Shown: positions 1 through 64,000 of the stretch, piece by piece
How the letters are laid out: each line of letters begins with the position of its first letter
Numbering within the stretch: the stretch's first letter is position 1
Assembly (NCBI GenBank): GCA_017993615.1
Contig: JAGOMJ010000006.1
Location: 1,128-65,127 of the forward strand
Source of the DNA: Smithella sp.
Lineage (GTDB): Bacteria > Desulfobacterota > Syntrophia > Syntrophales > Smithellaceae
Length of the DNA: 64,000 bases
Direction: 5' to 3'
Notes under the pieces: generated by a model
What the model saw: only the letters and a program-made list of their open reading frames with translations
Databases searched by the model: none
What the model was told of the DNA's origin: nothing
Position numbers and translations under genes: made by a program

Positions 1-586
1 GAAGATTCTGACCGGCATGACCCGCTTCGATCTCCACATATCTTTTGGCGCGGTTTGAGTATTTTTCTGCGGTTCGTTTATAGACACCGGCAATAACAAA
101 AACCGCAGGCGCCTGCCGGATGATGTCCTGACCGAGCGCCGCCGCAGCCAACTGCCGGCGAACGTCTGTCTTGACGACACGCAAAATCCGATGGTCTCCG
201 GATGAATAACGGAAGACGCCTTCCCGGATGACAACATAAACCTCCAGGGGAAACAGGGCGCCCGCCGACGGTGCGGTCCTAGCTGCCCAGTCACGCGTCT
301 TTCCCTGCGCCGCCCAGAGAAGTTGGGCCAATTCCTGCTCCGTTAATGGGCTTTGTGAAAATTGTCTTACCGATTCACGTTTTCTCAAAGCTTCTTCCAC
401 CGACATCCTGCCTTGATACACGGGAGCGGGAAGCGTGATGACAGACCGATCCGGCAGGAGACTCTTTTTTCCTGTCTCTGCCGCGCCGGTGATTGCGCTG
501 TAATTCGTCACTAAAAAAACCGTCAGGAGGACGTGAAGACTTATTGTTTTATGCGCCATGGCCTTGCGGATGATGTTCAACTCCAT
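1..586 (-). CDS. SagB/ThcOx-type nitroreductase-fold dehydrogenase, partial (3' end beyond window edge)
   Basis: Not in the ORF track because it runs off the edge. My minus-strand translation from ATG 586 (alternative ATG 559) gives a hydrophobic N-terminus (HKTISLHVLLTVFLV). It then gives SVEEALRKRESVRQF, LAQLLWAAQG, RTAPSAGALFPLEVYVV and YVEIEAGHAGQNL, the pattern of SagB-type nitroreductase-family proteins. Confidence 0.7.
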   Translation of the reverse strand, partial: MELNIIRKAMAHKTISLHVLLTVFLVTNYSAITGAAETGKKSLLPDRSVITLPAPVYQGRMSVEEALRKRESVRQFSQSPLTEQELAQLLWAAQGKTRDWAARTAPSAGALFPLEVYVVIREGVFRYSSGDHRILRVVKTDVRRQLAAAALGQDIIRQAPAVFVIAGVYKRTAEKYSNRAKRYVEIEAGHAGQNL

Positions 587-651
587 AACACTTTCTCTCA
601 TTATTTAATAAACGGAGGTTTGGAAGAGACGGCGAATGGCATCATGTCCGT

Positions 652-1110
652 TCAGGTGAATTTCAGCACTTTCGGTTTTACGAGCTCTTCGAAGTCCCGA
701 TAAGACATTCTGTACAGTTCCAGATGACCGCCGGCATTGAAGGCAATTTCCTTATTGCGGGTAAGATGCTCATCCACATAAACGTCCATTCCGTAAAGAT
801 TACCGAAGGGCGGTACGAAACCGATTTCACAATCCGGAAACATATCCTTAAATTGCGCTTCAGACGCAAGTTCCACTTTCTTTGCGCCCGTTTCCTTCCG
901 GAGATCATCAAAATCGATGGAATAGCTGGCCGGCAGAACCGCCATGGCCATCTTGCCGTCTATGTAAACGATAACGGTCTTGGCCAGCTCCGTTCCCGGA
1001 ATGTGCGCAGACTGCGCAATTTCCTGTGCCGTGTATGCCGTGGAATGGGCAATGATGACGTATTTCACCGATTGGCTGTTCAGAAACTCTTTGAGTTTTT
1101 TTGATGGCAT
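652..1110 (-). CDS. YbaK/EbsC-type aminoacyl-tRNA deacylase domain protein
   Basis: 152-aa ORF with AGGAGG 7 nt upstream of the ATG. The sequence (KYVIIAHSTAYTAQE..., KTVIVYIDGK..MAVLPA, FGNLYG, IAFNAGGH) matches the YbaK/ProX editing-domain pattern. Confidence 0.7.
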   Translation of the reverse strand: MPSKKLKEFLNSQSVKYVIIAHSTAYTAQEIAQSAHIPGTELAKTVIVYIDGKMAMAVLPASYSIDFDDLRKETGAKKVELASEAQFKDMFPDCEIGFVPPFGNLYGMDVYVDEHLTRNKEIAFNAGGHLELYRMSYRDFEELVKPKVLKFT

Positions 1111-1396
1111 GGCAGGCCTCCTTATTATCCTTGTGCATGTGGGTTTGTTATGGACTTCACTAACGTACCTTGCCGGAAAACCAGGGGCGCAAATATCCGA
1201 AGGAGTTGTAACAGGGACACCGCTATATTAAACCTTATCAGTCAATAACACAATAAAAAGAAAAGGGCTGTTCCCGGCAAACCGCCGGCAGGTTGCGGTG
1301 AAAAAATCATTCGTTCATGGTTTGATCGGTCACCATCAAAGAGACGAAACGATACGTTATAAACCGCCCCGCAATGGCATCTTCCGACGTCCGCCG

Positions 1397-2116
1397 CTAT
1401 TTGTTCTTCAACACCGGGAAAACCAGCCTGCCGCCGTGCTCGCCGATAATGGATGCCAGCGGGAGCCCCAGAAAGATCAGAACCGGTATCATCCACTCGC
1501 TTCCGGACGGATCCTGCAGGATTGCGGGGCTGATGATGAGCGCCGCCATCACGATTCCGTCGCAAAGCAGCAGCAACAGGGAAAATATCGTTTTGCGTAT
1601 AATCAGAGGGTTCGGCTGTCCCGAATAATTAACCAGCCAGGCCAGCAGGCCTGTCGCAATGGCTGCCGGCAGCGACAGCGTACCCAGAATGTAGAGATAA
1701 AAAACAGCAGCCGGCAGTCCGGGTACCGGATTGATCAGGTAATACCAGGCAAGAAAAAGAGGAGCGATGATAAAAATGGCCATGGGGAAATGAACAACCA
1801 TCGGATGCGGATGCCGTTTAAAAAATGGATAGGCCTCAAGCCAATGATGCATCCACAGGGGAATGAACGGCGGCTTGGCCACTTTTTCAGGGCTCATCTG
1901 CCCCATGTCCTGAAGTTTGGACAAAACGTCCTTTCCATGCGGCGAGGCTGCAATGGCTTCCGTCAGATCGGTCCCGGCCTGATGACGGTTCATATGCACG
2001 CCGTTTTTCCAAAGGCGGTTTCCCGTAACATCATAGACCCTGCCTTCGACGGCAACATACGCTTTGTGGCCTTCCCTGCCGTCATGTTTCGACAAGGTCT
2101 CCTTGTCCATCTTCAT
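1397..2116 (-). CDS. Cytochrome b5-like heme-binding domain fused to a multi-TM (DUF2231-like) membrane domain
   Basis: The N-terminus (LSKHDGREGHKAYVAVEGRVYDVTG...W.NGVH...HQAGTDLT) is the cytochrome b5/steroid-binding signature. About four hydrophobic helices follow. GGAGGG Shine-Dalgarno upstream. Confidence 0.7.
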   Translation of the reverse strand: MKMDKETLSKHDGREGHKAYVAVEGRVYDVTGNRLWKNGVHMNRHQAGTDLTEAIAASPHGKDVLSKLQDMGQMSPEKVAKPPFIPLWMHHWLEAYPFFKRHPHPMVVHFPMAIFIIAPLFLAWYYLINPVPGLPAAVFYLYILGTLSLPAAIATGLLAWLVNYSGQPNPLIIRKTIFSLLLLLCDGIVMAALIISPAILQDPSGSEWMIPVLIFLGLPLASIIGEHGGRLVFPVLKNK

Positions 2117-2196
2117 AGCATACCCTCCCCGTATTAATTATAATGATTGTAATGTTTTCCCGCCCGGCTTTCAAGACCGAATGCGACTGGATATTA

Positions 2197-3321
2197 TCAT
2201 GCTTCAGTGCGGCGGCCATCCGGCATTTTTTTAAAGAAAATACTGATCGCCGCCGGCAGATAAAAAGCGGACAGGATGACCGCGGCAAAAACAACCGGTT
2301 GAAACACTTGACGATCCTGGAGCCCCTGAATCAGGCAGGCAATGATCAACAAGATTCCGGTGAAATTATGAACGCGAATGGTCAGTAAATTCGCAGGCGC
2401 CAGTTTGTCCGGTTCGTTGCCGTATGCTTTCATGATTAAAAATGCGCGAACGGACCACGGCAGGGTCAGCAAGCCCAGATAAATCCAGTAGCCTGCCATG
2501 TTCAGAGGAGGTGCAAGCAGAATGACCGCGTAGGCCAGCATCATTGCCACGCCGTAAAACCGGGCTGCCGCCTTTAGGCCGAATCGCACCACCAGCGTGT
2601 TTTTACCGGCCGCGGCATCGTCGAATCTGTCCGGGATTTCATTGATGACGATCATAGCAAACATCATGAACCCCAGGGGCAACAGGATCCAGAAAATCTC
2701 CCACGAAAAAGAAACAGTCTGCACGACATAGGCGCCCATGCCGATGGTAAAGCTGAAATTGATCAACTGGGAGAATTCTCCCAGGCCGCGATATCCGTAC
2801 CGGATGGGCGGTGCCGTGTAAAAATACGAACACCCCACGCCGAACAGGCCGAAAACGATGATCCACCAGGTCTGCGCCGCGCACAGATAGAGGCCGATCC
2901 CGATGGTGATCAGGTAAAATAACGTGAACATCAGGCGCATGTGCCCGTGTTTGATCAGGCCGCCGGTCAGGGTCCCGCTGCCGCCGGTATAAGGATTTTC
3001 CCGGCGTTCACCGCCTTGATCGACGGCGGCGTGATAATCAAAATAGTCGTCGGTCATGTTCAGGGCGATGTGATTGAGCGTAACGCCCAGCACCGTGAGA
3101 AAGAAAAACCATCGGTTCATGAGACCGGTCTGCACCCAGGCGCCGACAGACCCCAGGATAGCCGGAAGAAAACTGGCGGGAACAAAATGATAGCGAAACG
3201 CAATCCACCAGACACGGAACGATTTTCTTTGGGCTCCGGCAAACGACCGGGTATCGGGAATGGAAACGGATAAAACGTCCTGCGACCTGACTTCTGTTAA
3301 GAAAGGTTTTTTGTTTTTCAC
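2197..3321 (-). CDS. UbiA-family (MenA-like) aromatic prenyltransferase
   Basis: 374-aa polytopic protein with the first Asp-rich motif NMTDDYFDYHAAVD and a second motif, NEIPDRFDDAAAGKNT. The start is GTG at 3321 with no clear SD, so the start is uncertain. Confidence 0.8.
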   Translation of the reverse strand: MKNKKPFLTEVRSQDVLSVSIPDTRSFAGAQRKSFRVWWIAFRYHFVPASFLPAILGSVGAWVQTGLMNRWFFFLTVLGVTLNHIALNMTDDYFDYHAAVDQGGERRENPYTGGSGTLTGGLIKHGHMRLMFTLFYLITIGIGLYLCAAQTWWIIVFGLFGVGCSYFYTAPPIRYGYRGLGEFSQLINFSFTIGMGAYVVQTVSFSWEIFWILLPLGFMMFAMIVINEIPDRFDDAAAGKNTLVVRFGLKAAARFYGVAMMLAYAVILLAPPLNMAGYWIYLGLLTLPWSVRAFLIMKAYGNEPDKLAPANLLTIRVHNFTGILLIIACLIQGLQDRQVFQPVVFAAVILSAFYLPAAISIFFKKMPDGRRTEA

Positions 3322-3452
3322 GTATCGTTTTTAACACAGGGTTCATCCGTCTGTCAAAAATGTTTTGCAGGCGTTGGCCGTTAAAAGTTCTGCCCTTTTC
3401 CGTCGCCTTTATGCTAAAATTACTCCGAGTGCCGGAAGAAAGGAGAGAGGAT

Positions 3453-3893
3453 ATGCGCAGTGACATTCAAAAAATCATTCAGGAAAACAGGATGTGCGTG
3501 ATGGCCACGGTCGGCCGGGATGCCCCGCATTGTTCTCTGATGTCGTATGCATCAGGGCGGGATGGCCGTGAAATCTACATGGCCACCTTCAAAGATACAA
3601 AAAAATATCACAATCTCATCGCCAATCCCAATGTCAGTCTGCTGATCGATACGCGTGTTGTCGATGCCGAAGGAACTCCCCGGGCATTGACGGTCACCGG
3701 CATCGTTGAGGCTGTGGATAACGATAAAAGTATTGAGGAAATCCGGGAAACGCTTCTCCGGAAGCATCCCGACCTGAGGGATTTTTTCAATCATCCCGAC
3801 ACCCGGATGATTGTTGTCCGGCCGACCACCCTGCAGCTGCTGGATAATGTGACGGATGCTTATTTTGAAGAGCTGCGACAGCCTAAGCGTTGA
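3453..3893 (+). CDS. Pyridoxamine 5'-phosphate oxidase-family (FMN-binding split-barrel) protein
   Basis: Track ORF 3360..3893 trimmed to ATG 3453, which follows AGGAGAGAGG. The sequence MCVMATVGRDAPHCSLMSY...IYMATFKDTKKYHNLIANPNVSLLID is typical of the PNPOx-like/general-stress-protein-26 fold. Confidence 0.7.
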   Translation: MRSDIQKIIQENRMCVMATVGRDAPHCSLMSYASGRDGREIYMATFKDTKKYHNLIANPNVSLLIDTRVVDAEGTPRALTVTGIVEAVDNDKSIEEIRETLLRKHPDLRDFFNHPDTRMIVVRPTTLQLLDNVTDAYFEELRQPKR

Positions 3894-3923
3894 GACGAAA
3901 CAGAAGGTTTCCCGAAAAAAATT

Positions 3924-5666
3924 CTATTCGTAGTAGTGTATTTTTGTCAGAACTTCATTGATCGTGGTCAAACCGTGTTCAACCTTTTCACAAGCGTCTT
4001 CAATGAGGGTTTTCATGCCGTTTTCGCGGGCAACGATGCAAAGGTCCTGATCGGAATGATACAGGGGGATGGTCCGTCTCAGATTGCCGTCGACCCGCAG
4101 GAATTCGAAAATCCCTATCCGTCCCTTATAGCCCGTAAAGCCGCATGCTTCGCACCCTTTCCCCTTATAGGATATTCCGATTTTGAGCTTTTTCAGATAA
4201 GGGTAGTTCTCAAAAAGATACTGCGGTATTTCGAATTCCACCCGGCAGTTTTCACATATTTTTTTCACAAGCCTTTGTGCAAGGATGGCATTCAGAGCGG
4301 AACTGATCAGATAAGGTTCTATGCCCAGATCCCTTAAACGGGAGATGGTTGCAATGGTATCATTGGTATGGACCGAGCTGAGTACCAGATGGCCGGTCAG
4401 CGCCGCCTTCGTGGAAATTTGAGCGGTCTCGGAATCCCGAACTTCGCCGACCATGATGACGTCGGGATCCTGCCTGAGAATCGAACGCAGAGCCGCGGCG
4501 AACGTAAACCCGACTTTTTCATTGACCGGCACCTGCTTGATGTTCTCCAGCTCGTATTCGATCGGGTCTTCGATCGTCACGACGCTCTCCGATTCCAGCG
4601 AAAGCTGTGTCAGCAGGGAATAAAGCGTGGTGGTTTTTCCGCTGCCTGTGGGACCGGTTACAAACAGCATCCCCTGAGGTTTGTTGAGCATCTCCAGAAG
4701 ATCTCTGATGATGTTATCCGGCATCCCCAGCTTGCTCAGCGGGATGAGTCCCTTGACCGAATCCAGAATCCGTATGACAATGGTTTCTCCGTGAGCCGAC
4801 GGGATGGTGGAAACACGCAGATCGATCATGCGTCCTTCATATTTGACGGTACTCCTGCCGTCCTGCGGCATCCGGCGGATGGTAATGTTCATGGTGGATA
4901 TGATCTTGATCCGGGAGGTCATCGCCTCCTGATACGTTTTGGATATTTTGAGAACGGTGGACAGGTCCCCGTCTATTCTGTAGCGGACACTGACATATTT
5001 TTCATGGGGCTCTATGTGGATGTCCGTTGCCCTTGATTTGACGGCATTGACCAGAATCAGGGTCACCAATTTGACAATGGGCGGTTCTTCTCCTATTTTA
5101 TAGAGGTCATCGGCTCTGAGCGCGCTTTCATCTTCCTCTTCCATTTTATGGAACTCGATACTTTTATCCAGATTGAACTGCATTTCGCCGTCCAGATGGA
5201 TATCGTTCAACGGCTTCCATATTTTTTCGATGGAGCAATAGCCGTAATTTTTCTCAATGGCTTTCATGAGCGACGATTCTGTGGTCAGCAGGGGGGTAAT
5301 ATTTTTTCCGGTGAGAAATTTCACTTCATCGATGGTGGAATAATCAAGAGGATTGACCATGGCCAGGAAAAGCGTATTCCCCGACACATCGGTCGGCAGG
5401 ATCTTTTTCTTAACGGCCATGGTCATACTGACCAGTTTAAGAAATTTTTCCGGCACAACCACGCCATCACAATCGATATAGGAAATAGAAAATTTCTTTC
5501 GGAAAGCCTCGACAAGCTGTGCTTCCGTGATGTAACCGAGCTCAATAAGCGTCTGACCGATCATCTTGCCGCTTTTCTTCTGAAGGGCAAGCGCACTCAT
5601 CAACTGGCCTTCGGAAACAATGCTGTCCTCGATTAAGATTTCACCCAGCTTTTTTCTTTTATTCAT
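3924..5666 (-). CDS. GspE/PilB-family secretion/pilus ATPase with N-terminal MshEN-type (c-di-GMP-binding-like) domain
   Basis: Walker A GPTGSGKTT, Asp/His boxes and a C-terminal CENC...CEAC tetracysteine motif. The N-terminus (KLGEILIEDSIVSEGQLMSALALQ, then MIGQTLIELGYITEAQLVEAF) fits the tandem MshEN motif RLGxxLVxxGxIxxxxLxxALxxQ. Confidence 0.9.
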   Translation of the reverse strand: MNKRKKLGEILIEDSIVSEGQLMSALALQKKSGKMIGQTLIELGYITEAQLVEAFRKKFSISYIDCDGVVVPEKFLKLVSMTMAVKKKILPTDVSGNTLFLAMVNPLDYSTIDEVKFLTGKNITPLLTTESSLMKAIEKNYGYCSIEKIWKPLNDIHLDGEMQFNLDKSIEFHKMEEEDESALRADDLYKIGEEPPIVKLVTLILVNAVKSRATDIHIEPHEKYVSVRYRIDGDLSTVLKISKTYQEAMTSRIKIISTMNITIRRMPQDGRSTVKYEGRMIDLRVSTIPSAHGETIVIRILDSVKGLIPLSKLGMPDNIIRDLLEMLNKPQGMLFVTGPTGSGKTTTLYSLLTQLSLESESVVTIEDPIEYELENIKQVPVNEKVGFTFAAALRSILRQDPDVIMVGEVRDSETAQISTKAALTGHLVLSSVHTNDTIATISRLRDLGIEPYLISSALNAILAQRLVKKICENCRVEFEIPQYLFENYPYLKKLKIGISYKGKGCEACGFTGYKGRIGIFEFLRVDGNLRRTIPLYHSDQDLCIVARENGMKTLIEDACEKVEHGLTTINEVLTKIHYYE

Positions 5667-5693
5667 AATGTTTGAGATATCTGATTAAGTTGC

Positions 5694-5702
5694 ATTATAG
5701 CA
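5694..5702 (-). promoter_or_regulatory. Candidate extended -10 promoter element (TGcTATAAT) for the PilB-like ATPase gene
   Basis: The minus strand reads TGCTATAAT about 28 nt upstream of ATG 5666. The -35 is weak. Sequence match only. Confidence 0.3.
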
Positions 5703-6417
5703 CGTCTTTAAAATATTAAAAATGAATAAAATTATACGATTTTCCGGCGCATGGCTTTGACGGATATGTCGTCTGGAATGATCAAAGGCTGTTTTCGAAC
5801 ATCGATATGCAAAATCCGTATGGACAGATCCCCCGCAGCAAAACCGCAATAAGGCAAATTGGTCTTCAAGACCGGACGCATTGCCTTCCAGAAACTTCAC
5901 GATCCCTGCGGGTTTCTTCGTTTCTGAAAAACAGCGGGCGTTTGAAATGTCCTTAATGTAAACCTATTGTAAAAAACCCGAAAACGCTTCTTTTTCTGAA
6001 GCCTTTAGCGTCGGGATAGCTCAATGAAAATGCCTGTTTCCCTTCCGGGTATTTCTTATCGTGAATACCCCTGGACTCAAATTCGATGCCCGGTTATGAA
6101 ATTTGTTCCCCGTGGAAATTGGACAGACCTGTCAGGATGTTATTGAGGGCATTTCATCCTTCGCTTAAATGTGCGAAGATATTGACGAATCTAGAATTTC
6201 AGAAGGTTATTTCCACTCCATGCTCTCTTGATTATGATATTTTTTTATTCCATGACAAAATTTTTATTGACTTTACCCATCAATCATACTATTGACCGAA
6301 CATTCAATTCAAATGATTAATTTGAGGATATCGCGTTTTTTGTGAAAGATTATTCATAAAGAGGTCGTTTGCGTGCTCTTTATAGAATATATTTACTAAG
6401 TTGTTATGCAATAATAC

Positions 6418-6460
6418 CAAGCAGTACGTTGTTTCGCGTTCATGATCAAGCGGTACGTTG
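6418..6460 (+). repeat. 14-nt direct repeat pair CAAGC(A/G)GTACGTTG, starts 29 nt apart, in the leader of the 6.6-18 kb cluster
   Basis: 6418-6431 caagcagtacgttg and 6447-6460 caagcggtacgttg differ at one position. They lie about 185 nt upstream of ATG 6643 in AT-rich non-coding DNA. Confidence 0.35.
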
Positions 6461-6642
6461 CCTCCTATCTGAAGAGACCCGGCATTCAACCAGAGATTAG
6501 TAAAAATCTAAACCAGATTCGTCCATGAAAATCTGTCCGGATAACGGATCGGATTTGACGACGAAAAGTGTCAGCCGATAGGTGTCATCTATTGGCATTC
6601 AAACTCTTTAGAATAACTGCATCATTAAGAGGAGGAATACAC

Positions 6643-7596
6643 ATGAAAAGCATGTCTGTTTCGTCAGCAAGTGAGCAGAGGGGGCATCAAAGCGATTCAA
6701 CGGACCCCCTACCGGTAAACGCTCAGGATTTTTTCATTCAGAGCCACAAGGGATTCAATTACTACCTGATCGATTTGAATACAGCCGAATGGAATCGTCT
6801 CGGAGATATCATTCGGGGATGTGAAGCGGTTGAAAATGATTGCTGGAAGGCGCAGGAGGAATTCTCAACCTATCTGCGGAAATGCGATGTTCTTAGCTAT
6901 GTGGAAAAAAACGGCCGGATCGTCGCCTTTGATGCCGTGTCCATTCTCAACAGCGGTCCCCATTGCGTGTACAATAATGAAGAAACGATGGTGCTCAAAG
7001 CATTCCGGGGAAGAGACCTTGCTCAACGTCTGGTCATTATGACGGTGGAATGGCACCTCACGAAAGCCGCTTCAATCAAGAACAAAGATTATTTCATTTT
7101 TACGTCCATCTCGGCTAATCCCGCAGTGGTCAACCGGTATTTCAATAAATCATGGCTGCGGGTACTGTTTGACTCCTCTTTCTCCCCGTCGCCCGCATTA
7201 ATCGCTCTGAAGGAAGAGTATTGCCGTAAATACGGGATCGGACTTGTGGATCAGAGCTATCCTTTCTGCCTGAAGAACATGTTTCCCGGCTCAAACGGTT
7301 TTGATCCCAATGATCCGAAGTATCAATTCTCGCCCCATGTCCGGGCAAACATGCCGGCGGATTTCGAACATATGGACAGGGGCGACGCATTTGCCTTTAT
7401 GCTGATGATCCCCATGAAAATCGTACGACTGGTCACCTTCGTTCTGATGATCAAATGCTTCGGCAAGGAATACTTTTCCAGCAGGGGTGTCGGACTGTTC
7501 AGCAGCAGAAGACCCCTTATCCCGTCTTTTACCGACCGGCGGGTCCCGGGTCTGTCCGGAGAACCTTTTTCAGTCAAAACTGCGGATCACGGATAA
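6643..7596 (+). CDS. Hypothetical protein, possibly a GNAT-fold acyltransferase with a C-terminal hydrophobic segment
   Basis: Track ORF 6568..7596 trimmed to ATG 6643, preceded by AGGAGG. The segment ETMVLKAFRGRDLAQRLV resembles GNAT motif A (R/Q-x-x-G-x-A/G). A hydrophobic stretch (AFAFMLMIPMKIVRLVTFVLMI) sits near the C-terminus. The family call is weak. Confidence 0.45.
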   Translation: MKSMSVSSASEQRGHQSDSTDPLPVNAQDFFIQSHKGFNYYLIDLNTAEWNRLGDIIRGCEAVENDCWKAQEEFSTYLRKCDVLSYVEKNGRIVAFDAVSILNSGPHCVYNNEETMVLKAFRGRDLAQRLVIMTVEWHLTKAASIKNKDYFIFTSISANPAVVNRYFNKSWLRVLFDSSFSPSPALIALKEEYCRKYGIGLVDQSYPFCLKNMFPGSNGFDPNDPKYQFSPHVRANMPADFEHMDRGDAFAFMLMIPMKIVRLVTFVLMIKCFGKEYFSSRGVGLFSSRRPLIPSFTDRRVPGLSGEPFSVKTADHG

Positions 7597-7681
7597 AATG
7601 ATTTGCAGAAGAATATACGATATTCAAAACTAAACGTAAGAGAATTAACGTTTGAAACAACCAGTAAATGAGGAGGCTCCA

Positions 7682-9055
7682 ATGATTAAGTTACAAAAGG
7701 GTTATTTAAAAATTTCCTGCGTCTTGATGTGCCTATTGGCCCTTATCTTCGCGACGCGGACATGGGCCTGTGATGTGGCCGTTGTCTCCGGCAAGGTCAC
7801 CACAGACGGCAAACCGCTGATCTGGAAAAACTTTGACAACTCGTCAAGCGACCGCCAGCAGGTTGCCTACTTCCCCGCCAAAAAGTCCGGTCCCGGCGGA
7901 TATTTAATGGTCTACCGGTTTGAAAACGGGATGAAACTGCTGAACAACGGCTCGGCGATCACTCCTTCCGGCGGCGTCAATGAATCAGGTTTTGCCATTG
8001 CCGGCACGTCCGTGTACCAGGATTATAATCTTATGGCGGAACCGGTGAACATCAATACCGTTCTTATGGAGGAAGCCCTGGCGACATGTACCACGCTCGC
8101 GGAGTTTGAATCACTGCTCAAAAGATGGCCTTACTATCACTGGGGCACCGTTATCAGCGCCAACTTCGTTGTCATCGACGCCAAAGGCGGAGCCGCACTG
8201 TATGAATGCTTCACCGGCCATCTAAACACCGGCCTCAACCTGATGCAGTTCAGAAAGAACGATGCCAACACGGGCAAGATCACCAATCAGTATGGATGGA
8301 CGCTCAAACGGGCTCAGAGCAACTTCATCGGATTCCACATTATGACCAATTACAATTACTACATTCCCTGGAACGTGGGACAGGATCGCAAGTATAGAGC
8401 CGAAGCCCTCCTGACCCAGTTGGCAACAGAGAAGCGGATCAATTACCGCACCGTTATGCGAGAGGTGGCCAAGGACGTTGTCGGCAAGCAGGTCCAGACG
8501 GATCTTTCCAGCGAGACCAATTACAGCACAACCTATTGCCTCAGCCGCAATGCCACCCGTAGCTCGATCGTCGTCAGGGGCGTTGCATCCGGAGACAACC
8601 CGCGCCTGGCCACCATGTGGGTCAACCTCGGAGAGCCCTCTGTAGGTGTTTTCGTCCCGTTTTTTGCCGCCGCCAGGGGAACATCGGAACTGGCCCGGGT
8701 GGATACGTATGCCAACGGTGCCTGGAGAGATTACGATGATTCCTGTCTGCTCAATCAGGCCATCAGCGCGAGGGAAACCTACGGCAGTCTCATTTATTCA
8801 TCGAATGAAGGAGATGTCATCTGGGGCATGTACGATAACTACATCAATAAGGTCGAACTGGCCAAGGTTCAGCAGTGGACATTCCAGATCGAGGATACGA
8901 TCATTGATAATGCCGAATCGTTCCTGTCTTCTCTCCAAAGCAACCCGGCACAGATTACCGCTTTCAATCTAAAGGATTTTGCGGATTACTGCGCGGATTA
9001 TGCTTATGAAAACTTCGAGACCGGCTCTGCGGATGCCTTTCCCTGGCAATACTAA
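7682..9055 (+). CDS. Exported Ntn-hydrolase, peptidase C69 (dipeptidase)-like, with Cys nucleophile at the predicted signal-peptide cleavage site
   Basis: Trimmed to ATG 7682, after GAGGAGG. A signal peptide (MIKLQKGYLKISCVLMCLLALIFATRTWA) is followed by CDVAVVSGKVTTDGKPLIWKNFDN. This parallels the C69 N-terminus pattern C-T-T-x-x-V-G-K-x-x-S-x-D-G-S-x-x-I-A-R-N-E-D. The length (about 460 aa) is typical of the family. Confidence 0.65.
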   Translation: MIKLQKGYLKISCVLMCLLALIFATRTWACDVAVVSGKVTTDGKPLIWKNFDNSSSDRQQVAYFPAKKSGPGGYLMVYRFENGMKLLNNGSAITPSGGVNESGFAIAGTSVYQDYNLMAEPVNINTVLMEEALATCTTLAEFESLLKRWPYYHWGTVISANFVVIDAKGGAALYECFTGHLNTGLNLMQFRKNDANTGKITNQYGWTLKRAQSNFIGFHIMTNYNYYIPWNVGQDRKYRAEALLTQLATEKRINYRTVMREVAKDVVGKQVQTDLSSETNYSTTYCLSRNATRSSIVVRGVASGDNPRLATMWVNLGEPSVGVFVPFFAAARGTSELARVDTYANGAWRDYDDSCLLNQAISARETYGSLIYSSNEGDVIWGMYDNYINKVELAKVQQWTFQIEDTIIDNAESFLSSLQSNPAQITAFNLKDFADYCADYAYENFETGSADAFPWQY

Positions 9056-9146
9056 TATGATGATGGACGAGGGGCACTGCGAAGATCCCTCCCGTGGTCA
9101 TATTTTTGAAAGAGTCCCCTGAAGACGTATTCGATGACGGAATTAG

Positions 9147-10175
9147 ATGGACAAGACAGCCAAGATATCAAACTCTCAAGCGGTGATGGGGGATATGGAT
9201 TTTCCACATGAGGAAAGGGCACGCCCTTTCCTCATGAATACCAAACTATGGAAACAGCTGCTCCCTCTGGCAGTCTCCGGCGCAATCCTCCTTTATTTGT
9301 TCCGGCACATTGATATCCGCATGTGTTTCAATGCCATGCTGACCGCGAATGTGTCCCTGTATATTCCCTCTTTGATTGCCCTCATTCTGATCACCTTTCT
9401 TCTGGACACACAGAATCTGGCTGAGACGCTGAAGCATTTTCATTACCCCCTTTCCTGGAAAAATGCCTTCACTCTGCGCGGCGTCACCTATCTCATCATG
9501 ACGATCGACTACAGTGTGGGCATGGGAGTTCTGATCTACTATCTGAAAAACCATCTCGGCATCCCGGTCATGCGATCAACGGGACTGATGACCTTTTTCA
9601 ACGGCATCACCCAGAAGGCTCTGGTTTACATGGCCATCATCGGCTTGGTGATTCTTTCTCCGGCCTCGGGATTGCTGCGTAATTTGCTGATCTTCTTCAT
9701 CGGCTTTGCCCTGCTGGATATTCTTTTTATTATCGTGTTGAAAAAACTGCCGTCCCGCGGTCTGGCCCTCAAAATTAAAAGCATGAACCTTCTGAAGGTC
9801 TTTCACGAGGCTCCCTGGCGAACCTACGGTGTCCTCATCTTCTGGCGCATTCTCTACTATGCCTGCTTTGTCGCCTTCTTCTATATTGCGGTCAGGGCAT
9901 TCAACATGCAAATCCCGCTGGTTGCGCTCATCGCTTATGTCCCGATCATTCTCCTGGTCATCAGTCTGCCCATCGCTCCGGGCGGATTCGGCACGGCACA
10001 GGCGACGATGCTCCTTCTCTTCAAGGATTACGGGACGCCCCTGAATATCATGGCTTTCGGACTGATCTACACCACCTCCATCCTGGTGTTGCGTTACCTG
10101 ATCGGCCTGCTCTATGCGAAACATATCAAGGGTCTTCCTGCGGGAGAGGACAGCACAAGTGAACAAAGGAATTGA
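9147..10175 (+). CDS. Flippase-like membrane protein (lysyl-phosphatidylglycerol synthase TM-region / MprF flippase-domain family), stand-alone
   Basis: About eight hydrophobic helices. The conserved late motif LPIAPGGFGTAQATMLLLF matches the P-G-G-x-G-x-x-E/Q signature of the LPG_synthase_TM (UPF0104) family. No fused synthase domain. Confidence 0.7.
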   Translation: MDKTAKISNSQAVMGDMDFPHEERARPFLMNTKLWKQLLPLAVSGAILLYLFRHIDIRMCFNAMLTANVSLYIPSLIALILITFLLDTQNLAETLKHFHYPLSWKNAFTLRGVTYLIMTIDYSVGMGVLIYYLKNHLGIPVMRSTGLMTFFNGITQKALVYMAIIGLVILSPASGLLRNLLIFFIGFALLDILFIIVLKKLPSRGLALKIKSMNLLKVFHEAPWRTYGVLIFWRILYYACFVAFFYIAVRAFNMQIPLVALIAYVPIILLVISLPIAPGGFGTAQATMLLLFKDYGTPLNIMAFGLIYTTSILVLRYLIGLLYAKHIKGLPAGEDSTSEQRN

Positions 10176-10300
10176 GGATGATCGGCAGGCCTGCACCATA
10201 TCCCCTTGATCAATCAGTGCCCCGTCTTCAAAAGGAACCTAGAGGAAACCTGTATCTCATCAGCGCCCTCCGTAAAAGAAAGAATGGCCGCGACCAAACG

Positions 10301-11110
10301 ATGTCCCGGGCATTGCATCTGGCGGTTGTGATGCTGGTCACCGCCTTCAGTATTCAAACCGCTGTCGCACAAGAGCATTTTTTACATGCTCTCGGTCATT
10401 TTGAAACACTATCGACGACGCAGGGCATTCTCATTGCGGCACCGCATGGAACCTATGACATCCGCACGGATGTCCTGGCCAAAGATGTGGCCCGGACGCT
10501 CGGTGCAGGCTATGTCATCGCCGGAGGTTTTGCGTCGCCATCTCCGCGCATCAACGTCAACCGCCCCTCGGAGGGTGCAGGACATACGTGCGAAAAAGAA
10601 CGGCGTACCGAAAGGGCGAGGGATGTTTACGACCAATACGCTCGTTTGATTGACAAGATCCGTGACGGCAAGCCGTTGCGGCTTTATGTCGAAATTCACG
10701 GACACACCAGCATCCCTTTTCTCAACCGGCTTGAAATCGCCACCACAGGAATCACAACGGAAGAAGCCCGGCGCCTGAAAGACCGCTTTCCCGCTTTCCT
10801 TGCGCAGGCAAAGGCAGCCTATCCGGCCTACCCCGATCTGGAGCTGCGCATAGAGCCCCTGGATAAGATCTACTTCGGAGCACGCTGCAACAAAACGACC
10901 GGATATCTCTCCACACGGAACATGGAACGTGCGCTTCACATGGAGATCCCCCGCCCGGCGCGAACTCCTGAGGCGTTGAAAGCCACCGCCGCGCTTGTCA
11001 GTTCCATTGTGCGCGCCACCATGACCATTTCAGAATCAGCCTCCGGTCCGGGACCCAAGAGGGCAACTTCCGATGCAGACAAGAAATCGTCAGGGGGACC
11101 GGCGCGATGA
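10301..11110 (+). CDS. Exported amidohydrolase-like protein (N-formylglutamate amidohydrolase / poly-gamma-glutamate hydrolase-like pattern)
   Basis: Track ORF 10172..11110 trimmed to ATG 10301, where a signal peptide begins (MSRALHLAVVMLVTAFSIQTAVAQ). ILIAAPHGTYDIRTDVLAKDVARTLGAGYVIAGG, RINVNRP and LYVEIHGH resemble the metal-binding and catalytic strands of the FGase/PGA-hydrolase fold. The stop overlaps the next start (ATGA). Confidence 0.5.
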   Translation: MSRALHLAVVMLVTAFSIQTAVAQEHFLHALGHFETLSTTQGILIAAPHGTYDIRTDVLAKDVARTLGAGYVIAGGFASPSPRINVNRPSEGAGHTCEKERRTERARDVYDQYARLIDKIRDGKPLRLYVEIHGHTSIPFLNRLEIATTGITTEEARRLKDRFPAFLAQAKAAYPAYPDLELRIEPLDKIYFGARCNKTTGYLSTRNMERALHMEIPRPARTPEALKATAALVSSIVRATMTISESASGPGPKRATSDADKKSSGGPAR

Positions 11111-12312
11111 CGAAACGGTATACTCGGAAAATGACGTTTAATGACCGGGCATTTGTGGTGCTCAATCAAATCAGCCCCCCCACGGTCAACCAATTTATTT
11201 TCGACGGTGAAGGGACGCTCGATCCGGAAAAATGGCGCAGGGCGGCGGATGCGGCTTCCGAGGCCAATCCCGGTACCCGTCTGGTCCTCAGGGGTCACCT
11301 GAGCTGGAGCCGATGGGTCGACTCGGGAATAAACATGCGCGTCCGCGAAGTGGACGGCAGGAACTGGGACGGACGGGGCCCGGAGAATGAACCATTACTC
11401 GAAGAGTCTCTCCCCTATCGGGGAAACCCCACCTGCGAGATTGTTCTGATCCAGGGTCCGACCCCGAGAGTCGCATTCCGCTCCCATCACGCCGTGTGTG
11501 ACGGACGGGGCACGCTGTTCTGGGCCGAGGATGTTTTCCGGACCCTGCGCGGCGAAGCTGTCGTCGGTTCAACCTCAAACATCACGGATGTGGAGCTTTG
11601 TAAGAGTTTTCAGAATCAGTACCGGACGCCTTTCCCCGCGGAGCATATCGCCCCCACCGGACGGGCAAAAGGCAATGATACCGGCGTGACCTGGAGACGC
11701 TGTTCCCTCAAGGGCAAGATGCCCCATCTGCTGGCACAATGCGCCCGTCTGGCAGCGGAAGAAGCCTGGCGACATGGCGAAGGGGTTGTCCGTTTCGGTA
11801 TCCCCGTGGATTTGCGACATCGCAGACCGGAACTGCGCAGTACAGCCAATCTATCTTTTGCCCTGTATACGGAGGTCAAAAAGGAAACGAGCCCGGACGA
11901 CATCGCCCGGGACATCGCTTTGCAAATCAGTCGATGCGATGAATGCAGACTGACCAAGGGAGACGAGCGTCTGGAATACATGCCCCTGTGGATGATGCGA
12001 TACAAGGCAAAAAATATCATTCGCGAGCGGCACCGGCAAGGACTTTACAGTCTTTCGGGCATCCTGTCCAACCTGGGCCGGATTAATCTTAACCGGTTTT
12101 GCGGCGGGGGGTTCACAGCACGGGCATTCTGGATTATTCCGCCGGCTGCTGAATACTATCCGTTTTTTATGGTCATGACGGGCTATGAAGGGGGGTCAGA
12201 TCTGACGATTTCCATGCCCAAAGTTCTGGCCAGTGAAGGCCGGCTTGAAAACACCCTGAAGAGAATCGTTCATGGACTGGAAGGGACAAACCAAAGGGAG
12301 GATACGATATGA
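11107..12312 (+). CDS. Stand-alone condensation-domain-like acyltransferase (HHxxxDG superfamily), copy 1
   Basis: 401 aa. HHAVCDG is at residues 127-133 (nt 11485-11505). The size and motif position fit NRPS C-domain / PapA5 / WS-DGAT-type CoA-dependent acyltransferases. ATGA overlaps on both sides. Confidence 0.7.
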   Translation: MTKRYTRKMTFNDRAFVVLNQISPPTVNQFIFDGEGTLDPEKWRRAADAASEANPGTRLVLRGHLSWSRWVDSGINMRVREVDGRNWDGRGPENEPLLEESLPYRGNPTCEIVLIQGPTPRVAFRSHHAVCDGRGTLFWAEDVFRTLRGEAVVGSTSNITDVELCKSFQNQYRTPFPAEHIAPTGRAKGNDTGVTWRRCSLKGKMPHLLAQCARLAAEEAWRHGEGVVRFGIPVDLRHRRPELRSTANLSFALYTEVKKETSPDDIARDIALQISRCDECRLTKGDERLEYMPLWMMRYKAKNIIRERHRQGLYSLSGILSNLGRINLNRFCGGGFTARAFWIIPPAAEYYPFFMVMTGYEGGSDLTISMPKVLASEGRLENTLKRIVHGLEGTNQREDTI

Positions 12313-13505
12313 CTTACTCGCGGCAACTGAGTTCCACCGAGCGGGCATATGTGGTGTACAATGAATGCTGTCCGCCGTTTCTCAACCAGTTATTTTGGGA
12401 AGGAACCGGATATTTCGACCTGCCCAAATGGCGGGAAGCCGTAAAAATCGCATCCGAGGCCAACCCGGGTAGTCGCGTCGTTGTCAAGGGTATCACGGCC
12501 TTTGCCCGTCTCGTCGATACCGGAAAAACCCCGCCGGTGATCGAGGTGGATGGAACCCATTGGGACGGTCTTGGTCCGGAAGGCGCTCCGGCCAAGCTCT
12601 CAGAAACCCTGAATCCTTTTGAAGGCCCGACATCCGAAGTTGTTCTGATCCACGGCAACCCCCTGCGCGTTGTCTTTCGCACGATGCATGCCACCATGGA
12701 CGGCCGGGGCACCGTGACCTGGGTGGAAGATATTTTCCGCGGTCTGCGCGGCGAAGCTCCCTTGGGATCGGATTCGCGCATCACTGAATTTGAGATTGCG
12801 GCAACCTTTCAGAAGCAAGGACGCAAAGGGCCGGTTCCGGAATACATCGCTCCCACCGGTATGCCTCAAGGAGATCAGCCCGGCGTAATCTGGCGCCGAC
12901 GGCGCTACCCCGGACGCTACCACAATGTCCTGGGCCAGGTGGCCACTCTCCTGGCCGGAAAAGCCTGGCAGTATCAGGACGGTAAGGTGCGCCTGGCTAT
13001 TCCGGTGGATATGCGCGCCAGGGTTGAGGGCCTGCGTTCGACAGGGAATTTGACCAATCTGATTTACGTGGAAATCAATCCCTCCACAACACCGGCTGAC
13101 GTGAGTCAGGACATCAAGCGTCAGCTGGAAGCGCGGCATGACGGCATGATTTACTGGGGCGACCGGCCGATTCGCTTTCTACCCCTCTGGTTGCTCAAAA
13201 AACTGATTAAAAGCAATATCGCCACCAAGAACCGCACGGGCCGCTACCCCAACTCCGGGGTCCTCACCAATATGGGACGGATTCCGGTTTTCAGCGGAGG
13301 GGGCTTTGAAGGAAAATATACCTGGGGCATTCCCCCGGGCCAGGAATACTCCCCCATTTTTATCGGCATGTGCAACAGTGATGATGATATGACGATGATC
13401 TATTCCATGCCGAACGTTCTGGCCGGCGGCGGCCGTCTGGAAACACTGATGGACCATATTCAACAGGGACTGGTTGCCTCGAAGGCGGACCGGAAGAAAG
13501 GATGA
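12309..13505 (+). CDS. Stand-alone condensation-domain-like acyltransferase, copy 2 (paralogue of 11107..12312)
   Basis: 398 aa and colinear with copy 1 (ASEANPG, EVDG..WDG.GPE, RG..G, IAPTG, RSTGNL, GGGF). The motif here is MHATMDG: the catalytic second His and the Asp are kept, and the first His is replaced by Met. Confidence 0.7.
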   Translation: MTYSRQLSSTERAYVVYNECCPPFLNQLFWEGTGYFDLPKWREAVKIASEANPGSRVVVKGITAFARLVDTGKTPPVIEVDGTHWDGLGPEGAPAKLSETLNPFEGPTSEVVLIHGNPLRVVFRTMHATMDGRGTVTWVEDIFRGLRGEAPLGSDSRITEFEIAATFQKQGRKGPVPEYIAPTGMPQGDQPGVIWRRRRYPGRYHNVLGQVATLLAGKAWQYQDGKVRLAIPVDMRARVEGLRSTGNLTNLIYVEINPSTTPADVSQDIKRQLEARHDGMIYWGDRPIRFLPLWLLKKLIKSNIATKNRTGRYPNSGVLTNMGRIPVFSGGGFEGKYTWGIPPGQEYSPIFIGMCNSDDDMTMIYSMPNVLAGGGRLETLMDHIQQGLVASKADRKKG

Positions 13506-13514
13506 TACGACATC

Positions 13515-16500
13515 ATGTGGATTTCTGATACCTCAATCAAGCGGCCTGTTCTCGCCACCATGTTCATTCTCGCTCTCGTCGTTCTGGGCCTGGTCAGCTA
13601 CCCGTCAATCGGCGTCGACCTCTTTCCCAAGGTGGAATTTCCCCTCGTCAACATCACGACCGGTCTGGCCGGCGCAAGCCCCGAGATTATGGATGTCGAT
13701 GTGACGGACAAAATCGAAGAGGCGGTCAGTTCGATTAACGGGGTAAAGACGATCCACTCGCTGAGTATTGACGGGGTGTCCAGTGTCATCGTGGAGTTCG
13801 AATTGGAGCGGGACATCGATCTTGCCGTCCAGGATGTTCGGGAGCAGATCTCCGCCGTCCGTTCACAGCTTCCGGATGACATCATCGAGCCGGTCATCCA
13901 GAAGGTCAACATCGATGCTAGCCCTGTCCTGTGGCTGGCCCTGACCGGGGACAAGTCTCAACGCGAACTCTCAACCTATGTGGATGAAAGCCTCAAGGAG
14001 AAGTTACAAAAAATCCAGGGTGTCGGCGCCCTCTCCCTGGCCGGCATGCAGAAACGCCAGATCCGGGTCTGGCTTGACAGCAACAAACTGGCGGCCTACG
14101 GGGTTTCACCAGGCGATGTCGCGGCTGCCTTGAAAAGGGAAAACATCGAATTGCCGGGCGGGCGTATCGAGAGCTTGACGAAGGAATTCTCCATCAAAGT
14201 CAAGGGGTCTCTCAAAGATGTCTCCGCCTTTAATGATCTGATCATCGCCTCCTATGCCGGCGTTCCCGTGAGATTGAGAGATATCGGCAGAGTGGAGGAC
14301 GGAACCCAGGAAAGACGTTCCTACGCACGGTTCAACGGCATCTCCGCCGTCGGTATCGGTATCCAGAAGCAGACCGGTACCAACACCGTTCAGGTTGTGG
14401 ACCGTGTCAAAGAGGAAGTCGAGCGCATCAAGAAAAGTCTGCCGCCGGGCATGGATATCCGGATCGCCTTCGACCAGTCCGTGTTCATCAAACAATCCAT
14501 GGATCAGGTTCAAGAACACCTGATTCTGGGATCGATCCTGGCCATTATCGCTGTGTTCATCTTCCTGAGAAACTTCCGCACGACCCTGATCAGCGCGGTC
14601 GCCCTGCCTGTTTCGATCATTTCAACCTTTGCGATCATGAGGATATTCGATTTCACCTTTAACAATCTGACGATGCTGGCCCTGACCCTGTCTGTCGGTA
14701 TCCTTATTGATGATGCCATTATCGTCATCGAGAATATCTACCGCCACATCGAAGACGGGATGTCTCCGAGAGAGGCCGCGTCCTTTGCCACGGACGAGAT
14801 CGGTCCCGCGGTCATGGCCACCACGCTCGCCATTGTGGTCATATTCCTGCCTGTCGCTTTCATGAAAGGCATCATCGGACGTTTCTTCATGCAGTTTTCG
14901 CTGACCGTCGTCTTTTCCATCCTCGTTTCCCTGCTCGTGTCGCTCACCCTCACGCCCATGCTCTCGTCCCTTCTTCTCCACCCGCGGAAAAAAGAATCCT
15001 TGGACAGTGAACGCCCGGGCACGGTGATGGCGCGGATCGGGCAGACGCTGGAGCGCGGATATAAAAAAATTGAAGAGGCCTACCGCCCCATCCTGACATT
15101 CAGTCTTGACCATCGCCGGGCTGTGCTGATGAGCGCCCTCATCCTCTTTATTTTCAGCCTCTGGATTACCCGGTTCATCGGCAAGGAATTCAAACCGGGA
15201 GAAGACCAGAGCCAGTTTATGATCCGGATGGAATCGCCCATCGATTATTCCGTGGAACACGCCGGGGCGATGTTCAGTCAAGCCGAGAAGATTGTCCGGA
15301 ACAGAACCGAGGTGACATCGGTCTTCTATGGTCAGGGAGCGGGTCAGGGGCGACTGTCACAAATCAATCAGGCATTCATCCAAACCAGCCTGAAACCGCG
15401 GTCTGATAGAGACAAATCCCAGTCAGAGATTATGGCGGAATTGCGGAAGGAATTTACCGCGATCCCCGGGCTGAAAACCACCATCGAAGAGGTTGCCATT
15501 CTCGGAGGCGGGATCCGGAATGTCCCCGTTCAATATTCCATCAGCGGCGGATCCATCGACGAGCTCAGAAAATATGCCAAGCAAATCGTCGGTGAACTTT
15601 CCAAAATAAAGGGGCTCGTGGATATCGACACCTCCATCGAGGCAGGGAAACCGGAGTTGAGTGTCTACATTGACCGGGAAAAGGCAACGAATATGGGAGT
15701 CAGCGTGGCAGCCGTCACCGAAGCGGTGAATCTTCTCATGTCCGGCGAGGTCGAGGTCACAAAATTCAAAGATACAGCAAAGGGGAGACGATACGATGTC
15801 CGGATGAGGCTGGACGCCAAAGACAGGATGAGCCCGTCCGATATCGGCAGACTCTATGTCCGGGCCGTGAATGGTGAGCTGGTCAGATTAAGTGACATCG
15901 TCACCGTCGAGGAAGGGGGCGGTCCGAGCAGCATTTCGCGCAAAGACCGGCAGCGCACGATCTGGATATTCGCCAATCTCCAGGACAAGCCGCTGGGCGA
16001 GGCCATGCAGGAAATTGACGCCATATCCGCCAGGATTCTGCCGGCTGGATACGTTGCCGGTTACTCCGGAGAGGCCGAAGAAATGGGCAAGTCCTTCAAG
16101 TACCTTATGTTTGCCCTGCTGCTGGGAATTTTGCTGGCCTATATGGTGCTGGCCTCGCAGTTTGAAAGTCTTCTTCATCCCGTGACCATTCTCCTGTCCA
16201 TGCCCCTGTCGTTTATCGGCGCTTTTGCGGCTCTCCTGATCTTCGGTAAATCGCTGAGCATCGTGAGCTTCATCGGCCTGGTGCTTCTCATGGGTCTTGT
16301 CAAGAAGAATGCTATCCTGCTGGTCGATTTTACGAACACACTGCGTGAGCGGGGCCTGTCACGGCGGGAGGCCATCCTTCAGGCAGGACCGGTCCGACTG
16401 CGCCCCATCCTGATGACCACGTTTGCCATGGTGTTCGGTATGCTGCCTGTCGCCCTCGGTATCGGAGAAGGAGCCGATCTGCGAGCGCCCATGGGCATTA

Positions 16501-16673
16501 CGCTGATCGGAGGGCTTCTCACTTCTCTGTTCTTAACCCTGGCCGTTGTCCCGGCGGCCTATGACATATTCGACGACTGGAAAGAAAATATGATCCGCCG
16601 GTTAGGCAGCCGGGGAGCCAGTCCCTGGATCCGGCCTTTCGGAAAGAATAAAAAAGAGAATAACAATAACTAG
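13515..16673 (+). CDS. RND efflux transporter permease (AcrB/HAE-type), no cognate adaptor or OMF gene adjacent
   Basis: 1052 aa with 12-TM RND architecture. It is clearly paralogous to 26747..29854 (MW..DTS.KRPV.ATM...LVVLG.VSYPSIGVDLFPKV.FP). It starts 9 nt after the preceding stop. Confidence 0.95.
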   Translation: MWISDTSIKRPVLATMFILALVVLGLVSYPSIGVDLFPKVEFPLVNITTGLAGASPEIMDVDVTDKIEEAVSSINGVKTIHSLSIDGVSSVIVEFELERDIDLAVQDVREQISAVRSQLPDDIIEPVIQKVNIDASPVLWLALTGDKSQRELSTYVDESLKEKLQKIQGVGALSLAGMQKRQIRVWLDSNKLAAYGVSPGDVAAALKRENIELPGGRIESLTKEFSIKVKGSLKDVSAFNDLIIASYAGVPVRLRDIGRVEDGTQERRSYARFNGISAVGIGIQKQTGTNTVQVVDRVKEEVERIKKSLPPGMDIRIAFDQSVFIKQSMDQVQEHLILGSILAIIAVFIFLRNFRTTLISAVALPVSIISTFAIMRIFDFTFNNLTMLALTLSVGILIDDAIIVIENIYRHIEDGMSPREAASFATDEIGPAVMATTLAIVVIFLPVAFMKGIIGRFFMQFSLTVVFSILVSLLVSLTLTPMLSSLLLHPRKKESLDSERPGTVMARIGQTLERGYKKIEEAYRPILTFSLDHRRAVLMSALILFIFSLWITRFIGKEFKPGEDQSQFMIRMESPIDYSVEHAGAMFSQAEKIVRNRTEVTSVFYGQGAGQGRLSQINQAFIQTSLKPRSDRDKSQSEIMAELRKEFTAIPGLKTTIEEVAILGGGIRNVPVQYSISGGSIDELRKYAKQIVGELSKIKGLVDIDTSIEAGKPELSVYIDREKATNMGVSVAAVTEAVNLLMSGEVEVTKFKDTAKGRRYDVRMRLDAKDRMSPSDIGRLYVRAVNGELVRLSDIVTVEEGGGPSSISRKDRQRTIWIFANLQDKPLGEAMQEIDAISARILPAGYVAGYSGEAEEMGKSFKYLMFALLLGILLAYMVLASQFESLLHPVTILLSMPLSFIGAFAALLIFGKSLSIVSFIGLVLLMGLVKKNAILLVDFTNTLRERGLSRREAILQAGPVRLRPILMTTFAMVFGMLPVALGIGEGADLRAPMGITLIGGLLTSLFLTLAVVPAAYDIFDDWKENMIRRLGSRGASPWIRPFGKNKKENNNN

Positions 16674-16685
16674 GAGGTATCCGTT

Positions 16686-18002
16686 ATGATGAAGACGGCC
16701 ATATTGCTGTATCACTTTTTCAAATCCTTAATTGAAATCCACCTCAGCGCCCGTCTCCCCTATGGACTCCAGAGGAAACTATGCGAAAGACGCTTGATTC
16801 GCTCCATCCGGCATGCTTATGACCATGTCCCCTTCTATCGCCAGAAATACGATGCGGCGGGAGTGGACATTACATCTATCCGGTCCGCCGATGACATCAA
16901 ACGGCTCCCTTTCGTCACCAAGGAAGAAATCCGGCAGAATTTTCCCGACGGGATCGTGGCACGCGGCGTCAACAGAGAGGCGTGCCGCTATTCGGCCACC
17001 ACCGGATCCACAGGCAGGTCCCTGCCGTTCATCTTCACTCAGGCGACCTATGCCTTCTACGTCGCCCTGGGGGTCCGCATGTACACAATGATCGGATACC
17101 GCCCATGGCACAAAATGGCCTACATCAAATATACCGACCTGAACTATACCCGTCTGGGCCCTTTCTTCCGGGCCGTCCATATCAAATCGACGATCCCCGT
17201 CGAAGAACAGATCGCGCAGCTCAGGAAGGCGGGGGCCGACCTCATCATCGGTTATGCCTCTCTGGTGTACGAGATCGCGAGAAACGCCACCCCTGATGAC
17301 CTGAAGGATATCCGGCCCAAGTTCATCGGAATCAACTCGGAGCTTTCGACTGAGGCCCAGCGGACCTTCATCTCCGAAACCTTCGGCTGTCCCGTCTACG
17401 ATGAATACTCGACGGAAGAGACCTGGATGATCGCCTCCCAGTGCCGGTGCAACAACTACCATATCTTTACGGACAATGTATGGGTGGAATTCATCGACGC
17501 GAAAGGTCAGGAGGTTGCCCCGGGAGACATGGGAGAAATCGTGCTGACGACTACCCGCAGCCCTGCCATGCCGTTCATTCGCTACCGTATCGGCGACATG
17601 GGAAGATTCAGCACCGCTGAATGTCCCTGCGGCATGGGGTTCCCGCTACTCCAATCCTTCGAAGGCAGGGCCGACGATTGCTTTATTCTTCCGAGCGGAA
17701 AATTCGTCTCCTCGCTGAAACTTCTGAACACCTTCACCATGTATATCAAGAAGTACCTTCATCTGCTGGAGGAGTTCAAGGTGACACAGGTGCATAGCGA
17801 TCTAATCGTCATCAAAATCGTCAAAGGAAATCAGTATGACAGCGCCCATCTCGAAGAACTGCTGGCCGATTTGCGTCGTCTGCTTGACGATTCCGTCTCG
17901 ATCAAAACCGAATTCGTCGATGTTATCGAGAAAACGGACGGCATCAAGCGCAAAGCCATTGAATCCCTTGTCAGTCAGAAGCCGACCGGTTCTCCTTCCT
18001 GA
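16686..18002 (+). CDS. Phenylacetate-CoA ligase (PaaK)/CapK/F390-synthetase-family adenylate-forming enzyme
   Basis: AGGAGG upstream. HVPFYRQKYDAAGVD, LPFVTKEEIR, SATTGSTGRSLPF (P-loop-like AMP motif), YSTEE and IRYRIGD are the family signatures. Confidence 0.85.
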   Translation: MMKTAILLYHFFKSLIEIHLSARLPYGLQRKLCERRLIRSIRHAYDHVPFYRQKYDAAGVDITSIRSADDIKRLPFVTKEEIRQNFPDGIVARGVNREACRYSATTGSTGRSLPFIFTQATYAFYVALGVRMYTMIGYRPWHKMAYIKYTDLNYTRLGPFFRAVHIKSTIPVEEQIAQLRKAGADLIIGYASLVYEIARNATPDDLKDIRPKFIGINSELSTEAQRTFISETFGCPVYDEYSTEETWMIASQCRCNNYHIFTDNVWVEFIDAKGQEVAPGDMGEIVLTTTRSPAMPFIRYRIGDMGRFSTAECPCGMGFPLLQSFEGRADDCFILPSGKFVSSLKLLNTFTMYIKKYLHLLEEFKVTQVHSDLIVIKIVKGNQYDSAHLEELLADLRRLLDDSVSIKTEFVDVIEKTDGIKRKAIESLVSQKPTGSPS

Positions 18003-18384
18003 CGGATCAGCGGGATCGCTATCCATGTTCCGTTTAATCGCTGGCGCCATATTCGGATCAAATCAAGCAGAATCGTTGCCGCCTCGGTGACGGGTGCCTC
18101 CTTGTGTGGATAAGGTTTTCGCACCCTGGTATTATTGTGAATCGTGTTGGAAGACAATGCCGCTTGAGATGGACAGCATTGATATATGGCACACCGGGCG
18201 TGGTCAAATGACAATCCCATGGCACATCCGGGACTTCAACAGAGGAATCGTCACTGTAACAGTTTGACGAATCCGTTCAGTGCGACCATAAACCGGATCC
18301 TTCCGTTGAGGAAGCAATCCGGCGGAAAGGGTTTATTGTTCGTTGGACTGATTTCAAACAAAACGTTACCGGTTCGTTTTCAAA

Positions 18385-19725
18385 TCAGCGGGGTTCATCC
18401 AGCTTACCCTCCCAGAGAAAATGTTTTGTTTCGCTGATAATCACCTTATTCAGAACAAGCAGTGAGATGAGATTCGGTACTGCCATCAATCCGTTGGCGA
18501 TATCTGCGAAGGTCCATACAATGGGAAGACTCAGGACGGAACCGAGCATCACAGCGCCTACCCACAGATACCTGTAAGGCCGAATGGCTTTGGTTCCCAG
18601 AAGATACTCCGCGGCTTTTTCACCGTAGTAGGACCAGCCCAGAATGGTTGAAAAAACAAACGTCAGCAGGCCGATGGAAAGCACAAACGGCCCGACAACC
18701 GGCAAAGCCGAAAAGGCCGCCTTGGTGAGCGCGGCGCCTTTGTAGCCGTGAATCCATTCGCCGGAATTGACCAGAACCAGACCGGTTATCGCGCATACAA
18801 CTACCGTGTCCCAGAAAGTTGCCGTTGACGAAACCAGCGCCTGACGAATTGCATTTTTGGTCTGCGCCGCCGCCGCTACAATCGGCGCGCTGCCCATGCC
18901 GGATTCATTGGAAAACAGGCCGCGCGCGACGCCGTAGCGGATTGCCTCTTTCATGCCCGCACCGAGAAATCCGCCGATGACGGCATGTCCGGAAAAAGCG
19001 CTTTGAAAAATCAGTTTGAACGTTTCCGGTATCGTTTCATAATGCATGCCCAATAAAATCAAGCAGCCGAAGACATAAAACACCGCCATAATAGGCACCA
19101 GTTTTTCGCAGACCCTCGCGATGGATTTAATGCCGCCGAGGATAACAACCGCCGTCAGCACAGTCATCGTCAGTCCGGTTATCCACGGTGAAATATTGAA
19201 GGTTTCCTGCACCAGCGACGCAATCGAATTGGCCTGTACCATGTTGCCAATCCCGAATGCCGCCACTGCGGTCAGCGCAGCGAAAATCAATCCCAGCCAC
19301 CGGGCGTTCATACCGCGCTCCAGAACATACATGGGGCCGCCGGCCATTAAGCCCTCTTTGTTGGTGATGCGGTATTTCAGCGATAAAACCGCCTCGCCGT
19401 ATTTTGTGGCAATGCCGAAGACGCCGGTCAGCCACATCCACAGCACGGCGCCGGGGCCTCCGGCGGCAATCGCCGTCGCTACACCGACGATATTGCCGGT
19501 GCCGATCGTGGCCGCCAGGGCCGTGGTCAGCGCGCCGAACTGGCTGATGTCCCCCTCCCCTTCGCGCTTTCGTGAAATGGACATTTTGATGGCTTTGAAC
19601 ATATAGCGTTGAATGAATTTGAGACGGAACGTCAGAAAGATATGCGTTCCGACCAGAAGCACAATCAGAGGCCAGCCCCAGAGGATATCGCTTATTTGCT
19701 GCAGAACAGATTCTATGAGTTGCAT
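18385..19725 (-). CDS. Alanine/glycine:cation symporter (AGCS family)
   Basis: 446 aa. The N-terminus (ILWGWPLIVLLVGTHIFLTFRLKFIQ), GDISQFGALTTALAATIGTGNIVGVATAI and FSNESGMGSAPI are AGCS hallmarks. Confidence 0.9.
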   Translation of the reverse strand: MQLIESVLQQISDILWGWPLIVLLVGTHIFLTFRLKFIQRYMFKAIKMSISRKREGEGDISQFGALTTALAATIGTGNIVGVATAIAAGGPGAVLWMWLTGVFGIATKYGEAVLSLKYRITNKEGLMAGGPMYVLERGMNARWLGLIFAALTAVAAFGIGNMVQANSIASLVQETFNISPWITGLTMTVLTAVVILGGIKSIARVCEKLVPIMAVFYVFGCLILLGMHYETIPETFKLIFQSAFSGHAVIGGFLGAGMKEAIRYGVARGLFSNESGMGSAPIVAAAAQTKNAIRQALVSSTATFWDTVVVCAITGLVLVNSGEWIHGYKGAALTKAAFSALPVVGPFVLSIGLLTFVFSTILGWSYYGEKAAEYLLGTKAIRPYRYLWVGAVMLGSVLSLPIVWTFADIANGLMAVPNLISLLVLNKVIISETKHFLWEGKLDEPR

Positions 19726-19896
19726 AATGTCTCCATAAATATTTTTGAACAGTCTGTTGAGTATGAACCATCAACTTTTGATTTTCGATGCTTCATCGCC
19801 GCCATCAAACATATCCGACAAGAAATGACCAAAAGGATGATAAGGGGAGATGATGTTTCACGAAACCGCATTCGGGAAACCTGTTTTTTTCCATTG

Positions 19897-19926
19897 TTTA
19901 TAAAAGAAGGGTGGGTGCGCTGTCAA
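19897..19926 (-). promoter_or_regulatory. Candidate sigma70-type promoter for the AGCS gene (TTGACA-N18-TATAAA)
   Basis: The minus strand reads TTGACA (19926-19921), an 18-nt spacer, then TATAAA (19902-19897). This implies a leader of about 165 nt before ATG 19725. Confidence 0.4.
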
Positions 19927-20232
19927 CGGAAAAGAAAATTATTTTCATGCTAAAACCAACCGCAAATAGTTGACGGATTCCGTCATAAAGCATAATTTCA
20001 CCTTGATGAATCGGGAGAAAGAACATCTGGCAACGTTGCGGGGCATCTTCTACAGGAAAGAACAGAAAAAATTTTTATGCTCGGGCATGCTGCCCCGATG
20101 AAATGGATGTGTTTCTGAACATCTTTTTTTACGACAAATTTATAAAAAAGCTACGGTAGCTTTAAGCAAAAAAACTTGAGTGCAATGCCCGGTCATGATA
20201 TTAATTAAAAAAATCAACAAAGGGACATTCCA

Positions 20233-21000
20233 TTGAAGCTTGCGACTTATAATGTCAATTCCATTCGCTCCCGTATGCACATCATTGTTCCGTGGCTGAA
20301 AGCTCACAGTCCGGACTTTTTCTGCATGCAGGAAACGAAAGTCGCCGACACGGTTTTCCCCGCGGCAGAGTTTGAAGCCCTGGGGTATCATGTTGTTTTC
20401 AAAGGCGACAAGCAGTACAAAGGCGTCGCGATTGTCTCAAAACAAAAACCGCAGAAGGTGATTTACGGTTTTGACAGCGAGCCGTCCGACCCCGACCGTA
20501 TGATCATTGCCGCATTCAACGATCTGACGATCATCAATACTTACGTTCCCCAGGGTCAGGAGATAGAAAGTTCCCAATTTACATACAAGCTGGAATGGCT
20601 TGCCCGTTTTAAAAAATATCTGCATAAAAATTTCCGGCCGCAAAATCAACTGATCTGGTGCGGCGATCTCAATATCGCGCCTGAACGGATCGACGTTCAT
20701 GATCCGAAAAGACTGCTGGGCCATGTCTGTTTCAATCCGGACGTCTGGAAAGCTCTCGAGGACATCAAATCATGGGGATTGACGGATGTGTTTCGCAAAC
20801 ACCATCCGGGAATCGCGGGTCAATATACTTTTTTCGATTACCGTATAAGGGATTCGGTCAAACGCGGACTCGGCTGGCGGGTTGATCACATCCTGGCAAC
20901 AAAAGCACTGGCCGAAAGGTCAAAGAGCAGCGCCATCGATCTGGACTCACGACTGGCGGAAAAACCATCCGATCACCTGATTCTTTACGCGCAGTGGTAA
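20233..21000 (+). CDS. xth: Exodeoxyribonuclease III
   Basis: 255 aa with a TTG start. MKLATYNVNSIRSR, FCMQETK, GDLNIAP, WRVDHIL and SDH are the ExoIII/AP-endonuclease motifs. Confidence 0.9.
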   Translation: MKLATYNVNSIRSRMHIIVPWLKAHSPDFFCMQETKVADTVFPAAEFEALGYHVVFKGDKQYKGVAIVSKQKPQKVIYGFDSEPSDPDRMIIAAFNDLTIINTYVPQGQEIESSQFTYKLEWLARFKKYLHKNFRPQNQLIWCGDLNIAPERIDVHDPKRLLGHVCFNPDVWKALEDIKSWGLTDVFRKHHPGIAGQYTFFDYRIRDSVKRGLGWRVDHILATKALAERSKSSAIDLDSRLAEKPSDHLILYAQW

Positions 21001-21009
21001 GGGGCCGCA

Positions 21010-21522
21010 ATGGATAAAAAAGAAAATATTGAACGCATCAACACAAACATTGCCGACCGTTTTGACAAAGTCGAAAAAAAATTGTCCGGAGCCGGAAGCA
21101 CTGCCGAACTTTTTGAAATGCTGCTTACGCAGATCGAAGCGGAATTTCAGGTGCCATTCATCTGGATCAGCGTGGCCGATACCATAAAAACGGGCCGGGT
21201 CATCGACGCCTTCAAATCATCCCGTATTTTAAAGGACAGGCTCAATGTCATCAAAGCCGATCAATTTCGTGAAATCTTCTTTTCCGGCCTGCAACCGATT
21301 CTGGTCAATAAAAACTTAAGGCCCTACTATAGGTTATTTCCGCCAAATCAGAAGTATTTCATAAAATCGCTGGCGATGGTTCCGTTCAAAATCAACGGAG
21401 AAGTTGCCGGCAGCTGGAACAACGGCGATGCCATTCAGAACCGTTACTCTCCGGATATGGAGACAAGTCTCCTGAAAAAACTGTCCCGACAGCTCTCCGC
21501 CCGGCTGGATGAACTTCTTTAA
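21010..21522 (+). CDS. DUF484-like (GAF-fold) protein
   Basis: 170 aa. An N-terminal helical region is followed by SLAMVPFKINGEVAGSWNNGD...RYSPDMETSLLKKLSRQL. This resembles the DUF484 C-terminal pattern (S.A..PL...G.L..GS.D..RF.P.MGT.FL). Confidence 0.55.
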   Translation: MDKKENIERINTNIADRFDKVEKKLSGAGSTAELFEMLLTQIEAEFQVPFIWISVADTIKTGRVIDAFKSSRILKDRLNVIKADQFREIFFSGLQPILVNKNLRPYYRLFPPNQKYFIKSLAMVPFKINGEVAGSWNNGDAIQNRYSPDMETSLLKKLSRQLSARLDELL

Positions 21523-21542
21523 AACGCGTGGCACAAACAGGC

Positions 21543-21568
21543 GAACCCCGCCGAACTGCGCGGGGTTC
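21543..21568. terminator. GC-rich hairpin between convergent genes
   Basis: GAACCCCGC (21543-51) pairs with GCGGGGTTC (21560-68), giving a 9-bp stem and 8-nt loop. No clear U-tract. Confidence 0.45.
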
Positions 21569-21600
21569 CTGAAGGGTATATCTTTGAAGGGGAAAAGGGG

Positions 21601-21876
21601 TTAGTTGATCAAGTTTTTAAGGGCATCAACCACCGGCGCCGTAAAAATGGACACCAGTAAAGCGTAAAGCGCAAAAGAACCGATGGCTTCGCTCATATAC
21701 AACTTGGTGTACTTTCTTTTCAGGGAAATGATGATCAAACCGCCAACGATTAAACAACCAAGGTGAAAGAACGGAAAATTGGCATCACCGGTAACGCTGT
21801 ACTGAGCATAACTGAAAGAGGTGGTTACCAGAACTACAAAAGCGGTCAAGAGGGTGGTTTGCATTAATTTTCTCAT
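21601..21876 (-). CDS. Small membrane protein, unknown function
   Basis: 91-aa ORF with a signal-like N-terminus (TLLTAFVVLVTTSFSYAQ) and two further hydrophobic helices. No family recognised. Confidence 0.45.
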   Translation of the reverse strand: MRKLMQTTLLTAFVVLVTTSFSYAQYSVTGDANFPFFHLGCLIVGGLIIISLKRKYTKLYMSEAIGSFALYALLVSIFTAPVVDALKNLIN

Positions 21877-22161
21877 AGCTCTTTTTCTCCTTAATTCGAT
21901 GATCTTGAAAACTCTTGGTCATTTTTAATGAAATAAGTATGCCAAAATGCATAAAAGGCGTTATTATTTTATAAACTATTAAAATATAAGAATAATAATT
22001 TTTTTCGCTAGGGGAAAAAAATTTCCTGGAATAGCTATGATGTTTAAAGAAACGTTAAATTTCAGAAAATAATAGAAAGAAGTTTTTAATATTTTCCCGA
22101 TGAATTAATTGCATTATCCGAAATATTTGGCTTGACAAATCGTCAATATGCTATAAAAAAA

Positions 22162-22196
22162 GTGAACCGCAATTCAAAATTTGAACGATTATTCAC
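22162..22196. promoter_or_regulatory. 35-bp nested palindrome, candidate TetR operator
   Basis: GTGAA-N6-TTCAAA-a-TTTGAA-N6-TTCAC, symmetric about position 22179. It ends 16 nt before the tetR ATG (22213) and lies just downstream of TTGACA at 22132-22137. Confidence 0.5.
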
Positions 22197-22212
22197 AGCG
22201 TGAGTTTTTGCG

Positions 22213-22833
22213 ATGGAAAGACTGGAAAGAAAAGAACGCGAATTCAACATGCGCCGGGCTGAGATTCTGGAAAAAGCGGAAAAAATATTTTCCGTCAAGG
22301 GGTACCATAATGTCACCATGGCGGAAATCGCCAGCGCCTCCGGATTTTCCACGGGATCTCTCTACCAATTTTTTGAGGGCAAGGAAAATCTTTACTCATC
22401 CATGATCAGCGAAAAACTCAATTTGATGTATGAAAAAACAAAAAAGGCAACCGATCGGGCGGATAACGTACTCGATAAAATCGAGATGCTGGTTGATGCT
22501 CAGCTGCGGTTTTTGGAAGAGAATGCCGATTTCTGCCGTTTATTCATCAAGGGCGAGAGCACCGCTCTGTCGGAAGCCATGACATCCATGCGGGAAAAAA
22601 TCATCAAGGATTATTTTAAATATATCGGTTTTATTGAAAACTTGCTGAAAGAAGGGATTCAGCAAAAACGGTTAAAAAACCTGCCGGCCGGCGACATGGC
22701 TCAATCCCTGGTTTATTTGATCAGGGCGGTATCCATGGAATGGATGTTATCATTGAAAAACGAGTCCCCCTATTCCAAAAAGGGGTTCATTCTGGACATT
22801 TTTTTTAATGGGGTTAAAAATCATGATCGGTAA
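22213..22833 (+). CDS. TetR/AcrR-family transcriptional regulator
   Basis: N-terminal helix-turn-helix RRAEILEKAEKIFSVKGYHNVTMAEIASASGFSTGSLYQFFEGKENLY. It lies immediately upstream of the efflux genes. Confidence 0.9.
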   Translation: MERLERKEREFNMRRAEILEKAEKIFSVKGYHNVTMAEIASASGFSTGSLYQFFEGKENLYSSMISEKLNLMYEKTKKATDRADNVLDKIEMLVDAQLRFLEENADFCRLFIKGESTALSEAMTSMREKIIKDYFKYIGFIENLLKEGIQQKRLKNLPAGDMAQSLVYLIRAVSMEWMLSLKNESPYSKKGFILDIFFNGVKNHDR

Positions 22834-24166
22834 AAAAATCCGGATTTTGACCATAGTCGTGATGATTGTTTTTTCGTCACGTTTGAGCTTCGCCCAGGAG
22901 GTTCTGTCACTGGAAGCCAGTATTGACCTGGCTTTAAAAAACAGCAACATCCTGAATATCGCGAAAGAAGGATTGAACAGCGCCACGGCTCAGAAACGGG
23001 AGGCCTTGACCGGCTTTCTACCCAAGTTCAGCACGGCCTACAGTTACTCCCGTTTAAACGAAGCGCCTTTTTCCAGATTCCAGGGACTGCCTCCGGGACC
23101 GATGTATGACTTAAACGGCATGGAAACTCCCGTGGGAACGAAAGACAATTACAACTGGATCATCGAAGCCAGACAACCGCTTTTTGCCGGCGGCGGAATT
23201 CTGGCCAATTATCAGGCCAGCAGCATCGGCGAAGAGGTTGCCCGCCTGGAGGAAACGGCGCGGATTCAGGACGTGGTCCGGGACGTTGAAGCGGCTTACT
23301 TTAATATTCTGCGCGCGCAGAAAATCAACGAGGCAACCGCTCAATCGGTGGAAATGCTCAAAGCGCATCGCGATGTCGCCGAAAACTATTTCAAGGTAGG
23401 ACTGATTCCCAAAAATGACCTGCTTTTCGCCGACGTGGAACTGGCCAACGGAAGACAGGCCCTGGTCCGGACGCAAAATGCGGTGGAGCTGGCCAAATCG
23501 CGTTTGAATACGCTGCTGAAACGCGATATTTCCGCCCCCGTGGACGTCATGGATATTCTGGCTTACCAACCGCTGAAGCAGACGTTTGAAGAATGCCTCG
23601 AAACGGCCCGCCGGCTGAGACCGGAAATGAAAATATCCTCGCTCAAAGTTCAGCAGGCCGGCAAACTGGTGCGCATGTCGCAAAGCGAATATTATCCCGC
23701 TTTAAGTCTGGTCGGTAATTATACGCGATTCGGCGACGAGGCGTCCGTTCACGGCAGCGATTTTAAAGATGCGGAGAGCTGGTACATTATGGCGGTCGCC
23801 AACTGGAATTTCTGGGAATGGGGCAGAACAAAATTCAGGGTCGATGCCAGCAAAGCCAGAGAAAACCAGGCTTCGGAATCCTCCAAAGAATTGATCGACC
23901 AGATCGCTCTGGAAATCAAAAACGCTTATTTGTTGCTGCAGGAGGCGCAAAATCAGATCTCCGTCTCGGAAACGTTGATCAAACAAGCTGAGGAAAATTT
24001 CCGGATATCTGAAGAACGATACAAGGAAAGAGTCGCCACGTCCACGGAAGTACTTGATGCGCAAACGCTTTTAACCCGTGCCAAATCAGAATACGCCAGT
24101 GCCCTGGGCGATTACAACATCCGTTTGGCGCATCTGCAACGGGCGATGGGCAATATCTGGCCATAA
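22808..24166 (+). CDS. TolC-family outer membrane efflux protein (OMF 1)
   Basis: Signal peptide (ILTIVVMIVFSSRLSFAQE). Two repeats of the OEP pattern: LSLEASIDLALKNSN and, in the second half, YYPALSLVGNY. The alternative start ATG 22823 is equally possible. Confidence 0.85.
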   Translation: MGLKIMIGKKIRILTIVVMIVFSSRLSFAQEVLSLEASIDLALKNSNILNIAKEGLNSATAQKREALTGFLPKFSTAYSYSRLNEAPFSRFQGLPPGPMYDLNGMETPVGTKDNYNWIIEARQPLFAGGGILANYQASSIGEEVARLEETARIQDVVRDVEAAYFNILRAQKINEATAQSVEMLKAHRDVAENYFKVGLIPKNDLLFADVELANGRQALVRTQNAVELAKSRLNTLLKRDISAPVDVMDILAYQPLKQTFEECLETARRLRPEMKISSLKVQQAGKLVRMSQSEYYPALSLVGNYTRFGDEASVHGSDFKDAESWYIMAVANWNFWEWGRTKFRVDASKARENQASESSKELIDQIALEIKNAYLLLQEAQNQISVSETLIKQAEENFRISEERYKERVATSTEVLDAQTLLTRAKSEYASALGDYNIRLAHLQRAMGNIWP

Positions 24167-24186
24167 ATTTTTTGCGAAAGGAATTC

Positions 24187-25602
24187 ATGATGAAAAAAAG
24201 TTTGCTCTGTATGATGACTGTGCTGGCGACGGCGCTGCTGTCTGCCGCAAACGCCGTAGCGCAGGAATACACTCTCCGTGAAATTTATCAGAAGGCGCTG
24301 AATACGTCCGAAAAAATGGAAATCGCCCGCGAAAACGTCTATGTCGCGCAGATGAGCAAAGACAAGGCCCTGTCGCTTTTAATCCCCCGGCTGACGGCCT
24401 ACGGAACCTACAACCGGTTTACCGAAGACAAGTACAACACGGCGAATATCATGATCCAGCCGGAAGACTCGGCAGCATGGGGGGTGCGCGCCGATCAGAC
24501 TTTCTCGCTGAGCGCCCGCGAACTGGATGCGTTGAGAATAGCGGGCCAGTCCATTTCCAAGAGTGAATATGATCTGGATTGGGCCAAATCGGATTTTCTT
24601 CTGGCGGTCGCCTCCTCTTTTTATGACGTACTCAAAGCCCAAAAAGCTCTGGATATTACGGTGGCCAATCTGGAAAGACTCACCAAATATTACCATCTGG
24701 TCGAAACGCGGATGAAGGTCGGCGAACTGACCAAAACCGCGCTTCTGCGTGCCCAGGGAGAATTATCCGGCGCCAAATCGGACTATCTCAAGGCCTCCAA
24801 TGCCCTGAAACTGGCGCGCGCCGCCCTGACGCGTCTGACGGGGGTGGAACCGGATTTCCGGCTGAAGGAAGAAACCGTATCCCTGTCGGAAGCGTGTGAC
24901 ATCCAGGGCCTGCGCAAATCGGCATCGGATTTGCGCACAGATCTGAAAAGTTACGATATGCAGACGAAAATGGCCGGGCAGCAGGTCAAATACGCCCGCG
25001 GCGCCTTCTGGCCCAGTGTGGGGTTGTTTGCTATTTATAACCGGGCGGACCAGGATCCTGCCGGCTCGACATTTAATGACGAAAACATTTACGGCGGCAT
25101 TTCGCTTACCTTCCCGTTTTTTGAAGGCGGCTTGAGAATGGCTGAATTCCGGGAAGCCAGGGCTAAAGAGCGCCAGGCCCGCCTGGCTTACGACGATTTA
25201 AAGAAGAGCGTGGATATTGAAGTGGAGGCTGCCTGTCTCGACCTGGACACATTGAAAGGTTCCCTGAAATTTCTGGAAGATCAACAGATTTTTGCCCGGG
25301 ATAATTACAACGCGGTGATGAAACAATTCGAAAACGGTCTGGCAACCAGTCTCGATGTCATGGATGCCAACACACTGCTTCTGACAGCAGATAAGAATGT
25401 GGTCGATGCTTTATATAACTACCAGCTTGCCTCTCTGACCGTGAAAAAATCAAGCGGAACGCTACTGCAGTTTGTCAGAGACGGCGATCCGGCGGTCAAA
25501 GGATCCAGCGGCGCATTATGGCAGTTGACCGACGTCGGCGATTTGAGGGCAAAAAAATCGGGCGGCAGGTTATTGCTGTTTTTCAGCATTGATGAATCGT
25601 AG
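24187..25602 (+). CDS. TolC-family outer membrane efflux protein (OMF 2)
   Basis: Track ORF (TTG 24172) trimmed to ATG 24187, after AAGGA. Signal peptide MMKKSLLCMMTVLATALLSAANAVAQE. Contains the OEP repeats (LREIYQKALNTSEKMEIAREN, FWPSVGLFAIYN). Confidence 0.85.
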   Translation: MMKKSLLCMMTVLATALLSAANAVAQEYTLREIYQKALNTSEKMEIARENVYVAQMSKDKALSLLIPRLTAYGTYNRFTEDKYNTANIMIQPEDSAAWGVRADQTFSLSARELDALRIAGQSISKSEYDLDWAKSDFLLAVASSFYDVLKAQKALDITVANLERLTKYYHLVETRMKVGELTKTALLRAQGELSGAKSDYLKASNALKLARAALTRLTGVEPDFRLKEETVSLSEACDIQGLRKSASDLRTDLKSYDMQTKMAGQQVKYARGAFWPSVGLFAIYNRADQDPAGSTFNDENIYGGISLTFPFFEGGLRMAEFREARAKERQARLAYDDLKKSVDIEVEAACLDLDTLKGSLKFLEDQQIFARDNYNAVMKQFENGLATSLDVMDANTLLLTADKNVVDALYNYQLASLTVKKSSGTLLQFVRDGDPAVKGSSGALWQLTDVGDLRAKKSGGRLLLFFSIDES

Positions 25603-25635
25603 AAAAAAAGACTTAGGGCCAGGAGGGAAAAGGTT

Positions 25636-26760
25636 ATGCATTTGAAGAATCTTGTCAGCTTCATTGAAAAAAAAGAATCCCGACGCAACACAGTCAAGTT
25701 TATATTCCTGATTTCACTTACAGCGATCATCGCTTTTTCATTGATGTCCTGCAAGAAAGAAAAGATCGTGGAGAAAGAGGTCTTAACCAACGTCCGTGTT
25801 TCGACGTCGGTCAAGAAAAACATCCGGCCTTATATTGAGACAACAGGAACCTTGACGGCGGACGAAGAAGTCACGGTCAGTTCGGAAGTGGACGGCATTG
25901 TCAGAAGCGTCAGGGTGGAAGAAGGGTCTGCCGTGGGCAAAGGCACTCTGCTGGCTGAAGTCAACGATATTGATTATGCGCTGGATGAAAAAAGAGCGCA
26001 GGCGGCTCTGAAACAGGCCCAGGCCAATCTGACCAATGTCAAAGCCGAATTTCAGAGAAAGGAAGCTCTCTTTAAGGAAGAACTCATTACCCAGCAGCAA
26101 TTTGATGACATCTCCACCCGGGTTGCGCTGGCGGAGGCTGACCTGGCCAAAGCAAAAGCGACTCTGGATACGGCCCGGGAAAGGCTGGCCCGAACAAAGA
26201 TATACTCGCCTCTGCGTGCAATGGTGAAGGAAAAAAGAGTCTCTGTCGGAGACTATGTGCGTACCAGTATGCCGTTATTTCAGTTAATCAAGGTCGACCG
26301 GCTGAAATTGAATTTCACCGTCGGCGAGAAAGAACTGGCCGATTTAAAGACCAGCCAGGAAGTTGATTTTACCGTTGATTCGTTTCCCGGCAGAAAATTC
26401 AAGGGCACGGTACATCTGCTTTACCCCCATCTGGAAGAACGAACCAGAACGCTGCAGGCGGAAGCGGTTGTTGTCAATGCCGAGAATTTACTGAAACCGG
26501 GGTTGTTCGCCAGAGCCACCATTTACACGGGAGCGTTGCGCGAGGTTGTTGTCGCTCCTCTGACATCCTTGCTGTATGACGACGCCACCGTCAGTCTTTT
26601 CGTCGTGGAAGGCAACACGGCACGATCCCGAACGGTTAAAACAGGCCGGAAATACGGAGAAGATATTGAAATCATCGAAGGCCTGAATGAAAAAGAACAG
26701 GTTGTGGTGGTCGGTCAGAACAATTTGTCGGACGGAGTAAAGGTTCATGTGGCTCGCTGA
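25636..26760 (+). CDS. RND efflux periplasmic adaptor (membrane fusion protein)
   Basis: Lipobox-like LMSC, then beta-barrel/lipoyl/coiled-coil layout (GTLTADEEVTVSSEVDGIV..., coiled-coil AQAALKQAQANL..., IYSPLRAMV). The stop overlaps the RND start. Confidence 0.9.
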   Translation: MHLKNLVSFIEKKESRRNTVKFIFLISLTAIIAFSLMSCKKEKIVEKEVLTNVRVSTSVKKNIRPYIETTGTLTADEEVTVSSEVDGIVRSVRVEEGSAVGKGTLLAEVNDIDYALDEKRAQAALKQAQANLTNVKAEFQRKEALFKEELITQQQFDDISTRVALAEADLAKAKATLDTARERLARTKIYSPLRAMVKEKRVSVGDYVRTSMPLFQLIKVDRLKLNFTVGEKELADLKTSQEVDFTVDSFPGRKFKGTVHLLYPHLEERTRTLQAEAVVVNAENLLKPGLFARATIYTGALREVVVAPLTSLLYDDATVSLFVVEGNTARSRTVKTGRKYGEDIEIIEGLNEKEQVVVVGQNNLSDGVKVHVAR

Positions 26761-29700
26761 TACATCCGTCAAACGTCCTGTTTTTGCCACCATGGTCATC
26801 ATGGCTCTGGTGGTGCTGGGCATTGTGAGTTACCCCAGCATCGGCGTCGATTTATTCCCCAAAGTGGATTTCCCCATTGTCACCATTACCACTACGCTCA
26901 AAGGTGCCAGTCCCGATGTCATGGATGTTGATGTGGCCGACAGAATTGAAGGGGCCGTCAACACCATCAACGGCGTTAAGACCATAACGTCCACCAGCAC
27001 GGAAAGCGTTTCGCGCACCATCGTGGAATTTGTGCTGGAAAGAGATATCGATCAGGCAGTCCAGGACGTCCGTGAAAAAGTATCCACCATCCGCAGCAAA
27101 TTACCGGACGACATCGAAGAACCGCGCATTGCCAAAGTCGATCCCGACTCCCAGCCGATTTTATACATGAACCTGACGGGCGAGAAGTCAATACGCGATC
27201 TTTCCACCTACGTCGATGAAGTATTGAAGGAACAACTGCAGCGGATCAATGAGGTCGGTGACGTGACTTTTAACGGGTTGCGGCTCAGACAGGTGCGCAT
27301 CTGGCTGGATGCCGCAAAAATGCGGGCGTACGAAGTTTCGCCCTCCGACGTCGTTGTCGCCCTGAAACGTGAAAATGTCGAACTGCCGGGCGGCCGGATC
27401 GAGACACAGACCAAGGAATATACCGTCCGGATCAAAGGCGAGTTTCCCAGCATTCCGGACTTTAACGATCTGATCGTCAGTTATTACAAAGGCGCGCCGG
27501 TGAAAATAAAAGATATCGGCAGAGCGGAAGACGGTACGGAGGAAAAAAGATCGCTGGCGCGTTTTAACGGCATCCCGGCCGTGGGAATCGGAATCCAGAA
27601 ACAATCGGGAACCAATACGGTGGCCGTCGCTGCGCGGGTCAAGAAAGAAGTGGAAAGGATCAATCAAACATTGCCGCCCGGCATGAAGATCAACATTGCC
27701 ATGGATCAATCCGTTTTTATCGTCCGATCCATCGATGAAGTGCAGAAGCATTTAATTCTCGGCAGTCTCTTTGCCGTTCTGGCCGTTTTTCTTTTTCTCA
27801 AGAACATACGCACAACCCTGATTAGCGCCGTTGCCCTGCCGGTCTCCGTGATTTCCACTTTTGCGTTAATCAACGCATTCGGCTTTACCTTCAACAATAT
27901 GACGATGCTGGCGCTGTCGCTTTCAGTGGGTCTTCTGATCGATGACGCCATTATTGTCATCGAAAATATTTACCGGCATGTGGAAGAAGGAATGGGTCCC
28001 GTGGAAGCAGCCAAATTCGCCACATCGGAAATCGGTCTGGCCGTCATGGCCACGACCCTGGCGATTGTCGCCATTTTCCTGCCGGTGGCCTTCATGAAAG
28101 GCCTGATCGGCCGGTTTTTCCTGCAATTCGCCCTGACTATCGTCTTTGCCGTTCTGGTATCCCTGCTCGTTTCCTTTACCCTGACGCCGATGATGGCCTC
28201 GATTTTTCTCAAACCGCACAATGCCCCGCCCCCGAAAGGCAACGTCATCACCCGCTGGTCCTTTTGGAAAAAAGCCGGCGATTTTCTGGAAAAAAATTAT
28301 AAGCGACTGGAAACGTTCTACGGCCGCGTGCTGAAATTTTCGCTCCGGCACAGGGCGGCAATGCTTTTTGCAACGCTGATGGTTTTCATGTTCAGCATTT
28401 TCATTATGATATTCGGCCTCGGCAAGGAATTTCTGCCGCCCGAAGACCAGGGCAATTTTATCATTCGCCTGGAGGCGCCCATCGATTATTCCGTGGAACA
28501 GGTGGAAAAGTACTTCAGGCCGGCTGAAAAAATGGTCCGCGACATTCCGGAGATTAAATCGGTCTTCTACGTTCAGGGCTATCAGGGATACGCCAACCGC
28601 GGCATTATGATCGTCGGGTTAATTCCCAAGGCGGACCGTGAAAAAAGCCAGGAAGATATCAAAAAAATTGTCCGCATGAACCTCAAACAAATTCCCGGAC
28701 TGAAGGTGTCGGCGGAAGATGTTTCGCTGGTCGGCGGCGGCATCAGACAGGTGCCGATTCAGTACAGCATCCGCGGACAGGATTTAAACGAATTGCAGAA
28801 GTACGCCCGGCAGATCACCACGGAATTCGCCAAACGACCGGGAATTGTGGACGTGGATACCTCCCTGGAAGCGGGGAAACCGGAATTCAAGGTTTATATC
28901 GACCGCGACAAGGCGGCGGATCTGGGTGTGGATGTGGCCACGATCGCTGAAGCCATCAATTTGCTGGTGGGCGGAGAACTGGACATCGCCAGGTATAAGG
29001 ACGAGAAGAAGGGCAAACGCTATGATATCCGGGTAAGGCTCAACGCCGAGGATCGGGAAAGTTCCGAAGCCATGCAGAAGATTTATGTGCGCGCCCGCGA
29101 CGGAAAGCTGGTGGAACTGAGCAATGTGGTGAGAATCGCCGAAGGCACGGGCCCCAGCGTCATTAACCGCGCGGACCGTCAGCGGGCAATCACCATTTTT
29201 GCCTCTCTGGAAGGAAAACCACTGGGCGAAGCCCGAAACGAGCTGGATGAAATCGCCGGACGGATTCTGCCGGCGGATTACGTGCCGAAGTATTACGGCA
29301 TGGCCGAGGTTATGCAGGAATCTTTCATCTTCCTGCTCTTTGCCCTGATTCTGGGTATTATCATGGCGTACATGATTCTGGCTTCACAATTTGAAAGCTT
29401 CATTCATCCGGCAACGGTTTTGCTTTCCATGCCGCTGTCATTCATCGGAGCATTCGGCGCTTTGTTTCTCACGGGAAAAACGCTCAATATCTTCAGCCTC
29501 ATCGGTCTGATTCTTCTGATGGGACTGGTGAAGAAAAATGCCATTTTGCTGGTGGATTACACCAATGTTCTGCGGGAACGGGGCATGTCGCGCCGCGACG
29601 CCATCTTGCAGGCCGGACCGGTACGAATGCGGCCGATTCTCATGACCACCTTTGCCATGATTTTCGGCATGCTGCCGATCGCGTTTGCTGTTGGGGAAGG

Positions 29701-29854
29701 CGCGGAAACCCGCGCTCCGATGGGCATCGCGGTTATCGGCGGCCTTTTGACGTCTCTGATTCTGACGCTGGTTGTCGTGCCCGCTGCCTACGACATATTC
29801 GATGACTGGCAGGAGTATTTTAAGAAACGACGAGCAAAAAAAACGATTGATTGA
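26747..29854 (+). CDS. RND efflux transporter permease (AcrB/HAE-type)
   Basis: 1035 aa with a canonical RND sequence. Last core gene of the tetR-tolC-tolC-MFP-RND operon. Confidence 0.95.
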   Translation: MWLADTSVKRPVFATMVIMALVVLGIVSYPSIGVDLFPKVDFPIVTITTTLKGASPDVMDVDVADRIEGAVNTINGVKTITSTSTESVSRTIVEFVLERDIDQAVQDVREKVSTIRSKLPDDIEEPRIAKVDPDSQPILYMNLTGEKSIRDLSTYVDEVLKEQLQRINEVGDVTFNGLRLRQVRIWLDAAKMRAYEVSPSDVVVALKRENVELPGGRIETQTKEYTVRIKGEFPSIPDFNDLIVSYYKGAPVKIKDIGRAEDGTEEKRSLARFNGIPAVGIGIQKQSGTNTVAVAARVKKEVERINQTLPPGMKINIAMDQSVFIVRSIDEVQKHLILGSLFAVLAVFLFLKNIRTTLISAVALPVSVISTFALINAFGFTFNNMTMLALSLSVGLLIDDAIIVIENIYRHVEEGMGPVEAAKFATSEIGLAVMATTLAIVAIFLPVAFMKGLIGRFFLQFALTIVFAVLVSLLVSFTLTPMMASIFLKPHNAPPPKGNVITRWSFWKKAGDFLEKNYKRLETFYGRVLKFSLRHRAAMLFATLMVFMFSIFIMIFGLGKEFLPPEDQGNFIIRLEAPIDYSVEQVEKYFRPAEKMVRDIPEIKSVFYVQGYQGYANRGIMIVGLIPKADREKSQEDIKKIVRMNLKQIPGLKVSAEDVSLVGGGIRQVPIQYSIRGQDLNELQKYARQITTEFAKRPGIVDVDTSLEAGKPEFKVYIDRDKAADLGVDVATIAEAINLLVGGELDIARYKDEKKGKRYDIRVRLNAEDRESSEAMQKIYVRARDGKLVELSNVVRIAEGTGPSVINRADRQRAITIFASLEGKPLGEARNELDEIAGRILPADYVPKYYGMAEVMQESFIFLLFALILGIIMAYMILASQFESFIHPATVLLSMPLSFIGAFGALFLTGKTLNIFSLIGLILLMGLVKKNAILLVDYTNVLRERGMSRRDAILQAGPVRMRPILMTTFAMIFGMLPIAFAVGEGAETRAPMGIAVIGGLLTSLILTLVVVPAAYDIFDDWQEYFKKRRAKKTID

Positions 29855-29895
29855 TCAATGTTTCCAAATACCTTTTCCACCAAGAGGTGACGATC

Positions 29896-30189
29896 ATGAA
29901 AATGTTCTACGTGATTTATGCGGAAGCGGCGGATGACGATATTATTGCCGCCTTTAAAAAAACAGGATTCAGGGCATACACCAAGATCAGTGGATTGATG
30001 GGCGAAGGAGAAGAAACCGAACCGAAACTGGGCACGCATTACTGGCCCGGGAATAATAACGCCCTGATGCTGGCCGTCAGTGACGACAAAATAAAACCGC
30101 TTTGTGAACTCGTCAGAAACCTGAAGGTTGAGCATCCGCGCGCCGGTTTGAGGGCGTTTACTTTTCCACTGGAGGAGGAGTGCGTTTAA
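29896..30189 (+). CDS. Small P-II-like, RND-transporter-associated protein (PG0541-like, tentative)
   Basis: Trimmed to ATG 29896. The 97-aa product (MKMFYVIYAEAADDDIIAAFKKTGFRAYTKISGLMGEGE...) has a beta-alpha-beta pattern and sits directly after an RND gene, as described for the PG0541-type transporter-associated family. Assigned from memory, not from a search. Confidence 0.45.
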   Translation: MKMFYVIYAEAADDDIIAAFKKTGFRAYTKISGLMGEGEETEPKLGTHYWPGNNNALMLAVSDDKIKPLCELVRNLKVEHPRAGLRAFTFPLEEECV

Positions 30190-30382
30190 GTCCTGCTGTG
30201 CCCACCCAGGGCGGACAATCGCCGTTTTATTCAGAAGCATCCTCCGACTCACTGCCGGACATGGATTGTCTGCCGCCAGTGTCAAATTGACGAATTAAAA
30301 AAAATGTGCAAGATTGCGTCTAACAAAAACGTCTTCACGAATTTCTGGACAACGATTCATCACGGGAAAGGAGAAAGCAAAT

Positions 30383-31258
30383 ATGCCGGATGCGGACGGA
30401 ATCAAAGAAGCCAAAATGTTTCATTGCGACATGCCTCAGGAAACACAGGGTTTTTTTCTCAAGGGATCGAGCTCGCTGGATTGGGGAATGAAAAACAGAC
30501 TTTCCCGGATATTCAATCCGAAATCAGGCCGCACAGTCATGCTGGCCATTGACCACGGTTATTTCCAGGGACCGACCACCGGACTGGAACGGGTGGATAT
30601 CAACATTCTTCCCCTGGCGCCTTACGCGGACACGCTCATGCTGACCCGGGGCATCCTGCGCAGTATTATCCCGCCGTCGTTAACCCAGGCCGTGGTTCTG
30701 CGGGTTTCCGGCGGCGCCAGCATTCTCAAGGAGCTCTCTAATGAAGAAATCGCTGTGGATATCGAAGATTCCATCCGTCTGAATGTCTGCGCTATGGCAG
30801 TGCAGGTTTTCATCGGCGGCGAATTCGAAAGGCAGTCCATCATCAACATGACCAAGATGGTCGATATCGGCAACCGGTACGGCATTCCGACGCTCGCAGT
30901 GACGGCCGTCGGCAAGGATATGGCCCGCGACGCCAAATACTTCCGGCTGGCCTGCCGGATCTGCGCGGAACTCGGTGCGCACTATATCAAAACCTATTAC
31001 GTGGAAAAAGATTTTGAAACCGTAACGTCTTCCTGCCCGGTGCCGATTGTCATGGCCGGAGGCAAAAAGATTCCGGAACTGGAAGCCCTGACCATGGCTT
31101 ACAACGCCGTGCAAAAAGGAGCCGCCGGTGTGGACATGGGACGCAATATCTTCCAGTCGGATGCGCCGATTGCCATGATCCAGGCGGTGCGCGCCGTTGT
31201 CCATGACAACGAAACGCCAAAAAAAGCTTTCGATCTCTACAAGAGTTTGAAAAGATAA
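30383..31258 (+). CDS. lsrF: LsrF-like class I aldolase-fold enzyme (3-hydroxy-5-phosphonooxypentane-2,4-dione thiolase / DhnA family)
   Basis: Trimmed to ATG 30383, after GGAGAAAG. Long colinear matches to my recollection of E. coli LsrF: [85 protein letters not shown] and AVVH.NET. Confidence 0.75.
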
Positions 31259-31281
31259 AAAAATAAAACATTAAGCAAACT

Positions 31282-31337
31282 CCCGCGAGCTTGATGCTCG
31301 CGGGCTAATGTCCCATCCCGATATTATCGGGGTGGGA
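31282..31337 (+). terminator. Two tandem GC-rich hairpins downstream of the LsrF-like gene
   Basis: CCCGCGAGC-ttgat-GCTCGCGGG (31282-31304) and TCCCATCCCG-atattat-CGGGGTGGGA (31311-31337, one G-U pair). Neither has a strong U-tract. Confidence 0.45.
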
Positions 31338-31406
31338 TAATTCGACCCGCAAACTTTCAGTCGTTGCACTTTTAAAGTTTGAGTTTCACGACAACCAACA
31401 AAAACG

Positions 31407-32447
31407 ATGATCATAAAGAACATGAAAGTCGCGTACTGGTACAACAATCAAGATATCCGCATTGAAGACATTCCGACGCCTAAACCGGGGGCGAAGGAAA
31501 TGCTGGTGAAGGTCATGTCCTGCGGCATTTGTGGCAGCGACATTGTCGAATGGTACCGGCTGCCGCGAGCGCCGCTCATTCAGGGACACGAAATAGGCGC
31601 GCAAGTTGTCAGCACCGGTAAGTCCATTACAAAATATAAACCCGGCGACCGCGTTTTTATCGCCCCGAAAGTACCCTGCATGACCTGTCATTACTGCCGC
31701 AACGGGCACTACCCGCAGTGTGCCGAGATCAAAGAAAGGCTGCCCGGCGGTTTTGCCGAATACATCCTTGTTCCGGAGATTTTAATAAAAAATGGAACAT
31801 ATCTGCTGCCCGACAGCATTGATTATGACCAAAGCACCTTCATTGAGCCGCTGGCCTGCGTTGTCAGAGCGCAACGGCTGGCCCGCGTAAAAAAAGGACA
31901 GACGGTTCTGGTAATCGGCTGCGGCATGTCCGGCCTGCTCAACGTAAAACTGGCCGTCACCAAAGGCTGCCGGATCATCGCCTCCGACATTAACCGCAAG
32001 AAACTCGATATCGCCCTGGAAATGGGAGCCCATATTGCTATCAACGCAGCCGATGATATTTCAAAACGGTTGGTAGATCAGACCGGCAGAAAGGCCGATA
32101 TTGTTTTTCTGTGTGCTTCCGCCGATGCGGCGGTGGAACAGGCATGGCAATGCGTTGACAAAGGCGGCGTCATCGTTTTGTTCGCCGTCCCCGCACCGGA
32201 TAAAAAAGTGGTTGTACCGGTCAACGACTTCTGGATGAAGGAAATTGCCATCCTGACGTCGTATTACTGCGGTCCTTCTGACATTATTGAAGCAATGAAA
32301 CTGATAGAGTGGCATCATGTCGCCATCGATGATCTGATCACGCACCGGTTGCCGCTGACGGAGATCGTAAAGGGCTTTCAACTGGTTGCCGACGGCAGGG
32401 AATCCATCAAAGTCATCATTAAACCGCAGGAGCAGGCGGCCCTTTAA
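31407..32447 (+). CDS. Zinc-dependent medium-chain alcohol/polyol dehydrogenase
   Basis: MSCGICGSD..., GHE.GAQVV, structural-Zn Cys cluster CMTCHYCRNGHYPQC and Rossmann motif VLVIGCGMSGL. Confidence 0.85.
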   Translation: MIIKNMKVAYWYNNQDIRIEDIPTPKPGAKEMLVKVMSCGICGSDIVEWYRLPRAPLIQGHEIGAQVVSTGKSITKYKPGDRVFIAPKVPCMTCHYCRNGHYPQCAEIKERLPGGFAEYILVPEILIKNGTYLLPDSIDYDQSTFIEPLACVVRAQRLARVKKGQTVLVIGCGMSGLLNVKLAVTKGCRIIASDINRKKLDIALEMGAHIAINAADDISKRLVDQTGRKADIVFLCASADAAVEQAWQCVDKGGVIVLFAVPAPDKKVVVPVNDFWMKEIAILTSYYCGPSDIIEAMKLIEWHHVAIDDLITHRLPLTEIVKGFQLVADGRESIKVIIKPQEQAAL

Positions 32448-32453
32448 TGTCCA

Positions 32454-33140
32454 TTAACGGACCATGACATCCTTAATGGTCTGCGCTACCTTTTGGTCCT
32501 CAAAAAGCTTTTCAATGGTATCGGACAGAACCTTGTCCGCCTGCTGTCCGAGAATATTTTCGGAAAACAAAATATGTTCCCGGCTGTAAGAACTCTTCAC
32601 CCGCGTTTTGTACAGTATCCTGCCTTGGCCCATATCCGCGATAACGACGGCCAGCGTCATCGTCGTATCGTAGGAATTCGTCAGTTTTCCTTTCCGGCAG
32701 ATGATTTCCAGTTCTTCTATATTACCACCGATCAGAATTTTGGCCTTGCCCATCGGCATTTTATCTTCTTTCAAATTCCACGGTTCATTGATTTCGGTAA
32801 TTTTATACCCGGCTTTTTTCAAATATTGCTTTATCCCGTTCGCAACAGCCCTCGTTGCTCTGACATTGCGGGGGAACACCAGGGTTTTTTCGCCGCTGTT
32901 TTGAATCACGCGGCCGATGACCAGCGGGTCGTCAATCTGACGTGTATCGGCAAATTCGGAAACGGCCACAACAGCGTCGGATGTCTGCCCGTCATTTTTC
33001 ACATACGCGGGGATCACCGATTGCTCTGCGTCATAATACATACCGACACTGTAGAGTCTGGGTCCGGCGCAGCCGGATAGACAAAAAACAGAAAAAATCA
33101 TTACGACGGCGAAAAGACGATATATCGGCTTAAGATTCAT
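32454..33140 (-). CDS. Lipoprotein, unknown function
   Basis: Trimmed to ATG 33140, after GGGAG. The signal peptide has the lipobox FCLSGC. No family recognised. Confidence 0.55.
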   Translation of the reverse strand: MNLKPIYRLFAVVMIFSVFCLSGCAGPRLYSVGMYYDAEQSVIPAYVKNDGQTSDAVVAVSEFADTRQIDDPLVIGRVIQNSGEKTLVFPRNVRATRAVANGIKQYLKKAGYKITEINEPWNLKEDKMPMGKAKILIGGNIEELEIICRKGKLTNSYDTTMTLAVVIADMGQGRILYKTRVKSSYSREHILFSENILGQQADKVLSDTIEKLFEDQKVAQTIKDVMVR

Positions 33141-33304
33141 AAACACTCCCTTCATTATGATCAATCAGGATCATAAACCCTGACTTTTTTCTTTTTATTT
33201 TTGAAAGATATATAATATAATTATAAAAGTTTAGCAAAGTAAAAGATGGGAAGCATTGACAACCTTAACCGATTTTTTAACTCAAAAAATTTAAGGAGGG
33301 CATT

Positions 33305-33958
33305 ATGACAGAAGCAACCCAGCAAGCTTTAACCGGCCTGAGAGATCTTTCCATGATCAAATGGTATGTAATTCCTCTTTTGGCTATCGTCTTTTACATT
33401 TACACCAAGGAAATCAAAGATGCACGACAAAACGGAGACTGGAATGCGGTTCTCGCCGGCCTGACTATTTTCGGCGTGGATTTCTTCAACGAAACATGGA
33501 ACGGCTGGGTCATGTACCTGACGCAGCGCTCCGCTTTCTGGACAACCCCCGGCGATACCGCCTTGCGGACACTGGTCGGATGGAACATCGAAATTATGTT
33601 CATGTTCTTAATCATCGGAATTATTTTCTATCATACGTTATCCGAAAGCAAAAAAGATAAAATCCTGGGGCTGCCTGAAAAATGGTTCTGGGCAATCAGC
33701 TACAGCATCTTTTGCGTTTTTGTCGAATGCCTGCTCAACATCGGAGGCCATCTGGTCTGGGAATATCCTTTCTGGTATCTGTCCTTTAAAGGCGTCTGGC
33801 TCATTTTTCTGATCGGCTATTTCCACTTTTTCTGCTTTGCCATTCTGGTCATCAGCCTGAAATCCATAAAGGCCAAACTGACGACCGTTGGCATCATCTA
33901 CGCCGCGCCGATTATTATGAACGTACTGGCATTTGGATTCTGGGGGTGGAATTATTAG
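33305..33958 (+). CDS. Polytopic membrane protein, unknown function
   Basis: 217 aa with AAGGAGG upstream and about six hydrophobic, Trp/Phe-rich helices. No family recognised. Confidence 0.5.
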   Translation: MTEATQQALTGLRDLSMIKWYVIPLLAIVFYIYTKEIKDARQNGDWNAVLAGLTIFGVDFFNETWNGWVMYLTQRSAFWTTPGDTALRTLVGWNIEIMFMFLIIGIIFYHTLSESKKDKILGLPEKWFWAISYSIFCVFVECLLNIGGHLVWEYPFWYLSFKGVWLIFLIGYFHFFCFAILVISLKSIKAKLTTVGIIYAAPIIMNVLAFGFWGWNY

Positions 33959-33961
33959 CCG

Positions 33962-34498
33962 CTAAAGCCCGGAATAGTCGTCATAAATTTTATTATATTT
34001 TTCGTGAATCATTTTGCGGTCGAATTCCCAGAATTCGTCAAGCATCTTGGTTTGCTCTTCCTTGTTGAAGTATTCCTGACAGGGATAAAAGAAGTGTTTG
34101 TCTTCCTTTTCGATATGCTTGGGATAAAAATTGCCCAGTTGTCTTGCCGTATCAATCAGGCGGAATAATTCGGCCTGATTGCCCTGCAAATATTTATTTT
34201 TTGCCTCCACCAGCGCAGCCGTTGTCTTTCTGCCCCAGACATGTTCGTCAAGCAGTTCCTGCATGATGTTCTTCAAATCGGCAGGAAGATCTTTTTTTGC
34301 CAGATCCCGGAAAAGAATCTCTTCTTCCTTGCCGTGATGCGTTCGGTCGGCATAGACACGGATAAAATCAACGGCCATATCAATAACCAGCGGATTCACC
34401 TTCCGGGTCTTTTCCACCTGATCCATATGGCGCATCATTGCAGTCAGCATTTTTTCGATTAACCGGTGTTCCCACATCAAAGGTCCGATGGGTTTCAT
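33962..34498 (-). CDS. Hemerythrin-like cation-binding domain protein
   Basis: Trimmed to ATG 34498, after AGGAGG. MKPIGPLMWEHRLIEKML, RTHHGKEEEILF and HIEKEDKHFF are the His/Glu-rich four-helix hemerythrin-like motifs. Confidence 0.75.
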   Translation of the reverse strand: MKPIGPLMWEHRLIEKMLTAMMRHMDQVEKTRKVNPLVIDMAVDFIRVYADRTHHGKEEEILFRDLAKKDLPADLKNIMQELLDEHVWGRKTTAALVEAKNKYLQGNQAELFRLIDTARQLGNFYPKHIEKEDKHFFYPCQEYFNKEEQTKMLDEFWEFDRKMIHEKYNKIYDDYSGL

Positions 34499-34766
34499 AG
34501 GTCTGCCTCCTTTTTTTGAACATGATATGTTTCTATATACCATAGAGGAGGATTTTTTTCATTGCCTTCTTATTCATGGGGCAATATATGTTGCATCACC
34601 ATTGCATTTCTGATAATTTTCAAAAACCAGGCTGGATACGAAAGAATTTGACGTCCCGGCAAAAAACCGCATATAAAAACGTCAGATTTCATTCGTCGCG
34701 TGTTTGATGAAAGGACACGACATAATTTATTTGCTATGATCAACCCTGCCCTGAGAAAGAAGATTG

Positions 34767-35711
34767 ATGATGCTTTTAAAAAGAACCCCGCTGTTGATCC
34801 TGCTTTGTTTGGTTTTAATCTTTTCCTGCCAGCAGGCCAAAGACCCCGGCCGGAATGACAAGAAACTCAATGTTATTGCCACAATTTTTCCCGTTTACGA
34901 TTTTGCGCGCCATATCGGCGGTGATAAAATCACCCTCGCCATGCTCTTGCCTCCGGGAACAGACGCGCATCATTACGAACTGAAGCCGGATGATATCATC
35001 AAAGTCACCAACGCGGATGTTTTTCTCTTTACGAATTTTGAATTGGAGCAGTGGGCCTATAAAATCATCGGCGCCTCCGATAAAAACACCCGTCTGCAGG
35101 CGGTGGAAACCGGGAACGGCGCCATGATGCTGAGGCTGAACAAGGAAGAAGACGATCATGAGGCACATCCTGCCGGTTTTGATCCGCATATCTGGCTGGA
35201 TATGGATAACGCTCAAAAAATGGTGGACAATATAACGAGTGCGTTTATTAAAAAAGATCCTCGCAACAGTGACTATTACTTGAAAAATGCCGGTGACTAC
35301 AAACGCCAGTTGGCGGACATGGATCAAAAATACCGGACAACACTGGCCGCCTGTAAAACGAGAACGGTTCTGCATGCGGGTCACTGGGCATTTGCCTATC
35401 TGACGTCACGATATCATCTGAAATACATTGCGGCCTATAATGTTTTCGCTGATGCAGAACCGGCACCGCAGAAAATCTTTGCCTTAATCGATCAGATCAA
35501 AAATGAAAACGTATCCCACGTCTATTATGAAGACATGATGAATCCGCGTCTGGCAAAAACCATTGCCCGAGAAACGGGCACCGGTCTGCTGAAACTCAAT
35601 AACGGACACGATGTCACCAGAACGGATCTGGAAAAAGGAGAAACCTTTCTTGCTTTAATGGAAAAAAATCTCGTGAATTTTCAAAAAGGATTACAATGTC
35701 CGGAGAAATAA
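34767..35711 (+). CDS. znuA: Metal (probably zinc) ABC transporter substrate-binding lipoprotein
   Basis: Lipobox LIFSC. ATIFPVYDF, DAHHYELKP and the acidic/His-rich loop EEDDHEAHPAGFDPHIWLD are typical of ZnuA/TroA cluster-9 binding proteins. TTG 34764 is an alternative start. Confidence 0.8.
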   Translation: MMLLKRTPLLILLCLVLIFSCQQAKDPGRNDKKLNVIATIFPVYDFARHIGGDKITLAMLLPPGTDAHHYELKPDDIIKVTNADVFLFTNFELEQWAYKIIGASDKNTRLQAVETGNGAMMLRLNKEEDDHEAHPAGFDPHIWLDMDNAQKMVDNITSAFIKKDPRNSDYYLKNAGDYKRQLADMDQKYRTTLAACKTRTVLHAGHWAFAYLTSRYHLKYIAAYNVFADAEPAPQKIFALIDQIKNENVSHVYYEDMMNPRLAKTIARETGTGLLKLNNGHDVTRTDLEKGETFLALMEKNLVNFQKGLQCPEK

Positions 35712-36445
35712 TCAAGGTCGATCATCTCTCGTTCTGTTACAACGGGACAAAAGTAATCAACGATATTTCCTTTACCGTCCAGAGAGGAGACTATCTGGGC
35801 ATCGCCGGTTCCAACGGATCCGGCAAAAGCACTCTGATCAAAAATATACTGGGCATCCTTGAACCTCACCAGGGACATATAACAATCTTTGATCAGCCCG
35901 TTGCATCCTTTGATCAGTGGCACAGAATCGGTTACCTGCCGCAAAGAATCAACGCGCTGCATTACCATTTCCCCTGCACGGTCGCGGAAATCGTACAACT
36001 CGGCATCAAAAAAAGGAATCCGGATGATCTTAAAAGAACCCTTGATCTGATGGGTATCGCGCATCTTTCCTCCTGCCTCATTGGAGAACTATCCTACGGT
36101 GAACAGCAACGGGTCATGCTCGCCCGGGCTTTGATCAGAAAACCGGATTTGCTGATTTTTGATGAACCGACAACCGCTTTGGATCCGGAAACGAGAGATG
36201 TTTTCTACGCCCTGACCGCGAAGGCCAATGAGCATGGAACGACGGTTGTTCTTGTTACTCATGACACAGGGACGATTGGAAAATATGCGCGCAATCTTCT
36301 CTACCTCGACAAGAAAATAATCTTTTTCGGAACCTTCAGGGACTTTTGCGCATCGCCGGATATGACGGGATTTTTCGGACCGAACAGCCAGCACATGATT
36401 TGCCATCAACACGATCAGAAAGGACCCGCAACGCCATGGAACTGA
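35696..36445 (+). CDS. znuC: Metal ABC transporter ATP-binding protein
   Basis: Walker A GSNGSGKST, signature LSYGEQQR and Walker B LLIFDEPT. Confidence 0.85.
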   Translation: MSGEIIKVDHLSFCYNGTKVINDISFTVQRGDYLGIAGSNGSGKSTLIKNILGILEPHQGHITIFDQPVASFDQWHRIGYLPQRINALHYHFPCTVAEIVQLGIKKRNPDDLKRTLDLMGIAHLSSCLIGELSYGEQQRVMLARALIRKPDLLIFDEPTTALDPETRDVFYALTAKANEHGTTVVLVTHDTGTIGKYARNLLYLDKKIIFFGTFRDFCASPDMTGFFGPNSQHMICHQHDQKGPATPWN

Positions 36446-37263
36446 GCGGCATTTTTCAGTATGCATTCGTTCAGAGAGCCTTTCTGGGAGGCATACTCAT
36501 TGCGGCGATAGCTTCCATCCTGGGCGTATTTCTTGTTCTGCGCCGCTTTTCCCTGATCGGCGACGGTCTTTCACACGTCACGTTCGGAAGTGTCGCCGTC
36601 GTCATGCTGCTGGGTATCAGTCCCGCGCATATGACGCTGGCGGCGCTCCCGCTGGTGATGCTGTCGTCGCTGGCCATTCTGAAACTGACAGGTTCAAAAC
36701 GGATTCAGGGCGACGCGGCCATCGGAATCATTTCTTCCTTCGGTATTGCTGCAGGCATTATCCTGACCAGTATCTCCGGCGGATACAACCTTGATCTTTT
36801 CAGCTATCTGTTCGGCAACATTCTGACCGTAACCCTAACGGAAATCTTTTTTGCCATCATCGTTTTTCTGACCGTCGTGGCGACAGTGATCATCCTGTAC
36901 GATGATCTTCTGGCCATCACATTCGATGAAGAACTGGCCCGAACCATGGGCGTTCAAACCGGAAAAATTAATACGGTTCTCTTTCTGCTCACAGCGGTTG
37001 CGGCGGTTTTAGCCATGAAAGTCGCCGGTATTATGCTCGTTTCGGCCATGTTGATTATCCCCCCGCTAACCGCCCTGCAATTGTCTTTAAGTTTCAGAAT
37101 GACCATTTTTACGTCAATTATTTTCTCAGTATTATCGGTCATATTGGGAATTACGATGGCCTTTTTGTTGAATTTACCGGCCGGAGGAACCATTGTGGTC
37201 TTAAACATATTTTTTCTTTTATGTGTTTTTTTCGCCAGAAAATTAATGGCTTTCGGGAGGTGA
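36436..37263 (+). CDS. znuB: Metal ABC transporter permease
   Basis: Trimmed to ATG 36436. MELSGIFQYAFVQRAFLGG and GDGLSHVTFG are typical of the ABC-3 (ZnuB/TroC) permease family. Confidence 0.85.
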   Translation: MELSGIFQYAFVQRAFLGGILIAAIASILGVFLVLRRFSLIGDGLSHVTFGSVAVVMLLGISPAHMTLAALPLVMLSSLAILKLTGSKRIQGDAAIGIISSFGIAAGIILTSISGGYNLDLFSYLFGNILTVTLTEIFFAIIVFLTVVATVIILYDDLLAITFDEELARTMGVQTGKINTVLFLLTAVAAVLAMKVAGIMLVSAMLIIPPLTALQLSLSFRMTIFTSIIFSVLSVILGITMAFLLNLPAGGTIVVLNIFFLLCVFFARKLMAFGR

Positions 37264-37269
37264 CGCCGA

Positions 37270-38196
37270 ATGACCCTTCCCTTTCAGGCATACCGTTCAA
37301 GCATCATTTTCATTATCGCGCTGTTTTGCGGTATGGTTTTCGACGAGGGGCGTCAGGCGGGAAGAATACTTATTCTGCCAGCCCTGATGATTATTCTGAC
37401 CATTACGTTACTGAGATTTCCACGCGGTTTTTTCCGTCATCCCGCTTCTCTTTTGTTTTCCTCCATCCGGGGCAACCTTTTGAATTATCTCGTTTTGGGA
37501 AATTTCATCCTTCTAACCGGTGCCTTTCTGATTCAAAAACAGGAACTCTGGATCGGCCTGGCGCTGGTCGCTGCCATGCCTGCATCGCTGGAAATTATTC
37601 TTCTGGGAATATTACTGCGTATTGAGAAGAATTATGTCTTTACATCAATATCGGGAACCTATCTGGGTGCCCTGCTGATCGTGCCTTTAGTCAGCTTATG
37701 CTTTTTCAAATATATACAGATAAACTACTGGAACATTGCCGTGCTTATCCTGTGTCTGATCGCCCTGCCGCTGGTTCTTTCCCGGCTGATTGTAGAGAAA
37801 GATTGGGACCGGATTCTCAGGAAACATGAAAATACGCTGATCGACTTCTGTCATTTTATCGTTTTTTATGCCATTTCCGCAAACAGCAGCATGTTTTTAA
37901 AAAAGCTTTCAGACGATCTTGTGTTTATATCCCTGATCGCTTTAACCAGCACTTTTTTATTTTATTTTCTCATTAGAAGAATCGGTCTCTACTTTCACGG
38001 TCAGGAAAACAAGGTGAATTTTTTCATCCTGCTCGGAACCATGAAAGATTACGGACTGGCCGGCGGGATAGCCCTGACCCTTTTTAATCCGGAAGTCGCC
38101 GTGCCACCGCTTGTTTTTGCCGTATTTACGTTTATTTACATGAACTGGCTCAGTTTCAAGGCAAGACGCATAGAAGACGATTGCGGCGATGTGTGA
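37270..38196 (+). CDS. Polytopic membrane protein, possible BASS/AEC-like secondary transporter
   Basis: 308 aa with about 9-10 helices. It starts 7 nt after znuB. The weak resemblance (LGTMKDYGLAGGIALTLF) to bile-acid:sodium-symporter-type folds is tentative. Confidence 0.45.
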   Translation: MTLPFQAYRSSIIFIIALFCGMVFDEGRQAGRILILPALMIILTITLLRFPRGFFRHPASLLFSSIRGNLLNYLVLGNFILLTGAFLIQKQELWIGLALVAAMPASLEIILLGILLRIEKNYVFTSISGTYLGALLIVPLVSLCFFKYIQINYWNIAVLILCLIALPLVLSRLIVEKDWDRILRKHENTLIDFCHFIVFYAISANSSMFLKKLSDDLVFISLIALTSTFLFYFLIRRIGLYFHGQENKVNFFILLGTMKDYGLAGGIALTLFNPEVAVPPLVFAVFTFIYMNWLSFKARRIEDDCGDV

Positions 38197-38370
38197 AAAA
38201 CCTCAAATATCAATTTGACAAATTTAAAACACGACCTATTATAAAATACGAACACGTGTTCAGTGTATTCCGATGCTCTTTGTAATCGGAATAAGTCTGT
38301 TAAGTATTTTTCAACTTCTCTTGAATGCAGCAAGAAGGTAAAAATCAACTCTCAAAAAAGGAGAATAATT

Positions 38371-38961
38371 ATGGCCATTACATTGCCGGAATTGCCCTAC
38401 GCAAAAGATGCGTTGGCGCCCGTGATCAGCGCCAATACCCTGGATTTTCATTATGGTAAACACCATAAGGCTTACGTGGACAACTTAAACAAGCTCATTG
38501 CGGGAACGGATCTTGATCAAAAATCGCTGGAAGAAATCATCAACATTGCCGCTAAAGATTCCGCAAAGGCCGGCATTTTCAATAATGCCGCTCAGGTCTG
38601 GAATCACACCTTCTACTGGAAATGTCTGAAGAAAACGGGGGGCGGCCGTCCCAGCGGCGCCATCGCGGCTAAAATTAATGAAATGTGGGGGAATTACGAT
38701 AAATTTGTTGAAGAGCTGAAAAATGCAGGCGCCACACAGTTCGGCAGCGGATGGGTCTGGCTTGTTTCGGACAAAACCCGGTTGCAGATAACGAAAACCG
38801 CCAATGCCGACACGCCCCTTGCGCATGGTCAGAAAGCTCTTTTGACCATCGATGTCTGGGAACATGCTTACTATCTGGATTACCAGAATAGGCGGCCGGA
38901 TTATCTTTCCGCCGTGATTCAGAATCTGATTAACTGGGATTTCGTTAATGCCAACCTATAG
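38371..38961 (+). CDS. sodB: Fe/Mn superoxide dismutase (Fe-type likely)
   Basis: Trimmed to ATG 38371, after AAGGAG. LPELPYAKDALAP.IS..TLDFHYGKHH.AYV, AAQVWNHTFYW and DVWEHAYYLDYQNRRPDY. Confidence 0.9.
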   Translation: MAITLPELPYAKDALAPVISANTLDFHYGKHHKAYVDNLNKLIAGTDLDQKSLEEIINIAAKDSAKAGIFNNAAQVWNHTFYWKCLKKTGGGRPSGAIAAKINEMWGNYDKFVEELKNAGATQFGSGWVWLVSDKTRLQITKTANADTPLAHGQKALLTIDVWEHAYYLDYQNRRPDYLSAVIQNLINWDFVNANL

Positions 38962-38989
38962 GCAGGGCGTCTTCAATCGTTAAAACAAT

Positions 38990-39020
38990 AAAAGGAGGCT
39001 TTAAAAATGCCTCCTTTTTT
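38990..39020. terminator. Bidirectional rho-independent terminator between sodB and ihfB
   Basis: AAAAGGAGGC-tttaaaaat-GCCTCCTTTT followed by a T-run on the plus strand. The A-run on the other side gives a U-tract for the minus-strand transcript. Confidence 0.75.
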
Positions 39021-39045
39021 ATAGGATAAAAACAGACAGGAATGA

Positions 39046-39327
39046 TTATTTCTTTTTATCGACTCTCACTTTAAGCTCTTTCCCGACTTTAAAGAAGGGC
39101 AATTTTTTAGGTTCGACCTGAATTTTCGATCCGGTTTTCGGATTTCTTCCGGTATATGATCCGTATTTTTTCACAACAAAACTGCCAAATCCTCTGATTT
39201 CAATACGGCCGTTTTTCTTTAACTCATCGGTAAAACCCTTAAAAATGAGATTCACGACATCAATTGCCTTTTTTTCCGTCAGATTTAACTTCGTGCTTAA
39301 AGCTTCAATAAGATCGGATTTGTTCAT
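39046..39327 (-). CDS. ihfB: Integration host factor beta-subunit-like DNA-bending protein (HU/IHF family)
   Basis: 93 aa. RIEIRGFGSF...GRNPKTG..I.V....P.FK.GKEL is the IHF-beta signature. AAGGAGG upstream. Confidence 0.75.
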   Translation of the reverse strand: MNKSDLIEALSTKLNLTEKKAIDVVNLIFKGFTDELKKNGRIEIRGFGSFVVKKYGSYTGRNPKTGSKIQVEPKKLPFFKVGKELKVRVDKKK

Positions 39328-39438
39328 ATCTCCTCCTTAAACTGATGGCAACTCATACTAGCCAGATGACACTGTATTTTGATATTCTCTATGCGTGTGT
39401 TTATTATTTATTTTTTGGCGAAAGTCAAGGAAATTTTG

Positions 39439-40167
39439 CTATTTGGACTTGACTGCACTGTCCAGCAATTGACTGATTTCCTTCCGGGTCAGATGGCGCC
39501 ACTCGCCCTCTTTCAAGGTACCCAACGCAAGATCACCAATCGCCTCGCGCACAAGCAGGGCGACTCTGTAACCGATTTTTTCAAACCCTCTCCGGATAAT
39601 TCTGTTTTTCCCTTCTTTGAGCGTAAGACGCAACCAGCAGCTCCTGTCGTTCATTTTATCCACTTTGAGATTTTCCGGTTTGAAAAAATCATCGTCAACG
39701 TTAATGCCCCTGCTCAGTTGCTGGACATCTTGTCTGGATAAATGTCCCTGGATTTTGACTTTGTAAATTTTTGGTTTCTGAAAACGGGGGTGCTGAATTT
39801 TCTGGGCAAAATCGCCGTCATTCGTCAGAAGCAACAGACCTTTGGAATCGTAATCCAACCTTCCCACCGGATAAACCCTCTCCGGCACACTGCCTAGCAA
39901 ATCCACAACCGTGGGCCTGTTCTGAGGATCATGAAGGGTTGTTACAAATCCGGCCGGTTTATTTAAAACAATATAATATTTTACTTTTTCCGTGGAGATG
40001 ATCTTGCCGTCAACGCGAATAATATCTTTCTGAGCATCCGCTTTTTCTCCCAGTTTCGTTACGACAACACCGTTGACGCTGACCCGTCCCCGGGTGATTA
40101 ACTCTTCAGCGTGACGCCGCGAGGTAATGCCGGCCGCTGCAATAACTTTCTGCAAGCGCTCTTTCAT
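39439..40167 (-). CDS. rluB: 23S rRNA pseudouridine synthase, RluB/RsuA family, with S4 domain
   Basis: S4 motif RLQKVIAAAGITSRRHAEELI..GRV.VNG. Catalytic motif VYPVGRLDYDSKGLLLLTNDG. Confidence 0.85.
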   Translation of the reverse strand: MKERLQKVIAAAGITSRRHAEELITRGRVSVNGVVVTKLGEKADAQKDIIRVDGKIISTEKVKYYIVLNKPAGFVTTLHDPQNRPTVVDLLGSVPERVYPVGRLDYDSKGLLLLTNDGDFAQKIQHPRFQKPKIYKVKIQGHLSRQDVQQLSRGINVDDDFFKPENLKVDKMNDRSCWLRLTLKEGKNRIIRRGFEKIGYRVALLVREAIGDLALGTLKEGEWRHLTRKEISQLLDSAVKSK

Positions 40168-40829
40168 AAATCAGGAACTTCTTCTATCTTTTCTTCTGCA
40201 TTTTCTTCTGCATTTTCATCGTCATGCTGTTTTGCGACAGCCTCTTCTTCTACGATGGTTTCCTGTTCGGACTCGCTGCTTTCCTGATCCGGATCAAGAA
40301 GTTCCTGCTGCTGATGAAGTTCCTTTAACTCGCGAATATTGGGCAAATCCATAATGTCTTTGAGGTTAAAGACCTCCAGAAATTTCCGGGTTGTCCCGTA
40401 AATAATCGGTTTTCCGGGCACATCTTTACGGCCCACAATACGAACAAGTTTCTTCTCCAGCAGACCTTTGAGCGGACCTCCCACATCCACTCCGCGTATG
40501 TCTTCAATTTCCGATTTCACAATCGGTTGCTTATAAGCGATGATGGCCAGGGTCTCTAACGCCTGCGGGGACAGAGACTGCGGTTTGGCGGTTTTGAGCT
40601 TCTTGATCCACAGGCTGAGATCGGGATTGGTGCGGAATTGAAAACCGCCCGCAACTTCCTGCAGGAGAATTCCCCCCTGACGGTCATGGTATTCCGAGAC
40701 CAGTTGATCAATGATTTCCCGTATCTCTGTTTTTTCCACCTCCGGAAAAACGGCGCGAATTCTTTCAGGTGACAACGGGGTGTCGGAAGCAAAAATCAGA
40801 GCTTCGATGACGGCTTTAATCTTTTCCAT
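40164..40829 (-). CDS. scpB: Segregation and condensation protein B
   Basis: IEALIFASD.PLS, GGFQFRT and IIAYKQPI...IE.IRGV, with an acidic C-terminal tail. Overlaps rluB by 4 nt. Confidence 0.9.
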   Translation of the reverse strand: MEKIKAVIEALIFASDTPLSPERIRAVFPEVEKTEIREIIDQLVSEYHDRQGGILLQEVAGGFQFRTNPDLSLWIKKLKTAKPQSLSPQALETLAIIAYKQPIVKSEIEDIRGVDVGGPLKGLLEKKLVRIVGRKDVPGKPIIYGTTRKFLEVFNLKDIMDLPNIRELKELHQQQELLDPDQESSESEQETIVEEEAVAKQHDDENAEENAEEKIEEVPDL

Positions 40830-41606
40830 TTACGACTCCACAGCCGGAAATATCCGGATAACACCAAACATTGAAGTTTGATAGGCTTTAATCATTCTGA
40901 GTTTGATCAATTCCAGGATGGCTAAAAATGTATAGATAATGCGACGGCGGTCTTTTTTCCCCTTAAGCAGATCTTCAAACGTGATGTTTTTGGTCACCGT
41001 CAACTGTTCCATGATTTCGTTGATGATATCGGTCAGCGACAGTTTTTCCAGATCAATTTCCATCAATTCTTTCTTATCCATCTGAGAGATAATACGATGG
41101 AAGGCCTCGATCAGTTCAAAAACGCTGACCTCAATAAACTCTTCCTCTTCATCCGTTGATTTGACCTCCACTTCAGGGAGAGCTGCCGCACGGGTGAAGA
41201 CATCTCTTTCCAGAAGAGGCCGGTTTCCCAGACTGACCGCAATCTCCTTGAAGGTTTTATGTTCCAGGAGCTGTCTGACCAGTTCGGCACGCGGATCTTC
41301 CTCTTCCTCTTCGGGTTCTTCAGGCGGCGGTAAAAGCGTTCTGGATTTGATATGAATAAGCGTGGAGGCCATCACCAGATATTCTCCGGCCAGGTCCAGA
41401 TTCAGCGCTTTGATCATTTTCAGGTACTGGAAATACTGCTCGGTAATCAGCGCAATGGGGATGTTGTAAATGTCAATTTCATTTTTTTTGATCAGATAAA
41501 GCAACAGATCCAGCGGACCTTCAAAGATATCCAGCTTGATGGCATAATTCAAACGCTGCTCATTGTCCATAGGATCCATGGGATGACCTAAATTATTATT
41601 ATCCAT
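40830..41606 (-). CDS. scpA: Segregation and condensation protein A
   Basis: FEGPLDLLLYLIKKNEIDIYNIPIA.IT.QY and AGEYLVMA..L..IKSR.LLP. Abuts scpB. Confidence 0.9.
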   Translation of the reverse strand: MDNNNLGHPMDPMDNEQRLNYAIKLDIFEGPLDLLLYLIKKNEIDIYNIPIALITEQYFQYLKMIKALNLDLAGEYLVMASTLIHIKSRTLLPPPEEPEEEEEDPRAELVRQLLEHKTFKEIAVSLGNRPLLERDVFTRAAALPEVEVKSTDEEEEFIEVSVFELIEAFHRIISQMDKKELMEIDLEKLSLTDIINEIMEQLTVTKNITFEDLLKGKKDRRRIIYTFLAILELIKLRMIKAYQTSMFGVIRIFPAVES

Positions 41607-41615
41607 GACGGAAAT

Positions 41616-42605
41616 TCAAATCTTCATTGCGGCCCGGACTTCACTCATCGTCTGACGGGCGATTTTTGCCGCTTTTCGATTGCCTTCTTCAATAACTCCG
41701 TTGATTTCATCCATGTGACTTACATAATAATCCATGCGCTCGTGAACGGGTTGCAGATTTTCGGCAACGCGCTGGGCCAGCATTTTCTTGCAGTCCGTAC
41801 ACCCTATCCCCGCTCTGCGGCATTCGACATCGATCTCTTTCACCTTCTCCGGTGAAGAATATAATCCATGGAAAGTAAAAACATTGCATATGTCAGGATT
41901 ACCCGGATCTTTTTTTCTCATGCGCTGAGGATCGGTAAACATGGAGCTGATTTTATGCTGCAGATTTTTACCGCGATCGCTGATGTAAATGGAGTTGTCG
42001 TAGGATTTGCTCATCTTTCTGCCGTCGGTCCCCAGCAGCTTCGGAACATTCGTTAAAATCGGTTCCGGGACAGGAAATATTTCCCGGTAAAGGAAATTAA
42101 ACCGGCGTGCTATTTCCCGGGTCAATTCGACATGGGGAAGTTGATCAACGCCTACCGGAACGCCATAGGCTTTGTACATGATAATGTCGGCAGCCTGCAG
42201 CACCGGATAACCCAGGAAACCGAACGTCGATAAATCCTTATTGGCCAGCTCGGTTTTCATTTCCTTGTAGGTGGGATTGCGTTCCAGCCAGGCCAGCGGC
42301 GTAATCATAGAAAGCAGCAGAAAAAGCTCCGCGTGTTCTTTGACCGCGGACTGCAGAAACAGAGTGCTCTTTTGAGGATCAAGGCCGACACTGAGCCAGT
42401 CGATGACCATGTTGATGACGTTGTCTTGAATGCCTTCCGTGGAGCTGTATTCGCTGGTGATCGCATGCCAGTCGGCCACGAAATAAAAACAGTCGTATTG
42501 GCCGCTTTCCTGCAATGCAATCCAATTGCGCAATGCGCCGTGAAGGTTTCCCAGATGCAGCTTCCCGGTGGGCCTCATCCCGCTGAGTATCCTCTTACGC
42601 TCCAA
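41616..42605 (-). CDS. trpS: Tryptophan--tRNA ligase
   Basis: TTG start after AAGGAG. SGMRPTGKLHLGN (HIGH region), KMSKS and class I TrpRS length. Confidence 0.95.
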   Translation of the reverse strand: MERKRILSGMRPTGKLHLGNLHGALRNWIALQESGQYDCFYFVADWHAITSEYSSTEGIQDNVINMVIDWLSVGLDPQKSTLFLQSAVKEHAELFLLLSMITPLAWLERNPTYKEMKTELANKDLSTFGFLGYPVLQAADIIMYKAYGVPVGVDQLPHVELTREIARRFNFLYREIFPVPEPILTNVPKLLGTDGRKMSKSYDNSIYISDRGKNLQHKISSMFTDPQRMRKKDPGNPDICNVFTFHGLYSSPEKVKEIDVECRRAGIGCTDCKKMLAQRVAENLQPVHERMDYYVSHMDEINGVIEEGNRKAAKIARQTMSEVRAAMKI

Positions 42606-42826
42606 AACAACTCCTTTTGCATATGTTACTCGGCATCACAGGCCGTCGATTCCTGTTTCGCCGTACTGTCCCGCCGAGCGTCGCTCGCGGGATAGTTTTC
42701 CACGGCTTATGGCTGTGGAATCATTCGACCAGCAAGCTTCCGTTAACGACGTTTGTGAAGGTTGGGTCTCATGGCAACTGACAAATTTCAATGCTTCGTT
42801 TTTAAAAATTCGGGTCTCACTAACGA

Positions 42827-42866
42827 ACTAAGGCCTCCGGCTATGACAGAATACGGAGGCCTTAGT
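42827..42866 (-). terminator. 13-bp hairpin immediately downstream of hup
   Basis: ACTAAGGCCTCCG (42827-39) pairs perfectly with CGGAGGCCTTAGT (42854-66). It lies 22 nt after the hup stop. The U-tract on the hup strand is weak. Confidence 0.55.
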
Positions 42867-42887
42867 TTTAAAGAACCAATTGATTTG

Positions 42888-43160
42888 TTATTTAACTTTA
42901 CCGGCCAATTCTTTGCCTGCCTTGAACTTAACGACTTTCTTCGCGGGAATCTTGATCGTTTTGCCGGTCTGAGGATTCCTGCCCTCTCTGGCTTTTCTTT
43001 TAACCACCGAGAACGTGCCAAAGCCGACCAGAGCCAGTTTGCCGCTTTTCTTGAGCTCTTTCGTTACCGCATCCTGGAAAGTATCCAGAGCCTTGCCTGC
43101 TTTATCCTTGGTAATGCCTGCTGATTTCGCTATAACCCCGATTAATTCTGCCTTCGTCAT
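42888..43160 (-). CDS. hup: HU-family nucleoid protein
   Basis: 90 aa. MTKAELI..IA...G..K..A..AL..F...V...L..G..L.L.GFGTF.V..R.AR.GRNP.TG..I.I.A. Confidence 0.9.
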   Translation of the reverse strand: MTKAELIGVIAKSAGITKDKAGKALDTFQDAVTKELKKSGKLALVGFGTFSVVKRKAREGRNPQTGKTIKIPAKKVVKFKAGKELAGKVK

Positions 43161-43534
43161 CTTCTAAAATCCCCCTTTCGTAAAATCAAATTTTGAATTT
43201 TATTATCAACCGCCTTCGCGGCCATAACCAAAACCATTTGAAACAGATAAATCGCTCTGGCAAACATCACGAAAAATGCTTCGTTATTCTTTATTTTGCA
43301 AACTAACGTTACTCAAACCGGCTTGTTCTCTGGTTTAGAAAGGAGCCATCCCCCTCAAGCTCGCGCTACGACTAGCACAATAAAGATTAACAATCAAGAA
43401 AAAAATGTTTTTTTAATGCTTTTTCCCGTCCGTGTGTGCTGCGGCGATGGCATCCTGATCGTCGTGCTGCCTGCACCGCCAGTGTCCCATGGAAGTCGGC
43501 AATCGGCTGCCATGCTTTACAAAAGGTACCTGTT

Positions 43535-44491
43535 ATGTTAAGACCTGCACCTTATTTTTTGCGGGGGTCTATGCAGAGCGTCCATTTCGAAAAAATAAAG
43601 TCCTGGTTTTCACTCTCCCGTCCGGCGTTTCACACCGTCGGTATCCTCCCGTTTATTCTGGGAACGATTCTGGCATATAAGATCAACCTTGTCTTCGACC
43701 CGGCTGTGTTTGCGCTGGGTGTTTCGGCGGTTATCCTGATCATGCTTTCTACCTATCACATGGGAGAATACTTTGATTACCGGGAAGATGAAATATCTCA
43801 GCGGTTGTATAAAAGCAGGTTTGCAGGCGGATCAGGCGTCGTTCCGGCAAAAACAGTGAAACGTTCGGTGGCTTTACGGACCGGATTGATCTCCTTTATT
43901 ATCGCCGGGATCATCGGACTGACTCTTCAATTTATCCTGAAGACAGGCCCCTATACCCTGCTTTTAGGCTGTCTGGGCGCTTTTCCAGGGTTCTTCTATT
44001 CCACCCAACCGGTCAGGCTGGTGCAGAAAGGCGTTGGGGAAATTTTTATCGGTTTCTGTTACGGATGGCTTCCGGTTGCCTCTGCCTATTATATACAAAC
44101 CGGCTTCGTTCATTCGGTCATTCACTGGATCACCGTCCCCATCGGCCTGACGATCTTCAACGTGATCTTCCTCAACGAGTACCCGGATTACGAAGCGGAC
44201 AAGGCCACCGGCAAGAAAAACCTTCTTTATCGCCTGGGGAAACGCAAGGGGAAAGTACTCTTCTTCGTTTTTTCTCTCCTGGCATCGACGGCCGTGTTTT
44301 CCTCTCCCGTTTTCGGAGTGCCGTTCAAAGCGGTTTATCTCTATCTGCCTGTAGCGATTGTATCTTTATTTATTGCCGTAATGATGTTACGTGATCAATA
44401 CGAAAACAGAAAAACCATGGAGCTATTGTGCGGTCTGAATATAGCGGTTAACCTGGGAACTTCTCTGGTTTATATTCTGGCATATATTTAA
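43535..44491 (+). CDS. UbiA-family (MenA-like) prenyltransferase, second copy in window
   Basis: Track ORF trimmed to ATG 43535 (ATG 43571 is also possible). It is polytopic. The Asp-rich motifs are GEYFDYREDE (the first residue is not the usual Asn) and NEYPDYEADKATGKKN. Confidence 0.75.
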   Translation: MLRPAPYFLRGSMQSVHFEKIKSWFSLSRPAFHTVGILPFILGTILAYKINLVFDPAVFALGVSAVILIMLSTYHMGEYFDYREDEISQRLYKSRFAGGSGVVPAKTVKRSVALRTGLISFIIAGIIGLTLQFILKTGPYTLLLGCLGAFPGFFYSTQPVRLVQKGVGEIFIGFCYGWLPVASAYYIQTGFVHSVIHWITVPIGLTIFNVIFLNEYPDYEADKATGKKNLLYRLGKRKGKVLFFVFSLLASTAVFSSPVFGVPFKAVYLYLPVAIVSLFIAVMMLRDQYENRKTMELLCGLNIAVNLGTSLVYILAYI

Positions 44492-44496
44492 GCGAA

Positions 44497-45723
44497 ATGA
44501 CGAACGTTAAAAAGAAGGTCAAAGCATTTTATAATCCTCCCTCGTTACTGCTCAAGCAACTGGGCAGTTCTCTGTTGATGGCTTATCTCAATAATTGGAG
44601 AAACTATCCTCGCTGGGGCTTTCAATACGGTTTCCGGTCCATCCCGGTGGCCAACGGCGCCTTGGGGATGGGCTGCATAGGTTATCCGGGACATCCCGTA
44701 TGGGAAGTCACCGGCGCGTGTAATCTGAAATGTATTCATTGTCATGCGGTAAGCGATAAGGCGGGCAAAGATGAATTGTCCACCGACGAAGGCAAAAGAC
44801 TGATTGACAGCATTGCCTCTGTAAGTGCATTCCGCACCCTGGTTTATACAGGCGGCGAACCGCTGGTGAGACCCGATATTTTCGAGCTGCTCCGGCACTC
44901 GCAGCAGGCCGGTCTCGCCAACATCATCGCCACGAACGGCACGCTGATCGACGAAGAAATGGCTTTTAAACTCAGAGATCACGGTGTGGTCTGTCATGCG
45001 ATCAGCCTGGATGCTGCTACCCCTGCCATTCACGACATGGTCCGCAATAAACCCGGTGCCTTCGACCGGACGCTTCGCGCTATTAAAGCCACAAAGAAGG
45101 CCGGCATCCTTTTGCAGATCAACACGACGGCTATGGAATACAATATGCCGCACCTTCCCGAACTGATCGATTTTGCAGACCGTTGCGGTGCCGGCATCAT
45201 GCTGATGTACCAACTGGTCGCCGTGGGCCGGGGTGAAAAAATCGAAAAAGCCACGTTAAAGAAAAGTGCCAACAAACATTTAAGTGAAATGATCGCTGAA
45301 AAACAGAAAAACGCAACAACCATTATTGAACCGGTTGCCGGTCCTCAGTATTGGCCGTACCTGCTGGAAAAAAAGGGATTCACCGAAGGACTCCGGCTGA
45401 AACTTGCCGGTAAAGTGTTTCACGGTTGCGCAGCCGGACGCGGTTTTGTGTACGTCAAAGCCAACGGCGATGTCTGGCCCTGTCCTTTCGTAGAGGTTAA
45501 CGCCGGCAATATCCGTGACAGAAATTTTAAGGCCATTTACGAAGAGTCGCCCGTATTTCAGAATTTGCGGCGCCGGGAAGAGCTTTTAAAAGGCGCCTGC
45601 GGCGAATGCCATTACAAAACCGTCTGCGGCGGCTGCCGAGGACGGGCGCATGCCTACAGCGGAGATTATCTGCAAGAAGATCCCCGATGTTATATCCGGG
45701 AAACAACCCAAAATCATTCGTAG
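44497..45723 (+). CDS. Radical SAM enzyme with C-terminal SPASM domain (NirJ/AhbC/AhbD-like)
   Basis: CNLKCIHC (CxxxCxxC), GGEPL and a C-terminal Cys cluster (CPF...CGECHYKTVCGGCRGRA). It starts 6 nt after the UbiA gene stop. Confidence 0.85.
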   Translation: MTNVKKKVKAFYNPPSLLLKQLGSSLLMAYLNNWRNYPRWGFQYGFRSIPVANGALGMGCIGYPGHPVWEVTGACNLKCIHCHAVSDKAGKDELSTDEGKRLIDSIASVSAFRTLVYTGGEPLVRPDIFELLRHSQQAGLANIIATNGTLIDEEMAFKLRDHGVVCHAISLDAATPAIHDMVRNKPGAFDRTLRAIKATKKAGILLQINTTAMEYNMPHLPELIDFADRCGAGIMLMYQLVAVGRGEKIEKATLKKSANKHLSEMIAEKQKNATTIIEPVAGPQYWPYLLEKKGFTEGLRLKLAGKVFHGCAAGRGFVYVKANGDVWPCPFVEVNAGNIRDRNFKAIYEESPVFQNLRRREELLKGACGECHYKTVCGGCRGRAHAYSGDYLQEDPRCYIRETTQNHS

Positions 45724-45838
45724 CTTTTCTCAAGGATCGCCATGAATCCGGACGAAACAAGAAGCTTCTGCCTTTGCGTCGTGCAAGCCCCTCCCTGACG
45801 TGGAACAGCTCTAGCGGCCATGCGCTGGAAAAACGGAT

Positions 45839-46996
45839 TTATTTCTTCAGCAGCAAGTAGAGTTCGCCTCTTTCCTTCAGCGTGCCGGCCGTCTTTTCCG
45901 CTTTTTCACCGAATCCGCAAAACAAATCCACCCTACCGGGTCCCTTGATGGCGGCGCCTTTGTCCTGACTGAGCACAAAGCGGGAAAATTCGACCCTCTC
46001 CTTGACATGTCCATCCGTATTGAAAACAGGCTTGCGCAAACGGATGAAGGCCAGGGCTCCTTCCGGGAAATATTCCGGATCGGTCGCAATCGTTCGGTCC
46101 GGTGTTACCGTTTCGCCCAGAGATCCAACGGGATCTTTTTCCAGAAAGCGAAAAAATGTGTACCGTTCGTTATGGCTTAAAGCCTCATAAATTTCCTCGT
46201 CACGTTTCCCCCGTAAAAAATCATGACGGTACGTGACTTCATGATGCTGTATCGTGCCTTTGTCCAGCAGGAACTTCGTAATGCTGCGGAAAGGCCGGCC
46301 GTTGGTATTGGCAAAACCGACCGTCAGAAGGTCCCCGTTTTCCAGTTTGATTTTGCCGGACCCCTGGATGTGCAGAGAAAATAAATCCACCGGATCCGAA
46401 ACCCAGAGGAGTTCAAGGTTTTTGCCCCGGAGAACACCGTCGACATCAATTTCCCGGCGGCTGTAATAGGGAACAAATTTGTCGTTCTGCATCCGTCCGA
46501 TCCGGGTTCCCTTTCTCACCAGATCAGGCGGTACCCGATACAGCGGATATTTGTATTTCTCTGTTTTTTGCAGAGACCCTTCCAGGAGCGGTTCGTAATA
46601 ACCGGTAAAAAGCACACGGCTTTCATCATCCGTCCCGGTGACCTGATAAACATCGAATGCTTCGGCCATCCTTTTTCCCAATGTCTCCGGATCCTTCGCA
46701 TCGCCTAACAGGGCGCGAAAAGCGAGAAGCGTTTCCTTGAACTGCTGCGCGTCAATCTGCCTGTCTTCGATCTGATAAACGTTATTGCGTCCGCGGCCCT
46801 CATAAAAACGGATGCTGCGGTCAATCGCTGTTTCTAGCGATGCAGGCTCCAAATCATCACTGAAAGCAACCTGCGTGGCATCCACAGGAATCAGCGAGTC
46901 CAGCGTTTTGAAAGACGGTTGGGAAACGGCACGCATGCAACCGCCGAGAAAGAAAGCCATCAAGATTAGCAGCAGGATTTTCAGTGAATATCTCAT
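45839..46996 (-). CDS. mltA: Membrane-bound lytic murein transglycosylase A-like lipoprotein
   Basis: Lipobox FLGGC. FTGYYEP and a 3D-domain tail (DRTIATDP..FP.GALAF...QDKGAAIKGPGRVDLFCG.G). Confidence 0.8.
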   Translation of the reverse strand: MRYSLKILLLILMAFFLGGCMRAVSQPSFKTLDSLIPVDATQVAFSDDLEPASLETAIDRSIRFYEGRGRNNVYQIEDRQIDAQQFKETLLAFRALLGDAKDPETLGKRMAEAFDVYQVTGTDDESRVLFTGYYEPLLEGSLQKTEKYKYPLYRVPPDLVRKGTRIGRMQNDKFVPYYSRREIDVDGVLRGKNLELLWVSDPVDLFSLHIQGSGKIKLENGDLLTVGFANTNGRPFRSITKFLLDKGTIQHHEVTYRHDFLRGKRDEEIYEALSHNERYTFFRFLEKDPVGSLGETVTPDRTIATDPEYFPEGALAFIRLRKPVFNTDGHVKERVEFSRFVLSQDKGAAIKGPGRVDLFCGFGEKAEKTAGTLKERGELYLLLKK

Positions 46997-47451
46997 AGTT
47001 CCACAATCATCGCCACTTCATCACAGTAATCCGGGTATTTGGAACAGCGGAAGCAATCCGACCAGATTTTCTCCGGCAGCAGGTTCCGGTCGATTTCTTT
47101 AAATCCAAGCTTGAGAAAAAAATCTTTTTTATACGTCAGCGTAAAGACCTTGAAGAGCCCCAGCGTAATGGCCTCGGAGATGCAGGCCTCCACAAGCACC
47201 CGGCCGACGCCTTTTCCCCGGTGGGACTCCTCAACATACAGCGATCGGATTTCCGCCAGGTTTGCCCAGATAATATTCATCGCGCATATGCCGATAATTC
47301 GGGATTCATCCTCATCATAATAGACGAAAAAATCCCGCAGAGAACCATAGATGTCCATCAGAGAACGCGGCAGCATCTCCCCTTTGCCCGACGATAAATT
47401 GATCAGGCGGTGAATGATTTTGACGTCATCGATGCGCGCTTTTCTCAGCAT
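46993..47451 (-). CDS. GNAT-family N-acetyltransferase (short amino-acid N-acetyltransferase-like)
   Basis: Motif A YVEESHRGKGVGRVLVEA. The C-terminal Cys-rich tail (CFRCSKYPDYC) is seen in short ArgA-like GNATs. Confidence 0.75.
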   Translation of the reverse strand: MLRKARIDDVKIIHRLINLSSGKGEMLPRSLMDIYGSLRDFFVYYDEDESRIIGICAMNIIWANLAEIRSLYVEESHRGKGVGRVLVEACISEAITLGLFKVFTLTYKKDFFLKLGFKEIDRNLLPEKIWSDCFRCSKYPDYCDEVAMIVEL

Positions 47452-49157
47452 GTGTCTCCTCCCGATACTTTGAGGTTATGTGAGCCGGCGTTTTGGAGCA
47501 TTTCGCGGGCATGCTCCCGCGTTGTCGGTGTCACATCGACGCCGCCCAGCATTCTGCTGATTTCTTCTATTTTCTGCTCGCTGTCAAGCTCGTTTACAAA
47601 AGTGAGCGTTCGGCCCTTCACCACTTTTTTGGAAACGAACATGTGTTTATCTCCAAAGCAGGCGATCTGCGGCAAATGCGTAATGCAGATGACCTGATGA
47701 TTGGCGGACACAGCTCTCAATTTTCTTCCGACAATTTCCGCCACCGCACCGCCAATGCCGTTGTCCACTTCGTCGAAAACCATGGACAATACCGACCCGG
47801 TGCCGGAGAGAACATTTTTCAGGGCCAGAATAATTCTGGACAATTCCCCTCCCGAAGCCACCTTATTTAGCGGTCTGGCGTCTTCGCCTTTGTTTGCCGA
47901 AAGATCAAATTCGATATCGTCGGCTCCCCTAGGCCCGAAGAAATCCGTGTTGTCGTCGGCACGGTTTTTAAAATGAACAAAAAAAGAGGCGTGCGGCATA
48001 TTCAAAGCGCGTATTTCTTTCCCGACTTTGTCCTCCAGCGTCTTCGCCGCTTTCTTTCTGCTTTCGGACAGATTCCGCGCGCTCTGCCGGAGTCTGCTTT
48101 TCACCGCTTCTTCTTCCCGGATCATTTTCTGCAACTCTTCATCCAGCGAGGAGACCTTCCGGAGGGCTTCCTCCATGTCCTGTTTTTTTTGAAAAACGGC
48201 TTCCAGGGAACCGCCGTATTTTCTTTTCAAACGATGGATCAGATCAAGCCGCTCCTCGATGGCGGCAAGCCGTTCGGCATCGAAAAAAAGGCCCTTGCCG
48301 TAATCGCGCAGAAGCAGAGCCGCTTCCTGCAGCGCGACAAAATTATTTTCCATCTCGGCTTCGGAGATTTTTAGACCGGCGTCTATTTTTTTTATTTCTT
48401 TAATCTGACGCTGAACTTCTTTTAACATGACGATGACGGAGTTTTTGTCGCCGTAAAGCAGATCAAAGGCATTACCCGCCCATTCGGAAAGCCTCTGGAT
48501 GTTGACCAGAACCTTTTTTTCATCCGACAGTACCGTATCCTCGTTCGGTTGCGGATTAATATCCTGAATTTCCTTCAACTGAAATTCATACAACTCCGTT
48601 CTTGCGTCTGCGCTTTTGCTCAACTCCTCTAGTTTTTCAATTCCAGACCGGATCTGCTGATACTGATTGAAATGTTCCGTGTAGACCGCGCGCTCAGACA
48701 GGCAGCCGCCAAACTCATCCAGAATATCAATATGATTTTCAGCAGCCAGAATGATCTGATGTTCATGCTGCCCGCAAATATTGATCAACCGTTCGCTGAC
48801 GGCTGCCAAATTGGCCAGGGTTGCCGCCTGTCCGTTGATAAAAACTTTATTTTTGCCCGTATGGGAGATTACCCGGCGGATAATCAACTCATCCGAAACA
48901 GGAAAACCCATGGCGTCGATTTTGTCCCGCAGGGGCTTATCGGCTGAAATATCAAAAACCGCTTCGACGGTTGCGGTATCCGCCTGCGTTCTGATCATCT
49001 CCGACGTTGCTCTGTCTCCCAGAAGCAGACTCACCGCGCCGATGATGATGGATTTTCCCGCGCCCGTTTCTCCGGAGAGAACGTTCAGTCCTTCACCGAA
49101 CGTAACATGCAGTTCGTCGATAATGGCAAAATTTTTAATGCTCAACTCGTTAAGCAT
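47445..49157 (-). CDS. recN: DNA repair protein RecN
   Basis: MLNELSIKNFAIID.L...F..GLNVLSGETGAGKSII, a long coiled coil and a C-terminal ASGGELSR...FDEVD.GIGG. Confidence 0.95.
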   Translation of the reverse strand: MLNELSIKNFAIIDELHVTFGEGLNVLSGETGAGKSIIIGAVSLLLGDRATSEMIRTQADTATVEAVFDISADKPLRDKIDAMGFPVSDELIIRRVISHTGKNKVFINGQAATLANLAAVSERLINICGQHEHQIILAAENHIDILDEFGGCLSERAVYTEHFNQYQQIRSGIEKLEELSKSADARTELYEFQLKEIQDINPQPNEDTVLSDEKKVLVNIQRLSEWAGNAFDLLYGDKNSVIVMLKEVQRQIKEIKKIDAGLKISEAEMENNFVALQEAALLLRDYGKGLFFDAERLAAIEERLDLIHRLKRKYGGSLEAVFQKKQDMEEALRKVSSLDEELQKMIREEEAVKSRLRQSARNLSESRKKAAKTLEDKVGKEIRALNMPHASFFVHFKNRADDNTDFFGPRGADDIEFDLSANKGEDARPLNKVASGGELSRIILALKNVLSGTGSVLSMVFDEVDNGIGGAVAEIVGRKLRAVSANHQVICITHLPQIACFGDKHMFVSKKVVKGRTLTFVNELDSEQKIEEISRMLGGVDVTPTTREHAREMLQNAGSHNLKVSGGDTC

Positions 49158-50040
49158 TTTTTCTTTTATGCGCTCCCGAAGGTAAATCCCCCCAGCCGAG
49201 CTTGGAACGCAGGATCTCTCCGTAGCTGCGGTATGGGGAAAGAATCAGCATCGTGGCATGCCTTGATTTTTTCACGATCACGACATCGCCGGATTTTATT
49301 TTATGCGTTTCCTGACCGTCCAGCGACAGCATTGCGCCTTTGTCTTTGGACCAGAGGGTAATCCGAAGATGAGCATCCTCTGAAAAAATAATCGGTCGGT
49401 TTGTCAGGGTATGGGGGCAAATGGGATTGATCAGGATCAAATCTTTTCCGGGAAATACGATGGGACCTCCGGCCGACAACGAATAAGCGGTTGACCCGGT
49501 AGGCGTGGAAACGATCAAGCCGTCTCCCTTGTAAGTTGTCAGATATTCCCCGTCCACTTCCACTTCCAGTTCATTCATTCTGGATAAATCGCCGCGGTTC
49601 ATGACAACATCATTTAAAACACTGCCAATGCCGGCCACGGTTTTCCCGTGTTGTACACTGACATCAAGCATCATTCTCTTTTCGGTCACAAATTTTCCCT
49701 TGAGAATCAATTCCATGGTAGAATGGATTTCATTTAAGTTCACTTCCGTAAGGTAGCCGAGGCCGCCCATATTGATGCCCAGAATAGGAACCCGGTGAAC
49801 AGCCAGATAACGCGCCGAGCGCAGTATCGTACCGTCGCCGCCCAGAACCACCGCCACTTCCGCTTTCCTTGCCAGTTCACTCCAGCTGTATCCGCCGTCC
49901 GAAAGAATTTTCCCGGAAATCTCCGTCTCCAGAAACACTTTTGCGCCTCGTTCTTCCAGCCACTTTTTCAAAGATCGGACGTGGTCTGCAATTTTTTCTT
50001 TTTCAATATTGGCGGCAATGCCGATTTTTTTGATTTTCAT
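49150..50040 (-). CDS. nadK: NAD(+) kinase
   Basis: Track ORF trimmed to ATG 50040 (MKIKKIGIAAN). GGDGT, NMGGLGYLT and GDGLIVSTPTGSTAYSLSAGGP. Confidence 0.9.
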   Translation of the reverse strand: MKIKKIGIAANIEKEKIADHVRSLKKWLEERGAKVFLETEISGKILSDGGYSWSELARKAEVAVVLGGDGTILRSARYLAVHRVPILGINMGGLGYLTEVNLNEIHSTMELILKGKFVTEKRMMLDVSVQHGKTVAGIGSVLNDVVMNRGDLSRMNELEVEVDGEYLTTYKGDGLIVSTPTGSTAYSLSAGGPIVFPGKDLILINPICPHTLTNRPIIFSEDAHLRITLWSKDKGAMLSLDGQETHKIKSGDVVIVKKSRHATMLILSPYRSYGEILRSKLGWGDLPSGAHKRKNA

Positions 50041-50216
50041 TGATTTCACCCTTGAAATATGAAGGTCCCTAACACAAAAAAAAACCTCTGTCCACGGATA
50101 AATAGTCTGCGGATGCATTTATAAACTGATTGATATTTAAGAGAAATCCGGAGTCATTACTTCTTGACACATCCGGCCCGGATAATATAGGCTGCGGCAA
50201 AAATGGGGATTGAAAA

Positions 50217-51296
50217 ATGGGTTTACTCAAGGGTGGTTTTACCTTCTCGCGTTTCAGCGTCGATGGCCAGTTACCGCAGGCCTTTTTAAATTTTGTCAAC
50301 AACCGGATCCGGGCCAATTCTTTTAAAAATTCATTCAAGTCGACGGAAGAAAAAACCATGGGATGGGTTTCTTTAACCGACATACTGGATACCGATTTTA
50401 AGAATGCCAATTATTCACTGGGCGCCTACCTGATTTTTTCCTTGCGCATTGACCGCAAGCTCATCCCGCCGAAGCTCTTGAAGATCAAACTGATGGAAGA
50501 GGAAAGGCGTTTTCTTGCCGAAAGCGGCAAGAATAAAATATTCCGGCAACAATCAACGGCTCTGAAAGACAAGGTTAAACTTGATCTGCTGGCCAAACTC
50601 GACGCCATCCCTTTTTTTTACGATGTTTGCTGGGCGGTGGAACAAAATACACTTTATTTTTCTTCACTTTCCGACAAGGTTATCGATGATTTCGCGGATT
50701 TATTTAAAAAAACGTTTGCATTGAATCTGAAACGCTTTTCCCCGCAGGAAAATCACCTGATCAGAAAGGATGCGGATCCAGCCGAATCGACGTCCTTGAT
50801 CGGCCGCGAGTTTCTCACCTGGCTGTGGTTTAAATCGGAAGAACGTAACGGCAGAATCGTGCTGCCGAACAAAGAGGAATGTGAAATTCATTTTCTGAAA
50901 AGAGTTTCGCTGGAAGCCGGCGAAGGCGAATACTCTCAGGGTGTCGTCTGTCACGGCATTCACGCAGAACTCAAGGAAGGCAAGGAAGCAATCCGCCAGG
51001 GGAAGAAAGTCAAGGAAGCGGGAATAAAATTGCTTCATAACAATAACGAATGGGATTTTATGTTCAAAGCCGATTCGTTTGATTTCCAGTCGCTGAAAAT
51101 GCCGCAAACCGACTGGCAGGATACGCCGGAAGACCCGTCAGGCAGCCTGCTGGAGAGAATCTATCTGATCGAAAATGCCGTAAAAACCATCGATACCATC
51201 TATGAATCTTTTCTTCACATCAGGCAATCGCCGCAGTGGAAGGAAAAAGAACTCAAACTGCTTCACAAGTGGCTGGAAAAAAATCCCAAAGATTAA
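50217..51296 (+). CDS. rdgC: Recombination-associated protein RdgC-like
   Basis: N-terminal MGLLKGGFTFSRF and the MGWV motif, colinear with the RdgC layout. The 359-aa length is somewhat longer than the enterobacterial protein. Confidence 0.7.
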   Translation: MGLLKGGFTFSRFSVDGQLPQAFLNFVNNRIRANSFKNSFKSTEEKTMGWVSLTDILDTDFKNANYSLGAYLIFSLRIDRKLIPPKLLKIKLMEEERRFLAESGKNKIFRQQSTALKDKVKLDLLAKLDAIPFFYDVCWAVEQNTLYFSSLSDKVIDDFADLFKKTFALNLKRFSPQENHLIRKDADPAESTSLIGREFLTWLWFKSEERNGRIVLPNKEECEIHFLKRVSLEAGEGEYSQGVVCHGIHAELKEGKEAIRQGKKVKEAGIKLLHNNNEWDFMFKADSFDFQSLKMPQTDWQDTPEDPSGSLLERIYLIENAVKTIDTIYESFLHIRQSPQWKEKELKLLHKWLEKNPKD

Positions 51297-51300
51297 ATCG

Positions 51301-52812
<1,512 letters not shown>

Positions 52813-52829
<17 letters not shown>

Positions 52830-53205
52830 GGCTAACCCCCGTAACTTCAACGATAACTTCTTTAAGAACCTCCGGTGTAAACGGTTTATGGATAAATGTA
52901 GCGCCCAATTCCAGCATTTTTTCTATTTTACCCGGATCGCTTTCCGAACTGATGACGATGACCGGAAGGTTCTTATACTGATCATTTTCTCTGACTTTTA
53001 TCAGCATTTCCTCACCGTCCATTACCGGCATGTGAATATCGATCATCGCCAAATCCACCCAGTGATCCTGTAAAACGTGCAGTCCTTCTTCTCCGTTTTT
53101 CGCTTCCCAGATATCACCCAAAGGCAGCCCCGCCAGTTTCAATGTTTTTATGATGATAGTTCGCATAACAGAGCTGTCATCAACCACCAGAGTATTTAAG
53201 GCCAT
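52813..53205 (-). CDS. cheY: Chemotaxis response regulator CheY
   Basis: 130-aa single REC domain: LVVDDSSVMR, DLAMIDIHMPVMDG and IHKPF. Confidence 0.9.
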
Positions 53206-53260
53206 TTCACTCTCTCCTGTCTAATCTCTTTAGCATTTCATTTCTCATTCCAAGAAATCC

Positions 53261-53743
53261 TTAAAGTTGTTTGAGGAAAGTTTGAGACTTAATCAGCATC
53301 TTTCCGCTTTCCAATTCCAGCGTGACGGTACGCGAACCGTAACCGCCCACGTCATAAGCTTTCAGCATGAGACCTTCATTCCATAAATATTTCCGTAAAC
53401 TGACAAAATTGCGGCGGCCAATCTGGAAAAAATCCTCATTTTCGTTGAGTTTTGAACTTGATCCCCCGGCTACCCGGATGATCAGATCGCTTTTTCGTGA
53501 ACCTTTCTGATAAAATTTATCCATCATGGCTTTCATTCCGCTGTCCACGTATAAATAAGGATTGCCTGCTGCCTTGTTTTGGTCGATCCCGGAATCCGGC
53601 ATCATACAATGCAACAAACCGCCCGTCTTTTTTCTGAAATCGTAAACCGTCACCCCCAGACAGCTGCCCAGCGCATATGTAATCAACATATCGGCACTCT
53701 CGTCGGATATCTTCAGGTCGGCAACTCCAACTGTATAGACCAT
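53261..53743 (-). CDS. cheD: Chemoreceptor glutamine deamidase CheD
   Basis: ITYALGSCLGV, LLHCMMP, Y.D.GM and IGRRN are CheD signatures. Confidence 0.9.
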   Translation of the reverse strand: MVYTVGVADLKISDESADMLITYALGSCLGVTVYDFRKKTGGLLHCMMPDSGIDQNKAAGNPYLYVDSGMKAMMDKFYQKGSRKSDLIIRVAGGSSSKLNENEDFFQIGRRNFVSLRKYLWNEGLMLKAYDVGGYGSRTVTLELESGKMLIKSQTFLKQL

Positions 53744-53744
53744 A

Positions 53745-54644
53745 TTACTTCACGTCCGTTCTAACCTTTCCGGTTTTTTTGACGACCGAATGCGCCTTCC
53801 TGATCTTTTGATAAACGGCCGGCCTCATGTAACGATACTCGTGTTGGAGGAAGCTCAGGCTTTCCGAATGTCCGACCATGAGATACCCATCTTCTTTTAA
53901 AAGATGCCAGAACCTGCCCACGAGTTTTTCCTGTGTCGATTTGTCGAAGTAAATCATCACGTTGCGGCAGAAAATAACGTCAAAAGGCCCCTTCATCGGC
54001 CAGTGTTCCATCAGATTGAGCTTGGCAAAACTGACCATCGACTGTATTTTGGGAATCACTTTGTATTTATAACCTGATCCCGTATCTGTTTTTTGAAAAT
54101 ACTTGTGTTTCAAGTGACGCGACATTATTGCGAGACTTTCCTCATCATAAAGACCCTGCCGGGCTTTTTCCATCATCCTATCCGAGATATCCGTCGCCAG
54201 TATTTTAATATCGAGTGTGGCGGTATCAGGAATGGATTCCAATAAAACGATGGCAATCGTGTACGGTTCTTCACCCGAAGAACATCCGGCACTCCAGATT
54301 CTGACCGGACCCTTAACCCAACCGGGAATAATTTCGTGTTTCAAAAAATCAAGGTGCTCTGATTCCCTGAAAAAATTCGTCTTGTTGGTGGTGAGGATGT
54401 CCACCATCGCCCCGATTTCCGTTCCGCTCTTATCGTTGGCAATATGCTTCAGGTACTGATTAAAATCATGAAATTTCAAGTGCCTGAGCCGTTTGATAAG
54501 CCGGGCCTTGACCAGTTCTTCCTTGCCTTCGTGAAGATCGATTCCGGAAATCTGATAAACCAGTCTGCTGATTTTATCAAATTGCTCGGAAGTAAGTTTT
54601 AGAGAATAATAATCCGTCGAAAGATTATTCCATTCCGAATGCAT
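53745..54644 (-). CDS. cheR: Chemotaxis protein-glutamate O-methyltransferase CheR
   Basis: TTNKTNFFRE, IWSAGCSSGEEPY, FCRNVMIYFD and GYL..GHSE. Confidence 0.9.
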   Translation of the reverse strand: MHSEWNNLSTDYYSLKLTSEQFDKISRLVYQISGIDLHEGKEELVKARLIKRLRHLKFHDFNQYLKHIANDKSGTEIGAMVDILTTNKTNFFRESEHLDFLKHEIIPGWVKGPVRIWSAGCSSGEEPYTIAIVLLESIPDTATLDIKILATDISDRMMEKARQGLYDEESLAIMSRHLKHKYFQKTDTGSGYKYKVIPKIQSMVSFAKLNLMEHWPMKGPFDVIFCRNVMIYFDKSTQEKLVGRFWHLLKEDGYLMVGHSESLSFLQHEYRYMRPAVYQKIRKAHSVVKKTGKVRTDVK

Positions 54645-54712
54645 AATATCTTTTCTTTTGTGTTGGCAGATTTCTACTTGTCCGAAAAAAATTTCATAAC
54701 GACCGGTACGAA

Positions 54713-56815
54713 CTAGAAATTCTGCAATATATCATGATCCTTATCATCCAGCGGTATGACCTTGCGGGGATCAGGATGAAGACCGGCTGACGCTTTATCA
54801 CCTTTTTTCCCTGGAGCGACATCCGGCAGACGATATTCCGTTTTTTTAATGGCATCCGGACCGGCCGTTAATGCAACGGTCTTCGTCAGTCTGAATCCGG
54901 CGACCATGGCCCGCATTTCCTCGGACTGCGAAGACATCTCCTCGGCGGCGCTTGCCGATTCTTCCGCATTCGCCGCGTTCTGCTGCGTCAGCTGGTTCAT
55001 CTGTTCCACCGCCTTGTTCACCTGGTTGATCCCCTGATCCTGCTGCTCCGATGCGGCCGCGATCTCCGCCACCACCTGACTGACCTTGTTGATCTTCTCG
55101 GTGATCTCCTGGAAATTCGTTAAAACCTCCGTGTTGATAGTGACACCGTTCTCCGAATTTCTGACCGCCTCTTCTATCAGACTGGCCGTGTTCTTTGCCG
55201 CTTCCGCGCTCCGCATCGCCAGATTTCTCACTTCTTCCGCAACCACCGCGAATCCTCTTCCCGCATCTCCGGCACGCGCCGCTTCCACCGCAGCATTCAA
55301 CGCCAGAAGGTTCGTCTGAAATGCAATCTCATCTATGGTTTTTACAATCTTCGATGTGGCATCCGAAGATGATTTAATCTGATTGATGGCCGATGACATC
55401 CGGCTCATGCTCTCCACGCCCCTCTCCGCACTGCCCCGAGCCTGTTCCGCAACCCCTTTCGCCTCTCTCGCGTTCAGGGTATTCTGCTTCGTCATGGACG
55501 ACATTTCCTGCAGGCTGCTGGAAATCTCTTCCAGAGAACTCGCCTGCTCGCTGGCTCCCTGAGATAACGACTGCCCGCCGGTGCTTACCTGGACGCTTGC
55601 CGACGCTACCTGATCCGCACTGATCGCAACCTGTTGCAGAGCCCCGTCGAGATTGTCCACGACCATATTAACGGATTCCTTGATCTTGGCATGACCGCCT
55701 TTATAGTCGCCGGCCATTCGCGCGGTCATGTCTTTGTCGGCTACCTTCGTCAGCACCAGGGCCGCCTCATTGATCGGATTCATGACAGCATCCAGCGTAT
55801 CGTTAAAAGCCTGAATGATTTGACGAAAAGATCCCTGATAAGGCGTGACATCCGCCCTGTTTTGAAGATTACCTTCCAAAGCGTTGAGGCAACACCTCTT
55901 GACTTCATTGCTCATCGAACCTATGGCATTGATCATTTTAATAAGTGCGGGACCGATTTCATCCTTACTGTCCGTCACTTTCGGCTCAACATCGATATTG
56001 CCCTCTGATATCTGCTGCATACTGTATACAATATTTTTTTGCAGATTGTCTGCAAACATATCCATGGATCGGCTTAAACTGCCGATTTCGTCCTTTCTAT
56101 TCATTTTCAGGCGTTTAGAGAGATGGCCTTTTTCAATCTCCTGCATCATCAATACGATTGTCTTAATCGGCCTTGTAATGTTTCTATGAACCATCGTCCC
56201 CAAACCTATTAAGGCAAGAGCGCCGAAGCCTGAAAATATCCACAAAATACCGGACCAGCCGCCCCTGCCTTTGACGTACTGTTTCACCCTGGTTTCGTTT
56301 TTGTTGACACTGTATTGATTCAAGTTTTTAACTACCGCAAGAGCTTTTCTGCCTGCTTCGTTCAAATAACTTTTATCGGCAAGAATACTGTTTGCATCAT
56401 CATTTTTCCCTTCATCCACCGCTTTGATTACCGCCTTATAACCGCGCTGGATTTCAGGCCACGCTACCTCAAATTCGGAAAGATATTTCTGTTCTTCAGA
56501 ATCTCTTTTTGAGCTTTTCAAGGACTGAAAAGAATTCTCTGTAGATGTGATTCCTTCCTGAATTTGTATGAGAGCATTTTCCCGCGCCGCAGGGGAGTTG
56601 ACATAAAGATGAAGATCCTTCTCCATATTGACGAGACCGACCTCGATGGTTCCAATATTTTTTATATCGTTCACATAATCACGATAGTTTGAATCGAGCA
56701 TACGCAATGCTTTCATTCTTACCGCCGCACCAGATAGCATCATCGCCGTTACCACTACAAAAATAATAGCAAATACACCGGCAAGCTTAACCCCCATTTT
56801 CATGTTATTAATCAT
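54713..56815 (-). CDS. Methyl-accepting chemotaxis protein (periplasmic helical sensor, HAMP, signalling domain, about 55-aa C-terminal tail)
   Basis: Two TM segments flank a sensor of about 170 aa. HAMP ([19 protein letters not shown]), the highly conserved hairpin [39 protein letters not shown] and a C-terminal extension ending DILQNF. Confidence 0.95.
54894..55353. repeat. 460-bp block duplicated at 56990-57449 (MCP signalling-domain 3' half)
   Basis: Constant offset of 2096 nt. I aligned both boundaries by hand (mismatch just outside each end). All track ORF translations across the block are identical in both copies, for example the 77-aa plus-strand ORFs 55086..55319 and 57182..57415. 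Confidence 0.85.
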
Positions 56816-56925
56816 TTCGCCCTCCGATTAAAGTTTCACTTATACTATCTTGGTTTAATTCAATAAAGGCATCCCCTGTCTGCAGAGAATAAATTTCTTC
56901 TTGTTCACCTTAAATGAACATTCTG

Positions 56926-58911
56926 TCAGAAGTCTTTTGGTTCATAGGCAATGCTTTCTCTTTCAGTATATCCTGAACCCGTGAGTTTAAATCCGGCGAC
57001 CATGGCCCGCATTTCCTCGGACTGCGAAGACATCTCCTCGGCGGCGCTTGCCGATTCTTCCGCATTCGCCGCGTTCTGCTGCGTCAGCTGGTTCATCTGT
57101 TCCACCGCCTTGTTCACCTGGTTGATCCCCTGATCCTGCTGCTCCGATGCGGCCGCGATCTCCGCCACCACCTGACTGACCTTGTTGATCTTCTCGGTGA
57201 TCTCCTGGAAATTCGTTAAAACCTCCGTGTTGATAGTGACACCGTTCTCCGAATTTCTGACCGCCTCTTCTATCAGACTGGCCGTGTTCTTTGCCGCTTC
57301 CGCGCTCCGCATCGCCAGATTTCTCACTTCTTCCGCAACCACCGCGAATCCTCTTCCCGCATCTCCGGCACGCGCCGCTTCCACCGCAGCATTCAACGCC
57401 AGAAGGTTCGTCTGAAATGCAATCTCATCTATGGTTTTTACAATCTTCGCCGTGGCATCCGAAGACGTTTTTATCTTATTGATGGCCGACGACATCCGGT
57501 TCATGCTCTCCACACCTTTATCGGCGCTTTCCCGGGCACCTTCGGCCACACCTTTTGCCTCTCTCGCGTTCAAGGCATTTTGCTTCGTCATGGACGACAT
57601 TTCCTGCAAACTGCTCGATACTTCTTCCAGAGAACTCGCCTGCTCGCTGGCTCCCTGAGATAACGACTGCCCGCCAGTGCTTACCTGGACGCTTGCCGAC
57701 GCTACCTGATCCGCTCCGATGGCCACCTGTTGCAAAGCTCTGTCCAGATTTTCAACAGCCAGATTAAGCGATTTCTTGATCTTGGCATGACCGCCTTTAT
57801 AGTCGCCGACCATGCGCGCTGCCATGTCTTTGTCGGCAATTCTCTCCAGCACGGCAGACGCTTCATTGATCGGATCAATCACCGCATCCAGCGTCCGGTT
57901 GACGCCTTGCACAATACCCTGATAAGCTCCTTTATAGTCCTGTTCATTACCGCGCACATCGAGTTTGCCTTCCGTGGCCGATTTGGTCAGCATGTCCACC
58001 TCATTGAGCAGACTATTGATGGTTTCGATAATTTTTTTCAGTGCCGGTCCGATCTCATCCTTTTCGTCAATAACGACCGGGGCAACATTAATATTACCCT
58101 CGGATATCTGCTGCATGTTGAATATGATATTTTTCTGAAGATGATCGGCAAATTCATCCATGGCATTGGCCAGCAGGCCGATCTCGTCCCTGCGTTTAAT
58201 GTCGAGTCGATTGGAAAGGTGTCCCTTTTTCATCTCCGCCATCATCTGCACGCCTTTTTTCAGCGGTTTGGTAATGGATTCGGTCAGAAAGACGATCGTG
58301 ACAATCGCCAGGGCTATCGCAATCGCCGATAAGATCAGCATGATGCTCGAAAGCCCCCCGACATTGTCAATCGTTGCTTTAACCGCCGATTCATTCTTAT
58401 TGACACTGTAATTATTGAGGTCGCGAAGCGTAGCTGAGGTTTTCTCCCTTGCCTGCATAGCAGCGCTTCCGGCACCTATGAACTGGTTTATGTCATTCTG
58501 TCTGCCTTCATCCACCGCCTTCATGCCTTCCTTGTAACGGCGTTGCATTTCGGACCACGCCGATTCAAAATCGGCAATCAGTTTCTTTTCATCAACATCG
58601 ATGCTTCTATTTTTATAGGACTGCATCGTGCCATCCACCGAACTGATGGTCTCATTGATTTCCTTACTCATCTTCTGCCGATCCGCCGGTGCACCAAAGT
58701 ATCGATAAATGTCTCCTCCCATTTTTTCGAGGCTGACTCTGACATTCCCGATGTCACGGATATTGATTTCATACTGGCGATGCACCGAATCCACTTTGTG
58801 CACGACGTCGTTTCGTACTTTAATACCGTATAGAATCACTGCCGCCGCTATAAGACAAACGGTAACAATGCTTCCTATCAGCTTAACTCCCACTTTAATA
58901 TCGTTCAGCAT
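56926..58911 (-). CDS. Methyl-accepting chemotaxis protein, paralogue of 54713..56815
   Basis: Same architecture. The C-terminal roughly 150 residues are identical to the neighbouring MCP. The sensor and HAMP regions have diverged. Confidence 0.95.
56990..57449. repeat. Second copy of the 460-bp MCP block
   Basis: See 54894-55353. Confidence 0.85.
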
Positions 58912-58965
58912 GCTTATCTCCCTTCCTGTAGCGTCAGTTTCAAATCGTTATGGAATATTGACGTC

Positions 58966-59499
58966 CTATAACTCGGCCATGGCGTCTTTGCCTTCTCCGG
59001 CAGCAGCCTTCTTCATATTGATAATATCGGAGGCGGTTATGACTTTTTCAATATCCAGGAGCAGGCGGACGCGTCCGCCGGTTTTGCCCACTCCCAAAAG
59101 ATATTCCGGATTAACATCGCCGCCGAAAGAAGGTGTATCCTCAATATCCCCGGATGCAATATTAATCACCTCAGAAACTTTATCGACCAGAATACCCATC
59201 ATCATACTGGTGGTCTTGATGACAATGATACAGGTCTCGTCGGTAATCTGAGTTTCCTCCATGCCGAATTTGATCTTTAAATCCATAATGGGATGGATTT
59301 TACCCCGCAAATTGATGACGCCCCGGATATATCTGGACGTCAGCGGTACAGGAGTAATCGGCATCCGGCCGATAATCTCCTGAACCTTTAATATTTCGAC
59401 TCCGTATTCTTCACTGGCCAGAAAAAAAGTCAGATACTTACCGGCCCGGGAATCGGCATTGGCAGATTGATCGTTTTTTACTGCATTTGCATTGTTCAT
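58966..59499 (-). CDS. cheW: Chemotaxis coupling protein CheW
   Basis: KYLTFFLASEEYGVEILKVQEI, IRGVINLRGKI.PI.DL and VGKTGGRVRLLLDIEKV. Confidence 0.9.
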   Translation of the reverse strand: MNNANAVKNDQSANADSRAGKYLTFFLASEEYGVEILKVQEIIGRMPITPVPLTSRYIRGVINLRGKIHPIMDLKIKFGMEETQITDETCIIVIKTTSMMMGILVDKVSEVINIASGDIEDTPSFGGDVNPEYLLGVGKTGGRVRLLLDIEKVITASDIINMKKAAAGEGKDAMAEL

Positions 59500-59526
59500 G
59501 CGTTCTCCTCCTGTTTGGCCTCTTTG

Positions 59527-61596
59527 TTAAGTTGTTGTATTGGTCTGCTGCCGGGCGATACTGACGATTCCCGAGGCATCCAGAATCAACCCCACGGTTC
59601 CGTCGCCCATAATCGCTCCACCGGCTATGCCCGGCACGTTATTCATTCCTTTGCCCAGCAATTTCGTCACAACTTGGGTCTGCCCTAAGAGTTCATCCAC
59701 GAAAAGAGCGCAGCGTTGTTTCCCTTCGCCGATCACCACCAGCAGGCCGGATGTTAAATCGGTAAGGGAATCAGGGATATCGAAAAAGCGATACAGTCTG
59801 ATGACAGGAACCATTTCATCCCGGAATGACAGCATTTCCGCTCGCTGGTTAACTGTGTGAATATCGGATTCCTGCGGCCTGACCGCTTTGTGAATATTTG
59901 CCGTCGGCAAAATATATCGTTGGGAGCCCACCTTGACGATCATCCCGTCGGTAATGGCCATCGTCAGAGGCATCCTCATGATGAAGGTACAGCCCTGACC
60001 TTCAGTGGTTTGAACCTCTATCCGGCCCCTCAGGGCTTCAACGGCCTGCTTCACCACATCCATACCGACACCCCGGCCGGAAACCTCCGTCACCTTTTCA
60101 GCCGTTGAAAATCCCGGCAGAAATATCATTTGCCAGACTTCCTGATCCGTCATGCGTTCGGCAGAATCTATCAATCCTTTTTGTATCGCTTTATTCACGA
60201 TGGTCTGACGGTTCATACCCCGGCCGTCATCCCAGACCGTCAGCATAATGCTGCCCTCAGCATGGCCGGCTGTCAGATAAATGCGCCCATTTTCTGATTT
60301 TCCTGCCCGGCGTCTTTCCTCCGGAAATTCAATGCCATGGTCAACCGCATTGCGGATCAAATGGATCAGAGGATCGGCCACCATGTCAACCATGTTGCGG
60401 TCTATTTCGATATCATCTCCTTCGGTAATACAGCTTACCATTTTACCGTGCTTCAGGGAAAGGTCCCGGGTAAGCCGCACCATTTTCTGGAACGTGCCCT
60501 TTAAGGGCACCATCCGCAAAAACATGCTCAAGTCGTGAAGTTCACGGACGATTTTTCCGGCCTGAGATATTTTTTTATTCAACTCATGATATTTGCCGCT
60601 GACAATCAGATTGTCCTGGCCTACCATGGTCTGGGCAATGACCAGTTCACCCACGGTATCCAGCAATTTATCCAACCGGTCCACTTTTACTCTGACCGTT
60701 GACTCGGTCATCTGCTCGCGAATCTTATTTGAGGAAGCGGATTGTTCCGACGATGCCTCCCCTTCCTTTTTTGCTATTTTCCCTCTGTTCGTTTTCGTAT
60801 AAGCCGGAGCCGCCGCTTCGGGTTCGACCATTGATTCCTCTGCCGGAATCGCCATTTCCTGCACCTGCTCATCGGGAACAAAGTTTCTCAGTGATTCCAG
60901 TAATCCCTGATAACCGCGGGGGAGTTCGATCTGCTGGCCCGGACCGGATGATTTCATTTGTTCCAGAATGCTCTTAATCACATCCAGTGATTTGAGAGCC
61001 AGATTGGCATAGCTTCTCGTGAAAACATGTTCTCCATCTCTGACTTTGGCCAGCACGGATTCCACCTGATGGGCAAGATCTTTGACACAATCCAGATTGA
61101 CAAAGGCGGATGTTCCCTTGATGGTGTGGAATCCTCGAAAAATTGTATTGAGTAATTCCTGGTTACCGGGATTCTGTTCCCAGTCCAGAATTGCGGATTC
61201 GGCCATCGTTGCCCATTCCATATTTTCGATAATGAATTCATTCAATAAATCCGCGTCAAGATCGGCGGACAACATAACGTGCTGGACGTCAATGCTGTCC
61301 GGTTCCCGGGCAGGTTCTACCTGAGACGTTTGTTCCGTCGTTGCAGAAATATCGGTTTCATCGCTTCCCATTGCCTGTTCCAGCAAAACTCCCAGACGGG
61401 CTATAATGTTGCGCTGAAGTTCCGGAACCTGGTCGACCATAGCATCCGCTTCAAAACAAGCTTCTTTCAAAATATTCTGAATACGTCCTTGGGTATTGTT
61501 GTAACAGGAAAGAAGATTTTTTTTAAATTCTTCTAAGTCGGCAGGATTTTCAGGATTCAGTTCTATCAATGATATGGCCAGACGATTTAAGTTCAT
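59527..61596 (-). CDS. cheA: Chemotaxis histidine kinase CheA
   Basis: HPt motif FRGFHTIKGTS. Also the dimerisation domain, the HATPase N/G1/G2 boxes (LIRNAVDHGIE, DDGRGM, GRGVGMDVV) and a C-terminal CheW-like domain. Confidence 0.95.
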   Translation of the reverse strand: MNLNRLAISLIELNPENPADLEEFKKNLLSCYNNTQGRIQNILKEACFEADAMVDQVPELQRNIIARLGVLLEQAMGSDETDISATTEQTSQVEPAREPDSIDVQHVMLSADLDADLLNEFIIENMEWATMAESAILDWEQNPGNQELLNTIFRGFHTIKGTSAFVNLDCVKDLAHQVESVLAKVRDGEHVFTRSYANLALKSLDVIKSILEQMKSSGPGQQIELPRGYQGLLESLRNFVPDEQVQEMAIPAEESMVEPEAAAPAYTKTNRGKIAKKEGEASSEQSASSNKIREQMTESTVRVKVDRLDKLLDTVGELVIAQTMVGQDNLIVSGKYHELNKKISQAGKIVRELHDLSMFLRMVPLKGTFQKMVRLTRDLSLKHGKMVSCITEGDDIEIDRNMVDMVADPLIHLIRNAVDHGIEFPEERRRAGKSENGRIYLTAGHAEGSIMLTVWDDGRGMNRQTIVNKAIQKGLIDSAERMTDQEVWQMIFLPGFSTAEKVTEVSGRGVGMDVVKQAVEALRGRIEVQTTEGQGCTFIMRMPLTMAITDGMIVKVGSQRYILPTANIHKAVRPQESDIHTVNQRAEMLSFRDEMVPVIRLYRFFDIPDSLTDLTSGLLVVIGEGKQRCALFVDELLGQTQVVTKLLGKGMNNVPGIAGGAIMGDGTVGLILDASGIVSIARQQTNTTT

Positions 61597-62013
61597 TTTC
61601 GAGATAATTGCCCCATCAAAAATTAAATTTTAAGAATCTGTTTGACACAAAAGAGAGTATTCCCATGAATAAACAATGGCTTTCATTAATCATTACGTTT
61701 TTTACGTTTTTTGTCAATATGATTGTTATGTTCCTAATTCGTTTATAATTATAGTATTTCCCCCCATTAGCACACCGAAACCGTCAAGCAATCAACCGTT
61801 GCGAATCGCCGATAGCTGTTCCGAAAATATTAATCATACATCATCCAAAAAAATCTTCATGCCGGAAGACAAACACTATTGAAAAAATCTATAGAATCTG
61901 TTTATAAAATATAATGTTATTTTATATTGCCGTATGTTAAAAAACAAATTAATAAAATTCTTCTTTTCCGATGAAGTATTATATGGTAACGACTACACGC
62001 AGAAGAGGTTTTT

Positions 62014-62394
62014 ATGATTAAAAAAATTTTGATTGTCGACGATTCACCGATATCCGTAAAAATCATTAAAAGTTGCGTTCCGAAAGATATGGGGTATGAA
62101 TTGTACGATGCGGCCGATGGTCAAATGGGTGTGGAAAAATACAAGGAGATTAAACCCGACCTCACCTTTATGGATTTAACCATGCCGGTCATGACCGGAT
62201 TTCAGGCTTTGGAAGAAATTATGAAAATGGATACAAAAGCCATGGTGATCATTCTGACCGCCGACGTGCAAATCAAGGCCATTGCCAAAGCACATGACTT
62301 GGGCGCTTTTTCAGTATTAAAAAAACCGCCTTCAAAAGAATCTGTCGCAGGGGCTATCAAAGAAGCAGAAGAAGCCCTGGCTTCCCGTGGGTAA
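62014..62394 (+). CDS. CheY-like single-domain response regulator
   Basis: ILIVDDSP, LTFMDLTMPVMTG and LKKP. Divergent from cheA. Confidence 0.85.
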   Translation: MIKKILIVDDSPISVKIIKSCVPKDMGYELYDAADGQMGVEKYKEIKPDLTFMDLTMPVMTGFQALEEIMKMDTKAMVIILTADVQIKAIAKAHDLGAFSVLKKPPSKESVAGAIKEAEEALASRG

Positions 62395-62397
62395 ATT

Positions 62398-63048
62398 ATG
62401 TCGCAAATGGATAACATTCAGGGTTTGATTACAAGCGCAGAAACCGATCTTCTTCAGGAGATTATGAATATCGCTTTCGGCCGGGCCGCCTCGGACCTGG
62501 CTGAATTTATAGATATTTTTGTTGTTCTCAGCGTTCCGCAGATCAAATTGCTGCCTGCATACCAGCTTCCGGACTATATCAATAGTGAAATCATGGACTA
62601 TGACCAGGATCGGGTATCCGTCGTCGAACAGAGTTTCTGGGGCAAATTCAAGGGCAACGCTCTTTTAGTTTTTCCTTCCGGAACCGGAAAAAGGATGATT
62701 TCTCTTTTTGATGGCAAGGATGAATTTTTTCAATCGGATCCCTCGCTGGAACAGGAAAAAGAAACCTTTCTGGAAATAGGCAATATATTGATCGGCGCAT
62801 GCATCGGAAAACTCGCGGAGCTTTTGGGCGACATTGCCACGTATTCGCCTCCCCGCGTTCTCGTTGAAAAAAGCCTACATCGCGTTTACGAAAGCATTAT
62901 CAACCCCGATAGTATGGCGATCGTTTTAAGAACGGTTTTTTCTTTTAACGAAAAGAATATCAGCGGCTTCATGTTTGTGCTCACCAAACAGGAATCATTT
63001 GCCTGGCTGAAAAATGCGTTGCACAAATTCCTCGAACAATACGAATAG
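62398..63048 (+). CDS. cheC: CheC-like chemotaxis phosphatase
   Basis: DLLQEIMNIAFGRAASDLA and a second repeat, FLEIGNILIGACIGKLAE, are the duplicated CheC E-x2-N-type motifs. Confidence 0.75.
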   Translation: MSQMDNIQGLITSAETDLLQEIMNIAFGRAASDLAEFIDIFVVLSVPQIKLLPAYQLPDYINSEIMDYDQDRVSVVEQSFWGKFKGNALLVFPSGTGKRMISLFDGKDEFFQSDPSLEQEKETFLEIGNILIGACIGKLAELLGDIATYSPPRVLVEKSLHRVYESIINPDSMAIVLRTVFSFNEKNISGFMFVLTKQESFAWLKNALHKFLEQYE

Positions 63049-63480
63049 CATCCTGAAAAGCAAAAATTGCTGAAGACGATGTATGGAACATTCTTTCATG
63101 ACTGACGCAGCGGCTTCATAACGGTTCCCAGCAGTTTCATCTTGTGATGATAGTCGTCTGCATCCACGTCTTTCTGCAGTTTCATCCCTGAACAAAATCC
63201 GGACACGGGCAAACGGCTTGGGAATCATGAATCTATCCTGACTTTGGGAAATCATGACGACAGGATAATAATATCAATATCGTTAAAAGAAACAAACCGT
63301 CGAAAGGAATTGCTGATGCAACGGACAAATCAGAATGTTTCCTCTGTGCAGATAATGATCGATCCATTCGAATTCATTTTCTATCGTCAGACGGAAGGTT
63401 GAGCAATAAAATCGGACCAACCGGAATATCATTTTTCCGGCGGTTACGGTTTCTGCCACATCACGCATCCTCTTCAACAT
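62995..63480 (-). pseudogene. Possible decayed DUF374-type (lysophospholipid acyltransferase-like) gene
   Basis: Track ORFs 63283..63480 and 62995..63255 are in the same frame. They are separated by ...CFF-TAA-R-Y-TGA-YYYPVV-M... The read-through (ILICPLHQQF...VVMISQSQD...) resembles the DUF374 pattern (vIla.WH.rl...v.vl.S.S.DGe). Downstream conservation is lost, and the 3' end overlaps cheC. Confidence 0.3.
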
Positions 63481-63813
63481 CTCCTTTTTCCCGTTTTTTG
63501 CGGTTCTAAAATAATCATGAAAGGTTTTCCCGTATACGTCGGAATTTAATTCAGCATGCTGTCAACGCACCTCCGTCTCCGGAGGTGTCCCGCAGATGAA
63601 TGCTATCAAATAGGGCATATCGTGGTATAATAAGAAGCATAAAATTTTGAAGCGTACATTCAACGATGCAGTCCCGGAATGTCGATTTTGTATATAATCC
63701 CGTGTACCGCTATGCGAAACCGGACTCTCGACAACTTCCTGATTCTTGCCTTGATTATGGTTTCGCGATTGTTTAAAAAAATTTTAGAAATTATTTTACA
63801 ACGGGCATAAACG

Positions 63814-64000
63814 ATGACGCATCTCAAATTAGTCGAAGCCATGCAGAAACCGGATTTTTATCCCCATCGTCCGGCTAATGTGGAATTCATCCAGACGCAT
63901 ATTTCCTATGTTTTTATCGCCGGCGATTATGTTTATAAAGTCAAAAAACCTTTAAAGTTTGATTTTCTGGATTTCACAACGCGGGAGAAACGAAAATTTT
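63814..64000 (+). CDS. N-terminus of an aminoglycoside-phosphotransferase-like / AAA bifunctional protein (COG2187-like), partial
   Basis: My translation from ATG 63814 is MTHLKLVEAMQKPDFYPHRPANVEFIQTHISYVFIAGDYVYKVKKPLKFDFLDFTTREKRKF. The QTHIS.VFL.G..VYK.KKP..F.FLDF pattern is characteristic of this family. It runs off the window edge. Confidence 0.55.
   Translation, partial: MTHLKLVEAMQKPDFYPHRPANVEFIQTHISYVFIAGDYVYKVKKPLKFDFLDFTTREKRKF

Follow-up and report, generated by a model that had tools for sequence, protein, structure and literature searches.

The 64,000-nt stretch of DNA analyzed here (the window), from an uncultured Smithella bacterium, carries eight tightly packed open reading frames on the plus strand, g1 to g8, between positions 6643 and 18002. 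They are listed with the region preceding them and an efflux operon further downstream:

5667..6642, no strand: AT-rich, non-coding leader/promoter region 5' of g1
6643..7596, plus strand: g1, single-domain, membrane-associated GNAT acyltransferase of a very small unannotated family, 317 aa
7682..9055 (alternative TTG start 7652), plus strand: g2, exported Cys-N-terminal-nucleophile (Ntn) hydrolase, 457 aa
9147..10175, plus strand: g3, stand-alone MprF-type flippase-like membrane protein, 342 aa
10301..11110 (alternative starts 10172, 10178), plus strand: g4, exported protein of an unannotated family, a Smithella-clade accessory, 269 aa
11107..12312, plus strand: g5, stand-alone condensation-fold acyltransferase, paralogue type 1 (HHAVCDG), 401 aa
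12309..13505, plus strand: g6, stand-alone condensation-fold acyltransferase, paralogue type 2 (MHATMDG), 398 aa
13515..16673, plus strand: g7, HAE1-type RND permease embedded without an adaptor, a lineage-specific recruit, 1052 aa
16686..18002, plus strand: g8, PaaK/F390-synthetase-type adenylate-forming ligase, 438 aa
22213..29854, plus strand: candidate partner operon with TetR, two outer-membrane factors, a membrane-fusion adaptor and a paralogous RND pump

The packing is operon-like. Four-nucleotide ATGA overlaps join g4 to g5 (11107-11110) and g5 to g6 (12309-12312), gaps of 9 and 12 nt flank the RND gene, and g1 has an AGGAGG ribosome-binding site ahead of its ATG at 6643. Terminators predicted within the block (15, against 12.9 expected) are not above chance, and this lack of an excess, together with the overlapping or near-abutting genes, points to transcription as one operon. 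The 976-nt leader has no long ORF and a GC content of 39%, where the window averages 49% and the block 54%; it has no match in Rfam and is conserved only partially, in a single related locus (L024). An earlier, sequence-only reading had described these eight co-directional genes, with the same overlaps and gaps, behind about 1 kb of AT-rich non-coding DNA, and had seen no ACP/PCP or A-T module among them. All of this is borne out, and the search for carrier proteins and A-T modules was negative across the whole window as well. Its family assignments likewise hold for seven of the eight proteins, g4 being the exception.

Neither g5 nor g6 has a significant match in Pfam, where PapA_C scores just 0.06-0.08 (0.08 for g6). 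However, the AF2 model of g5 (pLDDT 94.6) has the AzeD structure as its best Foldseek match (8s6l; E=2e-19, TM 0.71) and also matches condensation (C), starter-C and E domains of nonribosomal peptide synthetases (NRPSs), with the starter C domains CDA-C1 and RzmA-Cs among the better matches. H128 and D132 of the HHxxxDG motif are invariant in this C-like family, and g6, 44% identical to g5, retains the catalytic His and Asp. The proposal of two stand-alone paralogous condensation-like enzymes is thereby sustained, with model and Foldseek matches placing the pair inside the CoA-dependent acyltransferase fold. The g5 family comprises about 950 representatives at 50% identity, and its profile found no sequence-level match among PDB chains, AzeD included. 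The C-like paralogues split into three or more ancient clades, each contributing a single member to a locus, a pattern implying nonredundant steps; the g5-type and g6-type clades are each conserved across phyla. Family members also form the N-terminal C domain of NRPS modules with C-A-T architecture, suggesting starter-type (acyl-donor) chemistry.

The ligase call for g8 also holds: it matches the solved PaaK structure 4r1l in PDB with E=3.9e-35, as well as AjiA1/NatL2-type ligases, and direct reading reveals TTGSTGR and YRIGD motifs. Its scores against the NCBIfam DVU_1553 and PaaK models (about 1e-39 to 1e-40) both lie under the cut-off, and there is a weak match to CapK_C.

Three lines of evidence place the system at the membrane and outside the cytoplasm, namely, a hydrophobic helix in g1, signal peptides on g2 and g4, and the polytopic hydropathy profile of g3. 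The AF2 model of g1 (pLDDT 81.7) shows a single GNAT fold, in line with the earlier GNAT-like call, and retrieves GNATs with Foldseek (EctA 6sk1 at 8.8e-6 and Nat enzymes). Pfam GNAT matches are sub-threshold for g1 itself, with weak ones in 12 of 20 relatives, and the 5.8e9 proteins searched contain just 63 clusters of the family. Its one hydrophobic segment is a C-terminal helix at 249-274, followed by an Arg-rich tail. The identification of g3 as a stand-alone MprF flippase domain is confirmed over the full length of Pfam LPG_synthase_TM (7.6e-17; 62 bits against a cut-off of 33.4). The MprF-style aminoacylated-lipid route suggested along with it is not supported, since g1 is a single GNAT rather than a tandem-GNAT aminoacyl-PG synthase and matches neither MprF nor Fem, leaving such a route without its synthase. 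Stand-alone MprF-type flippase domains that handle lipid-linked substrates provide a precedent for g3 (PMC5898192).

In g2 the signal peptide is followed, at the cleavage site, by an invariant Cys30, and the protein bears a K-N-x-D motif. Its proposed membership of the Ntn clan stands, but within it g2 resembles C45 no less than the proposed C69: it scores 1.6e-10 against NCBIfam C45_proenzyme (under the family cut-off), and among 16 relatives Pfam AAT matches nine and C69 one. No match to g2 was found among PDB sequences. The second exported protein, g4, combines a signal peptide (AVA|Q) with invariant motifs (AAPHG..D, VNRP.E, Y.E.HG and LH.E.P). Its description as an FGase/PGA-hydrolase-like amidase is without support, as searches of Pfam, NCBIfam and PDB sequences were empty with either the single sequence or a 33-member profile. 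The conserved residues include His, Asp and Glu, and g4 is possibly a metal-dependent hydrolase.

The pump g7 is an RND permease, as claimed (Pfam ACR_tran, 1e-301), but its comparison with the HpnN/MmpL lipid pumps fails: it is of the HAE1 multidrug type, with MdtB/C-like proteins as the closest NCBIfam models, and scores 38.7 bits against the HpnN model, whose cut-off is 752. The block indeed contains no adaptor or outer-membrane factor of its own, but a TetR-OEP-OEP-MFP-RND operon (Pfam TetR_N, OEP twice, HlyD_D23 and ACR_tran) begins 4.2 kb downstream, and its RND pump (26747-29854) is 63% identical to g7. In two related loci (L011 and L024), an adaptor and OEP lie right beside the core. 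We infer that the downstream operon is a candidate partner of g7.

To assess conservation, we surveyed 65 species-level loci seeded with the C-like family and, reciprocally, 23 loci of at least 12 kb each seeded with g1. At least two C-like paralogues are present in 36 of the 65; at least two of g1, g2, g3 and g8 occur in 25, and all four lie within 10 kb in 16. From the g1 side, a C-like gene is found in 17 of 23 loci, g3 in 18, g8 in 16 and g2 in 11, with g2 absent within 10 kb in about half. This reciprocal co-occurrence argues for a functional unit with a five-family core: a PaaK-type ligase, a GNAT, a flippase-like protein, usually an Ntn hydrolase, and two to four anciently diverged condensation paralogues. 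The core spans at least three phyla of anaerobic-digester bacteria, being found in Smithella/Syntrophia, other Desulfobacterota, Spirochaetota/Leptospirales and Syntrophomonadaceae/Bacillota, all as uncultured metagenome-assembled genomes. That all eight genes form the unit, as first proposed, is only partly upheld: the core recurs in distant phyla with either seed, but g4 (6/65 and 4/23 loci in the two surveys) and an embedded RND pump like g7 are restricted to the Smithella clade in both. An exporter is almost always attached to the core, though a nonorthologous one, either RND, MMPL (only in the spirochaete locus L007) or HlyD+MacB/FtsX+ABC.

The restricted distribution of g4 and g7, and the nearby g7 paralogue in a standard efflux operon, could mean that a small acyltransferase cluster merely adjoins an unrelated multidrug pump and exported hydrolases by chance. 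We consider this very improbable, given the 4-nt overlaps and 9- to 12-nt gaps, the position of g8 downstream of the pump, which puts the pump inside the conserved unit, the recruitment of three exporter types to the same core in three phyla, and the reciprocal co-occurrence.

The gene neighborhoods bear on three further explanations. NRPS genes adjoin certain loci (L009/L010 and L046/48/49), which, along with the NRPS ancestry of the C-like family and the resemblance of g8 to the PaaK-like ligases AjiA1/NatL2 of natural-product pathways, raises the prospect of a soluble specialized metabolite, such as an antibiotic, siderophore or signal. The ligase and C-like enzymes would build a small amide-linked compound, the GNAT would mask its reactive amine inside the cell, and the pump would export the masked compound for deacylation outside by g2 (and g4), as in prodrug/self-resistance schemes. 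The combination of a GNAT, an efflux system and exported amide hydrolases fits this scheme, yet we regard it as unlikely: a soluble compound would hardly call for a flippase-like protein of the MprF type that is conserved, or for a GNAT tethered to the membrane, the block has no regulator or immunity gene, and most loci lack NRPS neighbors.

A distant gammaproteobacterial branch (Moritella, Hahellaceae and Bermanella) couples a C-like gene to a GH3-family acyl-acid amido synthetase, two adaptors and an RND pump. This recalls a system that conjugates and expels carboxylic acids, in which the ligase would activate an abundant or toxic aromatic or fatty acid, the acyltransferases would join it to amino acids or amines, the pump would expel the conjugate, and the exported Cys-Ntn hydrolase would deconjugate it, as in bile-acid/glycine conjugation and bile-salt hydrolase action. 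The hosts, syntrophic acid/alkane degraders from digesters, and the multidrug type of g7 are in keeping with this. However, the branch shows only 31-39% identity and lacks g1, g2, g3 and g8; two to four anciently diverged, locus-specific C-like paralogues speak for a defined multistep product over generic detoxification, and such a system has no need for a flippase-like protein, making this explanation rather improbable.

In 11 loci the gene immediately 5' of g1 encodes a DegT/DnrJ/EryC1 aminotransferase, and nine loci have a CapA-like PGA_cap protein, an addition in spirochaete loci. These hint at amino-sugar or capsule chemistry and, with the weak CapK_C signature of g8 and the link of archaeal stand-alone MprF-type domains to glycosylation (PMC5898192), would fit envelope glycoconjugate modification. 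Here, the CapK-type ligase would supply unusual acyl groups for the N-acylation of an aminotransferase-derived amino sugar or polymer, which g3 would flip on a lipid carrier and which would then be trimmed outside. We think this quite improbable, as none of the surveyed neighborhoods has a conserved glycosyltransferase, sugar nucleotidyltransferase, dehydratase, Wzx/Wzy or polymerase, Pfam searches find neither DegT nor PGA_cap in the window's own block, and RND/MacAB exporters are atypical of glycan export.

We tentatively favor, at somewhat less than an even chance, the interpretation that the block is one operon for a carrier-free pathway making an exported acyl amide or ester amphiphile. 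Its likely product is an acyl amide/ester conjugate of amphiphilic character, belonging to the lipo-amino acids or short lipo-amides; in broader terms it may be a lipid, lipo-amino acid or lipopeptide. Each step is proposed on the basis of family membership. g8 would activate a carboxylic acid to an acyl-adenylate and probably an acyl-CoA, after which g5 and g6 might each form one amide or ester bond between thioester donors and free, rather than carrier-bound, acceptors. Tethered to the membrane, g1 may work at its inner face, N-acylating an amine group of the intermediate, and g3 could flip the product to the outer leaflet. A pump sampling the outer leaflet or periplasm, here g7 and elsewhere an MMPL or MacAB-like exporter, would extract and expel it, g7 probably borrowing the adaptor and outer-membrane factors of the paralogous downstream operon. 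Finally, g2, joined in Smithella by g4, may cleave or remodel an amide bond outside the cytoplasm in maturation or turnover. Several observations count against this interpretation. PaaK-type ligases usually act on aryl or short acids and not on fatty acids, so that the hydrophobic part of the product is left unexplained. As C-like relatives use carrier domains when fused, a carrier might be encoded elsewhere, and the nearest structural neighbor of g5 is a C-family dehydratase, so the C fold does not guarantee condensation. The patchy presence of g2 in the g1-seeded loci, the multidrug type of g7, and the DegT genes of many related loci and CapA-like genes of the spirochaete ones, with the amino-sugar or capsule chemistry they point to, also sit poorly with it.

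Comparison with known pathways yielded no characterized system with the gene composition of the core, as the sequence-only reading had supposed. The mycobacterial PapA/MmpL/FadD loci (sulfolipid-1, polyacyltrehalose and PDIM), which make and export multiply acylated amphiphiles, similarly unite several paralogous stand-alone HHxxxDG acyltransferases, an adenylate-forming enzyme and an RND-superfamily exporter. However, g5 and g6 barely register against PapA_C, a PaaK-type ligase without Pks replaces FadD/FAAL with Pks, the window's pump is HAE1 rather than MmpL, and nothing there corresponds to the GNAT, the flippase-like protein or the Ntn hydrolase. In the system of MprF and a periplasmic aminoacyl-PG hydrolase (PA0919, AcvB/VirJ), a synthase is followed by a flippase domain and an extracytoplasmic hydrolase. 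The block has the same layout, with g3 a genuine LPG_synthase_TM-family member, but it lacks the DUF2156 tandem-GNAT synthase domain, has an adenylating ligase instead of activation via aminoacyl-tRNA, and uses a Cys-Ntn enzyme where the MprF-linked hydrolase is of the alpha/beta type. AzeD and its 'C_standalone' clade are, like g5, stand-alone members of the C-domain superfamily. However, AzeD is a dehydratase of a 35-member clade that has Pro in place of the first His and works alongside an NRPS (bioRxiv 10.64898/2026.07.17.738954), whereas the much larger g5 family keeps HH/MH. In the Oaa fatty-acid-amide pathway of gut Clostridia, an ACP and an ANL-type adenylation enzyme are required, in contrast to the carrier-less block with its PaaK-type ligase; there is one C enzyme with (D/H)HxxxDS instead of two to four paralogues with (H/M)HxxxDG, and there is no flippase-like protein, GNAT, exported Ntn hydrolase or pump. 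Nevertheless, this small, NRPS-like cluster shares with the block an adenylate-forming partner enzyme, the transfer of an activated acyl group onto a small molecule that diffuses freely (in the block, a proposed acceptor) and a free-standing condensation-fold enzyme akin to starter C domains, OaaC, which sets a precedent for the acylation of free amines by such enzymes in making fatty acid amides (PMC13310621).

The predicted system centers on five protein families, namely, the g8-type adenylate-forming ligase, the g1 GNAT, the g3 flippase-like protein, the g2 Ntn hydrolase, and the condensation-like (C-like) paralogues g5 and g6, which recur together across phyla. We surveyed loci seeded with the C-like family, taking one genome per GTDB species, and compared every ORF in them with the eight proteins of the window. 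Among the 65 loci recovered, two to four C-like paralogues are present in 36, at least two of g1, g2, g3, and g8 in 25, and all four of these within 10 kb in 16. The multigene loci come from Smithella, other Desulfobacterota, Spirochaetota/Leptospirales, Syntrophomonadaceae, and other Bacillota MAGs, along with one MAG labeled Solirubrobacterales. A reciprocal survey took the g1 family as its seed and was made in metagenome contigs; across the 23 loci of at least 12 kb, it recovered g3 in 18, C-like genes in 17, g8 in 16, and g2 in 11. We consider a chance juxtaposition of genes very improbable. The observation made from sequence alone proved correct in its essentials. It had proposed a system of eight genes; what stands is a conserved five-family core with a variable exporter, whereas g4 and the embedded RND pump are Smithella specific, and the notion of all eight genes as one conserved unit was rejected. 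For the core plus exporter, the further claim of an undescribed system is supported, and our literature search found no characterized pathway with the composition of the block, yielding only the papers on OaaC (PMC13310621) and on stand-alone MprF-type flippase domains (PMC5898192). The full-core loci are all from uncultured MAGs.

In spirochaetes, the genes share one strand, beginning with the ligase and continuing with the Ntn hydrolase, the flippase-like protein, a CapA-like protein, DegT, the GNAT, and finally four C-like genes. The DegT and CapA-like genes seen in other phyla would suit N-acylation of an amino-sugar or capsule component, but a glycosyltransferase is not conserved, and we regard this explanation as distinctly improbable.

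In the window, the block comprises eight plus-strand ORFs at 6643-18002, as originally described, and is as tightly packed as had been noted, with start and stop codons that overlap by 4 nt at 11107-11110 and 12309-12312 and only 9 and 12 nt between the RND gene and its two neighbors. The best-supported starts are those of g1 at 6643, which has an AGGAGG site, and of g2 at 7682, while that of g4 is ambiguous, with 10301 and 10178 both possible. Upstream of g1 are 976 nt without a long ORF and with a GC content of 39% versus 54% in the block. No Rfam family matched the whole window or the 1-kb leader, and conservation of the leader was found in L024 only among the related loci compared. Terminators predicted within the block are in no excess over chance; the promoter/terminator scan was uninformative. 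A T2SSE/MshEN-type secretion ATPase (3924-5666, minus strand) is divergent from the block across the AT-rich gap. The source is an uncultured Smithella sp. (Syntrophia, Desulfobacterota); the 21-kb neighborhood of the block recurs in many digester metagenome contigs and in GCA_035396225.1, and g5 shares 98% identity with a protein that bears the name "MAG TPA: Smithella sp." Pfam searches of the block and an A-T search of the window agree with the initial observation that the block has no carrier domain, A-T module, glycosyltransferase, or regulator.

The C-like proteins g5 and g6, which are 44% identical to each other, belong to a family that is unmodeled in curated Pfam. PF00668, PF16911, and PF03007 gave no significant match (none for g5, PapA_C with E = 0.08 for g6), the best Condensation match among 37 relatives has an E value of 0.017, and the g5-family profile retrieved nothing meaningful from PDB sequences. 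Structure prediction nevertheless bears out the condensation/CoA-dependent acyltransferase-type fold that had been proposed for them. The AF2 model of g5 (pLDDT 94.6) displays a two-lobed chloramphenicol-acetyltransferase-like fold. Foldseek matches with a probability of 1.00 and E values between 2e-19 and 1e-13 include AzeD as well as condensation (C), epimerization (E), and starter-C domains. NRPS domains of these three kinds match the model by the dozen, and the starter C domains CDA-C1 and RzmA-Cs are among the better matches. The HHxxxDG motif takes the form HHAVCDG in g5 and MHATMDG in g6, and its second His (H128) and Asp (D132) are invariant in 37 aligned sequences. The top structural match, however, is AzeD (E = 2e-19, TM 0.71), and because this protein is a dehydratase (bioRxiv 10.64898/2026.07.17.738954), condensation activity of the g5 family is not guaranteed.

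An exhaustive profile search of 1.84 billion proteins yielded 952 representatives of the C-like family at 50% identity. Many relatives of about 1000 to 1400 aa are C-A-T modules in which the C-like domain lies at or near the N terminus and is followed by AMP-binding and PP-binding domains. This N-terminal position is that of starter C domains, for which acyl-CoA is the usual donor. PP-binding or A-T modules that might serve g5 and g6 are absent from the window and from most core loci, and a hidden carrier or A-T module was sought in the window and none was found. A related free-standing C enzyme, OaaC, acylates free amines (PMC13310621). In a neighbor-joining tree, the C-like proteins form at least three ancient paralogue clades, each with one member per locus across phyla, which argues for distinct, nonredundant reactions; the window holds the g5 and g6 clade types and lacks the third. 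A second Smithella locus (L017, 7015-11188, and L023, 3950-8149) encodes a protein of about 960 to 970 aa that contains the C-like domain and, as a whole, matches A-T queries weakly (47 to 49 bits); next to it comes another C-like gene, a stand-alone one whose product shares about 59% identity with g5. In Cetobacterium, including C. somerae ATCC BAA-474 (L074-L077), and in Amycolatopsis dendrobii (L069), remote relatives of the C-like domain (23 to 32% identity) form fusions of about 950 to 1000 aa with adenylation and carrier domains.

The identification of g8 as a PaaK-type ligase is borne out by its matches to solved PaaK structures (4r1l, 3.9e-35; 2y27, 7e-28) and by the adenylate-forming motifs TTGSTGR and YRIGD read in its sequence. 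PaaK-like natural-product ligases also match g8, and its scores lie far below the equivalog cutoffs (NF041878, 133.8 bits versus 700; TIGR02155, 104.6 versus 646; DVU_1553, 137 versus 300). Hence, g8 is of the PaaK type without being a PaaK orthologue. We ruled out a catabolic phenylacetate-type pathway, as there are no paa genes and the C-like paralogues would have no role in it.

The g1 protein (317 aa) matches the Pfam GNAT model below threshold, and its family is very small (63 clusters in a set of 5.8 billion proteins); searches of PDB sequences with the family profile found nothing meaningful. The GNAT fold assigned to it was recovered in an AF2 model built with 33 relatives (pLDDT 81.7) that contains a single GNAT domain, and Foldseek matched this model with a probability of 1.00 to many GNATs, including EctA, RimI, and Nat-type acetyltransferases. 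The segment RGRDLAQRL, read in the sequence, would suit the acyl-CoA-binding β4-α3 region of GNATs. C-terminal to the domain are a hydrophobic helix (about 249-279) and a disordered tail rich in Arg. Tandem pairs of g1-type GNATs occur without g2 in L088-L091, and a g1 sub-branch at about 48% identity (L097-L103) is found in another context without any other core gene.

The first reading had also taken g3 (342 aa) for a stand-alone MprF flippase-domain protein, and it matches LPG_synthase_TM over the full length of the model (7.6e-17; 62.1 bits versus a Pfam gathering threshold of 33.4; profile positions 2-302 of 302). Stand-alone MprF-type flippase domains have been described (PMC5898192). 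This domain is all that the block has in common with MprF: Pfam detected no aminoacyl-PG synthase domain (DUF2156, tandem GNAT) in the block, and because g1 has a single GNAT domain, g1 and g3 were ruled out as a split MprF.

The g2 protein (457 aa) has a signal peptide followed, at the predicted cleavage site, by a Cys (Cys30) that is invariant in 16 aligned sequences. A K-N-x-D motif lies about 20 residues past Cys30, with D52 invariant and the Lys and Asn conserved in at least 90% of these sequences; we take this Cys/K-N-x-D arrangement to be akin to the C69 and BSH motifs. The NCBIfam C45_proenzyme model (C45 autoproteolytic acyltransferase/hydrolase) matches g2 with an E value of 1.6e-10 (40.9 bits, below the cutoff of 85), while neither g2 nor its family profile matched a PDB sequence. 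Among the 16 relatives, Pfam detected AAT in nine (best E = 2e-5) and C69 in one. On the basis of the signal peptide, the invariant Cys, and these C45, AAT, and C69 matches, g2 is predicted to be an exported Cys-Ntn hydrolase of clan PB. Of the proposal of a C69-like Ntn hydrolase, the exported Cys-Ntn part is thus retained, whereas C69 is no better supported than C45. In some lineages, g2-type hydrolases have long C-terminal extensions, which fit a location at the cell surface: one in L036 (1816-4551) has Big_5 (bacterial Ig-like) matches and a hydrophobic anchor at its end, and one in the Bacillota locus L048 (13977-15797) has unannotated repeats. A hydrolase outside the cell could also serve a soluble specialized metabolite that is protected by acylation inside the cell and deprotected outside it; we consider this improbable.

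In the second exported protein, g4, a signal peptide precedes motifs with strongly conserved His, Asp, and Glu residues. In a sequence alignment of its family, H49, D53, and H133 do not vary and E131 is conserved; these residues might include a His/Glu(Asp)/His metal-binding triad. Neither g4 nor its 33 relatives nor their profile matched any model in Pfam (including PF05013 and PF05908) or NCBIfam or any PDB sequence, and the suggestion that it is an FGase/PGA-hydrolase therefore gains no support. The family is confined to the Smithella clade (6 of 65 C-like-seeded and 4 of 23 g1-seeded loci).

The RND gene, g7, encodes a full-length AcrB-type permease (ACR_tran, 1e-301, profile positions 1-1020 of 1021) with MdtB/MdtC as the nearest models. 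It had been likened to the lipid pumps HpnN and MmpL, an assignment that we reject in favor of the HAE1 type, given scores of 38.7 bits versus 751.85 for HpnN and 38.7 versus 874.7 for the MMPL-family model (actII). The observation that it lacks an adaptor and an outer-membrane factor (OMF) holds within 6643-18002, where neither was found. A paralogous operon lies farther along in the window:

Positions 22213-29854: complete TetR-OEP-OEP-MFP-RND efflux operon, 4.2 kb downstream of the block

Its two OEP genes and MFP gene are at 22808-26760. As its RND protein is 63% identical to g7, the latter looks like a recruited duplicate, and we infer that it can use the adaptor and OMFs of this operon.

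Among the survey loci, the embedded HAE1 pump is specific to Smithella. The spirochaete locus L007 has an MMPL/Patched-type RND pump, in one deltaproteobacterial locus g1 has an OEP and an adaptor as immediate neighbors, and in Bacillota loci the C-like genes are directly followed by genes for an HlyD adaptor, a MacB/FtsX permease, and an ABC ATPase. Export therefore seems to be conserved by function rather than by orthology. RND and MacB pumps draw on the periplasm or the outer leaflet for their substrates, which fits prior flipping by g3.

A more distant C-like branch (31 to 39% identity) lies directly after an RND pump in L061-L064, L066, and L067, from Hahellaceae, Bermanella, Moritella sp. 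PE36, M. dasanensis ArB 0140, and Moritella sp. JT01. Upstream of the pump in this gammaproteobacterial branch are genes for a pair of HlyD adaptors, for a GH3-family acyl-acid amido synthetase, and for a protein of about 377 aa that has no annotation. This grouping of synthetase, adaptor pair, pump, and C-like gene speaks for the conjugation and export of carboxylic acids as an alternative role, one that we deem rather improbable for the block. Several of these hosts are cultured, and the pairing of C-like enzyme and pump is open to experiment in them.

The explanation that we favor, if tentatively and as somewhat short of probable, is that the block encodes a carrier-free biosynthesis and export pathway. 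In such a pathway, g8 would activate an acid, g5 and g6 would perform condensations, g1 would acylate, g3 would flip the product, the pump would export it, and g2, perhaps with g4, would trim it. The folds and families, the gene packing, and the reciprocal cross-phylum co-occurrence are shown by the analysis. All of the chemical steps are inferred, as are the nature of the acid and of its acceptor and the reliance of g7 on an adaptor and OMFs encoded downstream. The block would work most like the Oaa fatty-acid-amide pathway, and its overall logic resembles that of the mycobacterial PapA-FadD-MmpL acyl-lipid loci. However, it is a member of neither, as it has no ACP, no ANL or FAAL enzyme, and no Pks. 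The dedicated ACP and ANL enzyme typical of Oaa have no counterpart among PP-binding or AMP-binding Pfam matches in the block or A-T matches in the window, and it differs further from the mycobacterial loci in its subthreshold PapA_C scores and in the HAE1 type of the window pump. It is probably a small cluster for an acyl conjugate, related to NRPS systems and equipped with its own export. The lipid or aminoacyl-lipid first suggested may be its product.

A broader proposal, which we consider speculative and unlikely, is a tRNA-, ribosome-, and carrier-free route, not recognized before, to an envelope or secreted lipid-like molecule, with anciently diverged, stand-alone C-like enzymes of the starter type that use CoA or adenylate donors at the surface of the membrane, a dedicated MprF-type flippase passing the product to outer-leaflet pumps, and horizontal exchange among syntrophs (Smithella, Syntrophomonas, and digester Spirochaetes). 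If so, the product might be a biosurfactant or an interspecies surface molecule.

Four families of the block, the g5/g6 C-like proteins, the g1 GNAT, the g2 Ntn hydrolase, and g4, passed no curated model, and the conserved context offers a first functional hypothesis for such unmodeled families. If the C-like enzymes work carrier free, the repertoire of condensation-domain chemistry would be wider, and there would be an additional cluster type unlikely to be flagged by standard NRPS/PKS rules. A flippase-like protein followed by a pump that samples the outer leaflet is common to diderm and Bacillota lineages across three pump types, and this logic provides a testable model of how an amphiphile leaves the cell. 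The host bacteria are syntrophs with key roles in anaerobic digesters and hydrocarbon degradation, where an exported amphiphile could bear on substrate access or partner contact; practical value is limited by the full core being without a cultured host.

Elsewhere in the window are two UbiA-family prenyltransferase genes (1397-3321, minus strand; 43436-45723, plus strand), one adjoining a cytochrome-b5/DUF2231 membrane protein and the other followed by a radical SAM/SPASM enzyme; these genes and their neighbors may function in lipid or quinone modification. The region 54713-61596 (minus strand) encodes two paralogous methyl-accepting chemotaxis proteins, both with a 4HB-HAMP-HAMP_2 architecture, and, further along the strand, a CheA histidine kinase.
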